Positions 1-64,000 of a stretch of 64,000 nt of DNA are shown here, piece after piece (position 1 is the first letter of the stretch; each line of letters opens with the position of its first letter). Location: contig BAAIJX010000025.1 in NCBI GenBank assembly GCA_054600435.1, positions 186,001 through 250,000 on the forward strand, read 5' to 3'. Below the pieces are notes generated by a model. It ran no database searches, had not been told where the DNA came from, and saw only the letters and a list, made by a program, of their open reading frames with translations. This DNA comes from Neophaeotheca triangularis. Its lineage: Eukaryota. Made by a program: the position numbers and the translations under genes.

Positions 1-2
1 AG

Positions 3-743
3 GAGGTCGAGACGCCTATGCTAAGTGCTTTACGTCGGGTGTTGCAAGCTTTTGCAATACATAATCCGGCGATCGGCTACTGCCAATCTTTGAACTTCAT
101 TGCCGGCCTCCTGCTGCTGTTCCTCGATCAAGATGAGGAAAAGGCGTTCATACTGCTGAAAATTGTCACATCCACCCACCTACCAGGAACGCACGGCGTC
201 GACCTGGCTGGCGCGAATGTGGACATAGCTGTCTTGATGACCTGCATTCAGGATACGATGCCTGTCGTCTGGGCAAAGCTTGACGACAAGGGAGGCGGCC
301 CGGCACCTTTCATCCCAGGGTCCCAAGCCACGAATCTCCCAACAATCAGCCTCGCTACTACAGCATGGTTCATGTCTCTCTTCGTTGGCACTTTGCCTAT
401 GGAGTCTGTTGTACGAGTTTGGGACTGCCTTTTCTTCGAAGGCAGCAAGACGCTCTTCCGCGTCGCGCTCGCTATTTTCAAACTCGGAGAGAAACAGATA
501 CTGAGCGTGAGCGACCCGATGGAAGTTTTTCAACTGGTGCAGACTATGCCAAAGAGCATACTCGACATCAACCCTTTGATGGAATTGTGCTTCCGCAGAC
601 GGGGAGGGTTTGCGCACGTGAGTCAGGAGCTCATTGAGAGGAGGAGGCGGGAACGAAAGGCGGACGCTGAACAGGCCGTTGCGTCTTTTGATGGGAGGGC
701 TAGCAGGTGGAAGGCGAGGCTCAGGGGCAGGACGAGGATTTGA
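3..743 (+). CDS. TBC-domain Rab GTPase-activating protein (Gyp3/Msb3-like), 5'-truncated by window edge
   Basis: Contains LRRVLQAFAIHNPAIGYCQSLNFIAG (TBC YxQ motif) and VVRVWDCLFFEGSKTLFRVALAIF. The frame is open from position 3. Confidence 0.9.
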   Translation, partial: EVETPMLSALRRVLQAFAIHNPAIGYCQSLNFIAGLLLLFLDQDEEKAFILLKIVTSTHLPGTHGVDLAGANVDIAVLMTCIQDTMPVVWAKLDDKGGGPAPFIPGSQATNLPTISLATTAWFMSLFVGTLPMESVVRVWDCLFFEGSKTLFRVALAIFKLGEKQILSVSDPMEVFQLVQTMPKSILDINPLMELCFRRRGGFAHVSQELIERRRRERKADAEQAVASFDGRASRWKARLRGRTRI

Positions 744-1023
744 AGCGGAGAGCATCAGGAATATCCAAAAACTTTACGTCAAACCGTCCTCACATAGCGA
801 ACCTTGGATGCAATACAGAATCAATTATACTACAATAGAATATCTTTGCAAACGCCCACGTTGAGCGCGTTCGAAGCATGTGACAGTTCAAAGAGAGCAT
901 GTGAAAGTCACCAAGGGTAAGGTATGCTTGGCGCTCCAGATCGTCGCACCCAACGTCATCCCAATGTCTGCTTCCACTTCTGCTTCCAAACAAACAGTAT
1001 GCCCGCCGGGCAACAACGGCACC

Positions 1024-2325
1024 ATGGCCCCGAAATACGAAAGTGAAGAGACAGAAGATAGACAGAAACCCCTGGTCATCCGAGCAAAGGTATGAAAACC
1101 CCACCACAAGACATTCACAACCAAACCACACTAACCAAACCCCTCAACCCAGGACACCGTCCTCCTGCCTGCCCGCCTCGCAGTCTCCAAACCCGCCCGC
1201 CGAGCCTATCTAACCACTTTCTTAATTCTCACAACCTCCACCATCCTTTTCGCCCTCGCAGTCGTCGCTTACACCCTCTTCTACTGGTCCTACATCCCTT
1301 ATATCGGGTTTGAACGCCCCATCCACTTGCAATACGACGACGTTTACACCGTCGATGCCTCGCGGACAGCGCATCCCTTTCCGTACGGCATAGCGGACAT
1401 TGGTACGGACATCATAAGCGCGCAGGAGTACGACGTCGGTATCGAGTTGCGACTGCCGCGGACGCCGGGGAACCGCGATGCGGGGAACTTCATGTTGGAA
1501 GCCACGCTGTATGCGCCTCACGAGAAGGGTAAAGGAGTTTTGGAGATTGTGAAAGACGGGCTTGCCCACGGGGAGCGGGAGCCTTCGACGAAAATGCTAG
1601 GGCGCTCGAGGAGGTCGGCGATGTTGACTTATCGGGCTGAGGTGACGGAGTATGTGTACCGATTCACGGAGCTACATTGGTATCTGTTAGGCTGGAGACA
1701 TGAGGCGGAAGTGCTGGATGTCAAGATGTTTGAGTCTGTGGAGTTTGCCAAAGGTTGGCGGAATGTTCCCGCCACTTTGATGGTGGAGGTGCAGAGTCAG
1801 CAGCGTCTGCAACTGTATGGGGCCAAGGCGGTCTTCAGAGCGAGGCTGAAGGGGTTGAGGTGGTTGATGTATAATTATCGGATCACGAGTTTCTTTGTGT
1901 TCGTGGGGGGCTTTTGGGCGACGGAGATGCTGTTCGCGGGACTGGCCTGGGGGGTGATTGCTCTCGTATTCACGACGTCGGAGCAGGAAGTCAAGGCGGA
2001 GAAGGTGCATGAGGTTGCGGAGCACGTCAAAGAGGAAAAAGAGGAAGACGACGTCAAGGCTGAGCTTTCGGATACCGAGAGGACTTTTCCAACTACAAGT
2101 CGGCAGCAGCCATTGCGATATCAGAGCCCCGTCATCAAGCAGGAGCATGGAGAGAGCGAAATCTTTGTACCGGATGTATCTACAAGGGCTACCGAAGCAG
2201 ACGACGAAGACGAGGAGGCAGACTTTGTTCTCGACTCTGGGCTTGGGACGAGCATGGAAAGTAGTGCTAGCAGAAGAGATAGCGTAAGGAAAAGACGAGG
2301 TCGCCTGTCAGAGCGGGATAGATAA
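1024..2325 (+). CDS. Seipin (lipid droplet biogenesis, Fld1/BSCL2 family); exons 1024-1089, 1153-2325
   Basis: Intron GTATGA..CTAAC..CAG (1090-1152) joins the exons in frame. First TM helix ends LFYWSYIP, followed by ELRLPRTPGNRDAGNFML and GLRWLMYNYRITSFFVFVGGFW (second TM) and an acidic tail. Confidence 0.85.
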
Positions 2326-2543
2326 ATCGAAGTTGCATTGATCCATGTTGAAGTGCCCCATTTTTGTCCATCTTTGGTAGGTTGAGGGTACCCTATCTGT
2401 TGAGGCAATCGGGTGCCGCCCACGCCGAAGCTAACGTGCTTCCCTTCCCCCACTCTCAAGACATCCCGCCCTCCAAGTCCAGAAGCTACACTCGCCAGCT
2501 CGCAAATTCACTCACTCCCTTTGTAACCCACAGGAGGCCGGCA

Positions 2544-3584
2544 TTAGAGAGAGTCCAGGTAAAGAAAAGTGTCGCCCACCGTGAACTCGCAAGGCTGATC
2601 ACACTCAAACCCTTTCTCGTCTAGTGTTGGATTGCGCTTACTGGAAGGCCTTGGGGAGGATATGGGAGCTTTCTGTTCGAGAAGTGGTGCCGGAAGGATC
2701 TGGGAAATATCCTGCCCAACCCAGCCAACGAACTTTCCTCCAGTTTTGGTCGCGAATCCACCCTCCACCGCGCACGAACGCATCTTCTTCAGCTCTGGAA
2801 CGTCCAGCTGCTTTAGGTAACTCTCAACGTATTGCCTTCGGCCTCTGCGTTGGCTGTTCATAGCTGCGAGGAGTGCTTCGATGGTCTCGCTCGGAACGTA
2901 GCCAAGACGGTCGGCATCAGGCGGCGAGATGACCTCAACACCGGCCGGCAAATCTAGAGTGAGACCGAGGAGTATGTTCCAGAACCAACGAGTGCGCGAC
3001 TTGACACAAGCCAATACGTCTTGATTCTCGGGAATAGGTCCCAGGCGCGTGCAGACTTGGATTGTACGGAGATTCGGAAGAGCTCGCGATATTGTACGGC
3101 CTATTTCCATCATGGCTTCGTTTTGGTCTTGACCGTTGCCGCGAGAAGAGGTGGTGATGATGAGGTGGAACATCGTCAGCGACTGCAAGATCGGTCCGAA
3201 TTTGGAGAGGGAGGAGACAAGGCGAGTGAGATACCAGTCTTTCCTTGGACGAAGATGGGCGTGGAGAGCTACTCGTTCGTGGCAATGTTTGGTGGTAGTC
3301 TGGTAGACTTGCTTGCACGTGCGGAGTAGGGCATTGTTAGGCATTTCAAGACACTTTGGGTTTGTCGTGGCGTTCACCAGAAGGGGGCGCTTGGGCGTGT
3401 ACAGCCCACCTAGGAGAGCGAACTGGGCAATCCTCAGCTGGAGTTCAACGGGAAGCTCGAGATATCTGAAGGGATTCTTGTTTCCATGCTTCTCGTTTCC
3501 TGTAGATGGTTCACTCGGGCGGGGGTCGACTGAAGTCTGCTTTCGAGGTGAGATTTGAGTCTCCCAGGCACGTCTTGGAGGCAT
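2544..3584 (-). CDS. Hypothetical protein with N-terminal F-box-like motif
   Basis: 346-aa ATG ORF. FRYLELPVELQLRIAQFAL and ALLRTCKQVY are typical of fungal F-box-like orphans. Confidence 0.6.
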   Translation of the reverse strand: MPPRRAWETQISPRKQTSVDPRPSEPSTGNEKHGNKNPFRYLELPVELQLRIAQFALLGGLYTPKRPLLVNATTNPKCLEMPNNALLRTCKQVYQTTTKHCHERVALHAHLRPRKDWYLTRLVSSLSKFGPILQSLTMFHLIITTSSRGNGQDQNEAMMEIGRTISRALPNLRTIQVCTRLGPIPENQDVLACVKSRTRWFWNILLGLTLDLPAGVEVISPPDADRLGYVPSETIEALLAAMNSQRRGRRQYVESYLKQLDVPELKKMRSCAVEGGFATKTGGKFVGWVGQDISQILPAPLLEQKAPISSPRPSSKRNPTLDEKGFECDQPCEFTVGDTFLYLDSL

Positions 3585-3625
3585 CGCGGACTCTTAACCA
3601 GAGGGACTCGACCAGGGATGGAGAG

Positions 3626-3656
3626 AGGTAAATCCAAGCCAAGGTAAATCCAAGCC
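3626..3656. repeat. Direct tandem repeat AGGTAAATCCAAGCC x2
   Basis: Identical 15-mers at 3626-3640 and 3642-3656, just upstream of the 3584 start codon. Confidence 0.8.
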
Positions 3657-4401
3657 TTGCTCTGAGAAGGGGAGGATGACATGAGATGCCGCTGTCAGTC
3701 GTTTGCTCTGGTACTTTGACATGTGAGTGAGAAATGGAGCCAAACACTCAAGGGTGTAGGCCGGGCAAAGGCAGTCATGTGCGGCCAAGCATTCCTTGGC
3801 GGTGCATCTCGCTCGTTCATATTGCCAAGGCTTCCTAGGAATAGCACTCCTAACTAACTTTACATCACTTGCCGGGGACACTTGGGCGATTAGGCTTGAC
3901 GATAGCTAAAGGCAGAGTCGGGCGCGCGCCAAGGGTTCATTCCGTGAGCCAAGTTTCCGGCCGCATTTGCTCCTATTTGCACGTAGTCTAAGCGCACGGC
4001 CATTGCTGGCTATTGTGTAGTAACCGTGGCGATCTTGGTTGGCTTGAATTACGGGCCCAGGAGGTAGGACAAGGGATGATTCGGGGACACTCGTCGGGAA
4101 GAACGGCTGCTCCGGGCGCGGCACAATTGGACAAGGGTGATGAGTGGCCTCAGGGCAATACACAGTAGAGGGCCCTGAGATGTGGCCATGTCAAACCGCT
4201 GAGATAACAGTTTCAAAGCCTCGGTGGACCTCGACGACTTGATATACATCGTCAGCCGCAGTAATTTGTGAAAGACGGCGAACAAAAAAATCAAAGTGAT
4301 GACCTAGTGCAAGATAAGGGAGCATTTCTTACCATCTAATGTTTGTGTGTTCGTCCTCAAATCGCGCCGTTCACTTCTTCAAGCGCTGAATAATTTCACA
4401 C

Positions 4402-5535
4402 TCATTTGAGCCCAACCCAACTCAGCCAGCCACTGCTACCCTGCTTTCCAAGGCTCTGACCGTCAACCGAGGCCTCTGAGGGCCGGGACACGCCACCGGC
4501 TTGGATCATTTTTTGACCAGGTTTGAGTTCGATGATGGACGTAGTCCCGAAGTGACGTCTCTTCTCCTTGACTACCTCCAGTCCCGTCCTCGCTGCGGCC
4601 TCATCCACGATATCGCCGATTTCTCGATTGAACCAGCAGCCATGTATCTCGGCATGCTTTTCCGCCGAGCTGTCGAGCGCCCGGTTCAACCAATCGCGTG
4701 AACTACGGCCATGCTCGAGCAATAGAATGCGTGCCTTTGGGTTGGAAGCATCAAGATGGGCAGCGAGATTCACCAGGAGGGCTGCAGGATCAGGGGTCGA
4801 GCAAAGCCCCATGGTCTGGATAATGGTATCATACTTCTTGCCGGCCTTGTCAGCGGGCGCCAATGGCATCGGACCCAGAGCAGAGCCCGTCAGAAAGCGA
4901 ATGCTCAATCCAGGTTTGAAATTGCTCCGGCTAACGTCCGCCTGATGCGCTTTGATCGCATTCCCATGCAGCGCGTCCCATTTCTTCTTGCACAGCTCCA
5001 CCATGGTCGGGCTCAAATCGACAAACGTCAAACTGTCTACGTCGGCTCCTTTGCTGATGTCGTAGTAGCCCAAGTTCCTACCAGTCCCACAACTCGCTTC
5101 CAGGACATGGCCGCTACACTGCTTGGCTAATTTTTTGCGGATGCCGTTAATGCCCATGAGGAATTCCGAAAATCCAACTTCGCTATCAAAGTTGTCGGCT
5201 ATCTCTTCGTAGCGGGAGGAGACATCCTTTTGACGGTCGAGTTTTGCGACATCAGGATTATTGCAGGGTTGATTGAGCGCCTGGAAGATTCGCACGAGGT
5301 AGAAACTCATCCCCCCGGCGAACAGGGACGCTACGATCCATGGGAAAGCTCGACCTCCGTGCGGAGCCCATTTTGGGAGGCCATGTTCCTCTTTTGGACC
5401 GACTTTCGGGTCGGTCGGTTTATTTTGTAGTGGACTTTGAGATTGGACGAATGGTTGGCGGAAAGTCGCTTCTCTCGGGCGAGTCTTTGGGATGACCCTG
5501 GCGACGCTTCTCCCTGTAGTTTTGGCTCGTGACAT
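4402..5535 (-). CDS. OMS1: Mitochondrial SAM-dependent methyltransferase OMS1-like
   Basis: Basic N-terminus and one TM segment, then VLEASCGTGRN (SAM motif I), YDTIIQTMGLCS, LLLEHGRS and HGCWFNR. Confidence 0.8.
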   Translation of the reverse strand: MSRAKTTGRSVARVIPKTRPREATFRQPFVQSQSPLQNKPTDPKVGPKEEHGLPKWAPHGGRAFPWIVASLFAGGMSFYLVRIFQALNQPCNNPDVAKLDRQKDVSSRYEEIADNFDSEVGFSEFLMGINGIRKKLAKQCSGHVLEASCGTGRNLGYYDISKGADVDSLTFVDLSPTMVELCKKKWDALHGNAIKAHQADVSRSNFKPGLSIRFLTGSALGPMPLAPADKAGKKYDTIIQTMGLCSTPDPAALLVNLAAHLDASNPKARILLLEHGRSSRDWLNRALDSSAEKHAEIHGCWFNREIGDIVDEAAARTGLEVVKEKRRHFGTTSIIELKPGQKMIQAGGVSRPSEASVDGQSLGKQGSSGWLSWVGLK

Positions 5536-5947
5536 GAGCTGGCTACGAGCAAGAGCAGCGCTTGTTTCAGGACACGAGGTTGCAGTCGATGGTTTCTAGA
5601 GAGAAATGAACGGCAAAAGAAGGGATGAAGTCGGAGCTGTCCGCAAGTCGATGCGGCCTCGGCGACCCCAGACGACGAAACCTTGCTCAGCGATTTCTTG
5701 GCCAAGGTACTGTACCATATTGCGCGCGCCCTTTGCTGAACATGTTCATCGCACTATATCCAAGCGAAGGCGGATCGCTTGTCAATCTGCAATACAAATA
5801 CGTAGGTGTACGTTCCATCTCCCTGCTCCTTCTTCGTGCATTTTCTCACTGGACTTCCATTGGCTTCAACAGCCCAAGGAAACACATACAAAGCCTACAT
5901 CTTAGCGGACGGACATTGTACATACAAGCAAGAAAGAGCATACAATC

Positions 5948-7351
5948 ATGGCCACCCAAACACCCTCCTCGATCCTCATCCTAGGCTCCGGCGTCTTCGG
6001 CCTCTCAACCGCGCATAGTCTGGCAACCCGCCCCGAGTACGCCAACAGCCAAATCACCCTACTCGACCGCTCAACAATCCCAGCCCCAGATGCGGCAAGC
6101 GTAGACAGCAGCCGCATCATTCGTGCTGACTACGCCGACTATGCTTACGCCTCCCTCATGACCGAGGCCGCCAAACACTGGCGCGGCGAGTTCGGCGCCG
6201 AGGGACGTTACGACGAGTCGGGCTTGTGCATCACCATCGAGGACGCCGGTGGGGATGAGGGAGGAGGTAGGGCGTACATGCGTAAATCGCTGGAAAATGT
6301 GCGTCGGCTTGGGCTGAAGGTCGGAGGGGTGGAGGAGGGGAGGAGAAAGGATGGGAGCGCCCAAGTCAGCGTACTGGACGGGCAGGAGGATGTCCGGAGC
6401 GCTTTACCGGGGTGGAGAGGCATTGGCGGTAGCAGGGGGTATGTGAACTGGACGTCCGGGTGGGCGGACGCGGAAGCCGGAATGAAGCACATGCGGCGCA
6501 AAGTGGAAGCGACAGGGCGAGTGGACTTCCGGCGCGCAGAAGTCGCCCGCCTAATCTACGCCACCGACCGCGTCGAAGCCGTCGAGCTCACTTCGGGCGA
6601 GCGCCTAACCGCCGACCTCATCGTCCTCGCCACCGGCGCCTGGACCCCCAAATTCCTCGACATGCGCGGCATAGCCTCAACCACCGGCCAGGTCCTCTGC
6701 TACACCGACATCACCGACACCGAACAGGCCCAACTCCGCCAAAACCCCGTCCTACTAAACGAAAGCACAGGCATGTTCATCATCCCGCCCGCGCACAACG
6801 TCCTCAAAGTCGCCCGCCACGGCTACGGCTACGCCAACCCAACCAAAATCCCGCACCCGGAAAACCCCGGTGGAGAAGAAATCACAGTCTCGCTCCCCTG
6901 GACCCACCTCGACGACCCGGCCCTCGCGATCCCCGTCGAAGGCGACCGCGCCTGCCGCGCCTTTTTGCAAACCTGCATAGCCTCGGACCCCGCCTTGCAG
7001 GACCTGGCGACGCGCCCCTGGTCCCACACGCGCATTTGCTACTACTCCGATACGCCCTCGGGAGACTGGGTCGTCTCTTATCACCCGCGGTACCGGAATT
7101 TGTTCGTCACGGCGGGCGGCTCGGGGCACGCGTACAAGTTTTTGCCCGTGGTTGGGGAGAGGATTGTCGACGTTATGAGGGGCGAGGCGAGGGATGGGTT
7201 GGGGAGGACGCTGGAGGACAAGTGGCGCTGGCCGGAAGCGAGGGTGCGGGAGGATCATATTTGGACTGGGGATTGGAGGGGTGGGCGGAAGTACATGGTT
7301 TTGAAGGAAGAGTTGGCGAGGGGAAGACGCGATGGTGAGGCGAAGATGTGA
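5948..7351 (+). CDS. FAD-dependent oxidase, sarcosine/pipecolate/fructosyl-amino-acid oxidase family, probably peroxisomal
   Basis: ILILGSGVFGLSTA (GxGxxG), ASVDSSRIIRADY, RICYYSDTP (covalent-FAD Cys region), GGSGHAYKFLPVVG, and C-terminal AKM (PTS1 variant). Confidence 0.88.
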   Translation: MATQTPSSILILGSGVFGLSTAHSLATRPEYANSQITLLDRSTIPAPDAASVDSSRIIRADYADYAYASLMTEAAKHWRGEFGAEGRYDESGLCITIEDAGGDEGGGRAYMRKSLENVRRLGLKVGGVEEGRRKDGSAQVSVLDGQEDVRSALPGWRGIGGSRGYVNWTSGWADAEAGMKHMRRKVEATGRVDFRRAEVARLIYATDRVEAVELTSGERLTADLIVLATGAWTPKFLDMRGIASTTGQVLCYTDITDTEQAQLRQNPVLLNESTGMFIIPPAHNVLKVARHGYGYANPTKIPHPENPGGEEITVSLPWTHLDDPALAIPVEGDRACRAFLQTCIASDPALQDLATRPWSHTRICYYSDTPSGDWVVSYHPRYRNLFVTAGGSGHAYKFLPVVGERIVDVMRGEARDGLGRTLEDKWRWPEARVREDHIWTGDWRGGRKYMVLKEELARGRRDGEAKM

Positions 7352-7950
7352 GGGGTTTGTGGCGAGTGTTGAGGCTTCTTGTGGAAAGGGGGTTTGTTGT
7401 TGCTCGGGCCGTATTTTACTGGGGCTTTGGTTGGGGTGGAGTATCAGAAGATGGGTCAATGTGTTGGATAGATACCAAAGAATTGAGAATTCAGAAGGCA
7501 ATGAGGCCCTTGGGTGTGCTAGTAGGGCATCAATCTTAAATCATCAGTAAATCAGAATGTCGCGAATGTGCGTGAGTGAAAGCACGCGAGCACCGAATGT
7601 TGGAACAGAATCTTCGCCCATCGACAAGGACAGCCCCAGGCCGCCACAAGCGAGTAGAGGAGATTAAAGTACAAGCTGTATATATACAAGAGCGTTTCAT
7701 GCCACTCGCGAGCTCGCGCTCAAACAGTAATAGCAGTCTTTCATCATCAAGATGTTCGGCCGTGTCCCAAAAAGTTCCTACGAGTACATTCGTTTGCTTT
7801 TTTCGCCAGAATTCGAAACACTTTATTGGTCAGTCTTTTGGTGTCAGAGGGTTATCTCTAGCTTTCTAGCCAGCGAGAGATGTCAAAAAAGATGTAAGAG
7901 GAGGATACGAAAGTGAATTTGGTCTCCAGCCAATCCCGCATGTTCCAAGT

Positions 7951-9334
7951 CTAGTCAAACATGTCGTCCAAGTCGCCCAGCTCAACATTTTCCGGACTGA
8001 GGAGGGGATCATCGAAACAATCATCGTCTGTTTGCGGCTCTTTGGAACGGGTACGAGGGGCGTCGAGGTCGATGTGATCCATGATGACGTCCTGGCTGTC
8101 GACGTGAACGCGCATACCCTCCTGGGGCGCAATCATCGGACTGGTGAAATCCATGGCGTTGGTAGAGGGTTCCATCCCGCCTGAATGCCCGAAAAGCGAC
8201 GCGGCAAACTCTTTGTTTCTCAAAGCGGCGTGCTCTTCGCTCTCTGTCTCCACCGACATTGCCACGCTCCCATCATTCTCGGCTCCTGATTCAACCTCCC
8301 GTCGCTCGACTTTGACGGCTTGTCCGAGCTCACCGCTGCGACGTTGCTGGTATTGCTCGTGTAGTGCGTTGGCCGTTTGCTTGAAGTCCTTCTCTTCGTG
8401 TTCTAATTGTGGGCTAACCGCGCGTCTGTTATGCGCAAGGTTGCTGAGGGCGCCTGGATGCTCACGGGATATAGAGTTCCGAGCGGAGAAGGAGCTGGCT
8501 CTCGTGGGTTCTGAATCAGCCTCCTGTTCGTCTTCTAGTTCGGGGGAGGATAAGTCGACTTCTGGTGAGGGTGAAAGCGCAGTACGAGCTCTGGTAAGGT
8601 GGGTTTCCTCTTCATCTGCCGCGGACGCCGAGGAGATTGAAGGTGAAATGATACGGGCAGGTTTCAAAACGGGTTCTGGAACTTCTGGAATCGCTTGGTG
8701 TGGACTGGTTGTGAGGTAGAAATACAAGCGTCTGGGGTGGACGGGTGAGAGGTCTTTTGCCAAAGGACAAGGGCCGACGGCGGGCCACGGTCGGTTGAGG
8801 TAAGCTGTGAGTCGGGAAGATATTAGGGCAGAGGGGTTCGCAGATCTGGGCGAGCATGTTAGTATCGCATCATCGACGAGGAGGGATCGAGGTGGTGTAT
8901 TACCTCTCAATCATGTTGACTGTAGGGGCCAGGGCAGCAGCAAGCTCCTTGACGAGATGCGGCCTGTTGCCTGTTTTCTCCAACTGTTGAATGGCAGCGA
9001 CGACAATGCCATCGTTGATTCCCTCGGTATCAATCTTGCTCGCGCCTTCCCTGCCTGGGCTGGGTGGAGGGGACAGCTCAGCAGCGCGCGACGCGGGCGT
9101 TGGCTTCTCTTCCTTGATCCGTATTGTTGGTGTTGATGTTGTCCGTGGTGGGCTCATGGATGCCGGAGACGGAGCTCCAGATGCATGCGAGCGCTTCGAC
9201 TTCTTGACCGGAGGCTCGTCCCCTTCTGCGATGGTGCTGGGCGGTGATGGATGGGAGATGGCACGCGAGCGTTTCGGGACGGTGATGCCAAGCTCAGATA
9301 GGGAGAGCGACTTGCGCCTTGTGTTGTAGGGCAT
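7951..9334 (-). CDS. GDS1-like winged-helix protein; exons 9334-8904, 8845-7951
   Basis: MPYNTRRKSLSLSELGI..QLEKTGNRPHLVKELA is joined through a 58-nt intron (GTAATA..CTAAC..CAG) to SANPSALISSRL..HPRRLYFYLTT. Ends LLSPENVELGDLDDMFD. Confidence 0.75.
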
Positions 9335-9774
9335 GATTTGTCGCGGTGAGTTAGGTATGGTCGGTCGAGAGGGAGAGGTTTGTTTGTGTTAGGTTCGGGG
9401 TCGACGCGTTGTCAAAAGACGGTCGTCAGTCGATGGTGTGGCAGGGCAACAAGGAACAAAGTCGCAAAGGCAGCAGCTACCTTGACCTTGGACGGAGGAC
9501 AGGGCGAAAAAAGGCTGGCAGGGCTAAGCTGCAGCTACAGTATATTCAACTATGTTGACGGTCAGACAAGAATGCTGGCACAAGAAGAATTGAACGGGCG
9601 TGGTCCAAGGGATTGGTCGGTCGGTCGGCGACGTTGCGACCTTGCATATGCTGGCTGCAGAACCAAGGCAAGGTGAGAGAAAGGCGAGGACGAATGGTGG
9701 TGGGGCGGTATGATGTGTGATGTGTGATGTGTCGTCGTCGGTCGGTGTCGTGGCGAAAAGAAGGGGAGAATGGT

Positions 9775-9906
9775 GGTTGTTGTTGTTGTTGTTGTTGCTA
9801 TTGTCGTCGTCGTCGTCGTCGCCTCCTGTCGTCGAGTGGTGTTTGTGTGTTTGAGGTGTGGGTAGGCGTCAGCGTCGTGTAAGGTAAGGTAAGGTAAGGT
9901 AAGGTA
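9775..9906. repeat. Compound microsatellites (GTT)n, (GTC)n, (GTAAG)n
   Basis: Directly visible upstream of the GDS1-like gene. Confidence 0.9.
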
Positions 9907-10211
9907 ATAGTAAGAAGTAGTGGGAATTATTATTGATTGCCCTCAGGAGACGGGAGGCGGCGGGCACTACCAGCACCGGCGGCCGCTGGCTAGGATCTCT
10001 ACTAGTAGGTGGTCTCGGTGGTGAGTCTGACGGGACCGTTTGCTGCAGCCTGCGTCAGTCTTGGCCCCACGCCATTTTATTATTCTTTCCAACCTTATAC
10101 GTGACGTACTACCTTTTATTATCACATTATTCAATACCTTATTATTCGCGTTTGATTTTCTAGCGGCTTTGCAGTAGTGCCTTGCCGTCGGATGAAAACC
10201 CCCGCTGCACG

Positions 10212-10279
10212 CTACTACTACTACTACCTACTATTACTACTACTATTATTACTACTACTACTACTACTACTACTACTAT
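10212..10279. repeat. Imperfect (CTA/TTA)n trinucleotide microsatellite
   Basis: Directly visible: ctactactac...tattattactactacta... Confidence 0.9.
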
Positions 10280-11000
10280 GTCTCTGGCTGTTGCAGCATT
10301 TCTCGGCAGCATCAACTAACTCTTCATTCCTACTGTCGTCTTGCAGCGGCATTGGAATGTAATGCCACCTCTTGCCAAGCATCGTGAGTCGACTCTCCAC
10401 GACATATACGCTCCTTTATAGAGGAAAGACCAGTCTTTCGAAGCAGGATTACGTCCCCTCCACCAAAGACCAAAGACAAGGCATCTCCCATCTACTTGTA
10501 ACACCACGGCAATACGTGCACGGTATGTATCAACAGAAAGCCGTCTTGTCAACCCTGCACATCCTCATGGCCTCAGAGCGAATATCGCGCAATTCGCCGC
10601 CGCCATCAGACTACCAATTGGCTGAGGACACGTAAAGGGGCATCGCCGCCATTCGAGAAGAATAGGTAGGGTCTGAAAGCTGTCAATCGAGTTTCCTCTT
10701 TGTCTCGGGTAGTGGTCATTGAGCCTCAAACAGCCGACTCGTCAAAGCGACTGAAAGCGGTCTTTGATGAAAACGGAAAGCCAGCAGTCTTTGGGCGCCC
10801 AAGCCAGCAGTCTATTGATGCACCCAACCTTTGAAAACCATGATATACTCTCTCGAGTTCCAAGATCATCCTCACCTTCCTATTATCCGCATACCCGTAG
10901 TATCATTAATATCACCGTCCCCCAAGGACTCTCAGCAATTCCACATCCTTCACCCCTATCACCCCTTAATCCAAAAAAGACAAGCCCCAAAAGCCCAATC

Positions 11001-12929
11001 ATGCGTCTTTCCGTAGCGCTCGTCTGCGCTGCAGCGACGTTTGTGGCCTCGATCGAGGCCGCACCCCCTGGCTACGGCCCAGGAGCCGACCTCCAAGCCG
11101 GCTGGGAAGAAGAACACGGCGGCCCAGCCCCCGACTATGACTTTGAAGAAGACAACGGCAACATGCTCATGGCTCGCGGCGTCAAGCACGGCCACAACAT
11201 GCCCAAGCCCGCTCACAAGCACCACGCCGCTCGCGACGAGGACAGCGAAACGTACCAAATGCGTCGCCGTGACGCTCTGGCCACTGGCGCCGAGGACCCG
11301 ACCGATCCCACCGAAGCCGTCCCCGGTAACCTCGGAATCCCCAAAGCCACCGACTTGACCCAGGCGCTGAAGGATCTCTACGACCGCTTCATCGGCAGCG
11401 ACGTCGTTGACGAGACGGCCAAAATGCTGCGCCGCAGCACCGACGACTCGGTCTACCACTACGACGACGAGGCCGAACTCGCCGACTCCACCGGGGACGA
11501 AATCACTCAAGCCCAGCGCGAGGCCCAGGGCCCGGAAGTCGACGAGGAAATCGACCCCGCTCTCGTCGAGGCTATCGGTCTAGATGACTCCGCTACCGAG
11601 GACCTCACGCGCCGCGATCTGGAAGACGACTTTGGCCGCGATGAGGACGATTTCGACGAGGTCATGGGCGCCTTTGACGACAACGAGCATGAGGAGCACG
11701 AGAAGCGCGGGCTCGAGCACGAGTATGGCCAAGATTTTCACGATGAGGATGACGAGGAACTTCCCGGTGAGGAGGATGAGGGAGACATGGGCGAATTTAC
11801 CGATGAGGAGCACGCTGAGCATGAGAAGCGTGGTATCGAAGCTACCGAGGAGGAAATGGAGGCATATGGCGCTTTTGATCAAGACATCGCTGAGAACGAG
11901 AAGCGTGGTCTTGATGCTACCGAGGATGAGATGAGCGCTTACGCTGAGGAAGAGGCTGACGACGACGGCGATGACGAAATGGGCGGCTTTACCGCCGAAG
12001 AAGATGCCCAGGTCGAGGAGCTCGCGAGGCGTTCGCTCGATGCCGATCTGGCTTGGGCTCAGAGCGACGCTTCCGACGAAGAGTTGGAAGGGCTAGAGGA
12101 AATGGGAGTTCTCGACGACGACGAGCACGCTGAGCACGAGAAGCGTGGGCTGGAGGGCGAGCACGGCCAGGATCTCCACGACGATGACGAGTTCCCGGGC
12201 GAAGAGGACGACGGCGAGATGGGCGACCTGGAGGACGAAGAGCACCGCGAGCACGAAAAGCGTGGGCTTGCCGAAGAATTTGGTAACAGCGATGACGAAG
12301 ACGACGACGATGACGACGAGCTCCCCGGCGAGGAAGACGATGGCGAAATGGGCGAGCTCACTGACGAAGAGCACGTCGAACATGAGAAGCGCGGGCTCGA
12401 GGGTGAGCACGGCCAGGACTTCCACGACGACGACGACGAGCTTCCCGGTGAGGAAGACGACGAGTCCGAAATGGGCGAGTTCACCGCTGAAGAGCACGCC
12501 GAGCACGAGAAGCGCGGGCTTAACGAAGACTTCGCTTTCGCCATGAGCGACGAAGCCGATGAAGAGGAAGCGGACGCTTTTGCTGGGAAGCCCAAGATGG
12601 CCAAACGCGGTCTCGCCGAAGATGTTGCTTTCGCCATGAGCGATGCTGCTGACGAAGAGGAGGAAGACGCCTATGCCTCCTCGCCCAAGATGGCCAAACG
12701 CGGTCTCAACGAGGATCTAGCTTTCGCCATGAGCGACGCCGCCGACGAAGAGGAGGAAGAGGTCTACGCTTCTTCTGAGAAAATGGCCAAACGCGATCTC
12801 GACGAGGATCTTGCATTCGCCATGAGCGACGCCGCCGACGAGGAAGACGAGGACAGCTTGCTGGAGGAAGTGGTGACGAAAGTCGTCAAAACGATAGCGG
12901 CGAGGGGCACGCCGTCTGGGTTTACGTGA
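11001..12929 (+). CDS. Secreted Kex2-processed repeat protein (KEP-like polypeptide precursor), very acidic, 642 aa
   Basis: ATG in CAATC context, signal peptide MRLSVALVCAAATFVASIEA, then 10 KR and several RR sites separating homologous D/E-rich repeats. Intronless. Confidence 0.85.
   Translation: MRLSVALVCAAATFVASIEAAPPGYGPGADLQAGWEEEHGGPAPDYDFEEDNGNMLMARGVKHGHNMPKPAHKHHAARDEDSETYQMRRRDALATGAEDPTDPTEAVPGNLGIPKATDLTQALKDLYDRFIGSDVVDETAKMLRRSTDDSVYHYDDEAELADSTGDEITQAQREAQGPEVDEEIDPALVEAIGLDDSATEDLTRRDLEDDFGRDEDDFDEVMGAFDDNEHEEHEKRGLEHEYGQDFHDEDDEELPGEEDEGDMGEFTDEEHAEHEKRGIEATEEEMEAYGAFDQDIAENEKRGLDATEDEMSAYAEEEADDDGDDEMGGFTAEEDAQVEELARRSLDADLAWAQSDASDEELEGLEEMGVLDDDEHAEHEKRGLEGEHGQDLHDDDEFPGEEDDGEMGDLEDEEHREHEKRGLAEEFGNSDDEDDDDDDELPGEEDDGEMGELTDEEHVEHEKRGLEGEHGQDFHDDDDELPGEEDDESEMGEFTAEEHAEHEKRGLNEDFAFAMSDEADEEEADAFAGKPKMAKRGLAEDVAFAMSDAADEEEEDAYASSPKMAKRGLNEDLAFAMSDAADEEEEEVYASSEKMAKRDLDEDLAFAMSDAADEEDEDSLLEEVVTKVVKTIAARGTPSGFT
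12516..12850 (+). repeat. 93-bp (31-aa) coding tandem repeat, 3 full copies plus 1 partial
   Basis: KR codons fall at 12510, 12603, 12696 and 12789, an exact 93-nt period. Unit GLxED(F/V/L)AFAMSDxADEEExxxxAxxxKMAKR. Confidence 0.9.
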
Positions 12930-13483
12930 GTCCTTCCAACCGGCCCTGCCTTCTCTCCTTGCTTGATCCGTCTGGTTGAAAACCCCTTCTCCGGGATATT
13001 GCGTTGACGCTGACGCTGACAGCTGAAAGCTTCAGACACCGGCCGTCGACCGCCAGACCTGCGTTTCCCACTGGCGCTGAGCTGGATGAGGTGGAGCCCG
13101 CGAGCACGGCGCATAAGACTCCTTCGCCTACGGGATGGTTCAAGTTTCCATGGTAGTTCTGGGCAGGGTGGTAGACGCGGGAGACTGACTGGCAGCCTTT
13201 CCTTTCATGATGGTTTCTCTTTTCCCTTTTCCTTCCAACTTTCCGTTACGTATCTCGCATTTATGTATCAATGAATGAAAGTCTTTCGAGTTCTTGAGGA
13301 AATCAAAAGTACTGTCGATCGATTACAAAGCTGTTGTAAGGTATATTACGCTTTTAGACTCGCACTTTACACGGCTGCGATTCCAACAAAAATCAACGCT
13401 ACAAATGCACTACACAGCCCAAAAGAGCATCTGCCCACGGTCCGACTTCTTCATAGTGATGCAAGCCGCTCAATCGTCTGCTC

Positions 13484-14638
13484 CTACTTCAGGGGTTTTC
13501 TCGCGACCATCAAATACATGGGCGTGAACAGCTTCTCCTTTCCACCAGCGACAAGGCAATCAGCGGCCTTTGCCAGCGAGTCGGCCGTCTTCTGCGTACC
13601 CTTGGGAGCCAGGCCGATCGTCTCCAGAGCTCCCACAAAGCGGTGCACGGTGCCACGCCCGATCTTCGTCATCCTCACCAAAGTCGGCAAGTCCCACACG
13701 CTCTGCATGTACCTCAGGTCTCCGCTCAAAGGCCAGTACCACGGGAGCTCGTCACCACGGTCCGCGAGATCCTCACTGACTTCGAGAGTGAAACCGGCGG
13801 CCTTCATGGCAGCGACGCCGGTGGAGATCTTCTCCATGTTGGAGATGCCATCGCCTTGCTCGATACCCAAGCGGATCTCGCGGTGGTGGGGGTTGTCGTT
13901 GTCGTAGGCGTCCGTCATGAGCCATTCGTAGACACCAAAGACGCCGCCAGGCTTAAGCACGCGGTAGATTTCTGAGTAAATGCCTTCAAGGCTTGGAGCG
14001 TGGACAGTGGCTTCGATGGCGTAGACGGCATCGAAGGAGTTGTCAGGGAAAGACATTTGCATGAAGTCGCCCTTTGTGTAGGAGAGCTTGTGCGCCAATC
14101 CCTCCTTTTGCGCGTAATGAGTGGCTCTCTCGATCTGGTAGTCATTGTTGTTCAGGCCGACGACGTTGCAGTCTGTGAATTTTACAATCTCCCGGGCTGG
14201 TCCACCAACACCGCAGCCGACGTCGAGCACGCGCTGGTTCGCCTTGATGCCCATCTGCAGGGCGAGGTAATGTTCATGTCTTGCGAGAGCCTGGCGGAAG
14301 GGCTCGTTCTGGCTGAAGCGGGAGAAGTGGAAGGATTGGCCCCAGCCGTACTCGTACAGGTCGGTCGCGAGGTTGTAGTAGTGTCTGGTCAGGGTAGCGT
14401 ACTCGTTGCGGCGGGCTTCGCGAATGGCGTCGGTCTCGTCGGCCGAGGCTTGGTTGTCCCAGTGCTTGAAGTACTCGTCGACGGCAGCCTTTTGCGACTT
14501 GTGGTCCTTTTGCATCATGGCCAGGAAGGAGTTGCGCTCCTCAGCGGTCTTGCCGTGCAGGGCGGCCTTGAATGCAGCATCGCGTTCACGGTCTTCCTTC
14601 TCAAGAGCAGTCGGGGCACGGGGTGGGGGGGCGACCAT
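13484..14638 (-). CDS. ERG6: Sterol 24-C-methyltransferase
   Basis: YYNLATDLYEYGWGQSFHF, VLDVGCGVGGPAREI, YAIEATVHAP and KLFTPMYLMVARKP. Intronless. Confidence 0.97.
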   Translation of the reverse strand: MVAPPPRAPTALEKEDRERDAAFKAALHGKTAEERNSFLAMMQKDHKSQKAAVDEYFKHWDNQASADETDAIREARRNEYATLTRHYYNLATDLYEYGWGQSFHFSRFSQNEPFRQALARHEHYLALQMGIKANQRVLDVGCGVGGPAREIVKFTDCNVVGLNNNDYQIERATHYAQKEGLAHKLSYTKGDFMQMSFPDNSFDAVYAIEATVHAPSLEGIYSEIYRVLKPGGVFGVYEWLMTDAYDNDNPHHREIRLGIEQGDGISNMEKISTGVAAMKAAGFTLEVSEDLADRGDELPWYWPLSGDLRYMQSVWDLPTLVRMTKIGRGTVHRFVGALETIGLAPKGTQKTADSLAKAADCLVAGGKEKLFTPMYLMVARKPLK

Positions 14639-15009
14639 GTTGGCGATGGAAGTGAGGGTTTGGAGGAGGCTTCTAGAGGATGGTGTTTCTCAAGCGTTTC
14701 GTGTGATGGGGTTTGCCGGAGCAATGATTGAAGGCAGAAAGGTGATTTGGATGAAATGGTGGGAGGAAGGGGGCGGACAGTGGGTGGACTGAATTGATAT
14801 ACAATAATATCCTTTTGCGAAAAGGGAGGCCGAATTGGGCTAAGATTGTTTATTATTTGATTACCAGGGCTCAAGATGGTCCGATGTCCTCAACGTGCTC
14901 TCCACTCGACCTAAGCACCTGCCTGCCACGCGGGTGCGCCGACCACCGCTCCAGAACGAGAAACTGCCCGGCTTGGAAGCAAACCTGGAACCTTAAGGTA
15001 GTGGAGACT

Positions 15010-15019
15010 GTCGTATGAT
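15010..15019 (-). promoter_or_regulatory. Possible sterol-response element (ATCATACGAC, SrbA/Upc2-like) in the ERG6 promoter
   Basis: Resembles the ATCATACGAT-type SREBP motif and contains TCGTAT, about 370 bp upstream of the ERG6 ATG. The motif is short and could be chance. Confidence 0.3.
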
Positions 15020-15307
15020 TTTCTTGCAGGGATTATGTACCTTGCATTATCTTATCTTTGAACACACCAATCTAATCTGATCAGATCAGATCTGCAGAAA
15101 CCCGGACACTCGACCGAAGTTTTGCCTGCCTCGCTTGCACTGGGAGTCCCTCCTCTGCGACAGCCAGAAAGTTCACCACTAACCCCTCTGTCCATCGTTA
15201 CTTGCCTTTGCGAACGCGCATCTGCTTTCACCACACTCCACGTCCTATCGTACTGCAGAGTTTGGAAATAGCAAACACCCTACGCTCGCGCGCACACTGA
15301 CGCAACC

Positions 15308-16483
15308 ATGCCGCCTCAAATCAAGCAAGACATTAACCGCTCCGGTTGGGAGACCACCGACATGCCCTCCATCTGTGAACGCTGCCTCCCCGACAACCGA
15401 TACGTTCAGTTCCTCAAAGAAGATTACGGCAAAGCTTGCTCAATCTGCACTCGCCCCTTCACCGTTTTCTACTGGAACTCCGACCGCAACGCGAAGAAAA
15501 AATCCACCGGCATCTGTCTCACTTGCGCTCGCATGAAAAATTGCTGCCAGTACTGCATGCACGATTTGAGCTTTGGGTTGGCTTTGCCTGTTAGAGATGC
15601 TGCTCTCAAGATGGTCGCGCCTGGCCCGCAGAGTGAGGTGAACAGAGAGTACTATGCTCAGAACCGCGAGAAAGACATTGAGGAGGGAAGGGGCTTGGAG
15701 GGGTATTCGGAAACCGACGAGAAGGCCAGAGATTTGTTGAGGAGATTGGCCGAGCAGGAACCGCACTACAAGAAGCAGAGGCGCCTCGAGCTGGAAGCGG
15801 CAGAAGAGGCGGGGGGGAAAGCTGGGCAGAAGCTTTTGGAGAGCAGCGCCGCGGCCGGACACACCACTGGACCTGTGCGCATGGCAGACACAAAGCAACG
15901 TTCCGCCTACGGCTCGCCTTACAGCACCGCGAACCGTGGTGGCGCATCTTCGCGCGGCGGTGCACAAGCAGCCGGCCGCAAAGCCTTCCCCTCCGCCGCA
16001 GCTGTCCCAATCAAACCCGCCGACATTGCTCCCCCAGCCGATAAGAACATCACTTCCCTCTTCGTCACCGGCGTCGAGTCTGACCAGCCCGAACACAAGA
16101 TCCGCACGCACTTCGAGCAGTACGGCCAGCTCCGCTCCCTTATCTGCTCCCACCGCTCTCACTGCGCTTTCGTCAACTACGTCAAGCGCGAGGATGCCGA
16201 GAGCGCCGCTGCAGCTTGCCAAGGCAGGGCAATAGTCGGCGGCGTACCCCTGAGGGTGCAGTGGGGTAAGCCAAAGCCGCTGGATAACCTGGACCAGAGC
16301 GAGAGGGTCAAGAACGCACGAGCCGGCAGGACTGTCAACTCGAAACCCACCGGACCAGCCGGACAGGCTCAGCAGGCTATTGCTGCTGCGGGCGAAGGAC
16401 AGGGTCAGAATCTCGACGCTTTGGTTGCTGCGCCGCCGCCTGGTCAGGGCGAGGTGCAGTACCCTTCCATGGCTGGGGAGTAA
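15308..16483 (+). CDS. SLT11: Pre-mRNA splicing factor Slt11/Ecm2 (RBM22 family)
   Basis: WETTDMPSICERCL, CSICTRPFTVF and CARMKNCCQYC zinc motifs, plus an RRM (ITSLFVTGV..CAFVNY..LRVQWGKP). Confidence 0.93.
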   Translation: MPPQIKQDINRSGWETTDMPSICERCLPDNRYVQFLKEDYGKACSICTRPFTVFYWNSDRNAKKKSTGICLTCARMKNCCQYCMHDLSFGLALPVRDAALKMVAPGPQSEVNREYYAQNREKDIEEGRGLEGYSETDEKARDLLRRLAEQEPHYKKQRRLELEAAEEAGGKAGQKLLESSAAAGHTTGPVRMADTKQRSAYGSPYSTANRGGASSRGGAQAAGRKAFPSAAAVPIKPADIAPPADKNITSLFVTGVESDQPEHKIRTHFEQYGQLRSLICSHRSHCAFVNYVKREDAESAAAACQGRAIVGGVPLRVQWGKPKPLDNLDQSERVKNARAGRTVNSKPTGPAGQAQQAIAAAGEGQGQNLDALVAAPPPGQGEVQYPSMAGE

Positions 16484-17263
16484 AAATCAAGTGTGTACGA
16501 AGAGCATACAGTTGCCTGGTCACACGCAAAAAACTGCGAAGACGTCACGCTCGGGTGCTGAAGATAGGATGGTATGAACAAGTCAAAATTAGCGAGGCGT
16601 TTGGCGTAAGACAGTGGGCGAAAAAGACGAGTCTCACGAAGGAGAAGCAATCAAGCGGGCTTACTAACCTCTTATTTGCGTGCTATAGTTAGGAAATGCA
16701 AAGTCATTATAGGAAACAAAAGATGTTCAAGTATGAAAAAAGCACGACTTGAGTGCTGATGGGGACATGGAAGCGCCTACCTGTGTAATCATGAGCCTCG
16801 AACTCTTACCCCTTAACACAAGTATGGCGTTTAGTACTGTTAGGACAAATTTACGTGGACCTAAATGCCGATCATCGTATATCTTCAAATTGTTGGTCCA
16901 GTGGCATCGCATGTCCCGGGGAGACTCTGCCAGAGCTTTCTGCTTTTCGTCAAGCCCTTAACGCCCTTATCTAACAGAGGGAGGGGGGTGGTTAAAAGCT
17001 ATAGAGGACCGAGCTTTCAGCCCGATGCTAGCGCGCTTTGATACGCAGCCAATGGCAGGCGTGGGCAAGGTGTTGGGCTAGTGTTCCGGTTTCACAGCCT
17101 TCAGGTGCTGGGTGTAAACTGTTTGCACATGGTTGTTCTAATGATTGCAAATTAAAGGCAAATTTTGAGGTTCACAAAGATCTCAAGCCCGATCGTACAT
17201 TCTATCTGCCTGCGCTCTACTGCGCCTCTTCTTTTCGGCCCACGATGACGAAGGTAGCTCGAT

Positions 17264-18663
17264 CTAAGCCAGCGTCTTCATCTCATCTTCCTTGACCTTG
17301 CCAGCGGCAATGAGGCCAGCAACAGTCTCCTGGAAAGCAGTCTTAACATCACCGCCGGTCTTGCCGTTCAGCTTAACGGCCAAAGCAGCAATCTCCTCGT
17401 TGTCGAGCTTGTTGATCAGAGAATCGGTCTCGTTGAGCGAAGCCTCGATCTGGCCGGCGCTAGCGTCGCCCTCGACGAAGTAGTTGCCGTCCTTGACCGA
17501 GTTCCTGATGATACGCTTGTTCTTCTTCGCAGCGTTCTTGGCCGCCTCCTTGGCCTTCTTGCCCTCGGCCTTTTCAGCCTTCTCGGCCTCCGCCCTCTCC
17601 TTCTCGAGCCTCTCGGCTTCCTCTTTGGCTTTGGCCGCGTCCTCCTTGGCTTTCTTCTCCGCCGCTTCCTTCTCTAGCTTCTTCGCGTTCTTCGCCTTGT
17701 TGCCCTCCTGCCTGAACTTCTTGATACGCTCGTCCATGGCGAGACAGTCGTCGATGACCTTTTGCCTGCGCACGGTGTCCTCGACCTTGCGCTTCTTGCG
17801 CTGGTTGTTGTTCTTGCGCTCGACGTGACGTTTCTGGTCGCGGTTCTCGTTGTCATCGGGGACATCCTCGTCGAGGTACTCGAAAGTCCTCCACGAGTCG
17901 AAGTGGTACCAGAAGTTGTAGAAGTGCTCGACGTGCTCACGGGTGGAGTCTTCCTTGCCAATCTCAGGCACAGGCTGGACTTTGGAGAAGCGGGCCTCAG
18001 ACTTGAATACGGGGTCCCAGAGCTTGTAGAAGTTGCCGGGCTTCTTGTTGACGTCCTTCTTGCTCGGAGGGTCGACCTCGGCGGCTTCGTCGACGGAGTC
18101 GAATTGACGGCGCTTGACTGGGTCGAGCAGAATCTCAGTGGCACGCTGAATGCACTTGAAGAAGTTGTCGTCCTCGTTGCGGCCAGAAGCGGCCTTCTTG
18201 TCAGGGTGGTGACGGAGGACCTTCTTGCGGTGCGCACGCTTGATCTGGTCCTCAGAAGCCCTCCAGCGGTACTTGCTGAGACCGAGGATGGCGTAGTGGT
18301 CCTGAGACTGTAGGATTGATCGTCAGTAGGACTTCGCTAGAAAGCAACATGTCCAGCTATGCTTAAACGTACCTTCCAGTCCTTGGCCTCACGCTGAAGC
18401 ATCATGTTGTCCTCGGGCTCGCTGATCTCGCCAGCGTCCTCATCCTCGACCTTTTTGACATTTTCGGCGGCCTGGATGCGCTCGTCCTCGGAAAAGGTGC
18501 GCTGGTGACGCTTTCTGCGAGCGTGGGCGAGGAAGTGCGGGCCTACAGGCTCGATGGCACGAGAGCTGGGGCCGGAGAGTTGGCTGACGGCTTTGAAGTC
18601 CTTCTCAGCAGACCAGCCGCTAGGCAGCGACGGGAGTGTCGCGTTGAGTTGAAATGCGGCCAT
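17264..18663 (-). CDS. ZUO1: Zuotin, ribosome-associated J-protein; exons 18663-18373, 18307-17264
   Basis: IEPVGPHFLAHARR..AKDWK, then a 65-nt intron (GTACGT..CTGAC..CAG), then SQDHYAILGL with a J-domain HPD motif and FDSWRTFEYLDED. Confidence 0.95.
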
Positions 18664-18847
18664 TTTTTGTCGATGTTGTTCGAGACAGGTGCTGAAGCAG
18701 GGCAGAGAAAGAAAGTCCAAAGCAAGTTCACTTTTTTTAGTAGTAGAAGGTCCGTGCCCGCTTTCACATCGTCCCCTTGTACATAACACCTCCAACCACA
18801 GAGAGCATCCCGTCTATAGCGACCCAGCACTTTCCAAGCGATTCAAG

Positions 18848-19240
18848 ATGTCAAGCGCTCCACTCGACTCCCTGCAACGTCTCGCAAACAAAAAAACAGT
18901 CCTCGCGACCTACCGCGCCCTCCTCCGAGCCACACGCATCGCTTTCGAAGGCGACAAGCCCACCCTTCTCGCCTCCCGACAACAAGCTCACGACCAATTC
19001 CGCCAAAATAGCACACTGCAACCAGGCAGCTCGGAAGCCGAGGAAGGAGTCCAACACGCTCACGGAGTGACGCAGATATTGCTGCAGAACCTCGTTCAAG
19101 GGAAACGCATCGGGGACGAGGGTGAGCGGTATAAGCTCAATATCCACGAGCATACGGAGCGTGGGGATAATGAGACTGCGACGACTCTGAAGGGGACTAG
19201 GAAGAGTTGGAAGGAGGTCAAAAACTCGTCGCTGCTGTGA
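18848..19240 (+). CDS. MZM1: LYR-motif mitochondrial complex III chaperone Mzm1/LYRM7
   Basis: ATYRALLRATRIAFEGD, ILLQNLVQG and LNIHEHTERGDNE. Confidence 0.85.
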   Translation: MSSAPLDSLQRLANKKTVLATYRALLRATRIAFEGDKPTLLASRQQAHDQFRQNSTLQPGSSEAEEGVQHAHGVTQILLQNLVQGKRIGDEGERYKLNIHEHTERGDNETATTLKGTRKSWKEVKNSSLL

Positions 19241-19657
19241 TTTTTCAAAGGGGTGTTGATGATCTGAATGCAATTTGGGGGGGGGTTATTGACTGCCTGG
19301 TCAATAAGGACTTCACACGGGTCGAGAATCGTCAGCAATGTCGTCGTGCCATCAGCGGCTTGAAGGCCGAATCTGGTTGCAGATTCGATCGGAATGGTAG
19401 GGCTCCGGCCGGGCTCATCCAGCGCAAGAGGCATAGCTGAGGTCAGATCCCAAGCGTCGTATCGTCAGAAGGAGCGTGCAAAGGCTGAGCGGACGAAATA
19501 CAAGGACAATCATGCCGCTTTCTGTCGAGACGGCTACTATGGCGGAGTGTAGGATGCGAAGCATGTCGATTCAATACGTTTGTATCATCTACGGAAAGTG
19601 TCTGTAACTTAGCATGACTGCTGTTTCGTTACCATTTCTATCATTGCAGGTGGCCGT

Positions 19658-21265
19658 TCACTTCCTGCCTTTCATGGGGCCGTCAAGCTGCGCCAACAAC
19701 CCCAGAACCGCCGCGCCCCCGCCTTCATCGTTGTCATCCTTTACCTGGCCGTGACCTCGCGATCGGCTCCTATTGCCTGGCCCACGGCTGTTGGCCCTTG
19801 CCGCCCGCGCCTCGGCCTCTTCCTGTTCTTCCTCGACCACCTTCATGGCCCGCTCGTAAGCCAGCATCGCCGCCTCGTCTTCGGGTCTTAGCTCCCCAGT
19901 GTCTTGGGGAGTTTCATCCTCGGAGTCGTCGAAGATACCCGGGCCGTCCTCGTCGTCCGAATCTATCTCCGGGTTTGACTGCGAGCGTAGATCTGGAGAC
20001 TTTAGAAGACGCTCATCAGCTGGTGGTGAGCGGCCTGTACCGTCCTGCGAGCCTGCCGTGTCCGAGCGCCCGCGAGTGGTGGTGTCATTGGGTAAAGAGG
20101 TTCTCGAGCCCCTGGGAGTGTAACCAATGGCCTCGGCAACTTTACGAGCTTCTTCGTCAGGATCGCGGGAGCCTCCCTCGCCGAGTATACCGATCGCTGA
20201 GCTGCGGTTCGAGTGGTCGAGCAGGTGGGTACCACGGCCTCTCGGCGCATCATCGCTCTTGTCGAGGATGTCGCGATAACCGGTTCTGCTGGGGTCCCGT
20301 AGCCGCTTCCTCTTCTTGCTTTCTCGCTTGCTACTCGGCCTTACCACAATAACAGGCACAGGCGAATATTGCAGGCAGTACTTGGACACACTTCCACTAG
20401 AAAGTAGGCCCTGGTAGCCCGTCAAACTTCTTCCCTTTGTGCCCACCACCAGCATTGCCGGCTCATACAAGCGGATCATCTGCTGGATGGTTTCCTGGAC
20501 TTGGCCAATGGAGAACTCCAACACCAGATTGATTGCTCTGTCTTCCGTGTTCTTCTGCTCAATGCCCTCCAACATCCTCTCAGCTTCTAGCCTGTAGCCG
20601 CGCTCTCCCTGCCCGCCAGCCCATTTCAAAGCCTCTCTGCTGTGTTTTTCAACCACTCGCAGACACACGACCTCGTCTCCGTCGTCCACAAGTTCATCTA
20701 GCAACCACTCCAGTGCTGTGTCGGAATAGTCGTTCGTGTCTGTCCCGCACAAAAAGGTGCGAGAGCGTTTGGTGTATTCGTAGTCGCGGTGCTTGCGGTT
20801 CAGTGTCAACGAGAAGTCGCTCGCTTCCTTGTTTGCAAAAGTGTCAAATGACACGCGAGTGGTGAACTGAGCCGGTGGTGGTGGGCTACTAAGCCTGCGG
20901 CCGTGGGCCGTGCCTACATTGCCGCCGAAGGTCGCCTTTGACGAGCGGGTCGAGGGTTTGGCGGAGCTTGATCTTGAGGTTGGAGTACCTGCCTCGCGTA
21001 TTTGGGGCACGAACTGTACTGAGGGTCTACGATCGGCCTCCCCATCGCGAGTGAGGGTGGGGCGGCGCCAGGCCGGGACGAAAGAGGGGCCTGCGGCGGG
21101 TTTTGAGATGCTGGTGTCCTTTGTCTCTTTTCCACTGGTATCAAGGGCCAGTGACGGTACGGAGCGGTCTGGTAGACGGGTGGTGGTGGCATGTGAGCGG
21201 GGCGACGTTTCGCTTGAGGGTGGGCCTGCTAAGGGCGCTGATCGCGGGGATGGAGTGCTGGCCAT
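19658..21265 (-). CDS. Universal stress protein (USP) domain protein
   Basis: RSRTFLCGTDTNDYSDTALEW, MLVVGTKGRS and GSVSKYCLQYSPVPVIVVRP. Confidence 0.88.
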   Translation of the reverse strand: MASTPSPRSAPLAGPPSSETSPRSHATTTRLPDRSVPSLALDTSGKETKDTSISKPAAGPSFVPAWRRPTLTRDGEADRRPSVQFVPQIREAGTPTSRSSSAKPSTRSSKATFGGNVGTAHGRRLSSPPPPAQFTTRVSFDTFANKEASDFSLTLNRKHRDYEYTKRSRTFLCGTDTNDYSDTALEWLLDELVDDGDEVVCLRVVEKHSREALKWAGGQGERGYRLEAERMLEGIEQKNTEDRAINLVLEFSIGQVQETIQQMIRLYEPAMLVVGTKGRSLTGYQGLLSSGSVSKYCLQYSPVPVIVVRPSSKRESKKRKRLRDPSRTGYRDILDKSDDAPRGRGTHLLDHSNRSSAIGILGEGGSRDPDEEARKVAEAIGYTPRGSRTSLPNDTTTRGRSDTAGSQDGTGRSPPADERLLKSPDLRSQSNPEIDSDDEDGPGIFDDSEDETPQDTGELRPEDEAAMLAYERAMKVVEEEQEEAEARAARANSRGPGNRSRSRGHGQVKDDNDEGGGAAVLGLLAQLDGPMKGRK

Positions 21266-21398
21266 GTTGGACAGACACCCGCGAGAATATGTAAGTGGGA
21301 GGGAGGAAGCGGGCAGAGTGTCTGTGTATGTGTCTGTGTCTGTGTCTGTGTCTTGTGACTCTGAAGTGCTGCGAGTGTAAGTGTAGGTTAGTAGTCAG

Positions 21399-21423
21399 GT
21401 GTGTGTGTGTGTGTGTGTGTGTG
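21399..21423. repeat. (GT)n microsatellite, with adjacent (GTGTCT)n near 21318-21352
   Basis: Directly visible. Confidence 0.9.
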
Positions 21424-21832
21424 GAGGTGGAGGTGGATACCTTCCAGGTTAGGTAGTACTACTGAATACCTACTGTACCTAGCGCTTGCTGCTCGGCGCG
21501 GCGGGTGACGGTGATACTGGAAGTCTGGGCGCGGGCGTGTGTGGGCGTGGGCGTGGGCAAGCTCTCCCCACCACCACCACCTCCAGGTCAAAGGCAAGAA
21601 GGGACTGGGAGTCTTGGACCCTCCATGTACTGTACTAGTATCCTGTGCTGCGAAGGCTAACCGTTTCGGTCGTCCCGTGCTGGACGTCACCTCGAAGACT
21701 CGACTGACTCCCCGGGTGCCTTGCATCCGCTCATATCATCTCGCACGCAACACACAAACAAAATACCCGCGACACGTCAATGAATTGGAAAACAAGCAGG
21801 AGAGCCAACCTTGCCCACACCGAAAGACCTCC

Positions 21833-23464
21833 ATGATGCCAGACTACTCCAACCTGGACAATAAACCCATCGAATCCGCCAGCACCTCGACCATTGCCTT
21901 GTCATCGATACCACTTCTACTCACTTTCCTACTCGCATCTTCCGTGGCTGCGCGCAAACTATATCCTTCCCTCTCTGGTGACCGGGACGCGAACCTCGAT
22001 GAGACCTTGCCACAACATACCAACAAGGCAGCTTTCAAGCCGCGAAGGCAATCCCTTGCAGATTTACGCAAACCTTCCGCACAAGGCCTGGCCAGTTTTG
22101 TATTCGCTGCAAGTCTCGGACTTAGTAGCGTTCTCGTCGAGCTCATTCTTTGCGAAATCAGCAATACTTTGAATGCAGCCGCTCGCGGGTTGGCACTTCG
22201 AGTAACATTGAGCTCACTGCTGATTCTTTCGATCCTTGTGACGCCAGCACTAGAGATCCATAGCTTTTCAGGGGCCGTTTTGGGTTTGTCTCCGGATGTC
22301 ACCTCAACGCGCAGGACAAAACCCCGTATACGCATGCTCCTGGAAGTAGCCATCTTCACCTTGTGGCTGCTGCTCTTCTGGTACATACCTCAAGCTTCCA
22401 TACTTCGTTCGGCTTTGCGCCCAACCCAACAAGATGGCACTCTTCACACTCCTGATCACAACTTCACCGAAGACTGTCTGGAGCGCATCGGTATCATAGG
22501 CATCTCCCTCATGGCCTCGCTCTCGGGCTTTGCCGCCGTCTCCTCCCTTTGGCAGACCTTTGGCATTCGCCACCGTCCAGTATCTGCTTCAGACATTGAG
22601 CGCAAGGAAGCCGGCCTCGCAGCAACAGTCTCAATGCTAGATTCCAAAACATCACGCATCCGCGCTCTGCGGCGAAAGATGGACGACACAAAAGGCCAAA
22701 GCGACAATCAAGGCTTCTTCGGCCGCTTGGCAGGGTCACTACGACCAGACAAAGAAACCCAAGAACTTCAGGCCCTCCAAATGGAAGTTCAAGGCCTCAC
22801 AACCATGCGCTTAGGCCTCAGCAGCTCGCTCCACACCCTCCGCGAACGCCACCATCAGCAAACGACCCAACGCAGCGCCGCCGGCCGCGCCTGGAAAGTC
22901 TTCAACACTGGCTTCGCCCTCTACTGCGCCTACCGCATCTTCGCGACTTCGCTCTCCAGCCTCCGCCGCTGGTGGCAACCGGGCACGACCTTCGCAACCT
23001 CGGACCCCATCAACAACCTTCTCGCCCTGCTCACAACACACTACGACTCGAACCTCGACCGCGCGGCATGGTCGCGCCAAATCTCCTTCCTCCTCTCCGG
23101 CGTCATGCTGCTGGCCTCTTTCAACGCCGTCCTCCAGACTTTCCGGCTCTTCGCGCGCTTCTTCCCCTCGATGCTGAGGCACTCGCACACCTCGCTGCCG
23201 CTGATCATCAGCCAGGTAGCCGGAACGTATGTTGTCGCGAGCGCGCTGCTGCTGAGGTCGAACCTGCCTGCCGAGGTTGGCGGGGTCATTAGCGAGGCTT
23301 TGGGGGCGCCGCTTGAGGGTAAGTTTGTCGAGGGCTGGTTTGAGAGCTGGTTTCTTGTTGCTGTTGGCTTGACTGCTGTTGGGATTTTGGTGGGGAGGAA
23401 GGTTGGAGGAGCCGGTGAGGATGAAGCGGAGGATGAGGGCGTGGAGATGGGGAAGTGGAGTTGA
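21833..23464 (+). CDS. GPR89/Golgi pH regulator (ABA-GPCR-type) membrane protein
   Basis: Multiple TM helices, LVELILCEI, LERIGIIGISLMASLSGFAAVSS, WSRQISFLLSG and YVVASALLLRSNLP. The start is placed at the first ATG. Confidence 0.85.
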   Translation: MMPDYSNLDNKPIESASTSTIALSSIPLLLTFLLASSVAARKLYPSLSGDRDANLDETLPQHTNKAAFKPRRQSLADLRKPSAQGLASFVFAASLGLSSVLVELILCEISNTLNAAARGLALRVTLSSLLILSILVTPALEIHSFSGAVLGLSPDVTSTRRTKPRIRMLLEVAIFTLWLLLFWYIPQASILRSALRPTQQDGTLHTPDHNFTEDCLERIGIIGISLMASLSGFAAVSSLWQTFGIRHRPVSASDIERKEAGLAATVSMLDSKTSRIRALRRKMDDTKGQSDNQGFFGRLAGSLRPDKETQELQALQMEVQGLTTMRLGLSSSLHTLRERHHQQTTQRSAAGRAWKVFNTGFALYCAYRIFATSLSSLRRWWQPGTTFATSDPINNLLALLTTHYDSNLDRAAWSRQISFLLSGVMLLASFNAVLQTFRLFARFFPSMLRHSHTSLPLIISQVAGTYVVASALLLRSNLPAEVGGVISEALGAPLEGKFVEGWFESWFLVAVGLTAVGILVGRKVGGAGEDEAEDEGVEMGKWS

Positions 23465-23940
23465 TAACTATCTGTACGAATAGTGTCGCTTAGTTTGCTG
23501 GCAGCGTTTGCTATTATCTTGTGAATCCATGTCGTTGAGTGAAGCCGTGGAAAAGCATCTTTTTTCCTCAAAGTTGGCAGGCATAAAATCCGAATCGTAA
23601 TTCGCAGGCCACCCTTATTAGAAGCCTCAATCATGATCGCGATAGGTCAGGAAATTGTGACTACATGTCCCAACACTCAATCGCTCTCGACCCGAAACCA
23701 CATAGCGCTTTCGGTCAGCTTGAATCACGAACTGCAAGGTTCAGAAGTGACACAGTTGCAAGAATGGATATGAAAACTGGGTCTAGTGTTGCATAAAAGT
23801 AGCGTGTGCTCGAGTAGCTATAGACTACAGCGACCCGACCACGACAACAAAGCTCGCGGCACGACCGCGAAACAAGCTGCAGTCTGAGAACCACGTCCGT
23901 CGACCGTCATTAAAACGCCGGAAACCACGCTCGACAGCTT

Positions 23941-26544
23941 TTACTGTGCCCGAATAGCATTGCCCAAAGCACCGCCAGTGAAGCCGCTGCCACCGCCTCT
24001 CCTAATACCGCCTCCGCCACGGCCCCTACCACCGCGTCCACCGCCCCTGCCGCCACGCTGGGCACCCTGCCTCTCGAAGGCGTTCGCTGTGCCTTGTGTC
24101 CTCTGTTCCAAGACCCTCTCGTTGCCCTCGATGAGACCCTGGGCCTTGTCGGCGAGGGTGAGGGACAAGGATTGCAGCCTGCTAAGCTCAACGCCCTTGC
24201 GGAAGATGATGGCAGAGTTGACCTGGTCAAGAGCAGCCGCAAGTTCCTCGTGGTGAATCATCTTGCTGACAATGGCGGCGACCTTGTGGGCCTTGAGGTC
24301 GAACATCGATGCCAGGCTCTCGACGGATAGGGTGTCGTAGAAGGGGGCGTAGGTGAAGAGGTAGGTGCGCAGGCCCTCCTCTTGGATCTGCTCCTCGAGC
24401 ATCGACTTGATCTCGGCGCTCTTGGGTAGCAGCTCCCAGATCTTGATGGAGGTGATGAACTCCGCTGCCTTCTTCCACTCGCCCTGAGCAAGTGCCTTGG
24501 ACGCTTGCATCACGTGGTCACGAGTGTTCTCTGGCGGTCCGGTGAAGATTTGGCGCTCGTGGTACTCTAACATCCTGCGGTAGGACTTGGAGATGACGCG
24601 CTTCTTGATGTCAGGAGAGCTGCCGACTTGAGCGAGCAGCGGGATTTCGAGAAGCATAGAGCAGGTGAGGTAGACGCATTCGAGGAGTTCGAGGTTGATG
24701 TGCAGGTGAAAGGGAAGTTGGCGTTGACGCTCGATGCGCTCCTGCTCAGGAGTGATTTGAGAGTAGCGTTGCATCTGCAGACCTTGAGCCAACAGCTCCT
24801 TCTGTCGTTGAGAGCCGCAGATCTCTTGGAGGGACGTTTGGCATTCGTAGATTAGGCCAGCACGGAAGGCGCAGAGCCCGACTTGGGTCAGAGTGCGATT
24901 GAAGAGGATTTGAGTGTCGATGTTGAAGCTGACGATGGTCTCTTGCAAGTGGGACATGAGCATCATGTCACGAGCGCGGTAGTAATGGTCGTGGAGGGCA
25001 AGATAATAGACCTGGCACAACATGGCACGCGCGCGATGAGTGCCTTCACTGTGCTGGAAAAGGTAGCCGGCAAGAGTCTGGACGAGGTGGTGGATGTCTC
25101 TGTTCTGCTTTCTGGGCGTGATCTTGGAGTCCTGGTCTTGTGGGATCGCAGTCCAGGTGTTTTCCTCGAGAATGTCGACGACCTGGGACGGCTTGAAGTA
25201 GACGTGCTCAAGACGGCGGAGTAGGATGCGGTTAATAGCTTCGAGGGGTTGGTCGAGCTTCGGCTCGTCCTTGATCCTCTCGGCGTAGATCTGAGTGCGT
25301 GCGATGAGGGTGTAGAGGCCGCCTTCGTCGCTTAAACGCTCGACGTACTCGGCAGTGTGCGGGTCAATGTTTTGCAGGGCCCTTGTAAGCTCGTCGTCAA
25401 GGCGCTCGACGTAGGAGACGATGTTTCCAGGAATCTTGAAGATCTCGCCCGGCTCAATGGTGGGTTGCTTCTCGTCGTCCTCCCATTCCTCGGCCTGCTC
25501 AACGAGCGCCATTTCGGTATTGGCCTCGAGCACCTGCAACAGCTTGTTGGATTCCTGCACCGCAAGTTTCCATTGCTCAAGCGCCATTTGGTTTCCTGAG
25601 CCTGAGGACAGATCGAAGCGGGTCGAGATGAGCGTGTAGAGAACGCGGACTCTCTGGTAATCAGTCTGAGCCACATCGAATAGCCTCTCCATAATCCTGA
25701 TCTGCTCCAGACGGTCGGTGTTCTTCCTGCCACGTGACTCCACAATGCTCCTGAGGTGCTTGAGGATGCTCTCAGGCGTGTACACCATAGCTTTGCCGCC
25801 AGCTCCAACCATGGTGAAGCCATCGTCCCCGGCATCGATGGCGTTCTCGTTCGAGACAAGCGACTTCTTGGGCTTCTTTGGTGCCGGCGCAACCTCCTCA
25901 ACGACATCCTCCTTCATGAAATCATCGGGGTCTTTACGGTAAGCCTCAACTTCTGTGGCATAGTCGCGGTTGTTCTTCTTGATCTTCTGCCTCAGGGCGT
26001 TCAAACCCTTTTGCGCAATCGGGTTCATCTTCTTCGGCGTAACCTTCTGCTTCTCGAAAGCCTCCAGAACGTTTGTCTCCAGCTCGGCAACCGTTTTGAT
26101 GTACATCTTCGGCGCCTTGCCATCCGAATCACGCATGAGTACAGGAATCTGTCTGTTCATGCGGTCGAACTGTTCGTTGATGGCACTCCAGTCACCAATC
26201 TTCCCGGCGTTCTCGATCAATCGCACGGTCCCCTCAAGCTCGTCATACCGCTTGTCCTTTGCGGACTTGACGATGGTGACCTTCTCCTCTTCATCGCTCT
26301 CGCCTTCGTCGGAGGACTCGTCCTTCAAGAATCTGCTCGCACCGGTCTTGCCTCCCTCATCATCGCTGCTCGAGTCCGAGTCATCATCTTCGTCCTCCTC
26401 CTCAGAGCTTTCATCCTCGGAGTCGGAGCCATCCTGTGCTGGCTTGTTGCGGGATTCCTGCTGCTCGTCGTCGCTGTACAGTTCCTCCTCGTCGGAGGAG
26501 CTTTCGCTCGAGCTGTCGTCACCGTGGAAGAAGCGGGAACCCAT
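23941..26544 (-). CDS. NIP1: Translation initiation factor eIF3 subunit c
   Basis: MGSRFF plus an acidic N-terminus, [32 protein letters not shown], a PCI domain and an RGG tail. Confidence 0.97.
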
Positions 26545-27119
26545 GTTGGCGACTGGTCAGTGGCTTTCAGGAGAACGGAGTTCCTTTCGTATTATTGTCA
26601 CTGCGAGATATGCTGCGGGACGTCCGGTGAAGTTGTAAATCCTGCCGGCCTTGTTGCCGCAGTGACTTTTCCTGTGCGTGCCGTGCGGTGCCAAGACTTC
26701 AGCGTGCGGGAGCTTCCGTGTCTCAGCCCAAGGCAAGTTCGACTTCACCTTCCCCTGCGCGACCTGCACGAATCACATATTGAACCCTGCCTGTTCTGTC
26801 ATACAGAGTCCGGTTTGCAGGCCCAAATGCGAGACTCACAGAAGCTACTGGAACTACACCGATCAAAGGCAAACACCAAAATAACGACGGGCCGCCCAAG
26901 AGAAAACATGAGTGACTTTCTTTCCACTTCCAATCATGCTTTGATTTACTCGGGTCTTCGTGATTGTATCAATCGAACACATTAGAAACGGGATAGAACT
27001 CAATTTTGAGCCCTTTGGATTGGCATTTGAGAAAACTATAGACTTCGCAAGACAGAGTGCTAAACCCCACTGGCATTGTAAAGCTAGGTGTTCGAACCTC
27101 TTAGCCACAATTGTGGATG

Positions 27120-28769
27120 CTACATCCTATCCCACATATTTCTCCTCATCTTCGGTATCCTGTAGAATCCAAGGTCCGAAATCATAATCGAAGTCAAGGA
27201 ATTTCCATCTGGATTGATCCGCCAATGCGGATGCCAATTCGGTCCGGCAGTCCGAGCAAACATACGATACTGGCTGTATCCCACGAGCACGTGCATACTT
27301 CCAAGTATCGAAGCCTCCTCCCTCGCTCTGACCCTCTCTTCGGAGTCTGGTACCCCTATGCCACGGGAATACTCGCGAATCTGCCATTGTGGAGGCCCGA
27401 CCAACACGCTCACACGGCTTCCCTCTTCGAGATTTCGTATGTTTGTCTTGACGTATTCGACCAGCTCGATGACGGCTGCTTCTGCAGAAGACTCCATCTG
27501 GCCATCTTGTTCCCGGTCAGCTGAACCACGCAGTCTCAGGTCTCGGACTCCACGCTGATGGTTTAGAAAGCGTATGACATCCAACGAGCAGACGCCCCGG
27601 GTGCCTTGGTCATTGTCCAGGCTAACGAAGGCCATATTGATCACAGTAAGCTTCGCGAGGCTGGGCCAAACATCGTGCTGAAGTGTTCTGAAGGAAAAGT
27701 CGTCGGAGCCTGGCGTCATGCCATGGATCTCAATACCAACAATATGCCTTGTTTGCACAAGCAGTGCAGACCAACCGTCTAGCGACACATCCAATGCATG
27801 CTGGATGTCAACGGGTTATCCGTCTCCGGTTCGAGTTTCCTGGATGGATATTGTCGAGAGACGCTCTAGACCAAGTCTGGCATCCTCGGGCGATCCTTCT
27901 GATCCCACAGTCCAGCAGGTATTGCTCATGGCAGAGCGGGGTAGATGGGAAACCACCATGCACAGTCCGGTGACTGATGAGGTTTGGCAGAACTTTGAGC
28001 AGTAGCCCAACGCCAACGGTCCGGGCACGCCTGATTTGAAGATGTCTGATGTTGTACCAGAGATTACCGGACATCCAGTCTGCTGCCAACGTCTCTCCGT
28101 TCGCCACTGGATCAGTCTCGCTTGTATAATAATGAGACTCGATGTTGAAGCCCCAAGTTTCTCGTTACCTTCAGGAAGAATCAGTTCGCCGGTAACTTCG
28201 ACGCAAGAGAGGTTGGGGAGCAGGTCTAAACACTGGGTCAGAACTTGTTCAAAGCGCCCGCTCTGCTCCAAGCTCGTTTGCTCGCGGCAGTGTTTATCCT
28301 ATTTTTCCTTCAGTGTCCGTGCTAGGACGTGGCTGGACCCATAGGCACGGAACATCTGGGATGTCCCAGGAGTGCCCAGGATGTTGGCAAAGTATGGGGA
28401 TTCGCATAGGTTAGCCATCAACACCACATGGCGGATGCATGGTGCCCAATTCAGATTGCGGCAGATAGCTTCGAAGCGATCCAGCGAAGCGTCGGATATC
28501 TCCAGATATATCATTGTCATGCGCTCTTGCAAGGCGTCCAAGGCCGGTGCATCCAGGGCTCGACACGTGAGACGCATATTCATCAAGCTCTGTCGATCTG
28601 CGGTAACGGCACAGCGAGTGAGTCTAGTTGGCCCAGTTGAATAAAATCCATCGTTCAGCGCCTTTGCTACGTTCACAAGCAACTCGGGAGGTAGATCGAG
28701 GATGGTTTTATATCCTGGTCGCTGTTTGGTTGGGTATGGCGAGCTGATGCTCTCAGCCAAGTCAGTCAC
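27120..28769 (-). pseudogene. Probable pseudogene of an F-box-type protein (550-codon frame, GTG start, two internal stops)
   Basis: ORFs 28769-28299, 28271-27816 and 27794-27120 share one frame, split by TAG (28301-28299) and TAA (27818-27816). F-box-like TILDLPPELLVNVAKAL..LMNMRLTCRAL. Confidence 0.65.
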
Positions 28770-29367
28770 TGTTGGTAATCGATTGCAGACAGGCTCGTCG
28801 ATTTTGTTGTTGGGGATTGTGGTGTTTTGGTCGCGGCAGTGGGGAGTAGGGGAGACTGTGAGTAGGACGTAAAAGGGTGTGAGAGTTTGAGTCGAAGATT
28901 GTAGATGGCAGGAGAGCTCCTAGGTATATCTAAACACCTACCTTTAGTGACATACACTACATCGTTATGAGGGCATTGCTCTAGGGACTATAGAGGCCTC
29001 GTGGTGGGAAACAAAGCAAGTTGACTACTCCCTGTGCAGATAACGAGGTAAAGTGTGTTTGAGTTCTTCTCGTCACAAACGGGCTGAATTTGTGAAGCAT
29101 GTTCCCCCGAGGCCTTGTATTTAATACACATCAATAGAGCAGGAAGTCTTTCGAGTCTTGTGACAAAGGCGCCGTTCCAGGAGCTCGTCATCTCGTATGA
29201 TACGCGAAATAAAAGGAAAAGAGAAGAGTCTGTTCGAGTTGCTGTATCTCAAACCCGAGCCCTAAAGCCACCAGCTGAAAGTGAGGCCAGCCGTTTCTGA
29301 CGTCGCATGACAACATGACGTTGGACCTTGCACTTCAGAAATTTATAAACCGCACACGCTTTTTGAA

Positions 29368-30366
29368 ATGGAGCGCTCTCATCACCACCACCATCGGAGC
29401 GAGCGTAAAAGGTCCCGTTCACCCCGAAACGATGGTCACCGAGAGGATGTGAAAGCCCAACGCTCACGGTCTCCGCACCGTAGACGCCACCACCACTCCC
29501 GTCGAAGGGACTCTCCTCCAAAGCCGGTCGCTGTATTGCCATGTCATGCTCAACATCTACACAAGCGTGACTTTGAGCAATACAAGGCTCTCTTCGCCGA
29601 CTATCTCGACCTCCAGAAGCAACTCGACTTGAGTACGCTGAGTGAGGATGAAACAAAGGGCCGCTGGAAGAGCTTCCTTGGCAAGTGGAATCGCGGAGAG
29701 CTGGCCGAAGGATGGTATGACCCAGGCAGCAAGCAGAGGGCAGACGATAGAGCTGCCGAAGACGATCAAATGATAGCATTGCCTCTCTCAAGGCCCGCTA
29801 CCGAGGCCGCCCCCAAGCCAACACCAGCCAGGGTGCAAAGTGACGAAGACGAAGACGAGGATGACTTCGGCCCCGCTCTTCCCAAGCAGTCGTCCAAGTC
29901 AGGCCCTAGGGTCCCCACCTTAGAAGATCTAGACTATCGTGGCGAGCTCGTCGACGAAGACCGCGCCGCCCAACGCGCCGATCTACGCTACGAGCGAAAG
30001 CAAGATCGGCAACTCCAAAAGGAACGTCTAGAAGAGCTCGCACCCCGCGCAGATCCGGGCTCGCGTGAACGCCAGCTTGAGAAGAAGCGTGAGACCACTG
30101 CTGCCAATCGTGCTTTCCGCGACGCCAAGTCGCCTGGCGCAGAAGAGATTGGGGAAGCCGATCTTCTGGGCGACGATGCCGATGCCTTGAAGAAGGAGAA
30201 GAGGGAGATGCAGAAGAAGAAGAGTGAGCGAGAGATCAGGAAGGAGGAAGTGCTTAGAGCCCGGCAAGCTGAACGCGAGGAACGTTTGGCTGAGTATAGG
30301 GCCAAGGAGGAAAAGACCATGGACATGCTTAGAGGCCTGGCCGCCCAGCGATTCGGAAAACGCTGA
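29368..30366 (+). CDS. Conserved nuclear charged protein (SCI1/'HEL117'-like family)
   Basis: RS/H-rich N-terminus, FADYLDLQKQ..KGRWKSFLGKWNRGELAEGWYDP, ERLEELAPRADPGSRERQLEKK and a coiled-coil C-terminus. Confidence 0.75.
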   Translation: MERSHHHHHRSERKRSRSPRNDGHREDVKAQRSRSPHRRRHHHSRRRDSPPKPVAVLPCHAQHLHKRDFEQYKALFADYLDLQKQLDLSTLSEDETKGRWKSFLGKWNRGELAEGWYDPGSKQRADDRAAEDDQMIALPLSRPATEAAPKPTPARVQSDEDEDEDDFGPALPKQSSKSGPRVPTLEDLDYRGELVDEDRAAQRADLRYERKQDRQLQKERLEELAPRADPGSRERQLEKKRETTAANRAFRDAKSPGAEEIGEADLLGDDADALKKEKREMQKKKSEREIRKEEVLRARQAEREERLAEYRAKEEKTMDMLRGLAAQRFGKR

Positions 30367-30454
30367 GGTTGCTTTGGCTTCCATCGCAGTTCAATTGGTA
30401 AGTCAAAACTCATATCCTCATTCACCCAGCAGCGTCTCGAAGTCCGAGCATGAC

Positions 30455-30537
30455 ACGATGATATCAATGTCCAAATATGTTTCAAGACGGGGCGGAGAGA
30501 CTTTCGTCTCATTGAATGATACTACATTTCTTACTGA
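30455..30537 (+). ncRNA. Candidate intronic box C/D snoRNA, copy 1 (LSU rRNA guide TGTTTCAAGACGGG)
   Basis: Degenerate C box ACGATGA 30455-30461, guide 30478-30491 followed by g-CGGA (D'-like), D box CTGA 30534-30537. Lies inside the intron GTAAGT 30398..GCTAAT..CAG 30610. Confidence 0.6.
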
Positions 30538-30758
30538 TATCCTGCATTCGAGCCACAATATGCGTGCTGAGCAGTCACAAGCGGGGAGCTAATATGTCTT
30601 CGCACTCCAGAACCACTCTTCGCCTTATTTCGTACGGCAGGATTTGCCGACGAGCCGACAATTGGGCGACATTGCAACCATCCGCTGGACGCAGCAGCAC
30701 ACAGACCGCGTAAGTTGCCACTTCGTTATGCTTCCACCTGCTTGACACCAAACACGCT

Positions 30759-30839
30759 ATGATGAAGTAAACTACCTAATATGTTTCAAGACGGGCCACA
30801 TAGGGCTCGCCTCTCTGAACGATGATAGTTACCTACTGA
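30759..30839 (+). ncRNA. Candidate intronic box C/D snoRNA, copy 2
   Basis: Canonical C box ATGATGA 30759-30765, the same guide at 30782-30795, D box CTGA 30836-30839. Lies inside the intron GTAAGT 30710..GCTAAC..CAG 30915. Confidence 0.7.
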
Positions 30840-31508
30840 TGCTTTGCAATCCTTTTACCAATGTCACTCAATAACGGCCTTTGGGAAGATTTGAGCTAAC
30901 ACGCTTATGCAACAGATACTAGCACTAACACCATCTGCTAAGTGCTGCGACTGCTACGCTGCGTACCTAGATAGAGACTGTAACATCTTCCAAAGTTAAC
31001 CCTTAATACCATGCCATCATTGGGTTTACGAGATCGCTGTGATCTCATTGGCAGTCCCTCTGTTTGCATTGCGATGCCACCTAAAGTCGAATTGACAAAG
31101 CCACATTCATCCATTCGGCACCAGAAAAGGTAGATCGATGACATTGCTCACGGATGAGGCGTAGTTTCAACACCACTGAGCTGGCGACATCAGCGACCCG
31201 TGATCAACATAAGAGAAAGAAAAACGTACAAAGTCTACACCATGGTCCACGGATGGTACAAGCAAGAGAAAGGAGGAAGAAAGCACAACAACCACCTCGG
31301 TCCTCGAAACCAGTCTCAGTACCGGGCAAACCGCAAATTCAGCACTACGACGCAAAACCGCCAACAACCGACCTCTCTCCAGACACCCCCCGGATGCCGC
31401 AGCCACAGCCTTAAATTCCCTCCAACCCCGCCTCGTCTCGTCTCGTCTCGTCTCACCTCTCACCACTCCCGGAAAAACCCCCTGCCCTCCAACCTGAGTA
31501 CCGTGCCG

Positions 31509-33254
31509 TTAACATATCCCCCCGAACTTCATCGCTGGACCTGCTCTCCCCGCTGTCATCGTCACGGTCGCTAAGCGGCAATGGTGGTGTGATGATTGCC
31601 ACCGGTGGCGAGAGGGCGCTGGGGTTTTCGTCGTGGTGGGCGGAGGAGCCGGTCGGTATGCGAGCGCGATGGTTGCTGGGAAGGCGGCGTGTTGGGAGCG
31701 GGATTCTGGAGCGCGGCGGTTGGGGGGTTCGGGGGAGTGGGTTCCTATGGTGGAGGGGGGAGGGGGGGGGTTTGACGCGTTTGAGGTTGTGGAGGCGGGG
31801 GAGCTGGGAAATTGCCCAGGCATGGAGCTGTGGGAGGCAGGGGGCAGTTGGGGGTTGAGGTTTGAGGTAGGCTGAGTTGTTGTAGGCGGCGAGGGACTGG
31901 CGGGTACTTCTAAATGGTTCTGGGATATGCGTGTATTGCTTGCCATTGCCGTGGAAGGAGTGTCGTGCGAAGAGGTGTTGTCTGCTCCAGATGGCAGCGT
32001 TTGGTGTTCGATTCGACCATCACGGAGTAGATCAATCAGTCGACCCACCAGCTGTATCAATCTCGCTTCTTTGCGAGTAGCTACGACTAGTTCGGACAGC
32101 TCGGCCTGCTGTCCATCACGTCCTTCCTCAACTCTGGGAACAGCAGCTGGGACATCGGCAGAAGGCCCCGAGCCTGCAGGAAGCATATCCGAACGTCGAA
32201 CCAGCTGCTCGCTCACGCCCTGAGCCCCTGCCACACAAGTGCCGCCATCGAAAAGTCGACAAAACTCCGGAAACTCCGTCCTCAAAAGCGACTCCACGTC
32301 CACGCCCGGCCTGGGCAACGCTCCCCCAGCAGACCCAGCAGGCTCGAGAGACTCGCCCGTCGGTTCGCTGGCCTTATCAACAGCCGTCACATTTCCAAAC
32401 CCAAAAGCCTGCTCCAGCAGCGGATCCCGAGGCCGCGCAGACTCCAGCTCTCTCAAGGGCACAACTCTCCCGCTCCCAGCGGGAATCCGCGTGGCCGTGA
32501 AAGGCGGACCCCGAGGCGGCGCGAGATGGAGGATCCTCTTGGGCGCAACTCTTCCGCTCCCGGCCGGAATGCGTGTGGACGTCCAGGGGTTTAAGTCCCC
32601 ATCTTCCGCGCCAAACTCGCTCCGACGGCGAAGGGGTCTGGGAGCCGGTTGCCAGAGTTTCGGGGCCGCTTCTACCGCGGGTGCTAGGGATAGGAGCGGT
32701 AGTGGCGTCCAGGGGACTTCTTGTGCTGTTGAGGGCGTCCCGGAGAGAGGCGGGATCGGCGAGATAGGGCCAGCGGCACCGGGAGCCGGTCTCAGGACAG
32801 GGGTACGAGTTGGTTCGTTCCTTTCTGTCGATGCGGCGACTTGCTCGCCCAGCTCCCGAGTTTGGTCCTCCACTCGGCTGCTCCTAGCCCCTGACCAGTC
32901 GTGAGACCTGGTCTCCCATATTGGGAGACGGTGAAGCTCGTTAAGCTCTTCTTCTTCATCTTCTTCATCGTCGGCTTCGTTGCCGGAGTCGTTGTGATTT
33001 GCAACTCCCGCGACGAGGGGCTTTTCCTCGCCATGCTCTGAGGAGCCAAGTCTATCTTGGCTAGAATAGGTAATTTGATCGGTTGATAGAGTTCGAGAAG
33101 TGAAGTCCGTAGAGGGGTTCTGAAGTGTTGTGTCGTTGATTTGATTGTCCTGCGACGGATGGGAGCGTGATATTGCTTCCAAGTTATGGAAGGGGGTTTG
33201 CTTGTTGCTAGTTGGAGGCTTGCCGTCAGTGCTGGAGTCCTTGGGAGCGGACAT
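31509..33254 (-). CDS. Orphan, largely disordered Pro/Ser-rich protein (581 aa)
   Basis: Long ATG ORF in CAACA-ATG context with an acidic patch, an internal TRIPAGSGRV duplication and an SMPGQFP motif. No recognisable domain. Confidence 0.5.
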   Translation of the reverse strand: MSAPKDSSTDGKPPTSNKQTPFHNLEAISRSHPSQDNQINDTTLQNPSTDFTSRTLSTDQITYSSQDRLGSSEHGEEKPLVAGVANHNDSGNEADDEEDEEEELNELHRLPIWETRSHDWSGARSSRVEDQTRELGEQVAASTERNEPTRTPVLRPAPGAAGPISPIPPLSGTPSTAQEVPWTPLPLLSLAPAVEAAPKLWQPAPRPLRRRSEFGAEDGDLNPWTSTRIPAGSGRVAPKRILHLAPPRGPPFTATRIPAGSGRVVPLRELESARPRDPLLEQAFGFGNVTAVDKASEPTGESLEPAGSAGGALPRPGVDVESLLRTEFPEFCRLFDGGTCVAGAQGVSEQLVRRSDMLPAGSGPSADVPAAVPRVEEGRDGQQAELSELVVATRKEARLIQLVGRLIDLLRDGRIEHQTLPSGADNTSSHDTPSTAMASNTRISQNHLEVPASPSPPTTTQPTSNLNPQLPPASHSSMPGQFPSSPASTTSNASNPPPPPSTIGTHSPEPPNRRAPESRSQHAAFPATIALAYRPAPPPTTTKTPAPSRHRWQSSHHHCRLATVTMTAGRAGPAMKFGGIC

Positions 33255-34491
33255 TGTTGCTTTGCTTGATATCGATTGAAGCCGAGGAATGTGAATCGAA
33301 AGAGATCAGGTAATGTTACAGTATGGTATCGAGTACTCCGATTGTAATCTGGGGTTTCCAGTATCCGATCGTAAATATAAAGCCCAAGAGCACGGGAGTA
33401 CTTTTTGGGTTAGAGGAAGAGAGAAAGAAGAGCCCCGTTCGCCCAAGGGGCTTCTCTATATGCGATAGGCTCAGAGATCGAGTTGTGACGGGTCGTATAA
33501 GACATTGTCGTCAATAAGGATACTAGACACAAGATCTACCCTCGTGTATAGTCAGGAGACGTTGCTGTAAAGACGTAGTAATCTACGTAGAAAGAGAGTA
33601 CGAAAGCAAACTAAGTAATACAAGTGATGTACAAGAGTGGATAAGGAAGTAATAGGCACGTGAATTATAGGCAATGGACATATAGATATCTAATATTTCC
33701 TCTATAGAGCAGTCAATAACAAGTAGGAAGGGAGGCACGTACCTTTTACAACTCGAGCAACATGGTTACTCTCTACCGATTGCCTACCTGCATTTCACCT
33801 CACGTGAATGTCCTCTGTCGATCAAGGCATGACCGGACAAGGCAGGGCAAGGGCGACAGCAAGGCAAGCCAACAGAAGCAGATAATTTTCTGATCATATG
33901 GCATACGGTGCACTACCTAGGCCAATGATCGTATTTTCTCGTCAACGATGTCTGCATCTTCGCAAGCCTCTCCCTAGCTAGCCCTCTCGGGCAGCCATTG
34001 GTCGACGAATGCATAGTGCCCACCAAGACGTCAAATGATGATAGCTCGCGCCTCTCGTCTCTCGTGATGATGCTTGCAACACCCCGTCTAAGTTGCTTCT
34101 TTTGCTTGTTGCCAGTCTTTGTGCTTCATGGGGCACAAGCACACCCCCAGAGCATAGAAAGCCCCCAGTACACAGGGCTGTCAAACCCCCGAACGCCTCG
34201 CCATGCTATGCTGGAAAGCCAATAAAGGTATGATTTGAAGAGATTTCGCTTGATCAAGCGGCCATGAAGACCGGATTGAAAGGGGAGAGAACTACCCTCG
34301 TCCGTGGACGAAGGAGCCTCGAGCCCAAAAAGTGCTAGCCGGCTCAGCAATCGCCAAGGCGGCATTAGGCCTCAGTGTGATTGCCCCATTTGGCTGCATC
34401 TAAGCCGAACAATGTTAGTACAACGATGCCGATTTGATCCGCTTCGCACACCCCAACTGCCATCACTCCCGCGTCTCGACTATTGAATGTT

Positions 34492-35442
34492 TCAAGTCTT
34501 ACGGAAGTCTGAGAGCACTGGTTGGATGAGGTCGAAGGCTTGGTAGATCTCCTCGCGGACTTTGGCGCCGGTAAGCACGATCTTGCCGCTGACGAAGATG
34601 AGGAGGACGATCTTCGGCTTCATCATGCGGTAGATGAGACCAGGGAAGAGTTCTGGCTCGTAAGAGCTGAACATGTGATGCCGACTGGCCAAACCCTCAA
34701 GGCGAATTGGAAAGCGGATGTCGCAGCTGCCGACAATGTTCTGGATCTTGAAGTCCGTGAACTTTGCGTTGAAGCCGAGCTTTTGGATGATGCGAGCGTA
34801 TTTGCGGCTAGCAAGCTTGCTATCATCCTCGGATTTGGCACCGGTGACAACCATCTTGCCGGAAGCGAAGATAAGGGCGGTAGTCTTGGGTTCGCGAATG
34901 CGCATGATAACAGCGGCAAAACGCTGGTAAAATGTCAGTCGTGGACAGGAGGCAGTGAAATTGTCGGTTCTGCTTACCTTTGGGTTGTACTCTGCGTTAC
35001 GGGCGTGCAGAGCGATTGTCTTGAGGTCAAGCCTGCAGTCCAAATTGACCGTAGCGACAATGTTCCTAGGAAGCTGTCAGTACAATGTTCCGTGCATCAA
35101 GTATACCTACGCCTTCACTTACTGAAGAGTGGGGATGATGCCGCTGTTTCCCTGCCCAGCACCCGGCGTAGCAGCAGGAGTCGCGGGCGTCACCCCATTG
35201 CCTTGCTGCTGAGGAGCGGCACTGCCTCCTTGCTGCACTTGACCTTGTCCATTCGCTGCACCATTCCTGCTGTTCGCCTGCTGTTGCTGCTGCGACTGCT
35301 GCTGCGAACGTCCATCTTTTTCAGATGAGGGCGGAGTGAGGTGACCAGAGTTTCCTGAGAAGGATACCGAGGATGGCGCGATGAAGTCTTTGGCCTGCTG
35401 CGCCGTGGTGGGGTGGGTGGTGAAGGGTTGCATGGTGTCCAT
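34492..35442 (-). CDS. SPT15: TATA-binding protein; exons 35442-35123, 35065-34978, 34923-34492
   Basis: The spliced product reads [73 protein letters not shown]. Canonical 57-nt and 54-nt introns. Confidence 0.97.
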
Positions 35443-36084
35443 TATGATAGAGGACTCGTTTGCAAGTTCTGGAAGGTCTCGGTTTGAGGTATTTGTTCGA
35501 CGCTGACGTAGGTCTGGCGAAGTCGACAGTCTGAAAAGGTCGGTGTTAGAACAGAAGTTTTCGTGTCTCAAGTGAGTAGAAGTGAATGGACGACCTGTAG
35601 TGTCGCGTGTGAAGTTGAATGTGTTGGGTGAAAGTGCGGGGGTTCGCGAGCGAATGTGGGGAGGGTAAAGCGATGGGTGATGGTAATGGTGATGGTGGTG
35701 GTGGTAGTAGTAGTAGAAGCAGTAGTGTTGGTGGAAGACCGTACCAGTAAGTGGGAGATGGACAAGCAAATGTCTCCCTCACTGGCTGCTGCCGGGTGGT
35801 TAAAGTGAAGCGCAAGGCCGGTAACAGGTTGCTTGTCGCAGAGGAGGCGGGGCAATTTGCGCGGAGAGATTGAGTGAAGGCGCTGACCGGCAAAGCCTTC
35901 AAAGGGTATTATTAAGGTTGTTGCCGGTGAGGACGGAGAGGTCGACTCGAATCGGCAGTTTCGGTATGGTATGGTATGTGATGATGGAGGAAGCAGTATC
36001 CGAGTCGGCAATATGGCAGGTTGCGCGACGACGCTTGTTTGATACTGGCTGACTGGAGACGGTAAGGTGTGAGAGAGACGTTCA

Positions 36085-36542
36085 ACCAAGCCAAGCCAAG
36101 CCAAGCCAAGGTAAGGGAGGCAGGTAGGCAGGCAGGCAGGCAGGCGAGGAAAGGGGTCACGGACCAGGTAGACGAGTGTCAGGTGACCAGGCTCCCACTC
36201 AAGCTTCGCTTCGCTTCGCTTCCGCTTCTCTCTCTTGCTTCTTCTTCGACGTGAAGGTGAGGTGAGGTGGGGTGAGGTGGAAGTCGTCGACTGTTGCGCC
36301 TCACACCACCAAAGAGTGACACGTGTACCGGGCTGGGAAATAGCCGGCACGGCGGAGAAAGAAAATCAAGGTGGTGACTTTTGGGGTCGACCGCGCGCAA
36401 ACTTGCTTGGCTTGTGTCTTTGTCTTTTTTTGAGATACGGAGCAGCTACGTAAAGTGTTAATGGAAAGCGCGCAACGGGTGAGGGAGCGGCGAGAGAGAG
36501 AGAGAGAGTGTGTGTGTGTGTGTGAGAGAGAGGGAGAGAGAG
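36085..36542. repeat. Microsatellite cluster upstream of TBP: (CAAGC)n, (GGCA)n, (TCGCT)n, (GTGAG)n, (GA)n/(GT)n
   Basis: Directly visible. Confidence 0.85.
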
Positions 36543-38034
36543 ACTTGCGCGAGTGAAGCGTGTCGTTTCGGGGAAGAGGCGGACGACAACAGCAGCGGGC
36601 AGGCCAGAGAGGGGGAGGACGTGGAATCGCGCGCGCGACTTTTGGGGGGGCCCCTCGCTCTACTTGTACCTGCGAGCCCGGCCGCCAAGCCTGCGCTAGC
36701 GTCTCCTTTTCTTCCCATTTTCTCACGTTCCCGCGTCATCTCGCCCACCAACCAACTGGAACTACCTAACTTGCCCGAACCTGGAACCCGACGCTTCCAG
36801 CTTCCCGTCCAGTCCAGTCCTCATTTCGCCAGCTGGCCGTCTGGCTATCATGATGATGAATGAACCTTGCCATCACTACCCCCACCACCATCGTCAACCC
36901 ACTCTCCGCCACGCTTCTTATTTACGACAGTAATAAAACCGCTGCCTGCGAAGATGACGGTGCTATTATTTTGATGAAAATGCCGGTCAAAACTAAGAAT
37001 ACGGATGGATGGATGAACAGGACGCGCAGCCGACCCAACAGCTGGAAAGTAGGGCGCAGCGCTCAACCGGTGACTCATGCGTCCATCAATTTCCATCCCT
37101 CCAAACCCTACCTTTTCACCTAGGTAGATTCCGTCGCCGTCGCCATCGCACCAGCCAGCCGCTTGCCGTCGTTTGCCGCCATGTGGCCACCACCACCATC
37201 AACAGAACACGTCGCAAAGTTGAACACACGAAAAGACATTTGGGAAAGAGACAAGAAAGTTCAAAAGGACAGGCTGTTTGCGCAGTATGCAGGAGGCCGT
37301 GATCTGCAGGCTTCTGCAGCTGTACAACTTCAACTGCACGTTTGCGACACGTCGGGTTTGGAAAACCGACTGCTCTTGTCTGAGGCTGCGCTGCAAGGAA
37401 ATCTCTCGGTCGCTCGGTCGCGATTTCTAATCGCGATTCGGTTCATTGCAACTTTCTACAGGTAGGTGCAAATTACGGCACTCTTCACCGCTTCCGATGA
37501 AGCCGGGCAACTACGAGCCGTCGTATTTGGGGAGTGCCTGGGTAGTCTCGACAGGAGTAGATTATTGGTCTAAATGAGCGGTGAAGCGCAGCTTGCGTGT
37601 TTGAGGCCTGCGGAGGAGCGCCTGAATCATTAAGAGGAGTACGAGGAAGGTTGGACACCGTTCGGGCGCTGATTGGTTGTCAAAGCAAGACAGGCACGTC
37701 TGTATTGTTGCGGTGTTAGCGCGCTTTCAATCATGCTGCAAACATCCACATGGTGCAGCTACACACTTCGAAGATGGGTAGGACCAGCTCGTCAGGTAGG
37801 TAGGGAACAAGATCGGGACTGCAAAAACCACCACTACCAACTGTTCGTCAAGAAAAAATGCTCTCTGTAGATTGGCGTATGTACATGATATTGTTGAAAT
37901 GGACGAAACCAGTGCACGCGTTGCGCTGGTCATATACAATGAATGCGCCTCGCATGAATGCCCCGAAAAATCGCGTAATGCAAGGTATCCGACCGTCCAT
38001 CGCCCTTCCCCCCCAAAAAGAAAAACCTTCCCCT

Positions 38035-40033
38035 TCAAGTCATCACATACTTAGGCCCCTCTCCACCCTGCGGCGTGGCCCAACTAGAAAACAAAACGTT
38101 AGCTCTTCTCCCCTCAAACTTTCCAAACCCGTCCGGCTTAGTATCAGCCAAGCAGACAGAAGTAAAAAACTTACTTGATATCCTGATCGGGAATCTTAAT
38201 ATCGCACGTCTTGCAATGCACGCAATTCTGCGCATTGATATTGAACCGGACGCCATGCTCCTTGGTCTCGTCCTCGACGTACTCGTACACGCCCGCGGGG
38301 CAGAAGCGGTTCTCGATGCCCTTGTACTTGGGCCACTCCATGGCGCCGTGAGCGTCCCAGTCCTTGACTTGCAAGTGGCAGGGTTGGTCTTCCTCGTGGT
38401 TGGTGCCCGTGCGGCTGACCGAGGTCAGGATGTCGAAACTTATCTTGCCGTCGGGTTTTGGGTACTCGATCTTTGGGCAGTCGTCGGCCAGGCGCGTGTT
38501 GGCGTGGTCACCAGAGTGGTGTTTGAGGGTCCAGGGAGTTTTGCCGCGGAAGAGGTAGGCTTCGAGGCCGGAGTAGAGGATGCCGCCGTAGATGCCCAGG
38601 GGAGTGTGGAATGAGGGCCTCATGTTGCGGACTTGGTGCAGTTCTTTCCAGATGCTGCTCTTGCGGAGCTTGTCCTCGTAGTCGAAGAGGAAGACTGCCG
38701 AGTCGTTGCCTTCGGATTCGGAGAGCGCCGTGTAGGCTGCTTCGGCGGCGAGCATCCCGCTGCGCATGGCTGTGTGGGTGCCTTTGATCTTGGGGACATT
38801 GAGGAAACCCGCGGTGTCGCCGATTAGAGCGCCGCCCGGGAAGGAGCATTTGGGGATGCTTTGGTAGCCACCTTCGTTGAGTGTGCGTGCGCCGTAGGAG
38901 ATACATTTGCCGCCTTCGAGGTAGTCGCGGAAGAGAGGGTGTTGTTTCATCTTTTGGAATTCGCCATAGGGGGCTAGCCAGGGGTTGGGATAGTCCAGTC
39001 CTACTACTAGGCCTATTGACACCATATTGTCCCCGAAGTGGTACATCCACCCGCCACCGTAGGTATCTTTTGGTAAGGGGTAGCCCATGCTGTGGACCAC
39101 CAAGCCCTTTTCAAACTTCGCCGGGTCAATCTCCCACACCTCCTTGAGGCCGAGGCCGTATGTCTGAGGCGCACTATCTCGGCGAAGATCGTATTTCTTG
39201 ATAACTTGCTTGGTAAGGCTACCGTGACAGCCCTCGCCCAACAGCGTCACTCTAGCGTGGAATTCCATGCCTCGCTCGAAGTTGTCTTTGGGCCTGCCGT
39301 CGCGACCAACGCCTTGGTCGTTGGTGGCGACACCCTTGACGCATCCATCGGATGTATACAATACTTCCGAGGCCGCAAAGCCGGGGTATACCTCTACTCC
39401 CACCTCTTCTGCGCGCTCCCCTAGCCACTTTGTAAACTCGTTCAAGCTGATAATGTAGTTGCCATGATTGTTCATCTGAGGGGGCGCTGGTATCGGGATA
39501 CTGCTATTCTTGGTGAGGAAGCGCATCTTGTCCTTGGTAGCTGGGGTAACATTCTCGAATCGGTTTGGGTTGTCTTCCGAGTTCCAGTCAGGTAGCAGCT
39601 CGTTCAAAGCAGACGGCTCCACGACATTGCCAGAGACGATATGGTCTCCGAGCTCACCTGCCTTCTCCAATACCAAGACTCTGAATTCCTCGTTGCCGGC
39701 TTCGTTGGCGAGCTGCTTCAAGCGAATGGCGGCACTCAGACCAGCCGGTCCGCCACCCACGATGCAAACGTCCACCTCGTCACTCTCCCTCTCGTATTGC
39801 CTAGGATCGGTGACATCGTCTTTCACGCTTGCCTGTCTTCTCCTAGTCGTGCTGACAAAGGCTCGACGCTGGCCTGCTGTGATGGCTGCAGGACGGTATG
39901 CGTGCACTCGACATGTCGACGATAAACTCGGAATCGACGTGGCTGTTGATCGGGCTAGGGAAACATTGCTTCTGGTGGTTTGCTGCACGAGGCGTCGACG
40001 GACCAGCGTGGACGCTAGACTTGGAACGGACAT
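38035..40033 (-). CDS. CIR2: Electron transfer flavoprotein-ubiquinone oxidoreductase; exons 40033-38175, 38083-38035
   Basis: Mitochondrial presequence, DVCIVGGGPAGLSAAIRLKQL, the Fe-S motif RFCPAGVYE..NCVHCKTCDIK, and a 91-nt intron that restores DINWATPQGGEGPKY. Confidence 0.95.
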
Positions 40034-40559
40034 GACGAGGTCGAATGCAATGCAACCACACGACGGGGTGGGAAGCAAAAAGGAAAAAAAGACGAGGCGT
40101 GCGATGAGGGTGTAGTAGATAATAGGTAGCAGTTCGTAGAGCAGAGCTACAATGATAATATACTCATCCGTTCCCTCGGTAATAAAGTGAGCAGCGAGTC
40201 GGTTCATGGCACATGCGAGGGCTGCTTTAAGCCGCTGCAATCGTCTTGCTTACCCCACTCGCTGTCATTGGTTGCCCGGCATCCACTCTGCCAAGCCGAG
40301 CACGCTCCACTCCCGTGTCGGCGTCGCTCACCTTCCACTTCTCCTCCTCCGCTTGTTCACCACACCTACCCACCCTCCAACACCACCACCACCTTTGCGC
40401 CAACTTCCATCCATCCATACCTGCAGTCGCATAAGCGCTGTAGCCTCACTCTATCCTTCAACTACCACCCACTGGGGTCTTACAGTCTGCCTCCCAAGGG
40501 CAGCACTCACTCGAGGAACGCTGGCGACTCCACCCCAAGAAGGCGGCCGCGACGGCAAG

Positions 40560-42257
40560 ATGGGCGACGTGTCCAACACCAGGCTCTACCTGGGCAATCT
40601 CCCGCGCACCGGTACGCATCCCTTCCGTTGGACTCACCTTCGCCCGCCCGGCTAGCAGACAAGAGGCAAAAGCAAAAGCGCGACAAAAAACATCAACACG
40701 CCTCATGCTCTGGCTCTACTATCTTCCGTGAGGGGACAGGACATGGCCGGCGCGTAGCGCTTGTCGCATCGTCTCTTGGACTGGCCAGCGCGCTTCCACG
40801 CTTGTTCATGGCCGACCGCCACTGCTACTGCCACCTCACCTCACTGCCCTGCATATCCTTCGTGCTTTCCGTATTCCTGCTCTGTCCTTCTGTCGCGCGT
40901 CCATATGGCACTTGAAAACTACCGGAGCCCTATCTGGCCTGGCCATAGCTGACTGGATGACCGTCTAGCTACCAAGGCCGATGTTGAGAACCACTTCAAC
41001 ACTCACGGCACCGGCGAAATCACCGAAATCAAGCTCATGAACGGCTTCGGCTTTATCGAGTACAAGGATGCTCTGGATGCTCGTGATGTTGTCCCTGGTA
41101 AGTGAGGCTCATTAGGCTGAACATCGCAGGCTTACCCCACAACCTTTTGAACCAGCATTGGCTAACATATGATCCAGCTTTCCGTAAGTCTGACCCTGCT
41201 TGCTTCTGACTTTCAGGCAAACTTGGTTACGCAGACTGCCTGCTCGGGCATTGCGCCTCTTGTCTTTCTCCAATGACTATGCTGTCAGTTACTGACATTT
41301 ATCGATGGCTAGACGGATCCGAGTTCATGGGTGAACGTCTGGTTGTCCAGTTCGCACGTGGTAGCACCCGTCCCCGCGATGGCCACGACTTTCCCCCACG
41401 CATGGCTCCGCGCCCTCGCCGCACTGTGCACCGCATGACCATCACCGGCTTGGCCTTCGAGACCAGCTGGCAGGTAGGCACAAATCAAACGAATCATACT
41501 GGCATGCAGTGCGTAGCGCTAACATATCATCGACAGGACCTGAAGGACTTCGCTCGCCAGTCTGGATGCGACGTGGTCTACAGCGAGGTGGCTCGTGACC
41601 GCGATGCTACCGGTGCTGGAAAGGGGTATGGGCACACCCAAGTGATACAAGCCAGCAAGCGTACCACTGACACTCAAGTTAGCTTCGTCGAGTACGAGAC
41701 TGCCGCCGACCTGGCTACCGCTGTGGAAAAGCTCGACAACCGTGACTTCAAGAACACGACCGTTCGCTGCATCTCGGACGTGAGTTGTTTCATTCGCATG
41801 ATCTTATCGGCTCGCGCTAACTTTCCAAAAGCCCCAGACTGAAGTCCCGCGTCCCCGCGAGCGCTTCCGCTCTCGTTCCCCCGGCTACCGCGGTCGTGGC
41901 TACGGCCCACCTCCGGGCGTCGACGACTACTACGACCGCCGTGGCCCGCCTCGTGGTTACTCTCCTCGCCGTGACGACTACCGTCGCCGCACCCCTCCTC
42001 CACGCGACTACTACGACGACCCACGGGATCGCTACGGCCCCCCTCGTGGCGGCCGCCCTCCCATTGACGACTACCCACCCCCTCCACGTGCGTACGGTGG
42101 TCGCGACGACCGCTACGGAGGTCCACCACCACCTCGTGACTACCCTCCGGACCCGTACATGAACGGTCACGGAAGGGAGCCCTATGGTCGCCCCCCATCG
42201 CCGCCTCGTCGCGATAGGGGCTACGAGCGCGGTTACGATGCCCCCCGCTACTGGTGA
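40560..42257 (+). CDS. SR-family two-RRM splicing factor (Srp2/Npl3-like); exons 40560-40611, 40969-41097, 41178-41183, 41313-41473, 41537-41625, 41683-41779, 41832-42257
   Basis: Spliced product: TRLYLGNLPRTATKADVE..MNGFGFIEY..VVPAFHGSEFMGERLVVQFARG..SWQDLKDFAR..KGFVEYET, with an RS/RD/Y-P tail. All junctions are GT..AG with branch motifs. Confidence 0.88.
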
Positions 42258-43250
42258 TTACAAACTTCCTTCCTTATGTCACCTTCTCTCGTGGCTCAAG
42301 GTCTCGATACCTTGTCAGCCTCTGAAGAGCGCACACACTAAGAGAGAACCCAACAAGATCCCCAAAACCATTCTCAACCTCGTACAGCAGCACCAAGTAC
42401 CGACGAAACTTTGCGAGCATCACCTAAACATTCTATCAAGCGGGAGTCCAATTCGTAGCCCGGCTCAAGGCAATGGCACGCTACGAGGGTTTGCCCCAGC
42501 AATCGTCACCACCGTTAGCAGGGCGAGGAGCGTCTGTACGTTTGTCGACTTCTACCACTGAGGTGCGGAAACATGGGACCTCCTCGTCATCGAGGTCTAG
42601 CTACAACATCGGCGACCGCGGTCAACTCTTTTTTTCAGGCGTGTTTTTATACGCGGGTCTGGGCTGTTCACATGGTTCATGCTATGCGGGCAAGAGCGTA
42701 AGCTCAGGTTGTACTAAAGAGCGGTCTGGGTCGGTTATCTGAGGCGGTCTCTCTGCAAAGGGATCGACTGCCATGGGGCCTGAAGCTTGAGCGTTCTTGT
42801 ACATTAAAATCGTGGCGAGAAACTTCTTAATATCAAATTGTTGTTACGATTCGGATCTTGCGCTCGAAAAGGTGTTCCGAATGTGGTTCAGAATTAATGA
42901 CAGGAGGATGCGATGTGTTGAACTACCCCTGGCTCCCCTTAGAGGCGCCTGGTTTGAATGCACTCACACGTGACGGTCCCCACTTCTCGCTCTCCTCAAT
43001 TTAACATGGACCGCTTCTCACAGTTCCTACTGTCCCTCGGCGATGATCCAAAGCCTTAGGAGACATGGCAGGTGGATCACGGAGTAAGTTAATTGTATCT
43101 CGTTTGGTCCAATAAATCTCAATTCTACGAAAAGATGAGTCGTGCCACCTGTTGCGTTCGTTCGTCAAGATCCGCTCGCTGCCTGAAGTCCGTCCGAACT
43201 TCATCTCCCTAGGACCTTCACCACACAACACCGCGACCCAAATACCCAAA

Positions 43251-44291
43251 ATGTCAAGCCGAGCCATCAAAAAGCCGCCGAAACCCAAGCCCTCGTTCAA
43301 AAGCAGCGGCAAAGAAGACATCCCCCTCCCTTTCCAAAAAGCGCCTCGGACACTCGCAGCCTTCCTCGACCGCCTCGACCCTTCCAAAGTCTACATAACC
43401 CACATCGACCGCTTCCCAATCGAAGCCAAGAAACAAGTCTACGCCGTCCCCGTCATCCTCAACACCGCCATCGCTCTCCTCCTAGCATGGCGCCTCTACG
43501 CCGCTCTCCCCCTCTACTGGACCCTCCTGGAAACGGTGCTGGGGTACTCAACAGCCGCGCGCATGGACACGGCGGACGCGTCGCGCAGCGAGCAGCTCAA
43601 CGTCCTGTTCCGGCGGTTCGCCATGTTCGCGATTGATTTCGTGCTCGTCCGCTTCGTCGGGCCGTGGCCGCTCACTTTCTTCCTCGAGCAGCCCGCCAAC
43701 CCGGTGTTGTGGAGGTGGAAACTGGGGTTCCGGGGCCGCGAGGTGGTGGCCAGAGTGAGTCGGGGTTGGGGCACGGAGGAGCTGATGCAGGGGGTTAAGA
43801 GGGGGGAGGAGAATGCTTTTTTCAAGACGCGCGTTTTGCCTGCGATTGAGAAGGGGTTTATGCAGAAGACGGGGTATTTGATGATGGATAAGAGTTGGGA
43901 TTTGGATTTTGAGCTGATGTTGGATGCGCATACGTTGGCGGAGAGGCAGGCGGTCAGGTTTGAGGATGTGGATGGGGTGGTTTTGGCGCATGTGGAGGGG
44001 ACTGGGTGGGCTGTGTGGCAGTGGGAGGGTCCGAGTGATGCTGTGGAGACTCGGAGGAGGAAGATTGTGGATTTCAAGGAGGCGTTGACGGCGGCTGGGA
44101 AGGAGAGCTTGTTTTGGAAGTGGACTGAGATTGTCGAGGAGGAGAGGCAGGCTGATGGTGGTTTTAGCCCGGAACAACAGGAGAAGGTGGTTGAGAGGGT
44201 GCAGGCGGAGTTTGAGAGGGAGGGTGTTGACTTCAATAAGATTGCTGAGAGTATAGGTGGGTTGGAGGACATGCCGGCGAAGAAGGAGTGA
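43251..44291 (+). CDS. Conserved fungal hypothetical membrane protein (about 2 TM segments)
   Basis: 346-aa ORF with CAAA-ATG and strong codon bias. VYITHIDRFP, a TM segment, GYLMMDKSWDLDF and GKESLFWKW. Confidence 0.7.
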   Translation: MSSRAIKKPPKPKPSFKSSGKEDIPLPFQKAPRTLAAFLDRLDPSKVYITHIDRFPIEAKKQVYAVPVILNTAIALLLAWRLYAALPLYWTLLETVLGYSTAARMDTADASRSEQLNVLFRRFAMFAIDFVLVRFVGPWPLTFFLEQPANPVLWRWKLGFRGREVVARVSRGWGTEELMQGVKRGEENAFFKTRVLPAIEKGFMQKTGYLMMDKSWDLDFELMLDAHTLAERQAVRFEDVDGVVLAHVEGTGWAVWQWEGPSDAVETRRRKIVDFKEALTAAGKESLFWKWTEIVEEERQADGGFSPEQQEKVVERVQAEFEREGVDFNKIAESIGGLEDMPAKKE

Positions 44292-45217
44292 GAGGATGCT
44301 TGCCCTTGTCGCATCACTCGGTGCCCTCGGTTCCCTAAGCCAGCAGAGGCTACAACTCTCCGTGTACCGGTGCAACCCTCTAGGCCTGGCACAACCCTTT
44401 AGCCTCGACGACGTGCGAACAGCACTTGAAGCTCTGTTCTTCGGCGCCGCGGCCTTGCGCGTACCTATCGTCAGTACGCACAAGTAGCCGATTCACAACG
44501 AGCTGGTGCTTTTTGGTAGTCGATAGTACATTATTCCCATAAGGCGGAAGGACCACCCGAAGAAAGCAACCACCCGTCAGTCGCGAGTACGCCATTCTCC
44601 ACAACCGCTCAACCACGAAGCGCTGGTTTAGCTCGGTAAAGCAACTCAGTATCACTATCTCGTCACTAGATCCCGAACGTGACCAGGATTATGGTCTCTT
44701 CAAAAGATAGACCGATACTGCTATGAATTCCTCAGACTTAACAAGTACAATTGGCGTTTACTCTCATAGTTTGACACGACCGCCACGCACGATATCTACT
44801 ACCACTCACCCAGACTATTCTGCCCCTTCGAGCCCCTGAGCCTCCCATATCATCACCTTTATGCTCCGTAGAGCGGCAGCAACAGAGTCCGAGTCTATAC
44901 CGCTTCTGCGTGTTGCTTCCCCGGCTCAGAAACCCCAGCCTTTCTCTCACTTATGACCGCATCCCTCTCGCCACAAAAGATGTCTCAGCTTGCTATCTTT
45001 TGATTCCCGCTTGCATCCTGGCATACGTCTCCAATCTCAAAAGTCGAGGATGAAAGGCCGTTCTTTTTCAAAAGCATGGCAGGACGCTCGAACCTGCCAT
45101 TAAAACACTGTGATGTGTTGAAAGTGGGATGAGAAGGAATTTGACGGGTCCTCGGAAGGGCAGCAGGCGATCTCAGCAACGACTGATCTTGCACGTCTTT
45201 ACTGCTAATTCGGCTCA

Positions 45218-46713
45218 TCAAGTGCAGAGATTGCGCAATCGTGGGAACCCACCAGCGTCGATCGAAGCGAGGAGGATGTCGTTCGGGACAGTGCTGTCTG
45301 TGTGACTGGGAAGACACCAGTGGAGAGAAGACAAAGATGACGAAGTCAGCATGGGCATGGATACCGCTTTGGCGCTATCGATGCCGGGCGGCAATCCGAG
45401 GCCATCGTGGCTCCGCCGCAGCGTGAAAGCTTCCAGCTCGCTAAAGTGCGCAAGCACCTTCTGAATGGTACGCAATCTGCCGACGTTCGGGAGGTCCAAC
45501 AGACTCAAGCTTCCTAGAGTCCACGTGAGATGCGTGTGGCATAGTTGCTGGAGGCCTTCGTCCGTGACGCCGGACATTCGCTCCAGGGTCAGGGAGTGCA
45601 GGGCCGGCAGCGTGAGGAGGGTTCCGTTGTGGAAGTCGTCGCCGGTGAAGCCGCGCAGGACGAGGTTCTTCAGCGCCGGAAGTCTATGCAGCACTGCTGC
45701 CACGGCGCCTTGGCCGAATCCCTTGTCGAGCCCGCCGTCACAGTCGAGTGCGAGAGTGTGCAGCTGGCGCCAGTGGGCGTGGCACTCGATGATCTCGCTT
45801 CGTGCGAGCGTAGCTCCGCAGTCTAGCACTTGCGAGAGCGGCCATTCATGTTCTTTCAGGTGAGATCGCGTCGCCAGGGCATGATAGTATTTGGCAGGCA
45901 CTTGCCTTTTGGACAAGTCAAGCCCACTCGTTCGTTCGAGGCCAGGGCAAGTCAGGATGATGTCGATGAGAGTGTCCAGGTCCACGCCAGGCTGCCGAAG
46001 CTGGTCGGAGAGCTCTGGAGGGGCGCGTAAGTCCCGGACGAAGGCAGCCAGGCCCGGAGCCGTTTGCAGCGTTCTCAGCAAGTTACGGAGCCGGCTTTCG
46101 TGGCGCAAGAAACCGAATTTGCGCTTCCTGGGCTCCTCGTCTGGTAGCAAGAGGGTTTTGTAGAGATGTTCTCGTGCTACCCTGTTCCAGGATTTGCTCG
46201 TCAAGCTCAGCGAGCACAGGTCTTTTTGCAGCCTCGACGCATGAACCCCGAGCTCGGTAAAGTGTACATTTTCCAGATGATCGACAACGCAATGCAAGAT
46301 CTCCCTCGGTAACTGAGGGAATGTCCTTCTCGGCTCCTTCCCCAGCGCGCTGGGCCTGACGCTACGTTCACCAGAGGCCTTGCCCCTCTCAAGCTCCCAG
46401 GGAGTCTTCACCAACGTTGGCCGGTCCAAAAAGACGTGACTGCCAGGTTTACTTTCGTAGACGGTGATGGGCCAAGTATTGCGATGCGGGTTCCGGCGCG
46501 GTATCGCTGGTGGAAGATCGCTCCCGTCGGGAGTGACTCGAAAAGTCGTCAAGTACGGCGGCTGCTTCAGTGGTCTAGACGCGCACCCCTTAGTACATGC
46601 AATCGAAGCTCTCTTCCCTGCCAGGGCCAATCGCACCTCTGTGGCATCGCCTCATCCTCGTATACAGTCTCGAGCTCGGGAGTCGTCGCCCTTCGCGTTG
46701 TCACGCTCCTCAT
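45218..46713 (-). CDS. F-box-like / leucine-rich-repeat (RNI-like) protein; exons 46713-46637, 46574-45218
   Basis: A 62-nt intron (GTGCGA..CTAAG..TAG) joins MRSVTTRRATTPELETVYEDE to PLKQPP. FPQLPREILHCVVDHL..LCSLSLTSKSWNRVAREHLY, then LPALxxLxL repeats. Confidence 0.7.
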
Positions 46714-48010
46714 TTTGCAAGCCCGGCCTTGTCGTGTAATAAGTCTGCGCTCAAGTGTTGTTGCACAAGAAGAGAGAAAAGAAAGAGAGCGAGAGAGATG
46801 GATAGAGAGATATGTAAAGCAATGCAGACACACGACACGATACCCACAAACAGCAGCCAGCAGAGTTCAGAGAAACCGTTGCCAATAGCTGCAGGATCAC
46901 GAACATGACCAACCTTCTTGTTATGATGCTCTTAGCTCCGAACCTGCACAAGCTGACCAGCTGATGCGAAGGGCGGGCAAGAGTCAAGGTACAAGTAGAG
47001 GCGGGATACCTTGGGTAAAGCACGTAAAGCAACGAGACCCAAGGTGGCCCAACTGCCCAGGATAACCCAGAGCGACCCATGTCGTCACGTACCATAGAAG
47101 ATGGCCGTAGACAGGGAATGGCTTGCACGCCCGTTCGATGATATTATTATTGGAACTGTCAACCAGCAGCGCCAAGATTACAAAAGTCCCAAGCCTTCCA
47201 ACGTGATGATGTCCCTCGCAGCCTGCCCTGCCCGTTCATGCTAACTACAGTACGTATCAAGTTGGTCGGTAGTACTGAACCACGACCTGCACGGAAAGGG
47301 AAGCTTCCGTCGCCCAAAGCGAGCATGTCACCAAAAGACGAGAGCTGAAGAGGGAAAAGTCCCACGGCTGCGTAGGCGAAGTAGTTATGTACTTCCTATG
47401 CAGTGCTGGCATGTTGCAGCGCCGAGGCTGCCGTATATGCACGCCACGCCACGCCATGGCACGCCACCTACGCTTTTCTGATAAGAGTATTGAGGGGAAG
47501 CGGGCAATAATAATAATGGCATCCATGGATAACTATCTGGCTTGCAAGCCTTGGGAGTCTTGGAGATTTGCGATCGATATTGGGGTTTTAATATCAGAGG
47601 TACACATGTATATGCGCGCTGAAGACGACGACTACTATTGTCTTGTTCTTTATTTGGGAGATAGCAACAACTGTTCTGTCAGCTGTAATGTAGCCAGCGG
47701 CTGCCAGACAGAATCATAGCTCAACAAGGTAGGTAGGCTTGGGCGGCGATCATTGTGGAACAAGATCATTTATCACTACAATCTGCCTACGTTCAAAGTT
47801 TAAATTGTGACTGAAATCATTGTCATGGGACAACAAATGTATTTACTGGCCTTTGACCGTCTATGCTACGTTCTATCATCTATCCAAGGACCGTGACTCG
47901 TAATGTAATCTCGATTATCTGGTGCCGTGGCGCCAGTGATACCTAATGCTATGCAACTCCAATAAAACGCCATGCGGAACACGTCAACCGATCGCCAAAA
48001 CGACCGCCTT

Positions 48011-49528
48011 TTACTCGACAGCCACAGCGCCGGCGCTGTCCTGACCCATCTGCAGAGGGTTGACGTTGGAGTCCTTCCACTCGAACTGGAAGTCATCGCC
48101 CAACTGCTTGCGCATGGCAGTCTGCACAGCCTCCAACACGTTCTTGAAGACACCGAAGCTGGCGGGGTTGTTTTCGTCGTTGTCACCACCCTGGAAGACA
48201 CCCGTCCTGACCAAGCAAGTGTTCCATGAGTACATGTTGCCACCAATGATGTCGGATGCGGGGTTGTCGCCGACCATGTAGACGTTCTTGGGGAGTTTCT
48301 CCTCGCCGTGGATAATGTCCATCCAGGCAGTGATGATCTCGTCGGCGTACTTGTAGGTGGCCATTTCGGGCTTGCCGTAGACGACACGCTCGAGGTCCTC
48401 ACCAGTCATAGCCTTGTACATGGCCTCGAGGCCAATACGGAAGGTGCCTTGCGACATGCGAGGGGTCCAGTGCTCCGTCGGGCACAAAAGGTCGCCTTGC
48501 GAGAAGTAGATGGGGATGCGCTGCGAGACTGGGTCCTTGGCCATGGTGCCGAGTTTGCCGTCCTCGGAGCGAAGCAGGTCCATGATGATCTGCAAGTCGG
48601 TGGCGTAATCGCGAGAGTCGGAGAAGACCATGATGGCCTCAATGTTGGTCTTGGAGAAGTCACGAGGCTTGGCGTTCGCACGCTGCTCCTCGGTGAACTT
48701 GCGGTAGGGGGCGATAGTGGGGTCCCAGGCGACAATGTCGTCGGGAACGACAATGTCCTCAAAACCGTATTGCTCAGCGACCTCACGGCACTTGAAGCCC
48801 TCACCGCCAACGACGAGGACAGTCTTGTAGTATTCGGCAAGAGCTCGCATGGGGGTGTGAGACTGGATAAACTGCTCAATGTTCACTGGCTGGTGCAAGA
48901 TCTTGGATAGCTGCTCAACGCGTGCTTGCTCGGGCTTGCCGGAACCGTTGGTGAGGAAGATGTGGGGAATCTTGATGCCGAGCTCGTTGTCGCCGTTGAG
49001 GATTTCCAGAGCGCGCTGACCCTCGGGGATCAGTCTGTCACCGTGCACGAGCACACCGTCGATGTCGAAAACGAAGGCCATGTCTTTGGCAGCCTTGACT
49101 TTCTCGGTGGACATGTCTTGCACCTGCGAGGCCAGGATCTCACGGGTGGGTTGGATCGGGGGCATGCCGGGCCTCTGAGCCTTGCCATCTCCAGAGTATG
49201 CAATAGACGACAGGCGCGATTGCCTCTTGGACTTGGGGATGGGCAGGGATGCACCGAAAGAGTTGCGAGAGCCACGGCGGTCCTTCATCGAAGGAGAGAG
49301 CGAAAGGTTGTGCATGAAGCCCGACGCATCGGCAATGCTTGATCTGGAGGCAGGGACCTCGACGTTGTTGGACTCGGAAAGGCTCATGCCCACGCCCTCG
49401 TTGGGCACGGGCAGAGACCTGCCAAAGCTGCCGGCACCGTTGCTGCCATTGCTCTGGGTCTTGGAGAGCTCCCTAGACCTCGTGGGGTGGGCTGCGACGC
49501 CAAAGTCGGAATCTTCGAAAGCAGGCAT
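48011..49528 (-). CDS. cutA: HAD-superfamily subfamily IIA phosphatase, cut-1/cutA-like
   Basis: FVFDIDGVL (motif I), IFLTNGSG (motif II), YGKPE (motif III) and YMVGDNPASDIIG (motif IV). Ser-rich N-terminal extension. Divergent from gldB. Confidence 0.8.
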   Translation of the reverse strand: MPAFEDSDFGVAAHPTRSRELSKTQSNGSNGAGSFGRSLPVPNEGVGMSLSESNNVEVPASRSSIADASGFMHNLSLSPSMKDRRGSRNSFGASLPIPKSKRQSRLSSIAYSGDGKAQRPGMPPIQPTREILASQVQDMSTEKVKAAKDMAFVFDIDGVLVHGDRLIPEGQRALEILNGDNELGIKIPHIFLTNGSGKPEQARVEQLSKILHQPVNIEQFIQSHTPMRALAEYYKTVLVVGGEGFKCREVAEQYGFEDIVVPDDIVAWDPTIAPYRKFTEEQRANAKPRDFSKTNIEAIMVFSDSRDYATDLQIIMDLLRSEDGKLGTMAKDPVSQRIPIYFSQGDLLCPTEHWTPRMSQGTFRIGLEAMYKAMTGEDLERVVYGKPEMATYKYADEIITAWMDIIHGEEKLPKNVYMVGDNPASDIIGGNMYSWNTCLVRTGVFQGGDNDENNPASFGVFKNVLEAVQTAMRKQLGDDFQFEWKDSNVNPLQMGQDSAGAVAVE

Positions 49529-51053
49529 GTTTGCGGAAAGAGTGATGCTTCTTTACTTAGTGATATTGTTAAGTGGATGTCGTTCTCGATGGAGAAATGG
49601 TTCGAGTATGCTATCCGGAGGAGGAAAGGAGAGTATGATGGTGGAAGAAGGAAGAAACTAGTCCTGCTAAGCACTGGAGAAGTATGAGAGCAGTGTGACG
49701 TTGGAGGGGAGAGACTCGGGAGGAGCTGTGGTGCAGGTGGGTGAGGTAGTAGTAGTATGACGAAGTGTCCACAGTGGAGGTAGAGGGAAAGGGCCGCCGT
49801 ATATAATCGGCAAGAGGGCCCACGCGGCGCCTTGTGAGTCGTGATCTGGCCTGGCCGGCTTCCAGGTTTGATTTGGTGAGGGCCGAATGACAGAGCCTTT
49901 ACAAACCTTGGGTACTTGCGGTGTAGGCCCAGCAATATTAGGCCCAGCAAGAATGGTTAGCCTGGCATTGGATGCTTAACTTAGGTGGTAGCAAGGTTAG
50001 GTACATCGTACTTGCAGCACACACCTCACCCGACGTCTGCTGGGTACTGTACGTATCCACCAATGCCATCATATGTTGTCGCGGCGATACCGTGGTACAG
50101 CCGGTGGCAGGCGAGTATATCGGACAGACATCGGAGATGCTGCTGCGACACGAAGCAGCGGCCCGATTGGAGAAGGCTCGACGATCAACAAGAAAAAAAG
50201 ACTCGAGAGAGTCCAGACACTCACTAGGTACTGTAGCTGTAACTGTACCTTCGAATAGAAGACGGAGGACGGGAGGCGTTGTTTGGTCGAGGTAGGAGGT
50301 AGAAGAACAGTCGACTATTCGCCGTCAGACTGCGGCTTTGCAAACTTTGACCTGCCCGGTAGGAGGTACCTCACCTAGGTATAGGTAGTCTGCTTGGCTT
50401 TGCTATTCGCTCGCCCCCCTCACTTTACCTCTGCCAGTGACATTACTCGGTTACGATCTCAGGTCCCCCAGTCCCCTGCCATTTCTGCCATGTTTACAGC
50501 GTGCTCCATCTTCTTAGCTCGACGGATTAGCCACTGATAGGAAGAACTTGAAGTCGTAGAACACGGCTGCAGGTGGGCTTAGCGGCGGGCAGCGCGGACG
50601 CTACCCTCTGATTTTAGCTCTACAAGTGACGCAAATTTTGACGACTTTTTTTTCTTCTCGAAGCTCCCGTCAGCTCACGAGTCCCACAAAAGGCACCACC
50701 GAATTTGACGCGATCGCGCTCAACGCCGGGAGGGGTTCGTCCTTCGTCATTGCGGGCAGGTCTGAGGTGCCCAGGTGGGGGGGAGAGGGGGGGAGAGAGA
50801 CCTGTGATGGGGTGTTGGTGTGACGTCGGCGTGTCAACACGAGAACTGACGGGAATGGCGATTGCCATCGGGAAGGACCATTGGGAGAAAAAGTGAAATC
50901 ATAGGTAGCAAGAGGCTCGCGTATGCCTTAACAAAACAATCACCCTCTGTTGCTCGTGCGCATTCTTTCCCCTCTGCAATTCCAAAATCACATCTTGATA
51001 CCCATTTGCTTCTTCACCAAACCACAAGTAATCTCCGTCAAACCACCATCAAC
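49529..51053. promoter_or_regulatory. Shared divergent promoter of cutA and gldB with CRE-like and STRE-like motifs
   Basis: TGACGTC at 50821 and TGACGCA at 50627. AGGGG/CCCCT at 50416, 50473, 50731 and 50786. TATA-like TATATAA at 49800. Confidence 0.5.
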
Positions 51054-52016
51054 ATGTCTTCCGGAAAGACCTTCAAGCTCAACAATGGCGTTAACATGCC
51101 CGCCGTTGGTTTCGGCACCTTCGCCAACGAGGGCTCCAAGGGCCAGACCTACGAGGCCGTCACACACGCCCTGAAGACGGGCTACCGCCACCTCGACTGC
51201 GCTTGGTTCTACCAAAACGAGAACGAGGTCGGCGACGCGGTCCGCGACTTCTGCAAGGAAAACTCAAACGTCAGCCGCAAGGACATTTTCATCTGCACCA
51301 AGGTGTGGAACCATCTGCACGAGCCCGACGAGGTTCAGTGGTCGCTCCAAAGCTCGCTCGACAGGCTGCAGACCGACTACATTGACCTGTTCCTCGTCCA
51401 CTGGCCCATCGCCGCCGAGAAGAACGACGACATGATGCCCAAGCTGAACGACAAGGGCCAGTACGTCATCAAGGAGGAGCTCACCAAGAACCCGCAACCG
51501 ACGTGGAGGGCCATGGAGGAGCTGTACGAGAGCGGCAAGGTCAAGGCCATTGGCGTCTCCAACTGGACCGTCAAGGACCTCAAGGACATGCTCTCCTTCT
51601 GCAAGGTCAAGCCGCAAGTCAACCAGATCGAAATCCACCCCTTCCTGCCCAACGACGAGCTCGTCAACTTCTGCTTCCAGAACGACATTATGCCGTCGGC
51701 ATACTCACCGCTCGGCTCGCAGAACCAAGTCCCCACGACCGGCGAGAAGGTCAACACCAACCCCACGCTCAACAGCATCGCCGAGAAGGGCGGCAACACT
51801 CTCGCACAAGTCCTGATCGCCTGGGGTTTGAGGAGAGGCTACGTCGTCCTCCCAAAGAGCTCCACGCCTCACAGGATAGACAGCAACTTCAAGACCATCG
51901 ACCTGACCGATGAGGATTTCCAGGCCGTCAACAAGGTTGCCGAGGGCAGGCACACTCGCTTCGTCAACATGAAGGACACTTTCGGTTACGATGTCTGGCC
52001 TGAGGAGAGCTCGTAA
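51054..52016 (+). CDS. gldB: NADP-dependent glycerol dehydrogenase (aldo-keto reductase)
   Basis: MSSGKTFKLNNGVNMPAVGFGTFANEGSKG, GYRHLDCAWFY, CTKVWN, LFLVHWP, AYSPLGSQNQ and VLPKS. Very high GC3. Confidence 0.88.
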   Translation: MSSGKTFKLNNGVNMPAVGFGTFANEGSKGQTYEAVTHALKTGYRHLDCAWFYQNENEVGDAVRDFCKENSNVSRKDIFICTKVWNHLHEPDEVQWSLQSSLDRLQTDYIDLFLVHWPIAAEKNDDMMPKLNDKGQYVIKEELTKNPQPTWRAMEELYESGKVKAIGVSNWTVKDLKDMLSFCKVKPQVNQIEIHPFLPNDELVNFCFQNDIMPSAYSPLGSQNQVPTTGEKVNTNPTLNSIAEKGGNTLAQVLIAWGLRRGYVVLPKSSTPHRIDSNFKTIDLTDEDFQAVNKVAEGRHTRFVNMKDTFGYDVWPEESS

Positions 52017-52467
52017 GGATGAGAAAGGAAGAAAGTGAATGGTATAATGACTTGTGAGCTGTTGGCCATGAGGCGTCTTGTAAATAGCGAGATTCTTCTA
52101 TAGTGCACACGATTGATGATGATATTCCAACCCAAAGTTGGAAAGCTCCATACTTCTTCCATTGCCAGGTCTGAACACAATATGCTCTGCTCTTGCGCTA
52201 CCGTTGCTCTACGCCTCTTCCCAAATCCAAGTACTCAGCTTACGCCGCACGACGTTGCCGTAGAGGTGAGCGTACCACATCGAGAGCGCTGACTGGCAGA
52301 TGAACAGCCGAAGCTGTTGCAAGGGCTACCGCTGCAACACTTTAACAAAACGCGCTGCGACCTTTCTTGTGATAGCCACAACAGTGGAAAGGGCGTGTGA
52401 TTTGTTCTTTTGGCGCTCTGGTCGCGATGTTATCCGAGCATGTCCGAGCGAGGTGCAATCACGTAGC

Positions 52468-53856
52468 TCAGACACTCATTGGTGGACACAACAGGCTAGG
52501 CTCGCGTAGCAGGTCAGTCTTCTCCATCGCCTCTGGAGTGGCTAGAGTCAAGCCCTCTCCCAACCGTTGCAGGTCGGCGTCGGCGTCGACTGCGAGTTGA
52601 GTGCTATTGGACTGTAACGTATCGTAGAGCGAGCCGTATGCTTTGGGATCTCCTTTGCCCTTTAGAAGATGGAGCGCCCAGATTGCCATGTAGTATTTCG
52701 AGTAGGCCGCCTGGATGTTCTTCTCGGCGTGCCTGTCCTTTACGTTTGCATCTTTTGACCAGAACGATTCCGCGAACTCCAGGAACGGAGCTGTCTCGGG
52801 CCTGGTAGGATGAAACAGCTTCAGCCCGACTGTCCCATACTGCGCCCACGGTTGCTTCTCCTCCCGCCCTTCAACCCACGTATGCATAAACCTGTCGTAA
52901 CGCGCTGGGTCCGTTCGAGCATACACGTCGTGGAATCGAGTCAGTTGGGCTTTCAGCACCATCCTTGCCAGTCCCAAATGATCAGTCTGAGTGTTTCGAC
53001 CATCAACATTGACGCCGGATGGGGCAGCCTTTAGAAGCTCCCTAGCCTTGAAGTAGATGTCCAATGCTGTATCGGCGGACCTCTTAGATCGCTGGGCCGG
53101 ATCATCCAGGCCCGCAAAGACGAGGTAGCGCACGAGGTAGGATTTCCAGCGGAGCCCAAAGTTGTGTGCATCTGCCCATCCATCAGGGCGAAAATCTATG
53201 TCATTCGATATAGCATCGTTTGTTTTCAACCACTCCCAAACCCATTTCTCAGCCCCTTCTCGGTATAACAGCTGGACCAGGCATGCTATGAACAACCTGT
53301 TGCATACAAACTCGACTGAATGATGCCACTTGCTGTTCCATAGCCAGTTGAGGGTTCGCAAACCAGCCTTGCGATCGCGGATTAGCTCCTGCTGAGCTTC
53401 AAGGTTTAGACTTCGCAGCTTCTCAAAGTAAACCTTGAGACAAGCCTCTGCTACTTCGACGGTGGCAAGTCCTCTACGTTCATAGTCCTCCAGCAGCTCA
53501 ATGGGGTCTTCGTTTGGTCTGCTGTACAGTTTACGCAAAACAGCTGAGGGCGCTGGGGCACGTCTGCTCGATTGTCTGGCCAAGAGCGGGCTTGTGAGAA
53601 CAGAAGCCAAATGCTTATCAGCATACGCCGCGGACGAGTGCAGACTCTGGATGCTGCTTTGAGAAGGTGATTCCGAGGTTTCCTTCTTTGGTCTCGTGTT
53701 TGCCTGGGCCGGTGTAGGGTGGACTTGGTCCAGATGCCTTCTGAAGGAACTTGTGAGTGCCGTGAGCAATCGCTGGGATTCGATCCTTGTCAATGGAAGC
53801 TGGGGATGAATCTTGGACACCCATGACTTGAACGAGTTTGCCGTCGATCCCTTCAT
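52468..53856 (-). CDS. Conserved fungal hypothetical protein, probably mitochondrial
   Basis: Start at the first ATG (MKGSTANSFKSWVSKIHPQLPLTRIESQRLLTALTSSFRRHLD), with HLASVLTSPLL. Basic N-terminus and helical body. Confidence 0.65.
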   Translation of the reverse strand: MKGSTANSFKSWVSKIHPQLPLTRIESQRLLTALTSSFRRHLDQVHPTPAQANTRPKKETSESPSQSSIQSLHSSAAYADKHLASVLTSPLLARQSSRRAPAPSAVLRKLYSRPNEDPIELLEDYERRGLATVEVAEACLKVYFEKLRSLNLEAQQELIRDRKAGLRTLNWLWNSKWHHSVEFVCNRLFIACLVQLLYREGAEKWVWEWLKTNDAISNDIDFRPDGWADAHNFGLRWKSYLVRYLVFAGLDDPAQRSKRSADTALDIYFKARELLKAAPSGVNVDGRNTQTDHLGLARMVLKAQLTRFHDVYARTDPARYDRFMHTWVEGREEKQPWAQYGTVGLKLFHPTRPETAPFLEFAESFWSKDANVKDRHAEKNIQAAYSKYYMAIWALHLLKGKGDPKAYGSLYDTLQSNSTQLAVDADADLQRLGEGLTLATPEAMEKTDLLREPSLLCPPMSV

Positions 53857-54860
53857 TCTAGCCTGAGAGTGGCGAGGGAACACCGCGGGAGGGGAAAGTC
53901 GAAGGCATGCTACCGAGTAGTCCTCTTCCAAGTCCGATGTGGTCGCTGATGTGGTTCATTACAGCGTCGAGCTGGTTCGCAAGAGCCCGCTCAAGGGACT
54001 GTGATAGTGAGTAGTGAAGGGATGCCTTGTGAGAAGGCGGCGGAAGGCGTCCTTGCCGTAGGCTGCAAAAGGACGAATATCGTGATCAATTCGAAACGCG
54101 GTGTAAAGACGCTGTATGTACCTGACTTAGTCTCGAAGCTTTGATAATCACGTGCAACTTGACTCGCGTCAGTCTCTTTGGGTTGCGAGTACACCTACCT
54201 ACCTCAGTACCCGACACTTGGCCGTCTACGCAAATGCAGCGGCGTCAGATACGTGTCACCAGAGCTGAATATGCTTCTCATCAGTTAGCAACATAACCGT
54301 TAATCTGTTTTGGTTTACTAAGCTTCCAAGTTTGATACCTAAGTAATAGAAACCGGGACTGTTACAAACATCACGTGAAGACAGCCCTGAGCTTTAACCG
54401 CCAAGGCGACGCTAACGCCAGCGCGACCTTGCTGCTACGTCGTTCTGCGATTTGTGAAGGCCGGCAACCTGAACCTCTCTCTTCGTGCTTGAAGCTCCAT
54501 CTCTCTCCCACTTCACCACCTTCAATCTCAAGCCTACCTATCCAATTCAATCCGCCGAGTAATTCCTCGCACTACTGCGATTGCTCCTAGTCCTGGGCTG
54601 TCAATCGCGTGTTTCACTCGGAGCTCCTCGCTCTCTGCTCGGTTGTTTGCTGGTGCCACAAGGTGCACTTCACTGAACAATTGCTTCTCCTCCCAACCCA
54701 AGGTAGCCCTTCCACTGCCGCCCGACTCTCGCATCTGGAGCGTCCTCTACCCATCACCTGACGCTTCTGCTGCTTCTTCACTGCCCGACTGGAACTCGCT
54801 GTCCGGTCGCATTCATCCACTCCGACCCGCGCATCACCTTGCACACCCCACATATCCACA

Positions 54861-57800
54861 ATGTCAGAAGTCGACGCTAGGCTTCCGCCTTCGCGCGGCC
54901 GAAGCTCAGCCAGAGGAGGCAGAGCAAGCTACGGTAGAGGTGGTCCCCGTGGCGGCAGGAAACCCGCCAATGGCACAACCAACGACTCGCTGGAATCCGA
55001 GGAGTCGCTGGAAGAGCAGGGCGAGCTTGGCGAGATGAAGAAGAAGTACGCCTTGGAGCTGCCCATGCTCAAGGATATGTTCCCAGACTGGACCGATGTC
55101 GACCTCGTCTTCGCATTGCAAGAGTCGGATGGCGACATTCCCAGCACAGTTGACAAAATCACTCAAGGTATGTGCTACTGTTGACAACCCTCCCAGTGCA
55201 CTTGAAACAGAATCCGTGCGCGCATCAGAGTAATTAAGCTAACTTCGTCATCTATAGGTAACGTCTCGCAATTTGCAGAGGTCAAGAAGAACACCAAGGA
55301 CAGGGCTCGCTCCAAAGCCAATGAGGACAGGACTGCTGCAGCTCCTACAGACAAGCCAGCTTTTGCTACTCGTGGAGGCCGTGGCCGGGGCGGCTTCGAT
55401 GGTACTCGTGGCGGCGTTCGTGGTCGAGGTACCGACCGCGGCAGAGGTGGGTTCAGGGGTGGAAGAGGCGGACATGCGACTGCCAATGGCGCTGCGACCC
55501 AGGCCGAACCTGCTTCAATTCCAACCACCGAGTCCAACGCGTGGGAGACTGCTGCCAATACCCAGCCCGTGGAGGCTTCTTGGGACACGTCAGCAACCGA
55601 GGCGCCAAAGGCTTCTGCCGATGCAGGCGAAAGTGCATGGGGTAACGTAGTCACATCCGAGTCTACCCCGGCCGCTGCGTCTGAGGGCATGAAGAGCAGT
55701 CTGATACCAGAGGGTGCCCCAAAGAAGAGCTGGGCGAGCATGTTTGCGCAGCCAAAGCCAGCCCCAGTCGCGAAGAAGGCACCCGTGTCGCAACAACCTC
55801 CTACAGAGCTTGTCGCCTCTGGCGAAGTCCCTGCTCAACCTGAAACGTCCAAGCAAGATGATACTGCGGCGAAAGAACCCGAACCACTCCCGCCGCCTCA
55901 ACCCACTACGACGGAGCCTGAGGCCCCCCCTGCCGAACAGAAGCCCGCTGAAGTCCTAGAGACAAAGGCTGAGGGCGCCAGCCTTGCACCCGTACCTTCC
56001 AAGGATCCGCTGACCGAGGAAAACGTCGAACATCTTCCCGACGACACAGAGAACCGCCCACCGGGAACACAGACAGCAGCTAGCACCATCGGCTCCACAG
56101 ACCCCCGCAACCTCACACCCATGCCTGGACAACAGGCACCGATTGGAAGGCCGCCTATGGGTGGCTATGCCGCCACCGCCTATCGCGCCGCTGGCGTCCC
56201 AGGCAGGAACGCAAGCTACCAAAGGCGAGTCCAGGAGCAACAGGAAGCCGTCGTCATGCCGAATCATAGTGCTGTGGACAAGGCCGCAGTGCAGTTCGGT
56301 AGCATGGGTCTCAATGGAGAACCGGGCCCCGACGTCGATGAGGAGAGGGAAGAACCAGAGACGCGTCAGCCCCCTCAAACCTCCCCACCGTCCCAGCCCA
56401 AGGCATCACTCCCACCCGCGCCAACTCAGATGCCAGCATCGCACGAAATGGGCATGCCAGAGGCCACCCCCAAACAGGCTCCTGGTCTTCCCCCGGCCTC
56501 GCAGCAAAACCAACAACAACAGCTGCAAGATCTTTCTAACGTTTCTGGACATGCCCAGAACATGCCGCAAGAACAGACACAGGCATCACCGATGTATGCC
56601 CAGTATGGTCGCTACGGTCAGTCCGGTATGCCTCAGGATGCGGTTGCGCCTCAACAAAAGCACCAATACGATGCATTCAGCCACCAGGGTCAGCCGGGCC
56701 AGTACGAGCAGCAATACGGCATGCACTCTCACCAAATCCCACAACAGCAGCAGCAGGCTCATTCTGGCTTCGGAGGAATGTCTTCCGCGCCAGGCGACTA
56801 CTCTCAATACTACACCTCGGATGCGCAGCGCAGCGCCTATCAGCAATACTACGGAGCGTATGGTCAGCAAGACCAGCGTGCTCAGCAGCAGCAGGATACG
56901 GGCATGGCCCAGCAACGTGCGGCCAGCGGCTTCGGTGCCCCTGGCAGCGAGTCTGCGTTTTCTTCGCAAGCACAGTCACAGGTCGGTAAAACCTTTTCTT
57001 TTCAGCAACTCACCCATTGTTTCAACGCGCAGCAGAGGCAGCTACAGGGTAAAAAGATGCACGAGCCTTCTAAAGGGTCTCCAATGGCTCAAGCGAAAGT
57101 GCCGGAGCTTAGACTGCAAGCTCCCGAGCAGCTGTCTCTAACTCCTTCTAACGATTACACTCATATCAAATCGGCTGCTAGCGATGATTCGTTCACCCGG
57201 CAGCTGACCGAGGTCACGACAAACGCTCAGCCCACTTCTGTTTCTCCCAGCAGACATTATTACAAAAACATTTCTAACATACCTCAGCAGCAGATGCCTT
57301 CTCGCTATGGCGACGCTCCTGGCTCCGGACACAACACACCCCAGCCCCTTATGGCCGGCCAGCAGCATTCCTTGTCCTCGTCTCAACACCCGTCTCAACT
57401 CGGCATGCCACAAGGACAAGCCCACCAAGCTCAGCAGCAGCCTCAACAACAGCAGCAAGCGGCTTACGGTGCAGGTGCCAGTGGATACCCCCCCTACGGC
57501 CATCCCGCCTACCCTAGTCCGTACCAGCAAGCCTACCAGAACCAATTTGGCTACAGCCAAGCGCAGCAGCAACAGCAGATGGGTGGGTACGGTAGCGGCT
57601 ATTATGGCAAGGGTGGAATGTACGGCGCTCCTCAAGGCTACGGCATGAACAGCCACTCGGCGTTCGATCAACACTCCAGCTCCCCTGCGAATGCCGGCGC
57701 TTTCGGACACAACCAAACCGCAACTATGCGTAGCGCTAGCGGTATGGGCTCTGGCATCGGTGGCAGTGGTAGCGGCCTCGACGACTACGGTCGTACCTCT

Positions 57801-58286
57801 GCACAGCCAATGTCTTCGCACCAGAGCAGTGCTTTCGGCGTTGGAATGAATGACCCATTCGCTCGTTCAACCTCTGGCTTCGGAGCTCAAGCGGGTGGGT
57901 ACGGCCAGCAGCAGAGTATGACCACTGCCACGTCCATGGGCACCCAGGAGGACCCTTTGAAGCCCTTCGCCGACGCTAACAAGGGCGGCCCGTCTCCAGC
58001 TCTCGGCCAGCCAGGCCGCCCTGGCTCTACTGCTAACAGCGGCATCGGCGGACAGCCTCCTCAGACCCAGCAACCAGGCGGTTTCGGCGGCTACGGCGGT
58101 TTTCCCTCACAGGGCTCTCAGTACGGGGGACTCGGCGGACTAGGTGGTCACCAACAGGGCCAACAGGCCGGCATGGGCGGTGCCCAAGGGGGTTACGGAG
58201 GTTACGGCGCTGGCGGTTTCGGACAGCACTACGGCGGATACTCTTCTCGTGGCGGCGGCTGGGGTGCATCTTACGGCACACACTAG
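54861..58286 (+). CDS. DEF1: RNA polymerase II degradation factor Def1-like (CUE domain plus Q/G/Y-rich tail); exons 54861-55167, 55258-56981, about 57288-58286
   Basis: CUE-like LKDMFPDWTDVDLVFALQESDGD, a 90-nt intron restoring TQGNVSQFAEVKK, RGG boxes, KKSWASMFA, QQEAVVMP..VQFGSMGL and a prion-like C-terminus. Confidence 0.85.
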
Positions 58287-58963
58287 GCCGAGCGAAAATG
58301 AGAAGAAGCAAAATGATGGTCCCCTCTCTGTTATCCTCGAACAGGAGGCAAAACCACTCTGTACTATGAATCTCATCTCCTTTTTGGCGCTTCACGGTCG
58401 CGAAATGTGGAAAGGGCTTGCATGAGGGGCATGGGTAATTGCTTGCTTGCTTCGACTGCGAGTCGATATAACAGTGTGCTACTACTATATAGTGAGGCGA
58501 AATGCAACGGCGTGTGTCGCTCCACGTGCTGGATTTGTTCTACTCCAGAATGTGATTGTTCATGTGCCTCTCTCGATCTGACTTTGATGCGTGTTTGCCA
58601 CAGGTGTTTTTGGCGAAGCATGGAGGAGCTTGTATATCTGAGTTGGATAATCACCGCGCTCGATAACCAACCTCTAAATGTTCTCGCCGCAAAGGGATTA
58701 ATCAATTAGTCCGCATCGACTATTTTCCACTCGAATCGTGCATTGTGGAAGAAACGACCAGTGACTTGCGATGCACACGACCCTTCTGCCGTCTTCTCGC
58801 AGACCAAGAAATTCGATCATATTACATACAAAACGATGTAGCTACCAGCTCCCTTCCCTCTTGAGGCCTTCGCTACGCCAAACGCCACGCTCCTTCAAGC
58901 CGGTATCGCTCCGCAGACACCATCGATCCATTAACGCAGCAAACCCACCAATTCTTCGACCAC

Positions 58964-59817
<854 letters not shown>

Positions 59818-60174
59818 TTAACGAGCGACAAGGGGTCGGAGCATCAGATACGGACGGCTTTGGCTCGTGAAGCTTGGAGGTTGAAGCTCGAGCTGAGGTG
59901 AAGCCAGCTGTGTCTTGGCATTCAATGAACAGCTAGCTTCCAGCTTTCATGTCACGTGGAGCATGCTGTAGGACCGACAATTTTAATTCTATATCCGGAG
60001 GTGAATCAGGGCTGTGTAATCGGATAGTGAGAGCTGAGGATTTCTGCATTGTAAACATAAACATTTGGAGCGGGGAGAACGCCTGTCTAAAACCCGCCGT
60101 ACAGATACCCTGCTGATCAGCTCATATCGTTCCCTAGTCTCCTGAACACCTTGCAAGTCGCGGCTTTTCCCATA

Positions 60175-61182
60175 TCACAAATGCGGAGAGATACCCAACA
60201 GATGGCCCTTCATGAACGAAGCAAAACTCCCTTCCACGCTAGCCGAGAAGCGTATGTAGCTTGCCATGGCCATGCTATTCGTAGCCGGAGGGCAGTGCTC
60301 AATGACCGCTTTGATCTCCAATTCGCTCAAACCACGCAAAGCCAGAAGGTCACGAATCCATTCCATGCCTTCCATCTCTTTGAGCAGCCGGAAATCGGTA
60401 GCGGAATATGTCGCGATGCGATCCCAACCATTGACACTAGGCCGGCCTGCTACGACCCCGAGCTCGAGCTTTCGCAGGCTTAGCATTGACTCCGGAGAAG
60501 CAACATACTGCAGCGCAGTCGCCCACTCGCATCGATCAAACTCCTTCTCGTAAGCCAGCGCGCGCTTGACCACCCGGATATTCCTTATACAACTACGCGC
60601 GTACGGTGTCAGATCGGAAAGAAAGGGCACGATAGCCTCGACGTGGCTGTCGAAATCGAAAGTGTAGGAGCCGTAGAGGTGTTCAGCGGCCTCGGCATGA
60701 ATTTGCTTGTTCGCACCCAGAATCGCAGCGCCGCCGCCTTTCATAGGCATATTGATACAGTGGTAGGTGGTTGCCATGGTCCTGGCGCGGAAACGATCGC
60801 ATCGCACGCTGTAGCTCGATCTGCTGTGGGTCGGATCGTCTGCCTTGCGAACGCCGAAGCATCCTGCTGCTATGCGACTTCCATAGCGCAAAGGGTCGAC
60901 GGTACGAATCCGTATTGTTGGATGTGCGAGGTCTGTGGTGAGTGCAAGATCGGTGCCGGGCTGCTTTTGGCTGTAATCGAAGTGGTCTGGTACGCTCGAG
61001 TGGTGCTTCTCGTACACAGGTAGGAGATCGTTGGGATTTTGGGGTAGGACGAGGAGGGAGTAGATCTGTAGACGGATCTCTGCTGGAAGATTGAGGAAGT
61101 GGCAGGGTCCTGTCTGGCTGAATTGATCAAGCGAGGGTGTCGCATACATGGTAGGCGGTGCCGCCGTCAGGGGGAGGAACAT
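60175..61182 (-). CDS. Fungal hypothetical protein with F-box-like N-terminal motif
   Basis: CHFLNLPAEIRLQIYSLLV, ILGANKQIHAEAAEHLYGSYTFDF and LRKLELGVVAGRP. The start could alternatively be 61149. Confidence 0.7.
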   Translation of the reverse strand: MFLPLTAAPPTMYATPSLDQFSQTGPCHFLNLPAEIRLQIYSLLVLPQNPNDLLPVYEKHHSSVPDHFDYSQKQPGTDLALTTDLAHPTIRIRTVDPLRYGSRIAAGCFGVRKADDPTHSRSSYSVRCDRFRARTMATTYHCINMPMKGGGAAILGANKQIHAEAAEHLYGSYTFDFDSHVEAIVPFLSDLTPYARSCIRNIRVVKRALAYEKEFDRCEWATALQYVASPESMLSLRKLELGVVAGRPSVNGWDRIATYSATDFRLLKEMEGMEWIRDLLALRGLSELEIKAVIEHCPPATNSMAMASYIRFSASVEGSFASFMKGHLLGISPHL

Positions 61183-61869
61183 GGCTGGATATCAGTGCTG
61201 ATAGACAATGTGATGCTTACGGGACGTTGCGAAGAGCTTCGCAGAGGAAAAATAGATCAGCAGAACGAAGTGGCCAGCAAAGAAAAAGAATGAGAGAACA
61301 GGGATACCTTGGTGGAAGTAGCTAGAGGTACCTCAGAGAGACCTATCGGTCCTCGCATGTAGCGTAGCATTCCTTAGAAAAAAGTCGAGGATTTTCTCGC
61401 GTCTGATGATACGCGTGACTGTCGTGTGACTAGACATGATTGACGGCAGCAAGCCATTATTATCCATTGAATTGGATAATTGCACCAAGTCGAGCTGTGT
61501 GAACGCAAGCTTGGAAAGACAAAAGTTCGGAGTCGGTACCAACTCGGCGCATCTGGACGGAGCTGATAACAGACGAGAACCTTATCGGCGAGGAAGTATC
61601 CGTGTCGCTTGTCTTGGCATCATCGCCCGACGACATTCCATTCCGTCCCTTCTGAATGCTAATAAAAGGCTAAAAGGAGTGAGATATTTCGAATAATATC
61701 GAATAATACCAATGTTAACTCTTCCCGACCATTGGAAGCCATACGAGGTCAAACGTCCATCGTCAAGCTTGGCGGAGAAAGCACTCGTTGAAGCCAACAA
61801 TGGAAGATGTAACTACTTACCACGAGATGCAACCTAAGTAGGTCCCCTTCACGCTGGAAATACCCAACA

Positions 61870-63089
61870 ATGATCGCCGACGATGGGATAGCACGAGTTA
61901 CTACTGATCACTGCCGTTGGTCTCCCAGGGTTGTCCATCTCTTCCAATCCGCCAAAGAAGAGGGTAGGCCTTTGTACAGTAGGTGCATTTTCGCGCAGTC
62001 TTTCTTCTCAGCCCTTCTAATCAGCATTCTTCCGACTAGTCTGCGCTCCTATGGTTCGGTAAGCGTCGTTTCTTGATAGATGAATGGCCTGCTTGTTCAA
62101 TCTCTGACCGTCGACAAGCTATTCCAAATTGCCTCTTCGGAATCTGGTCCGCTCCTACGCCTGCGATGTGACCTACACCCCAATGATCTTGGCACATGAA
62201 TTCATTCGGTCCAACTACGCTCGGGATTCGGACTTCAGCACAATCGATCTCGAGGTCTCCGAAAGCCATGCTCTCATTGTTCAATTCGCTTCGTCCGACC
62301 CAGTCGAGTTTGGACGGGCGGCCGAGCTGATTGCGCCATGGGTTGATGGCGTAGACCTCAATTGCGGCTGCCCTCAGAGCTGGGCAATAAAAGAAGGCAT
62401 CGGGTGTTCATTGATGGAGCAGCCAGAGAAGGTAGCAGAAACCCTTCGCGAAGCGCGAAGGAGAATGGGAAAGGGGAAGAGTGTTAGCTGCAAGATACGC
62501 TTGCACAAAGACCTTCAGTACGTCCTTGGTCAAGTCGGCCGTCTCTGTCCTCGATAGGGTGCAGCACTGATAATTACTCAGACAAACCATCGCATTCATC
62601 AACACTCTCCTAGCCTCCACGGACGGCCGACCAGACTTCATCACGATCCACAGCCGCACGCGCTCACAACGCTCCAGCACAGCACCCGATCACGACTCCC
62701 TCGGCGCCTTAATCAAGCACTTCCCTCAAATACCCATTGTAGCAAACGGCTCACCATCACCCAACGGCACTCTAACCATTTCCGACGTACGAGCAGTCCA
62801 CAAGCAGACGGGCTGCGCTGGCGTCATGGCCGCTCGCGCCACTCTCCTGAACCCCGCCCTGTTCGCGGGCTTCGACACGACACCCGTGGAATGTATCCAG
62901 AGGTTCCTGCGAGAGGCTGTGAGCTGTCCGATCCCGTTTTCGTTGGTATTGCATCATGTCGGCGAAATGTCTGCGCACATGGCACGGGGTGAGGGGATAA
63001 GTAAGGAGGCGAGGAAGCAGCTGATGGATTGTCGGGACTTGGTTGACCTGATTGATTTTGTCGAGGAAAGGTGGGGCCTGGGAGAGTGA
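61870..63089 (+). CDS. tRNA-dihydrouridine synthase (Dus4-like); exons 61870-61978, 62040-62058, 62119-62517, 62582-63089
   Basis: Spliced product: GRPLYICAPMVRYSKLPLR..YTPMILAHEF..LIVQF..GVDLNCGCPQSWAIKEGIG..SCKIRL..DFITIHSRTR..GVMAAR..NPALF. The start codon is uncertain. Confidence 0.85.
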
Positions 63090-63365
63090 AGTCTGGCATT
63101 CACCTTGGGTTGTTGTGATGAACACCTGTGCTGGAAGTGATGGCAACACAACACTTGAGCAGGGAAGGATGGCCAACACACTCTCCTGCCCATGCCAGGG
63201 AGATTTGCAAACCTCCCGAGAGACCCGACAAACTCACTCTGCACCGCTCACCGCGCCAAAGCCACCAACCTCAGACGCAACCCCACCAAACACCCCATCC
63301 ACCCACACACCATAAAACAAAACGCCTTCAGACCAAAAACCCCCAACCACCAACAACCACAACCC

Positions 63366-63662
63366 ATGAGTTCCCCAGCCCTCCTACTCATCACCTTCCA
63401 AACCCTCGAACTCCTAACCCTCCATCTCCTCATCCTCGGCATAAGCCTACACACCACCTCCCGCCTCTTCCGCGCCACGGTCCGTATCCGCCACCCTCGC
63501 TTTCGAATCACACTGGTAGTTTGCAAACCCACGCGGCGCTCTACGCTGCGGGCGTTGATGTGGTGGGGGCTTTGGATGGGGGTTTGGGGGTTTTGTTTTA
63601 CTGAGTGGGTTAGAGAGGTTGCGGCCGGGGGGGGGGAGAGGGGAAAGGCGGGAGCTGGGTGA
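63366..63662 (+). CDS. Possible small 2-TM orphan protein (98 aa)
   Basis: ATG ORF with two hydrophobic stretches and the same C-rich to G-rich skew seen in real genes here. No recognisable family. Confidence 0.3.
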   Translation: MSSPALLLITFQTLELLTLHLLILGISLHTTSRLFRATVRIRHPRFRITLVVCKPTRRSTLRALMWWGLWMGVWGFCFTEWVREVAAGGGERGKAGAG

Positions 63663-64000
63663 ATGGAGGGGGTGCGGGAGATGGGGGAGGAGCGCTGGCC
63701 GTGAGGAGCTGTGTGGAGGAGGGTTGGGGATTTGCTTTGAGATGGGGCGGTTGGATAGGGTTGATGATGATGGGTGGCCATTGATTTTGGATTGGGCTTG
63801 GGTATCTTTACTCTACACTACTCGTCATCGCTGTCGTCAAGAATGAAGCCTGCCCTGACGTTTCTCCTCGACGGGGCTGATTTTGCGGTTGTTCCTTCTC
63901 CATCGCTCGCATCCCTGCTTGCTGCGTCACCACCCGCTGCGTTTCCTGAAACTTCCCTTAAAGGTGAAGAGCCCCTGGCAAGGTTGGCAGCGATTCTGTG

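What the first reader, a model, noticed from the sequence alone, without database searches (positions are those of the whole stretch)
11001..12929. Stand-alone secreted Kex2-repeat precursor encoding a library of hyper-acidic peptides
Seen: a signal peptide followed by 10 KR sites (codons at 11703, 11826, 11901, 12141, 12258, 12387, 12510, 12603, 12696, 12789) plus RR/RRR sites. These cut the protein into about 25-45-aa D/E-rich peptides that mostly begin GL/GI/DL/SL. There is no Cys after the signal peptide. Established: signal peptide plus KR-delimited repeats is the architecture of fungal KEX2-processed repeat proteins (alpha-factor, Ustilago Rep1 repellents, Candida Ece1/candidalysin, dikaritin precursors such as UstA). 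This one has no DUF3328/UstY, tyrosinase or transporter next to it (flanks are GDS1-like and ERG6), and its peptides are polyanionic, not hydrophobic or cationic. Inference: possibly an undescribed class of linear secreted peptides acting in cation chelation, salt/desiccation protection, mineral interaction or neutralisation of cationic antimicrobials.
Basis: partly seen in the sequence, partly recalled or inferred. Interest (0 to 1): 0.85.

Follow-up and report, generated by a model that had tools for sequence, protein, structure and literature searches.

The report
Acidic Kex2-repeat peptide precursor, black fungus
This is a real, intronless fungal gene for a probably secreted protein built like the known Kex2-cut repeat-peptide precursors, unusual in that its roughly eleven predicted peptides are extremely acidic and histidine-bearing; their function is untested.

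Summary
Window 11001-12929 (+) is an uninterrupted 642-codon ORF with an N-terminal signal-peptide-like segment.

The gene is real. GC3 jumps from 0.42 to 0.77 at the ATG. The ORF carries no indel in two other samples. One orthologue (58% identity) keeps the leader, the N-domain and 3 of 4 alignable KR sites in the repeat array.

The repeats are old. Synonymous codons between copies are randomised (82 of 174 differ, 82.8 expected), yet the copies stay 76% identical in protein, against 33% for shuffled units. So selection acts on the peptide sequences.

[quoted passage not shown] That class already holds 7878 members, 2560 of them without homologues and 78% without a DUF3328 neighbour. I therefore file it as a new, narrowly distributed member of a known kind, in a Mycosphaerellales-like dothideomycete. 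It is not a new class.

What is unusual is the charge (-7 to -23 per peptide) and a conserved EHxEHEKR|GL boundary motif. Secretion, cleavage, expression and function (most likely cation or metal binding) remain untested.

The parts
11001..12929 (+). Whole coding sequence, 642 codons plus stop, with no intron needed
   Evidence: Open frame. GC3 is 0.77/0.68 inside, against 0.42 in the in-frame upstream extension and 0.74-0.76 in ERG6 and eIF3c. No indels in runs X2 and X3. Orthologue P0003 starts at the same Met.
11001..11060 (+). Signal-peptide-like leader, residues 1-20 (MR, then 16 uncharged residues, then SIEA|AP)
   Evidence: It is the only hydrophobic segment: Kyte-Doolittle 19-residue mean is 1.94 at residue 3, and the next best beyond residue 30 is 0.52. 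17 of 20 residues are identical in P0003. SignalP was not run.
11061..11615 (+). Conserved N-terminal (pro-)domain, residues 21-205, with His cluster HKHH and RRR88-90, RR144, RR204
   Evidence: 111 of 182 aligned residues are identical to P0003. RR88-90 and RR144 are not dibasic in P0003, while RR204 is. No Pfam or PDB sequence match. AlphaFold2 pLDDT is mostly below 50.
11616..11708 (+). Degenerate acidic unit, residues 206-236, ending MGAF..EHEEHEKR
   Evidence: Net charge -15. Its KR is KH in P0003.
11709..11831 (+). Type A unit 1, residues 237-277 (GLEHEYGQDFH...MGEFTDEEHAEHEKR)
   Evidence: Net charge -20 with 4 His. Orthologous unit and KR are kept in P0003.
11832..12032 (+). Two type C units, residues 278-302 (ends NEKR) and 303-344 (ends LARR)
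   Evidence: G[LI].ATE.EM.AY starts. KR301 is kept in P0003, which has this unit type at least twice.
12033..12146 (+). Unit of residues 345-382 (SLDADLAWAQ...MGVLDDDEHAEHEKR)
   Evidence: Net charge -15. KR381 is kept in P0003.
12147..12515 (+). Type A units 2-4 in tandem, residues 383-421, 422-464 and 465-505, each ending EH.EHEKR
   Evidence: TRF period 123 nt. Net charge -18 to -23. Between type A copies 82 of 174 same-residue codon pairs differ (82.8 expected if random), at 76% protein identity.
12516..12794 (+). Type B units 1-3 in tandem, 31 aa each, residues 506-598 (GLNEDFAFAMSD..EEE..A.A...KMAKR)
   Evidence: TRF period 93 nt. Net charge -7 to -9. 25 of 65 same-residue codon pairs differ (34.8 expected), at 77% identity against 25% for shuffled units.
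12795..12929 (+). C-terminal piece, residues 599-642: a fourth type B start followed by a unique tail (SLLEEVVTKVVKTIAARGTPSGFT) and the stop
   Evidence: It is the only segment with an appreciable helical hydrophobic moment, 0.45. There is no HDEL/KDEL ending and no hydrophobic tail.

Best explanation
The gene encodes a lineage-restricted Kex2-processed repeat protein (KEP) of a Mycosphaerellales-like dothideomycete 'black fungus'.

Proposed route, all of it inferred:
1. The 20-residue leader takes the protein into the ER.
2. A conserved N-terminal domain of about 185 aa with a His cluster travels as a pro-region.
3. In the late Golgi, Kex2 cuts after each KR/RR at the unit boundaries, and Kex1 trims the basic residues.
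4. The cell releases about eleven linear, unmodified, disordered, polyanionic peptides of 23-44 aa. There are four His-bearing type A peptides (net -18 to -23), three to four type B peptides (net -7 to -10), and type C and other units.

Shown here: the anatomy, that the gene is real, and purifying selection on the peptide sequences.

Inferred: secretion, cleavage and function. I think the most likely function is extracellular binding of divalent cations or metals (Ca, Zn, Cu), or of cationic molecules, through the Asp/Glu runs and the conserved EHxEHE and HGQDFH histidines.
For: Anatomy and KR statistics.

Cleavage-site context: every dibasic site is followed by G/D/S and then L/I/A/T, with acidic residues just downstream. 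Sites that Kex2 actually cleaves are enriched for negative or small residues at P1', P2' and P4' (PMC2515848, passages).

The gene is real. GC3 steps from 0.42 to 0.77 at the ATG, and codon use matches ERG6 and eIF3c. Contigs of run X2 cover the stretch in one piece with 7 differences and 0 gaps. X3 covers it in overlapping pieces with 0 gaps. Of 28 listed X3 differences in the CDS, 11 are synonymous, 17 are non-synonymous and none is a stop. The one that touches a site turns KR into RR.

Selection on the peptides: type A copies have randomised synonymous codons (82 of 174 differ, 82.8 expected) but 76% protein identity, against 33% (maximum 40%) for shuffled units. Type B shows 25 of 65 (34.8 expected) and 77% against 25%.

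Orthologue P0003 (E 2e-90) keeps the leader (17 of 20 residues), the N-domain (111 of 182), two copies of the MGxF..EHAEHEK[RH] boundary motif (against six in P0001), and KR at 3 of 4 alignable array sites. It also ends in KR.

There is no second hydrophobic segment, no ER-retention ending and no N-glycosylation sequon. The AlphaFold2 model has low confidence throughout (mean pLDDT 47, pTM 0.18), as expected for a disordered protein. The protein meets both published KEP criteria sets.
Against: No signal-peptide predictor was available, so the leader rests on a hydropathy heuristic. In P0003 an Arg interrupts the hydrophobic core.

I have no evidence of expression, secretion or cleavage.

3 of 7 alignable dibasic sites are not dibasic in P0003 (RRR88-90, RR144, KR235 to KH). 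At least those sites are dispensable, and the N-domain is probably not cut into peptides.

The within-species differences are only mildly biased towards synonymous changes (11 against 17).

The family has two members in all, so conservation rests on one comparison.

The metal or cation function rests on composition alone. His is 25 of 642 residues, a modest enrichment. A scan of the 1.6-kb upstream region for recalled metal, pH and stress motifs showed no enrichment.
Confidence: 0.55

Rival explanations
1. A secreted or cell-wall-associated polyanionic disordered protein that acts largely intact, for example as a hydrated, cation-binding matrix component. Under this reading the dibasic sites are cut only partly or not at all.
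For: The composition and the low-confidence structure model fit a disordered polyanion. Some dibasic sites are dispensable in the orthologue. Bader et al. report structural constraints that stop Kex2 cutting some predicted sites (PMC2515848 abstract). In Candida Sce1, cleavage is not needed for secretion (PMC10989805 passages).
Against: Dibasic pairs lie exactly at the boundaries of three unrelated unit types, always with the favoured G/D/S-L context. 19 of 26 Arg are in dibasic motifs (my count). P0003 ends in KR. A disordered chain gives Kex2 free access.
Confidence: 0.2
2. A luminal helper of the secretory pathway, acting as a low-affinity, high-capacity Ca2+ buffer or a granin-like aggregating protein whose dibasic sites are processed as a by-product. 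The comparison with animal granins and calsequestrin is recalled from memory, not drawn from any call.
For: 35% Asp+Glu, a leader and dibasic sites.
Against: There is no HDEL/KDEL or other retention ending and no membrane anchor. A housekeeping helper would be expected to be widespread, yet only one relative exists among 1.84 billion cluster representatives.
Confidence: 0.08
3. Not a secretory protein. The N-terminal hydrophobic stretch would be a mitochondrial or other targeting signal, or translation would start at the upstream in-frame ATG (10767). The product would then be an intracellular acidic protein and the KR sites would have no role.
For: SignalP was not run. P0003 has two Arg in its first 9 residues. 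An in-frame ATG exists at 10767.
Against: GC3 of the upstream extension is 0.42 against 0.77 downstream. The 16 uncharged residues (Kyte-Doolittle 2.19 over 15 residues) and the small residues before the AP/IE junction fit a cleaved signal peptide. Even with the upstream start, the stretch would act as a signal anchor and place the acidic part in the lumen.
Confidence: 0.07
4. A precursor of modified peptides (dikaritin or ustiloxin-type RiPP), with short cores hidden inside the acidic units.
For: Ustiloxin-type precursors share the architecture of a signal peptide plus KR-separated repeats (PMC7329392). A methyltransferase and an FAD oxidoreductase lie 4-7 kb upstream.
Against: No DUF3328 hit appeared in any ORF scanned: 16 ORFs in 1-26 kb and 18 ORFs of 200 aa or more in 26-64 kb. 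The units are 25-44 aa, against typically 8-14 aa in ustiloxin, phomopsin and asperipin precursors (PMC7329392 Discussion passage). Tyr is not at a fixed core position in the units. The neighbours are housekeeping genes.
Confidence: 0.03

Closest known systems
Kex2-processed repeat proteins (KEPs) as defined by Le Marquer et al. 2019 (PMC6339444) and Umemura 2020 (PMC7329392)
   Same: It has a leader, at least 3 repeats separated by KR/RR, and repeats covering more than 15% of the length. It stands alone without a DUF3328 neighbour, as do 78% of catalogued KEPs, and it has almost no homologues, like the 2560 'stand-alone' KEPs.
   Different: Peptide net charge is -7 to -23. There is a conserved EHxEHEKR|GL boundary motif, three unit types in one precursor, and a large conserved N-domain of about 185 aa. 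None of the three KEP texts searched uses the word 'acidic'.
Ustilago maydis Rep1 repellent precursor (652 aa, 12 repeats of 34-55 aa, cut by Kex2 into peptides of 35-53 aa; review PMC4617103, passages)
   Same: Total size (642 against 652 aa), number of units and peptide length class are nearly the same. The peptides are linear and unmodified, and the gene is not in a cluster.
   Different: [quoted passage not shown] The units here have a low helical hydrophobic moment (0.19-0.29) and are polyanionic. Sequence similarity to Rep1 could not be tested because no Rep1 sequence was available.
Yeast prepro-alpha-factor (MFalpha1) and ascomycete alpha-type pheromone precursors
   Same: The layout is pre-pro-polyprotein with a leader, a pro-region and KR-bounded repeats. 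Acidic residues follow the KR. An Atlas feature search on the orthologue listed a 'Pheromone 1' cluster at rank 3, but at score 0.76, which counts only as a lead.
   Different: There is no MF_alpha or MF_alpha_N Pfam match at E up to 1. There are no XA/XP Ste13 spacers after the KR. The peptides are 23-44 aa, against 9-24 aa (PMC6339444 passage).
Ustiloxin/phomopsin/asperipin (dikaritin) precursors such as UstA
   Same: Signal peptide plus KR-separated repeats.
   Different: No DUF3328 gene was found in the window. The units are much longer, and there is no fixed Tyr-containing core.
Anionic antimicrobial peptides of animals (dermcidin, surfactant-associated poly-Asp peptides, enkelytin; review PMC3210996, section 1.3 passages)
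   Same: They are Asp/Glu-rich peptides of 5-70 aa released by proteolysis from larger precursors, and many need Zn2+ as a cofactor.
   Different: Most carry only -1 to -7 net charge. There is no sequence relation, and no activity has been tested here. This is an analogy for function only.

Membership tests
KEP (Le Marquer 2019 / Umemura 2020 operational class) | N-terminal signal peptide (defined by SignalP in both screens) | tested here: met
   Heuristic only: MR, then 16 uncharged residues (Kyte-Doolittle 2.19 over 15 residues), then small residues at -1/-3 (VAS|IE or IEA|AP). It is the only hydrophobic segment and is conserved in P0003. SignalP itself was not available, so this rests on a weaker test than the definition asks for.
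KEP (Le Marquer 2019) | At least 3 similar fragments between KR/RR/KK sites, with the repeated motifs covering at least 15% of protein length | tested here: met
   Four type A units (39-43 aa) and three to four type B units (31 aa). Type A alone is about 164 of 642 residues, or 26%. Criteria taken from passages.
KEP (Umemura 2020) | At least 3 tandem repeats of at least 8 aa each between KR, KK, RK or RR, none longer than 100 aa | tested here: met
   A2-A3-A4 are tandem (383-505) and B1-B2-B3 are tandem (506-598), each 31-43 aa. Criteria from Methods section 13.
KEP | Actual cleavage by Kex2 and release of peptides | not testable with these tools
   Only the site context could be checked. All 14 sites have G/D/S at P1' and L/I/A/T at P2', which is the favoured context according to PMC2515848.
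Ustiloxin-type RiPP precursors (ust-RiPS / dikaritins) | A gene for a DUF3328 (UstY) protein close to the precursor gene | tested here: not met
   No DUF3328 hit in the Pfam scans of 3 + 13 + 18 ORFs across the 64-kb window. The 10 kb on each side is filled by GDS1, ERG6, an RRM protein, zuotin, a methyltransferase and a DAO oxidoreductase. ORFs shorter than 120 aa (1-26 kb) or 200 aa (26-64 kb) were not scanned.
Alpha-factor type pheromone precursors | MF_alpha / MF_alpha_N domains, or XA/XP Ste13 spacers after the KR | tested here: not met
   The only Pfam hit at E up to 1 is a sub-threshold FR47 match. KR is followed by GL, GI or DL, never by XA or XP dipeptide runs.
Rep1-type repellents | Amphipathic peptides of 35-53 aa | tested here: not met
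   The lengths fit, but the maximum 18-residue helical hydrophobic moment of the units is 0.19-0.29 (Eisenberg scale values recalled from memory). This is a weak test, and sequence comparison was not possible.
Anionic antimicrobial peptides (functional class) | Asp/Glu-rich peptides of 5-70 aa with antimicrobial activity, often dependent on Zn2+ | not testable with these tools
   Composition and length fit (class description). Activity is unknown.

The most novel reading that the evidence does not exclude
The gene founds a family of polyanionic, histidine-bearing linear peptides that extremotolerant, rock- and air-borne black fungi release by the Kex2 route. The peptides would act outside the cell as metal or cation binders, for example as a peptide metallophore, a mineral-surface agent, a Zn-dependent anionic antimicrobial, or a decoy for cationic antimicrobials. 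No such function has been assigned to any KEP in the papers I searched.
Probability: 0.2. Interest if true: 0.65.

Novelty: new member of a known kind. Interest (0 to 1): 0.38.

Why it matters
KEPs are widespread, but their functions are 'largely unknown', and knockouts of six Coprinopsis KEPs gave no phenotype (PMC9769878 abstract and passages). This precursor offers an unusually clear biochemical handle. Its peptides have extreme negative charge and conserved histidines, and their sequences (not just their composition) have been held by selection across old duplications. That makes a function in cation or metal binding directly testable with synthetic peptides. The gene is also an example of a fast-evolving, lineage-restricted secreted gene in a poorly sampled group of stress-tolerant fungi. 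If the peptides prove inert, it is one more orphan KEP.

Tried and rejected
**Homology.** phmmer against 1.84 billion cluster representatives found only the protein itself and P0003. The word-indexed search of 5.8 billion proteins gave the same two at near lengths and nothing among shorter proteins. 'Longer' lengths were not searched with that tool, though one search has no length limit. Pfam gave no family, and a profile search against PDB sequences gave 0 hits at E up to 1.

**Structure.** The AlphaFold2 model was too poor (pLDDT 47) to justify a fold search, so none was run.

**ESM Atlas.** The window's protein is not held. The orthologue's best feature scores were 0.75-0.78 and its structure TM scores were 0.27 or lower, so these are leads only.

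**Expression.** No RNA holder was listed for the stretch, so expression could not be examined. Runs X4 and X6 hold only 151-nt contigs over parts of 11481-12242 and were not interpreted.

**Genome-wide checks.** No whole genome is held. I could not look for Kex2, for paralogues, or for synteny in relatives.

**Cluster members.** The look-up of P0002 and P0003 could not be made.

**Promoter scan.** I scanned 9400-11000 for PacC, CreA, STRE, CDRE, ZafA, Zap1, CuRE, Yap1, GATA, CCAAT, AbaA, BrlA and StuA consensus motifs, all recalled from memory. Counts were close to the window-wide density (for example ZafA-like 5 against 1.9, AbaA-like 4 against 1.2), with no usable signal.

**Published catalogues.** Umemura's Table S2 lists accessions only. 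Motif strings were absent from the four Le Marquer supplements. I cannot say whether similar acidic KEPs are already listed.

**Literature.** A search for KEX2 together with anionic, polyanionic or acidic-peptide terms returned no fungal paper that joins them.

**Repeat dN/dS.** Nei-Gojobori values of 0.07-0.14 between repeats were set aside, because two-fold codons inflate pS. The codon-identity count replaces them.

**Antisense ORFs.** The ORFs over the repeats (for example 12059-12637, Ser-rich) are by-products of GAN codon runs and were rejected as genes.

**Earlier findings of this scan.** Nothing at this place or by sequence. The word search returned only prokaryotic cases.
Full report
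**1. What is there**

Window 11001-12929 (+) translates without interruption into 642 residues. RR or RRR lies at residues 88-90, 144, 204 and 343.

The protein is 35% Asp+Glu with a calculated pI of 4.05. It has 25 His and a single Cys, at residue 9 inside the leader. Shuffling the mature sequence 20000 times gives a mean of 0.93 KR and never more than 6, against 10 observed. Repeat copies are not independent.

**2. The gene is real and starts at 11001**

An in-frame ATG at 10767 could extend the ORF. However, third-position GC is 0.42 in that extension, against 0.77 in the first 235 codons and 0.74-0.76 in the neighbouring ERG6 and eIF3c genes. Codon choice for Asp, Glu, Arg, Gly and Ala also follows those genes.

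Contigs of two other public DNA runs carry the stretch without any insertion or deletion. X2 holds it in one 3686-nt contig with 7 differences. X3, labelled as the same organism as the probable source, holds it in overlapping pieces. Of 28 listed X3 differences inside the CDS, 11 are synonymous, 17 are non-synonymous and none creates a stop. The only one at a cleavage site changes KR420 to RR, so the site stays dibasic. That ratio indicates only mild constraint within the species.

**3. Anatomy**

- **Residues 1-20** look like a cleaved signal peptide: MR, then 16 uncharged residues, then VAS|IEA|AP. This is the only hydrophobic segment of the protein (Kyte-Doolittle 19-residue mean 1.94; next best beyond residue 30 is 0.52). 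There is no ER-retention ending, no hydrophobic tail and no N-glycosylation sequon. SignalP could not be run, so secretion is an inference.
- **Residues 21-205** form a moderately acidic domain with a His cluster (HGHNMPKPAHKHH).
- **From residue 206 onward** the chain is a string of acidic units bounded by dibasic pairs:
  - one degenerate unit (206-236);
  - four type A units of 39-43 aa (GLEGEHGQDFHDDDDELPGEEDD..MGEFT.EEHAEHEKR), net charge -18 to -23, 2-4 His each;
  - two type C units (G[LI].ATE.EM.AY...);
  - one further unit (345-382);
  - three type B units of 31 aa (GLNEDFAFAMSDAADEEEEDAYASSPKMAKR), net charge -7 to -9;
  - a C-terminal piece that starts like type B and ends in a unique tail.
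- A module MGx[FL] appears seven times in this protein. Six of those copies are followed by EHxEHEKR before the cut site. In the seventh (MGGF, residue 327) the unit ends in LARR instead.

**4. Selection on the peptides**

The copies are old. Among type A units, 82 of 174 aligned codon pairs that encode the same residue use different codons. Full randomisation of synonymous choice predicts 82.8. Despite this, the units are 76% identical in protein, against 33% (maximum 40%) when residues are shuffled within units. Type B is nearly as diverged (25 of 65 against 34.8 expected) at 77% identity, against 25% shuffled.

Recent duplication or gene conversion would have homogenised the synonymous sites as well. 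The similarity is therefore maintained by selection on the amino-acid sequence, not merely on acidic composition. The old, diverged DNA copies also fit the absence of length variation between samples.

**5. Relatives**

An exhaustive phmmer search of 1.84 billion cluster representatives found only the protein itself and one other, P0003 (495 aa, E 2e-90). The word-indexed searches agree.

P0003 shares the leader (17 of 20 residues) and the N-domain (111 of 182). It has the first type A unit, repeated type C units, and the MGxF..EHAEHEK[RH] boundary motif. It is less acidic (25.5% Asp+Glu), lacks the type A and type B expansions, and ends in ...NQKR.

In the reliably aligned part (residues 1-382) there are 8 dibasic sites. 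Four are dibasic in P0003 (204, 276, 301, 381), three are not (88-90, 144, and 235 where KR becomes KH), and one falls in a gap. The sites in the repeat array are thus mostly kept, while the two inside the N-domain are not. This suggests the N-domain is a pro-region rather than a source of peptides.

No Pfam family, no PDB sequence relative and no confident fold was found. AlphaFold2 gave mean pLDDT 47 and pTM 0.18, with isolated helices and coil.

**6. Organism and neighbourhood**

The adjacent ERG6 is at most 84-86% identical to any database protein. Its nearest named relatives are from Hortaea werneckii, Meristemomyces, Acrodontium, Oleoguttula, Cercospora, Baudoinia and similar dothideomycetes. 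The host is therefore a Mycosphaerellales or Teratosphaeriaceae-like fungus with no closely related annotated genome. This partly explains the lack of relatives. Even so, the many annotated proteomes of that order have no detectable homologue, so the gene is young or fast-evolving.

The neighbours are housekeeping genes: RabGAP, seipin, a methyltransferase, a DAO-type oxidoreductase, GDS1, ERG6, an STL11/RRM protein, zuotin, a Usp protein, GPHR and eIF3c. No DUF3328 hit was found in any of the 34 ORFs scanned across the window.

**7. How it most likely works**

The architecture is that of a pre-pro-polyprotein. Kex2 cleaves after KR or RR. According to Bader et al., sites actually cut are enriched for negative or small residues at P1', P2' and P4' (PMC2515848, abstract and passages). 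That is precisely the context found here (KR|G-L-E/N/A-E/G/D...). A disordered chain should leave the sites accessible.

I therefore think the protein enters the ER, is cut in the late Golgi, and is trimmed by Kex1. It would leave the cell as about eleven linear polyanionic peptides, plus the N-domain. I put this at 0.55.

The function is inferred from composition and conservation. The features are long Asp/Glu runs, conserved His pairs at the unit ends (EHxEHE) and starts (HGQDFH), and a conserved His cluster in the N-domain. These point to binding of divalent cations or metals, or of cationic molecules.

Animal anionic antimicrobial peptides give a precedent. They are Asp/Glu-rich, 5-70 aa, often Zn-dependent, and are released from larger precursors (PMC3210996, section 1.3 passages).

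The units are not amphipathic (hydrophobic moment 0.19-0.29), so a Rep1-like surface-active role is less likely.

The rivals are an intact secreted polyanion (0.2), a luminal Ca buffer or granin-like helper (0.08), a non-secretory protein (0.07) and a RiPP precursor (0.03).

**8. Comparison with what is known**

The protein meets the written criteria of both KEP screens:
- Le Marquer et al.: a signal peptide, at least 3 repeats between KR/RR/KK, and repeats covering at least 15% of the length (PMC6339444 passages).
- Umemura: at least 3 tandem repeats of 8-100 aa between dibasic sites (PMC7329392 Methods section 13).

Umemura reports 7878 KEPs. Of these, 2560 have no homologue and only 22% have a DUF3328 neighbour (abstract). 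'Stand-alone' and 'unclustered' are therefore normal for the class.

In size and layout the closest described protein is Ustilago Rep1 (652 aa, 12 repeats, peptides of 35-53 aa; PMC4617103 passages), but its peptides are amphipathic. Membership of the alpha-factor and dikaritin families fails on the features tested.

**9. Novelty and verdict**

This is a new, narrowly distributed member of a known kind. Three things are unusual: the extreme negative charge, the conserved His-containing boundary motif, and the clear evidence that old repeat copies are held by selection on the peptide sequence.

The word 'acidic' does not occur in the main text of the three KEP papers searched. A full-text search joining KEX2 with anionic, polyanionic or acidic-peptide terms found no fungal case. 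The published catalogue gives accessions without sequences, so I cannot claim that no comparable KEP is already listed.

Secretion, cleavage, expression and function are all untested. No RNA run was listed for the stretch, so expression could not be examined. Interest is moderate at 0.38. It would rise if the peptides prove to be extracellular metal binders or anionic antimicrobials of stress-tolerant black fungi.

Noticed in passing
window 12036-12248 and 12882-12998 (run X3): In the second isolate of the same labelled organism, two alternative contigs of about equal depth (52.9/49.1 and 63.8/64.1, against about 92-99 for the single contigs beside them) cover the same stretch and differ at 11 and 2-3 positions. 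This looks like two alleles or two gene copies in that isolate, that is, heterozygosity, diploidy or a duplication. The window's own sequence matches one of them more closely.
   Followed up: partly
window 4402-5595 (-) and 5906-7351 (+): A divergently oriented pair of a Methyltransf_23-type methyltransferase and a DAO-type FAD oxidoreductase lies 4-7 kb upstream of the acidic gene. Nothing links the pair to it, and I did not check whether it forms a small metabolic unit.
   Followed up: no
window 55206-58286 (+), 31509-33305 (-), 52468-53955 (-), 43116-44291 (+), 2544-3593 (-): Several long stop-to-stop ORFs (1026, 598, 495, 391 and 349 aa) have no Pfam family, at E up to 1e-5 for the first four and at E up to 0.001 for 2544-3593. 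They may be further lineage-restricted or disordered proteins of this fungus, or some may be antisense artefacts.
   Followed up: no
window 11580-12716 (-): The strand opposite the acidic repeats carries open frames of up to 207 codons (Ser-rich or Leu/Val-rich). These are the expected mirror of GAN-codon runs, not genes, but an automatic gene caller could pick them up.
   Followed up: yes
window 11481-12242 (runs X4 and X6): Runs labelled with two other organisms hold 151-nt contigs that are 95-99% identical to parts of the gene, at very low depth (2-6). Most likely the fungus, or a close relative, is present as a minor component of those samples. I drew no conclusion from this.
   Followed up: no
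window 13484-14638 (-): The ERG6 orthologue is at most 84-86% identical to any protein in the 5.8-billion-protein collection apart from the window's own copy. The host therefore belongs to a dothideomycete lineage with no closely related annotated genome.
   Followed up: partly

Follow-up and report, generated by a model that had tools for sequence, protein, structure and literature searches.

Predicted box C/D snoRNAs with the U21 guide in two introns behind an SCI1-domain gene of Neophaeotheca triangularis, and their likely relocation within a conserved ascomycete family

The box C/D snoRNA U21 (SNORD21, Rfam RF00068) is intronic. In human 28S rRNA, Gm1316 is assigned to SNORD21 and lies 10 nt ahead of Am1326, the site of U18 (SNORD18) (PMC11550049). 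The table of S. cerevisiae 25S modifications in PMC5699541 opens at m1A645 and Am649 and has no entry at G639. The U18 site of N. crassa is Am635 (PMC2780460). Intronic box C/D snoRNAs are described from N. crassa (PMC2780460) and A. fumigatus (PMC2377427), and these resemble the RNAs reported here in class, in length (approximately 70–100 nt), in their intronic position and in their frequent use of D' guides. The tables of the same two papers, with 55 and 27 box C/D snoRNAs, respectively, give no methylated G at the position 10 nt upstream of the U18 site, and seven supplementary text files of the N. crassa paper do not contain the guide described below. The A. fumigatus set includes ten orphan snoRNAs, three of which are known only from 23–24-nt clones (PMC2377427). 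Two A. fumigatus orphan families are conserved across Pezizomycotina according to a fungal snoRNAome with 68 box C/D families, the main text of which does not use the name U21 or SNORD21 (PMC5824354). No C/D snoRNA is among the 17 structures of PMC8216456. In the literature searched, no description of a fungal U21-type snoRNA is found. Two further phenomena are relevant to this locus. The intragenomic mobility of snoRNAs is described as 'constrained drift' (PMC3511168), and introns in the 3' UTR can trigger EJC-dependent nonsense-mediated decay (NMD) in N. crassa (PMC7746235, citing Zhang and Sachs 2015).

The window analysed here is a 64-kb stretch of a Neophaeotheca triangularis contig. In the window, two predicted introns follow the stop codon of a putative host gene and each contains one copy of a predicted box C/D snoRNA (Table 1). 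The host protein is a conserved ascomycete protein, and its best named matches have approximately 55–60% identity and come from Dothideomycetes. Two marine metatranscriptome contigs match parts of the host coding sequence exactly in a comparison over positions 28900–31500. In two marine metatranscriptome runs, 0.11 and 0.06 of the words are present; this coverage lies within pieces of the coding sequence and includes no joint. The initial annotation had placed both introns, with their splice and branch motifs, at the positions given in Table 1, and these are confirmed. The gap between the stop codon and intron 1 is 31 nt and not the 32 nt it had reported. Its description of the introns as unusually long is only roughly correct, since a motif scan gives other, unverified candidates of 200 nt in the window.

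Table 1. Features of the window, in order of position.
Feature	Position	Strand	Description
Intron-like stretch	4238..4332	-	95 nt, GTAAGA..GCTGAC..AAG, 69 nt past the methyltransferase stop, without snoRNA
Methyltransferase gene	4402..5535	-	Homologue of the gene preceding the snoRNA intron in 9/31 loci
FAD-dependent oxidoreductase ORF	5906..7351	+	Stop to stop; adjoins the methyltransferase gene, as in homologous loci
GDS1 winged-helix gene	7951..9379	-	Beyond the oxidoreductase here; immediately 3' of the snoRNA at homologous loci
Putative host gene	29368..30366	+	Intronless, 332 aa, SCI1_hairpin domain (PF27660)
Spacer, stop to 5' splice site	30367..30397	+	31 nt
Predicted intron 1	30398..30610	+	213 nt, GTAAGT..GCTAAT..CAG, branch motif 30588-30593; sequence motifs
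Predicted snoRNA copy 1	30455..30537	+	Pattern, alignment, family model 64.3 bits (training-set member)
Copy 1 box C	30455..30461	+	
Copy 1 guide	30478..30491	+	
Copy 1 box D'	30493..30496	+	CGGA
Copy 1 hairpin	30497..30510	+	
Copy 1 box C'	30513..30519	+	Split
Copy 1 box D	30534..30537	+	
Middle exon	30611..30709	+	99 nt, non-coding
Predicted intron 2	30710..30915	+	206 nt, GTAAGT..GCTAAC..CAG, branch motif 30895-30900; sequence motifs
Predicted snoRNA copy 2	30759..30839	+	Pattern, alignment, family model 45.8 bits (training-set member)
Copy 2 box C	30759..30765	+	
Copy 2 guide	30782..30795	+	
Copy 2 box D', option 1	30797..30800	+	CACA
Copy 2 box D', option 2	30799..30802	+	CAUA
Copy 2 box C'	30816..30822	+	Split
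Copy 2 box D	30836..30839	+	

Both copies contain the same 14-nt guide, TGTTTCAAGACGGG. It is part of a shared 18-mer that begins at positions 30474 and 30778 and has no further occurrence in the window on either strand. In copy 1, box C is ACGAUGA, which differs by one change from the consensus RUGAUGA; in copy 2, it is AUGAUGA. Box D is CUGA in both. With both terminal boxes included, the predicted RNAs measure 83 nt (copy 1) and 81 nt (copy 2). The guide lies 40–42 nt 5' of box D and ahead of box D'. Two spacings proposed in the initial annotation are borne out by measurement: the GATGA core of box C is 16 nt from the guide in both copies, and box D lies 50 nt (copy 1) and 55 nt (copy 2) ahead of the branch motif, against a proposed 50–56 nt. 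The combined pattern of box C, guide and box D has two matches in the window and a mean of 0.00 in 100 shuffles. By one strict pattern, the window contains no other intronic C/D candidates. In single-strand folding, neither copy is better than its shuffles (z of -0.51 and -0.46). The prediction that both copies are intronic box C/D snoRNAs is supported by sequence, and the corresponding claim of the initial annotation agrees with the conserved boxes, register and intron context of the homologues described below.

Metagenome contigs were scanned with a box-plus-guide pattern designed to leave out rDNA, and 90 loci were recovered. Membership of the family was judged by eye on the sequence around the guide, with 45 nt on its upstream and 62 nt on its downstream side. 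Forty-three of the 90 loci form one family, with 31 distinct sequences after collapsing. The scan picked loci by the guide and is blind to relatives without the snoRNA, and its pattern demanded the GAUGA core and CUGA, so that their invariance among the homologues is by construction. A 5' splice site upstream together with a branch site downstream is present in 26 of 29 testable distinct members and in none of 45 other matches; this test is independent of the choice of members, which were fixed before the flanks were viewed. Box D lies a median of 53 nt from the branch motif (range 47–78, n = 30 family loci), and the family introns are 173–241 nt long (n = 29). A sequence-only family model, trained on 30 loci and the two window copies, gives all 43 members at least 34.7 bits and nine other loci at most 25.8 bits. 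The loci kept out of the model (38 of 90) include 13 members, of which only L082 and L086 are not near-copies of training sequences. The conservation in relatives that the initial annotation had named as a check is thus found in 31 distinct loci, with boxes, guide and intron context.

Proteins encoded next to the family loci are filed under, or clustered at 90% with, proteins of Extremus, Friedmanniomyces, Sphaerulina and Staphylotrichum. These genera belong to the Dothideomycetes and Sordariomycetes, and the family spans at least these two classes. One member, L009, is a Chaetomiaceae-like locus. No second snoRNA copy is found at the homologous family loci. A conserved second guide ahead of box D was considered and rejected: the alignment contains none, and the matches of 10–12 nt to rDNA differ between contigs. 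Pair counting on three badly placed columns of the gappy hairpin does no better than its controls (90–132 of 500) and is given no weight. At two further loci, L026 (2775-2883, +) and L084, a D-like box of imperfect sequence comes after the guide; their intron context is unclear and they are placed outside the family.

Over 14 nt, the guide pairs without mismatch with four rDNA contigs from other organisms, which are strays in prokaryote assemblies retrieved by the target motif itself and which we take to be large-subunit rDNA, in line with a matching S. pombe fragment. Under the D'+5 rule for the methylated base (PMC2780460), the position opposite is a G six bases ahead of m1A. Chaetomium m1A is 633 (PMC12723226), and this G corresponds to position 627 in Chaetomium and 639 in yeast. 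The predicted target of copy 1 is therefore the equivalent of yeast G639, Chaetomium G627 and human G1316. The 10-nt spacing between Gm1316 and Am1326 matches the spacing in the target motif. Two statements of the initial annotation hold in these comparisons. The guide that it ascribed to vertebrate U21 is present as an identical 14-mer in the Rfam SNORD21 consensus, and the supposed lack of a counterpart in S. cerevisiae is congruent with the yeast table, which has no modification at the predicted site.

The closest described system is SNORD21/U21. In both, a single base separates the 14-nt guide from a D-type box (CUGA in the Rfam consensus), and the predicted site is the same, human 28S Gm1316. 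The guide of U21 lies ahead of the terminal box D, whereas that of the window family lies ahead of box D'. The same guide and the equal site make the family a predicted functional equivalent of U21. The term 'U21-like' in the initial annotation is appropriate in this sense; as a statement of orthology it is unsupported, given the guide before D'. The search against Rfam that it had recommended was negative: the window has no match at the thresholds, a local search at E values up to 10 returns one chance match, and RF00068 (gathering threshold 63 bits) has no match in the window, even at E 10, or in the 38 family loci scanned. The U18/Nc CD46 snoRNAs (yeast Am649, Cm650) share with the family a D'-type guide to an adjoining, overlapping stretch of rRNA, but differ in guide and target base. 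The family is apparently absent from Rfam and from the tables and texts of the fungal surveys consulted. There is some chance, well short of even, that it is already catalogued. The two A. fumigatus orphan families, compared by description only, could be the U21-type family.

A different arrangement is present in L011 (370-464, +) and in the two copies of L073 (248-318 and 908-978, +), where a U18-like guide lies before D' and the U21 guide lies directly before box D. These RNAs are in repeated eukaryotic clusters that do not look intronic, and they are outside the family. L011 is the only RF00068 match among the scanned loci, with 36 bits against the threshold of 63.

In the 31 homologues, box D' lies one base past the guide. 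It is NUGA in 16 (5 CUGA, 7 UUGA and 4 AUGA), and the remaining sequences have CGGA (9), CAUA (2), CAGA (2) or another tetramer (2). No other individual box D' sequence is as frequent as CGGA. The D' variants are associated with particular C' variants, counted without correction for relatedness: CGGA occurs with split UGAAUGA in 10 of 10 cases, CAUA with UGAACGA in 2 of 2, and UUGA, by eye, mostly with UGAAAC. Copy 1 combines CGGA with the split box C' UGAAUGA, has a hairpin between the two boxes and is an ordinary family member. The initial annotation had read CGGA as a degenerate D' box and a possible sign of decay, which is not congruent with its frequency in the family and its constant association with one box C' variant. 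In yeast tests, divergent D' boxes and C' boxes with insertions of 1–2 nt direct methylation (PMC3116282). In one homologue, L012 (2288-2369, +), an extra G is present between the guide and a box D' of the CAGA type; this base reflects either a 1-nt slip in nature or a fault of the assembly.

Copy 2 reads C-CA-CAUA past the guide and probably carries a 2-nt CA slip at D'. Its two options for box D', CACA in the family register and CAUA two bases further on, each leave a three-pair stem. Copy 2 is the more diverged second copy, with a disturbed box D' register, and may be decayed, unchanged or shifted by two bases. The two copies have no similarity in their flanks or exons (459 and 343 of 500 shuffles equal the intron flanks), which indicates that the duplication has some age and led to the rejection of a very recent tandem event. 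In a ranking of relatives, copy 1, L048 and L016 tie for copy 2, and copy 2 comes tenth of 32 for copy 1, so that the two copies may or may not be each other's nearest relatives.

The host gene in the window is unusual for the family. An SCI1-domain host is encoded at none of the 90 family-scan loci, in a search that included a positive control. Upstream sequence of at least 900 nt is available for 23 of the 31 distinct loci. A methyltransferase gene precedes the snoRNA intron in nine of the 31, with its stop codon 78–185 nt before the 5' splice site; one of the nine is the distant locus L057 (38–43% identity). In seven, the snoRNA faces away from a palmitoyl-thioesterase gene, presumably PPT1. 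At one locus each, the gene ahead of the snoRNA encodes a TPR protein, a transcription factor or a sugar transporter; at one further locus each, the snoRNA faces away from RPS19 or has GDS1 downstream only. The host is unassigned for ten of the 31. The initial annotation had missed the wide distribution of the family, the unusual choice of the SCI1-domain gene as host and the presence of the usual host elsewhere in the window, with an empty intron-like stretch behind it. At L056 (3001-3075, -), the gene for a long TPR protein, which we assume to be SKI3-like, ends 34 nt before the apparent beginning of the intron. This is a second case with nearly the geometry of the window, although the call of the 5' splice site is less sure.

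The window also contains a homologue of the methyltransferase gene, which we take to be OMS1-like, and an intron-like stretch lies past its stop codon (Table 1). The order of the methyltransferase, oxidoreductase and GDS1 genes at 4402-9379 differs from that of the homologous loci as one inversion would give, and the breakpoint would lie just past the intron-like stretch. An unfiltered scan of the window with the family model detects only the two copies, with the next best match at 5 bits, and there is no snoRNA in 4238..4332. This stretch is a probable emptied donor intron. A triple of this kind is uncommon by chance (approximately 2%), with 77 cases among 4000 random positions and 82 among 4000 two-letter block shuffles. 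One of 23 other ORF ends tested has such a triple as well, however, so that the empty intron may be due to chance. In midpoint-rooted trees with no strongly supported branch, L057 falls outside the group that contains the window methyltransferase. The snoRNA has probably moved out of the older post-stop intron of the methyltransferase gene, approximately 25 kb from its present site; both the relocation and its direction are inferred from synteny. The route would have been DNA duplication, retroposition into existing introns or transposition of whole introns. As in 'constrained drift', the snoRNA would have swapped its host gene with its function kept (PMC3511168). Here, by comparison, the old and new sites are 25 kb apart on one contig, both are post-stop, and the old intron is apparently empty. 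Within the intron-like stretch, short reverse-complement matches to part of the guide (7 nt) and to a box C hexamer are present at 4290-4265 (-), at chance level by a rough estimate.

The preferred explanation is that both introns encode members of one box C/D snoRNA family kept in filamentous ascomycetes, that the RNAs are processed, that copy 1 guides methylation of the G639 equivalent, and that the snoRNA was relocated with loss of the donor. The probability of this reading is put at roughly 0.8. Its observed basis is family conservation, intron context, box register, complementarity and gene neighbourhoods, and processing and methylation follow from established snoRNA biology. After splicing, each intron would be debranched and cut back to an RNA of approximately 85 nt. 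This RNA would bind the box C/D proteins and pair over 14 nt with the large-subunit pre-rRNA, and fibrillarin would add a 2'-O-methyl group to the base that faces the fifth nucleotide ahead of box D'. The snoRNA would have been copied out of the intron past the methyltransferase stop codon and into the sequence that follows the SCI1-domain gene, and the original would then have been lost, with a shortened intron left behind.

Several alternatives concern what the two RNAs do. That the signal is a chance match or a fragment derived from rDNA would fit the lack of an Rfam match, but it is ruled out by the shuffles (0.00 matches), by the family scan and by the intron-context test: boxes and intron context are conserved in 31 distinct loci, and similarity to rRNA is restricted to the 14-nt guide. 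A role of the RNAs as non-methylating chaperones of rRNA folding, which the initial annotation had raised for one copy, is very improbable. The boxes CGGA and CACA do deviate from the CUGA consensus, but NUGA stands at a fixed register in 16 of 31 homologues, human rRNA is known to be methylated at the predicted base, and divergent C'/D' motifs are active in the yeast tests (PMC3116282). It is rather doubtful that copy 2 is a redundant copy that is losing its function, with only copy 1 methylating. Copy 2 has the lowest model score among the training sequences (45.8 bits), stands alone among 33 sequences in having CACA at the D' register and has a weak D'–C' hairpin (-2.0 against -7.3 kcal/mol). 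Its guide, box C, box D, splice signals and spacing from box D to the branch motif are nevertheless intact, and this, together with the dissimilar flanks, suggests selection since an old duplication. Retargeting of copy 2, in which the CA slip shifts a CAUA box D' by two bases and the methylated base to a C two bases upstream (the equivalent of yeast C637), is quite unlikely. Its box C' UGAACGA is otherwise found only with D' CAUA (L016 and L062), a three-pair stem begins right after the CAUA two bases further on, just as it does in L016, and the two added C's lengthen the pairing to 16 bp on rDNA contig L092 (one added C gives 15 bp on L094). Against this, GG is present at the two rRNA places in only 3 of 45 rDNA contigs and GA in 32, the unshifted CACA register also yields a three-pair stem after one mismatch, and no homologue has the same shift; the 1-nt slip of L012 brings no such gain.

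Another alternative concerns the transcript that carries the introns. They may be part of an independent non-coding host RNA whose start lies at, or within, the 3' end of the upstream gene, in which case they would not be 3'-UTR introns of its mRNA and there would be no control by NMD. At the loci where the snoRNA faces away from the palmitoyl-thioesterase gene (7 of 31) or RPS19 (1 of 31), it must have a non-coding host of its own. At L061, GDS1 is retained downstream with no methyltransferase gene within 3 kb upstream, and the upstream partner differs between lineages. The gaps between stop codon and splice site are short, however (31 nt here, 34 nt at L056 and 78–185 nt at the methyltransferase loci), and a promoter would therefore have to sit within coding sequence. 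In addition, no shared upstream 7-mer stood out in 27 loci, nor did a ribosomal-protein promoter motif. A separate transcript is accordingly considered unlikely. A reading in which the snoRNA moved and changed its job is decidedly improbable: in it, the ancestral intron would persist empty, two complete introns would have landed behind an unrelated gene, possibly by whole-intron transposition, copy 2 would be retargeted to the C637 equivalent, and splicing would place the new host under NMD.

If the introns are on the host mRNA, the junctions lie 31 and 130 nt past the stop codon. The likeness to NMD through 3'-UTR introns in N. crassa is in the position of the introns after the stop codon, which is predicted here. 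The mammalian NMD rule refers to a junction 50–55 nt past the stop codon; in the window, the second junction is at 130 nt, whereas the first, at 31 nt, falls below this distance.

The family adds a widespread group of box C/D snoRNAs that Rfam and the fungal surveys consulted have apparently missed. An rRNA methylation that is lacking in S. cerevisiae is accordingly predicted to be common to animals and filamentous ascomycetes. One contig contains the probable old site, the new site and a duplicated, diverging copy, which makes it a compact case of host and target change. If copy 2 is retargeted, a new lineage-specific rRNA methylation (the C637 equivalent) would lie next to the old one. The box C/D class and snoRNA mobility are already known, and the degree of surprise is moderate.

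Two other features are present in the window. A 581-aa proline/serine-rich ORF (31509-33254, -) is convergent with the snoRNA host and has no Pfam match. An intron-like stretch, GTAAGA..ACTAAC..TAG, lies at 16607-16690 (+), approximately 120 nt past the stop codon of an ORF ending at 16483, and is due to chance or represents a further post-stop intron.
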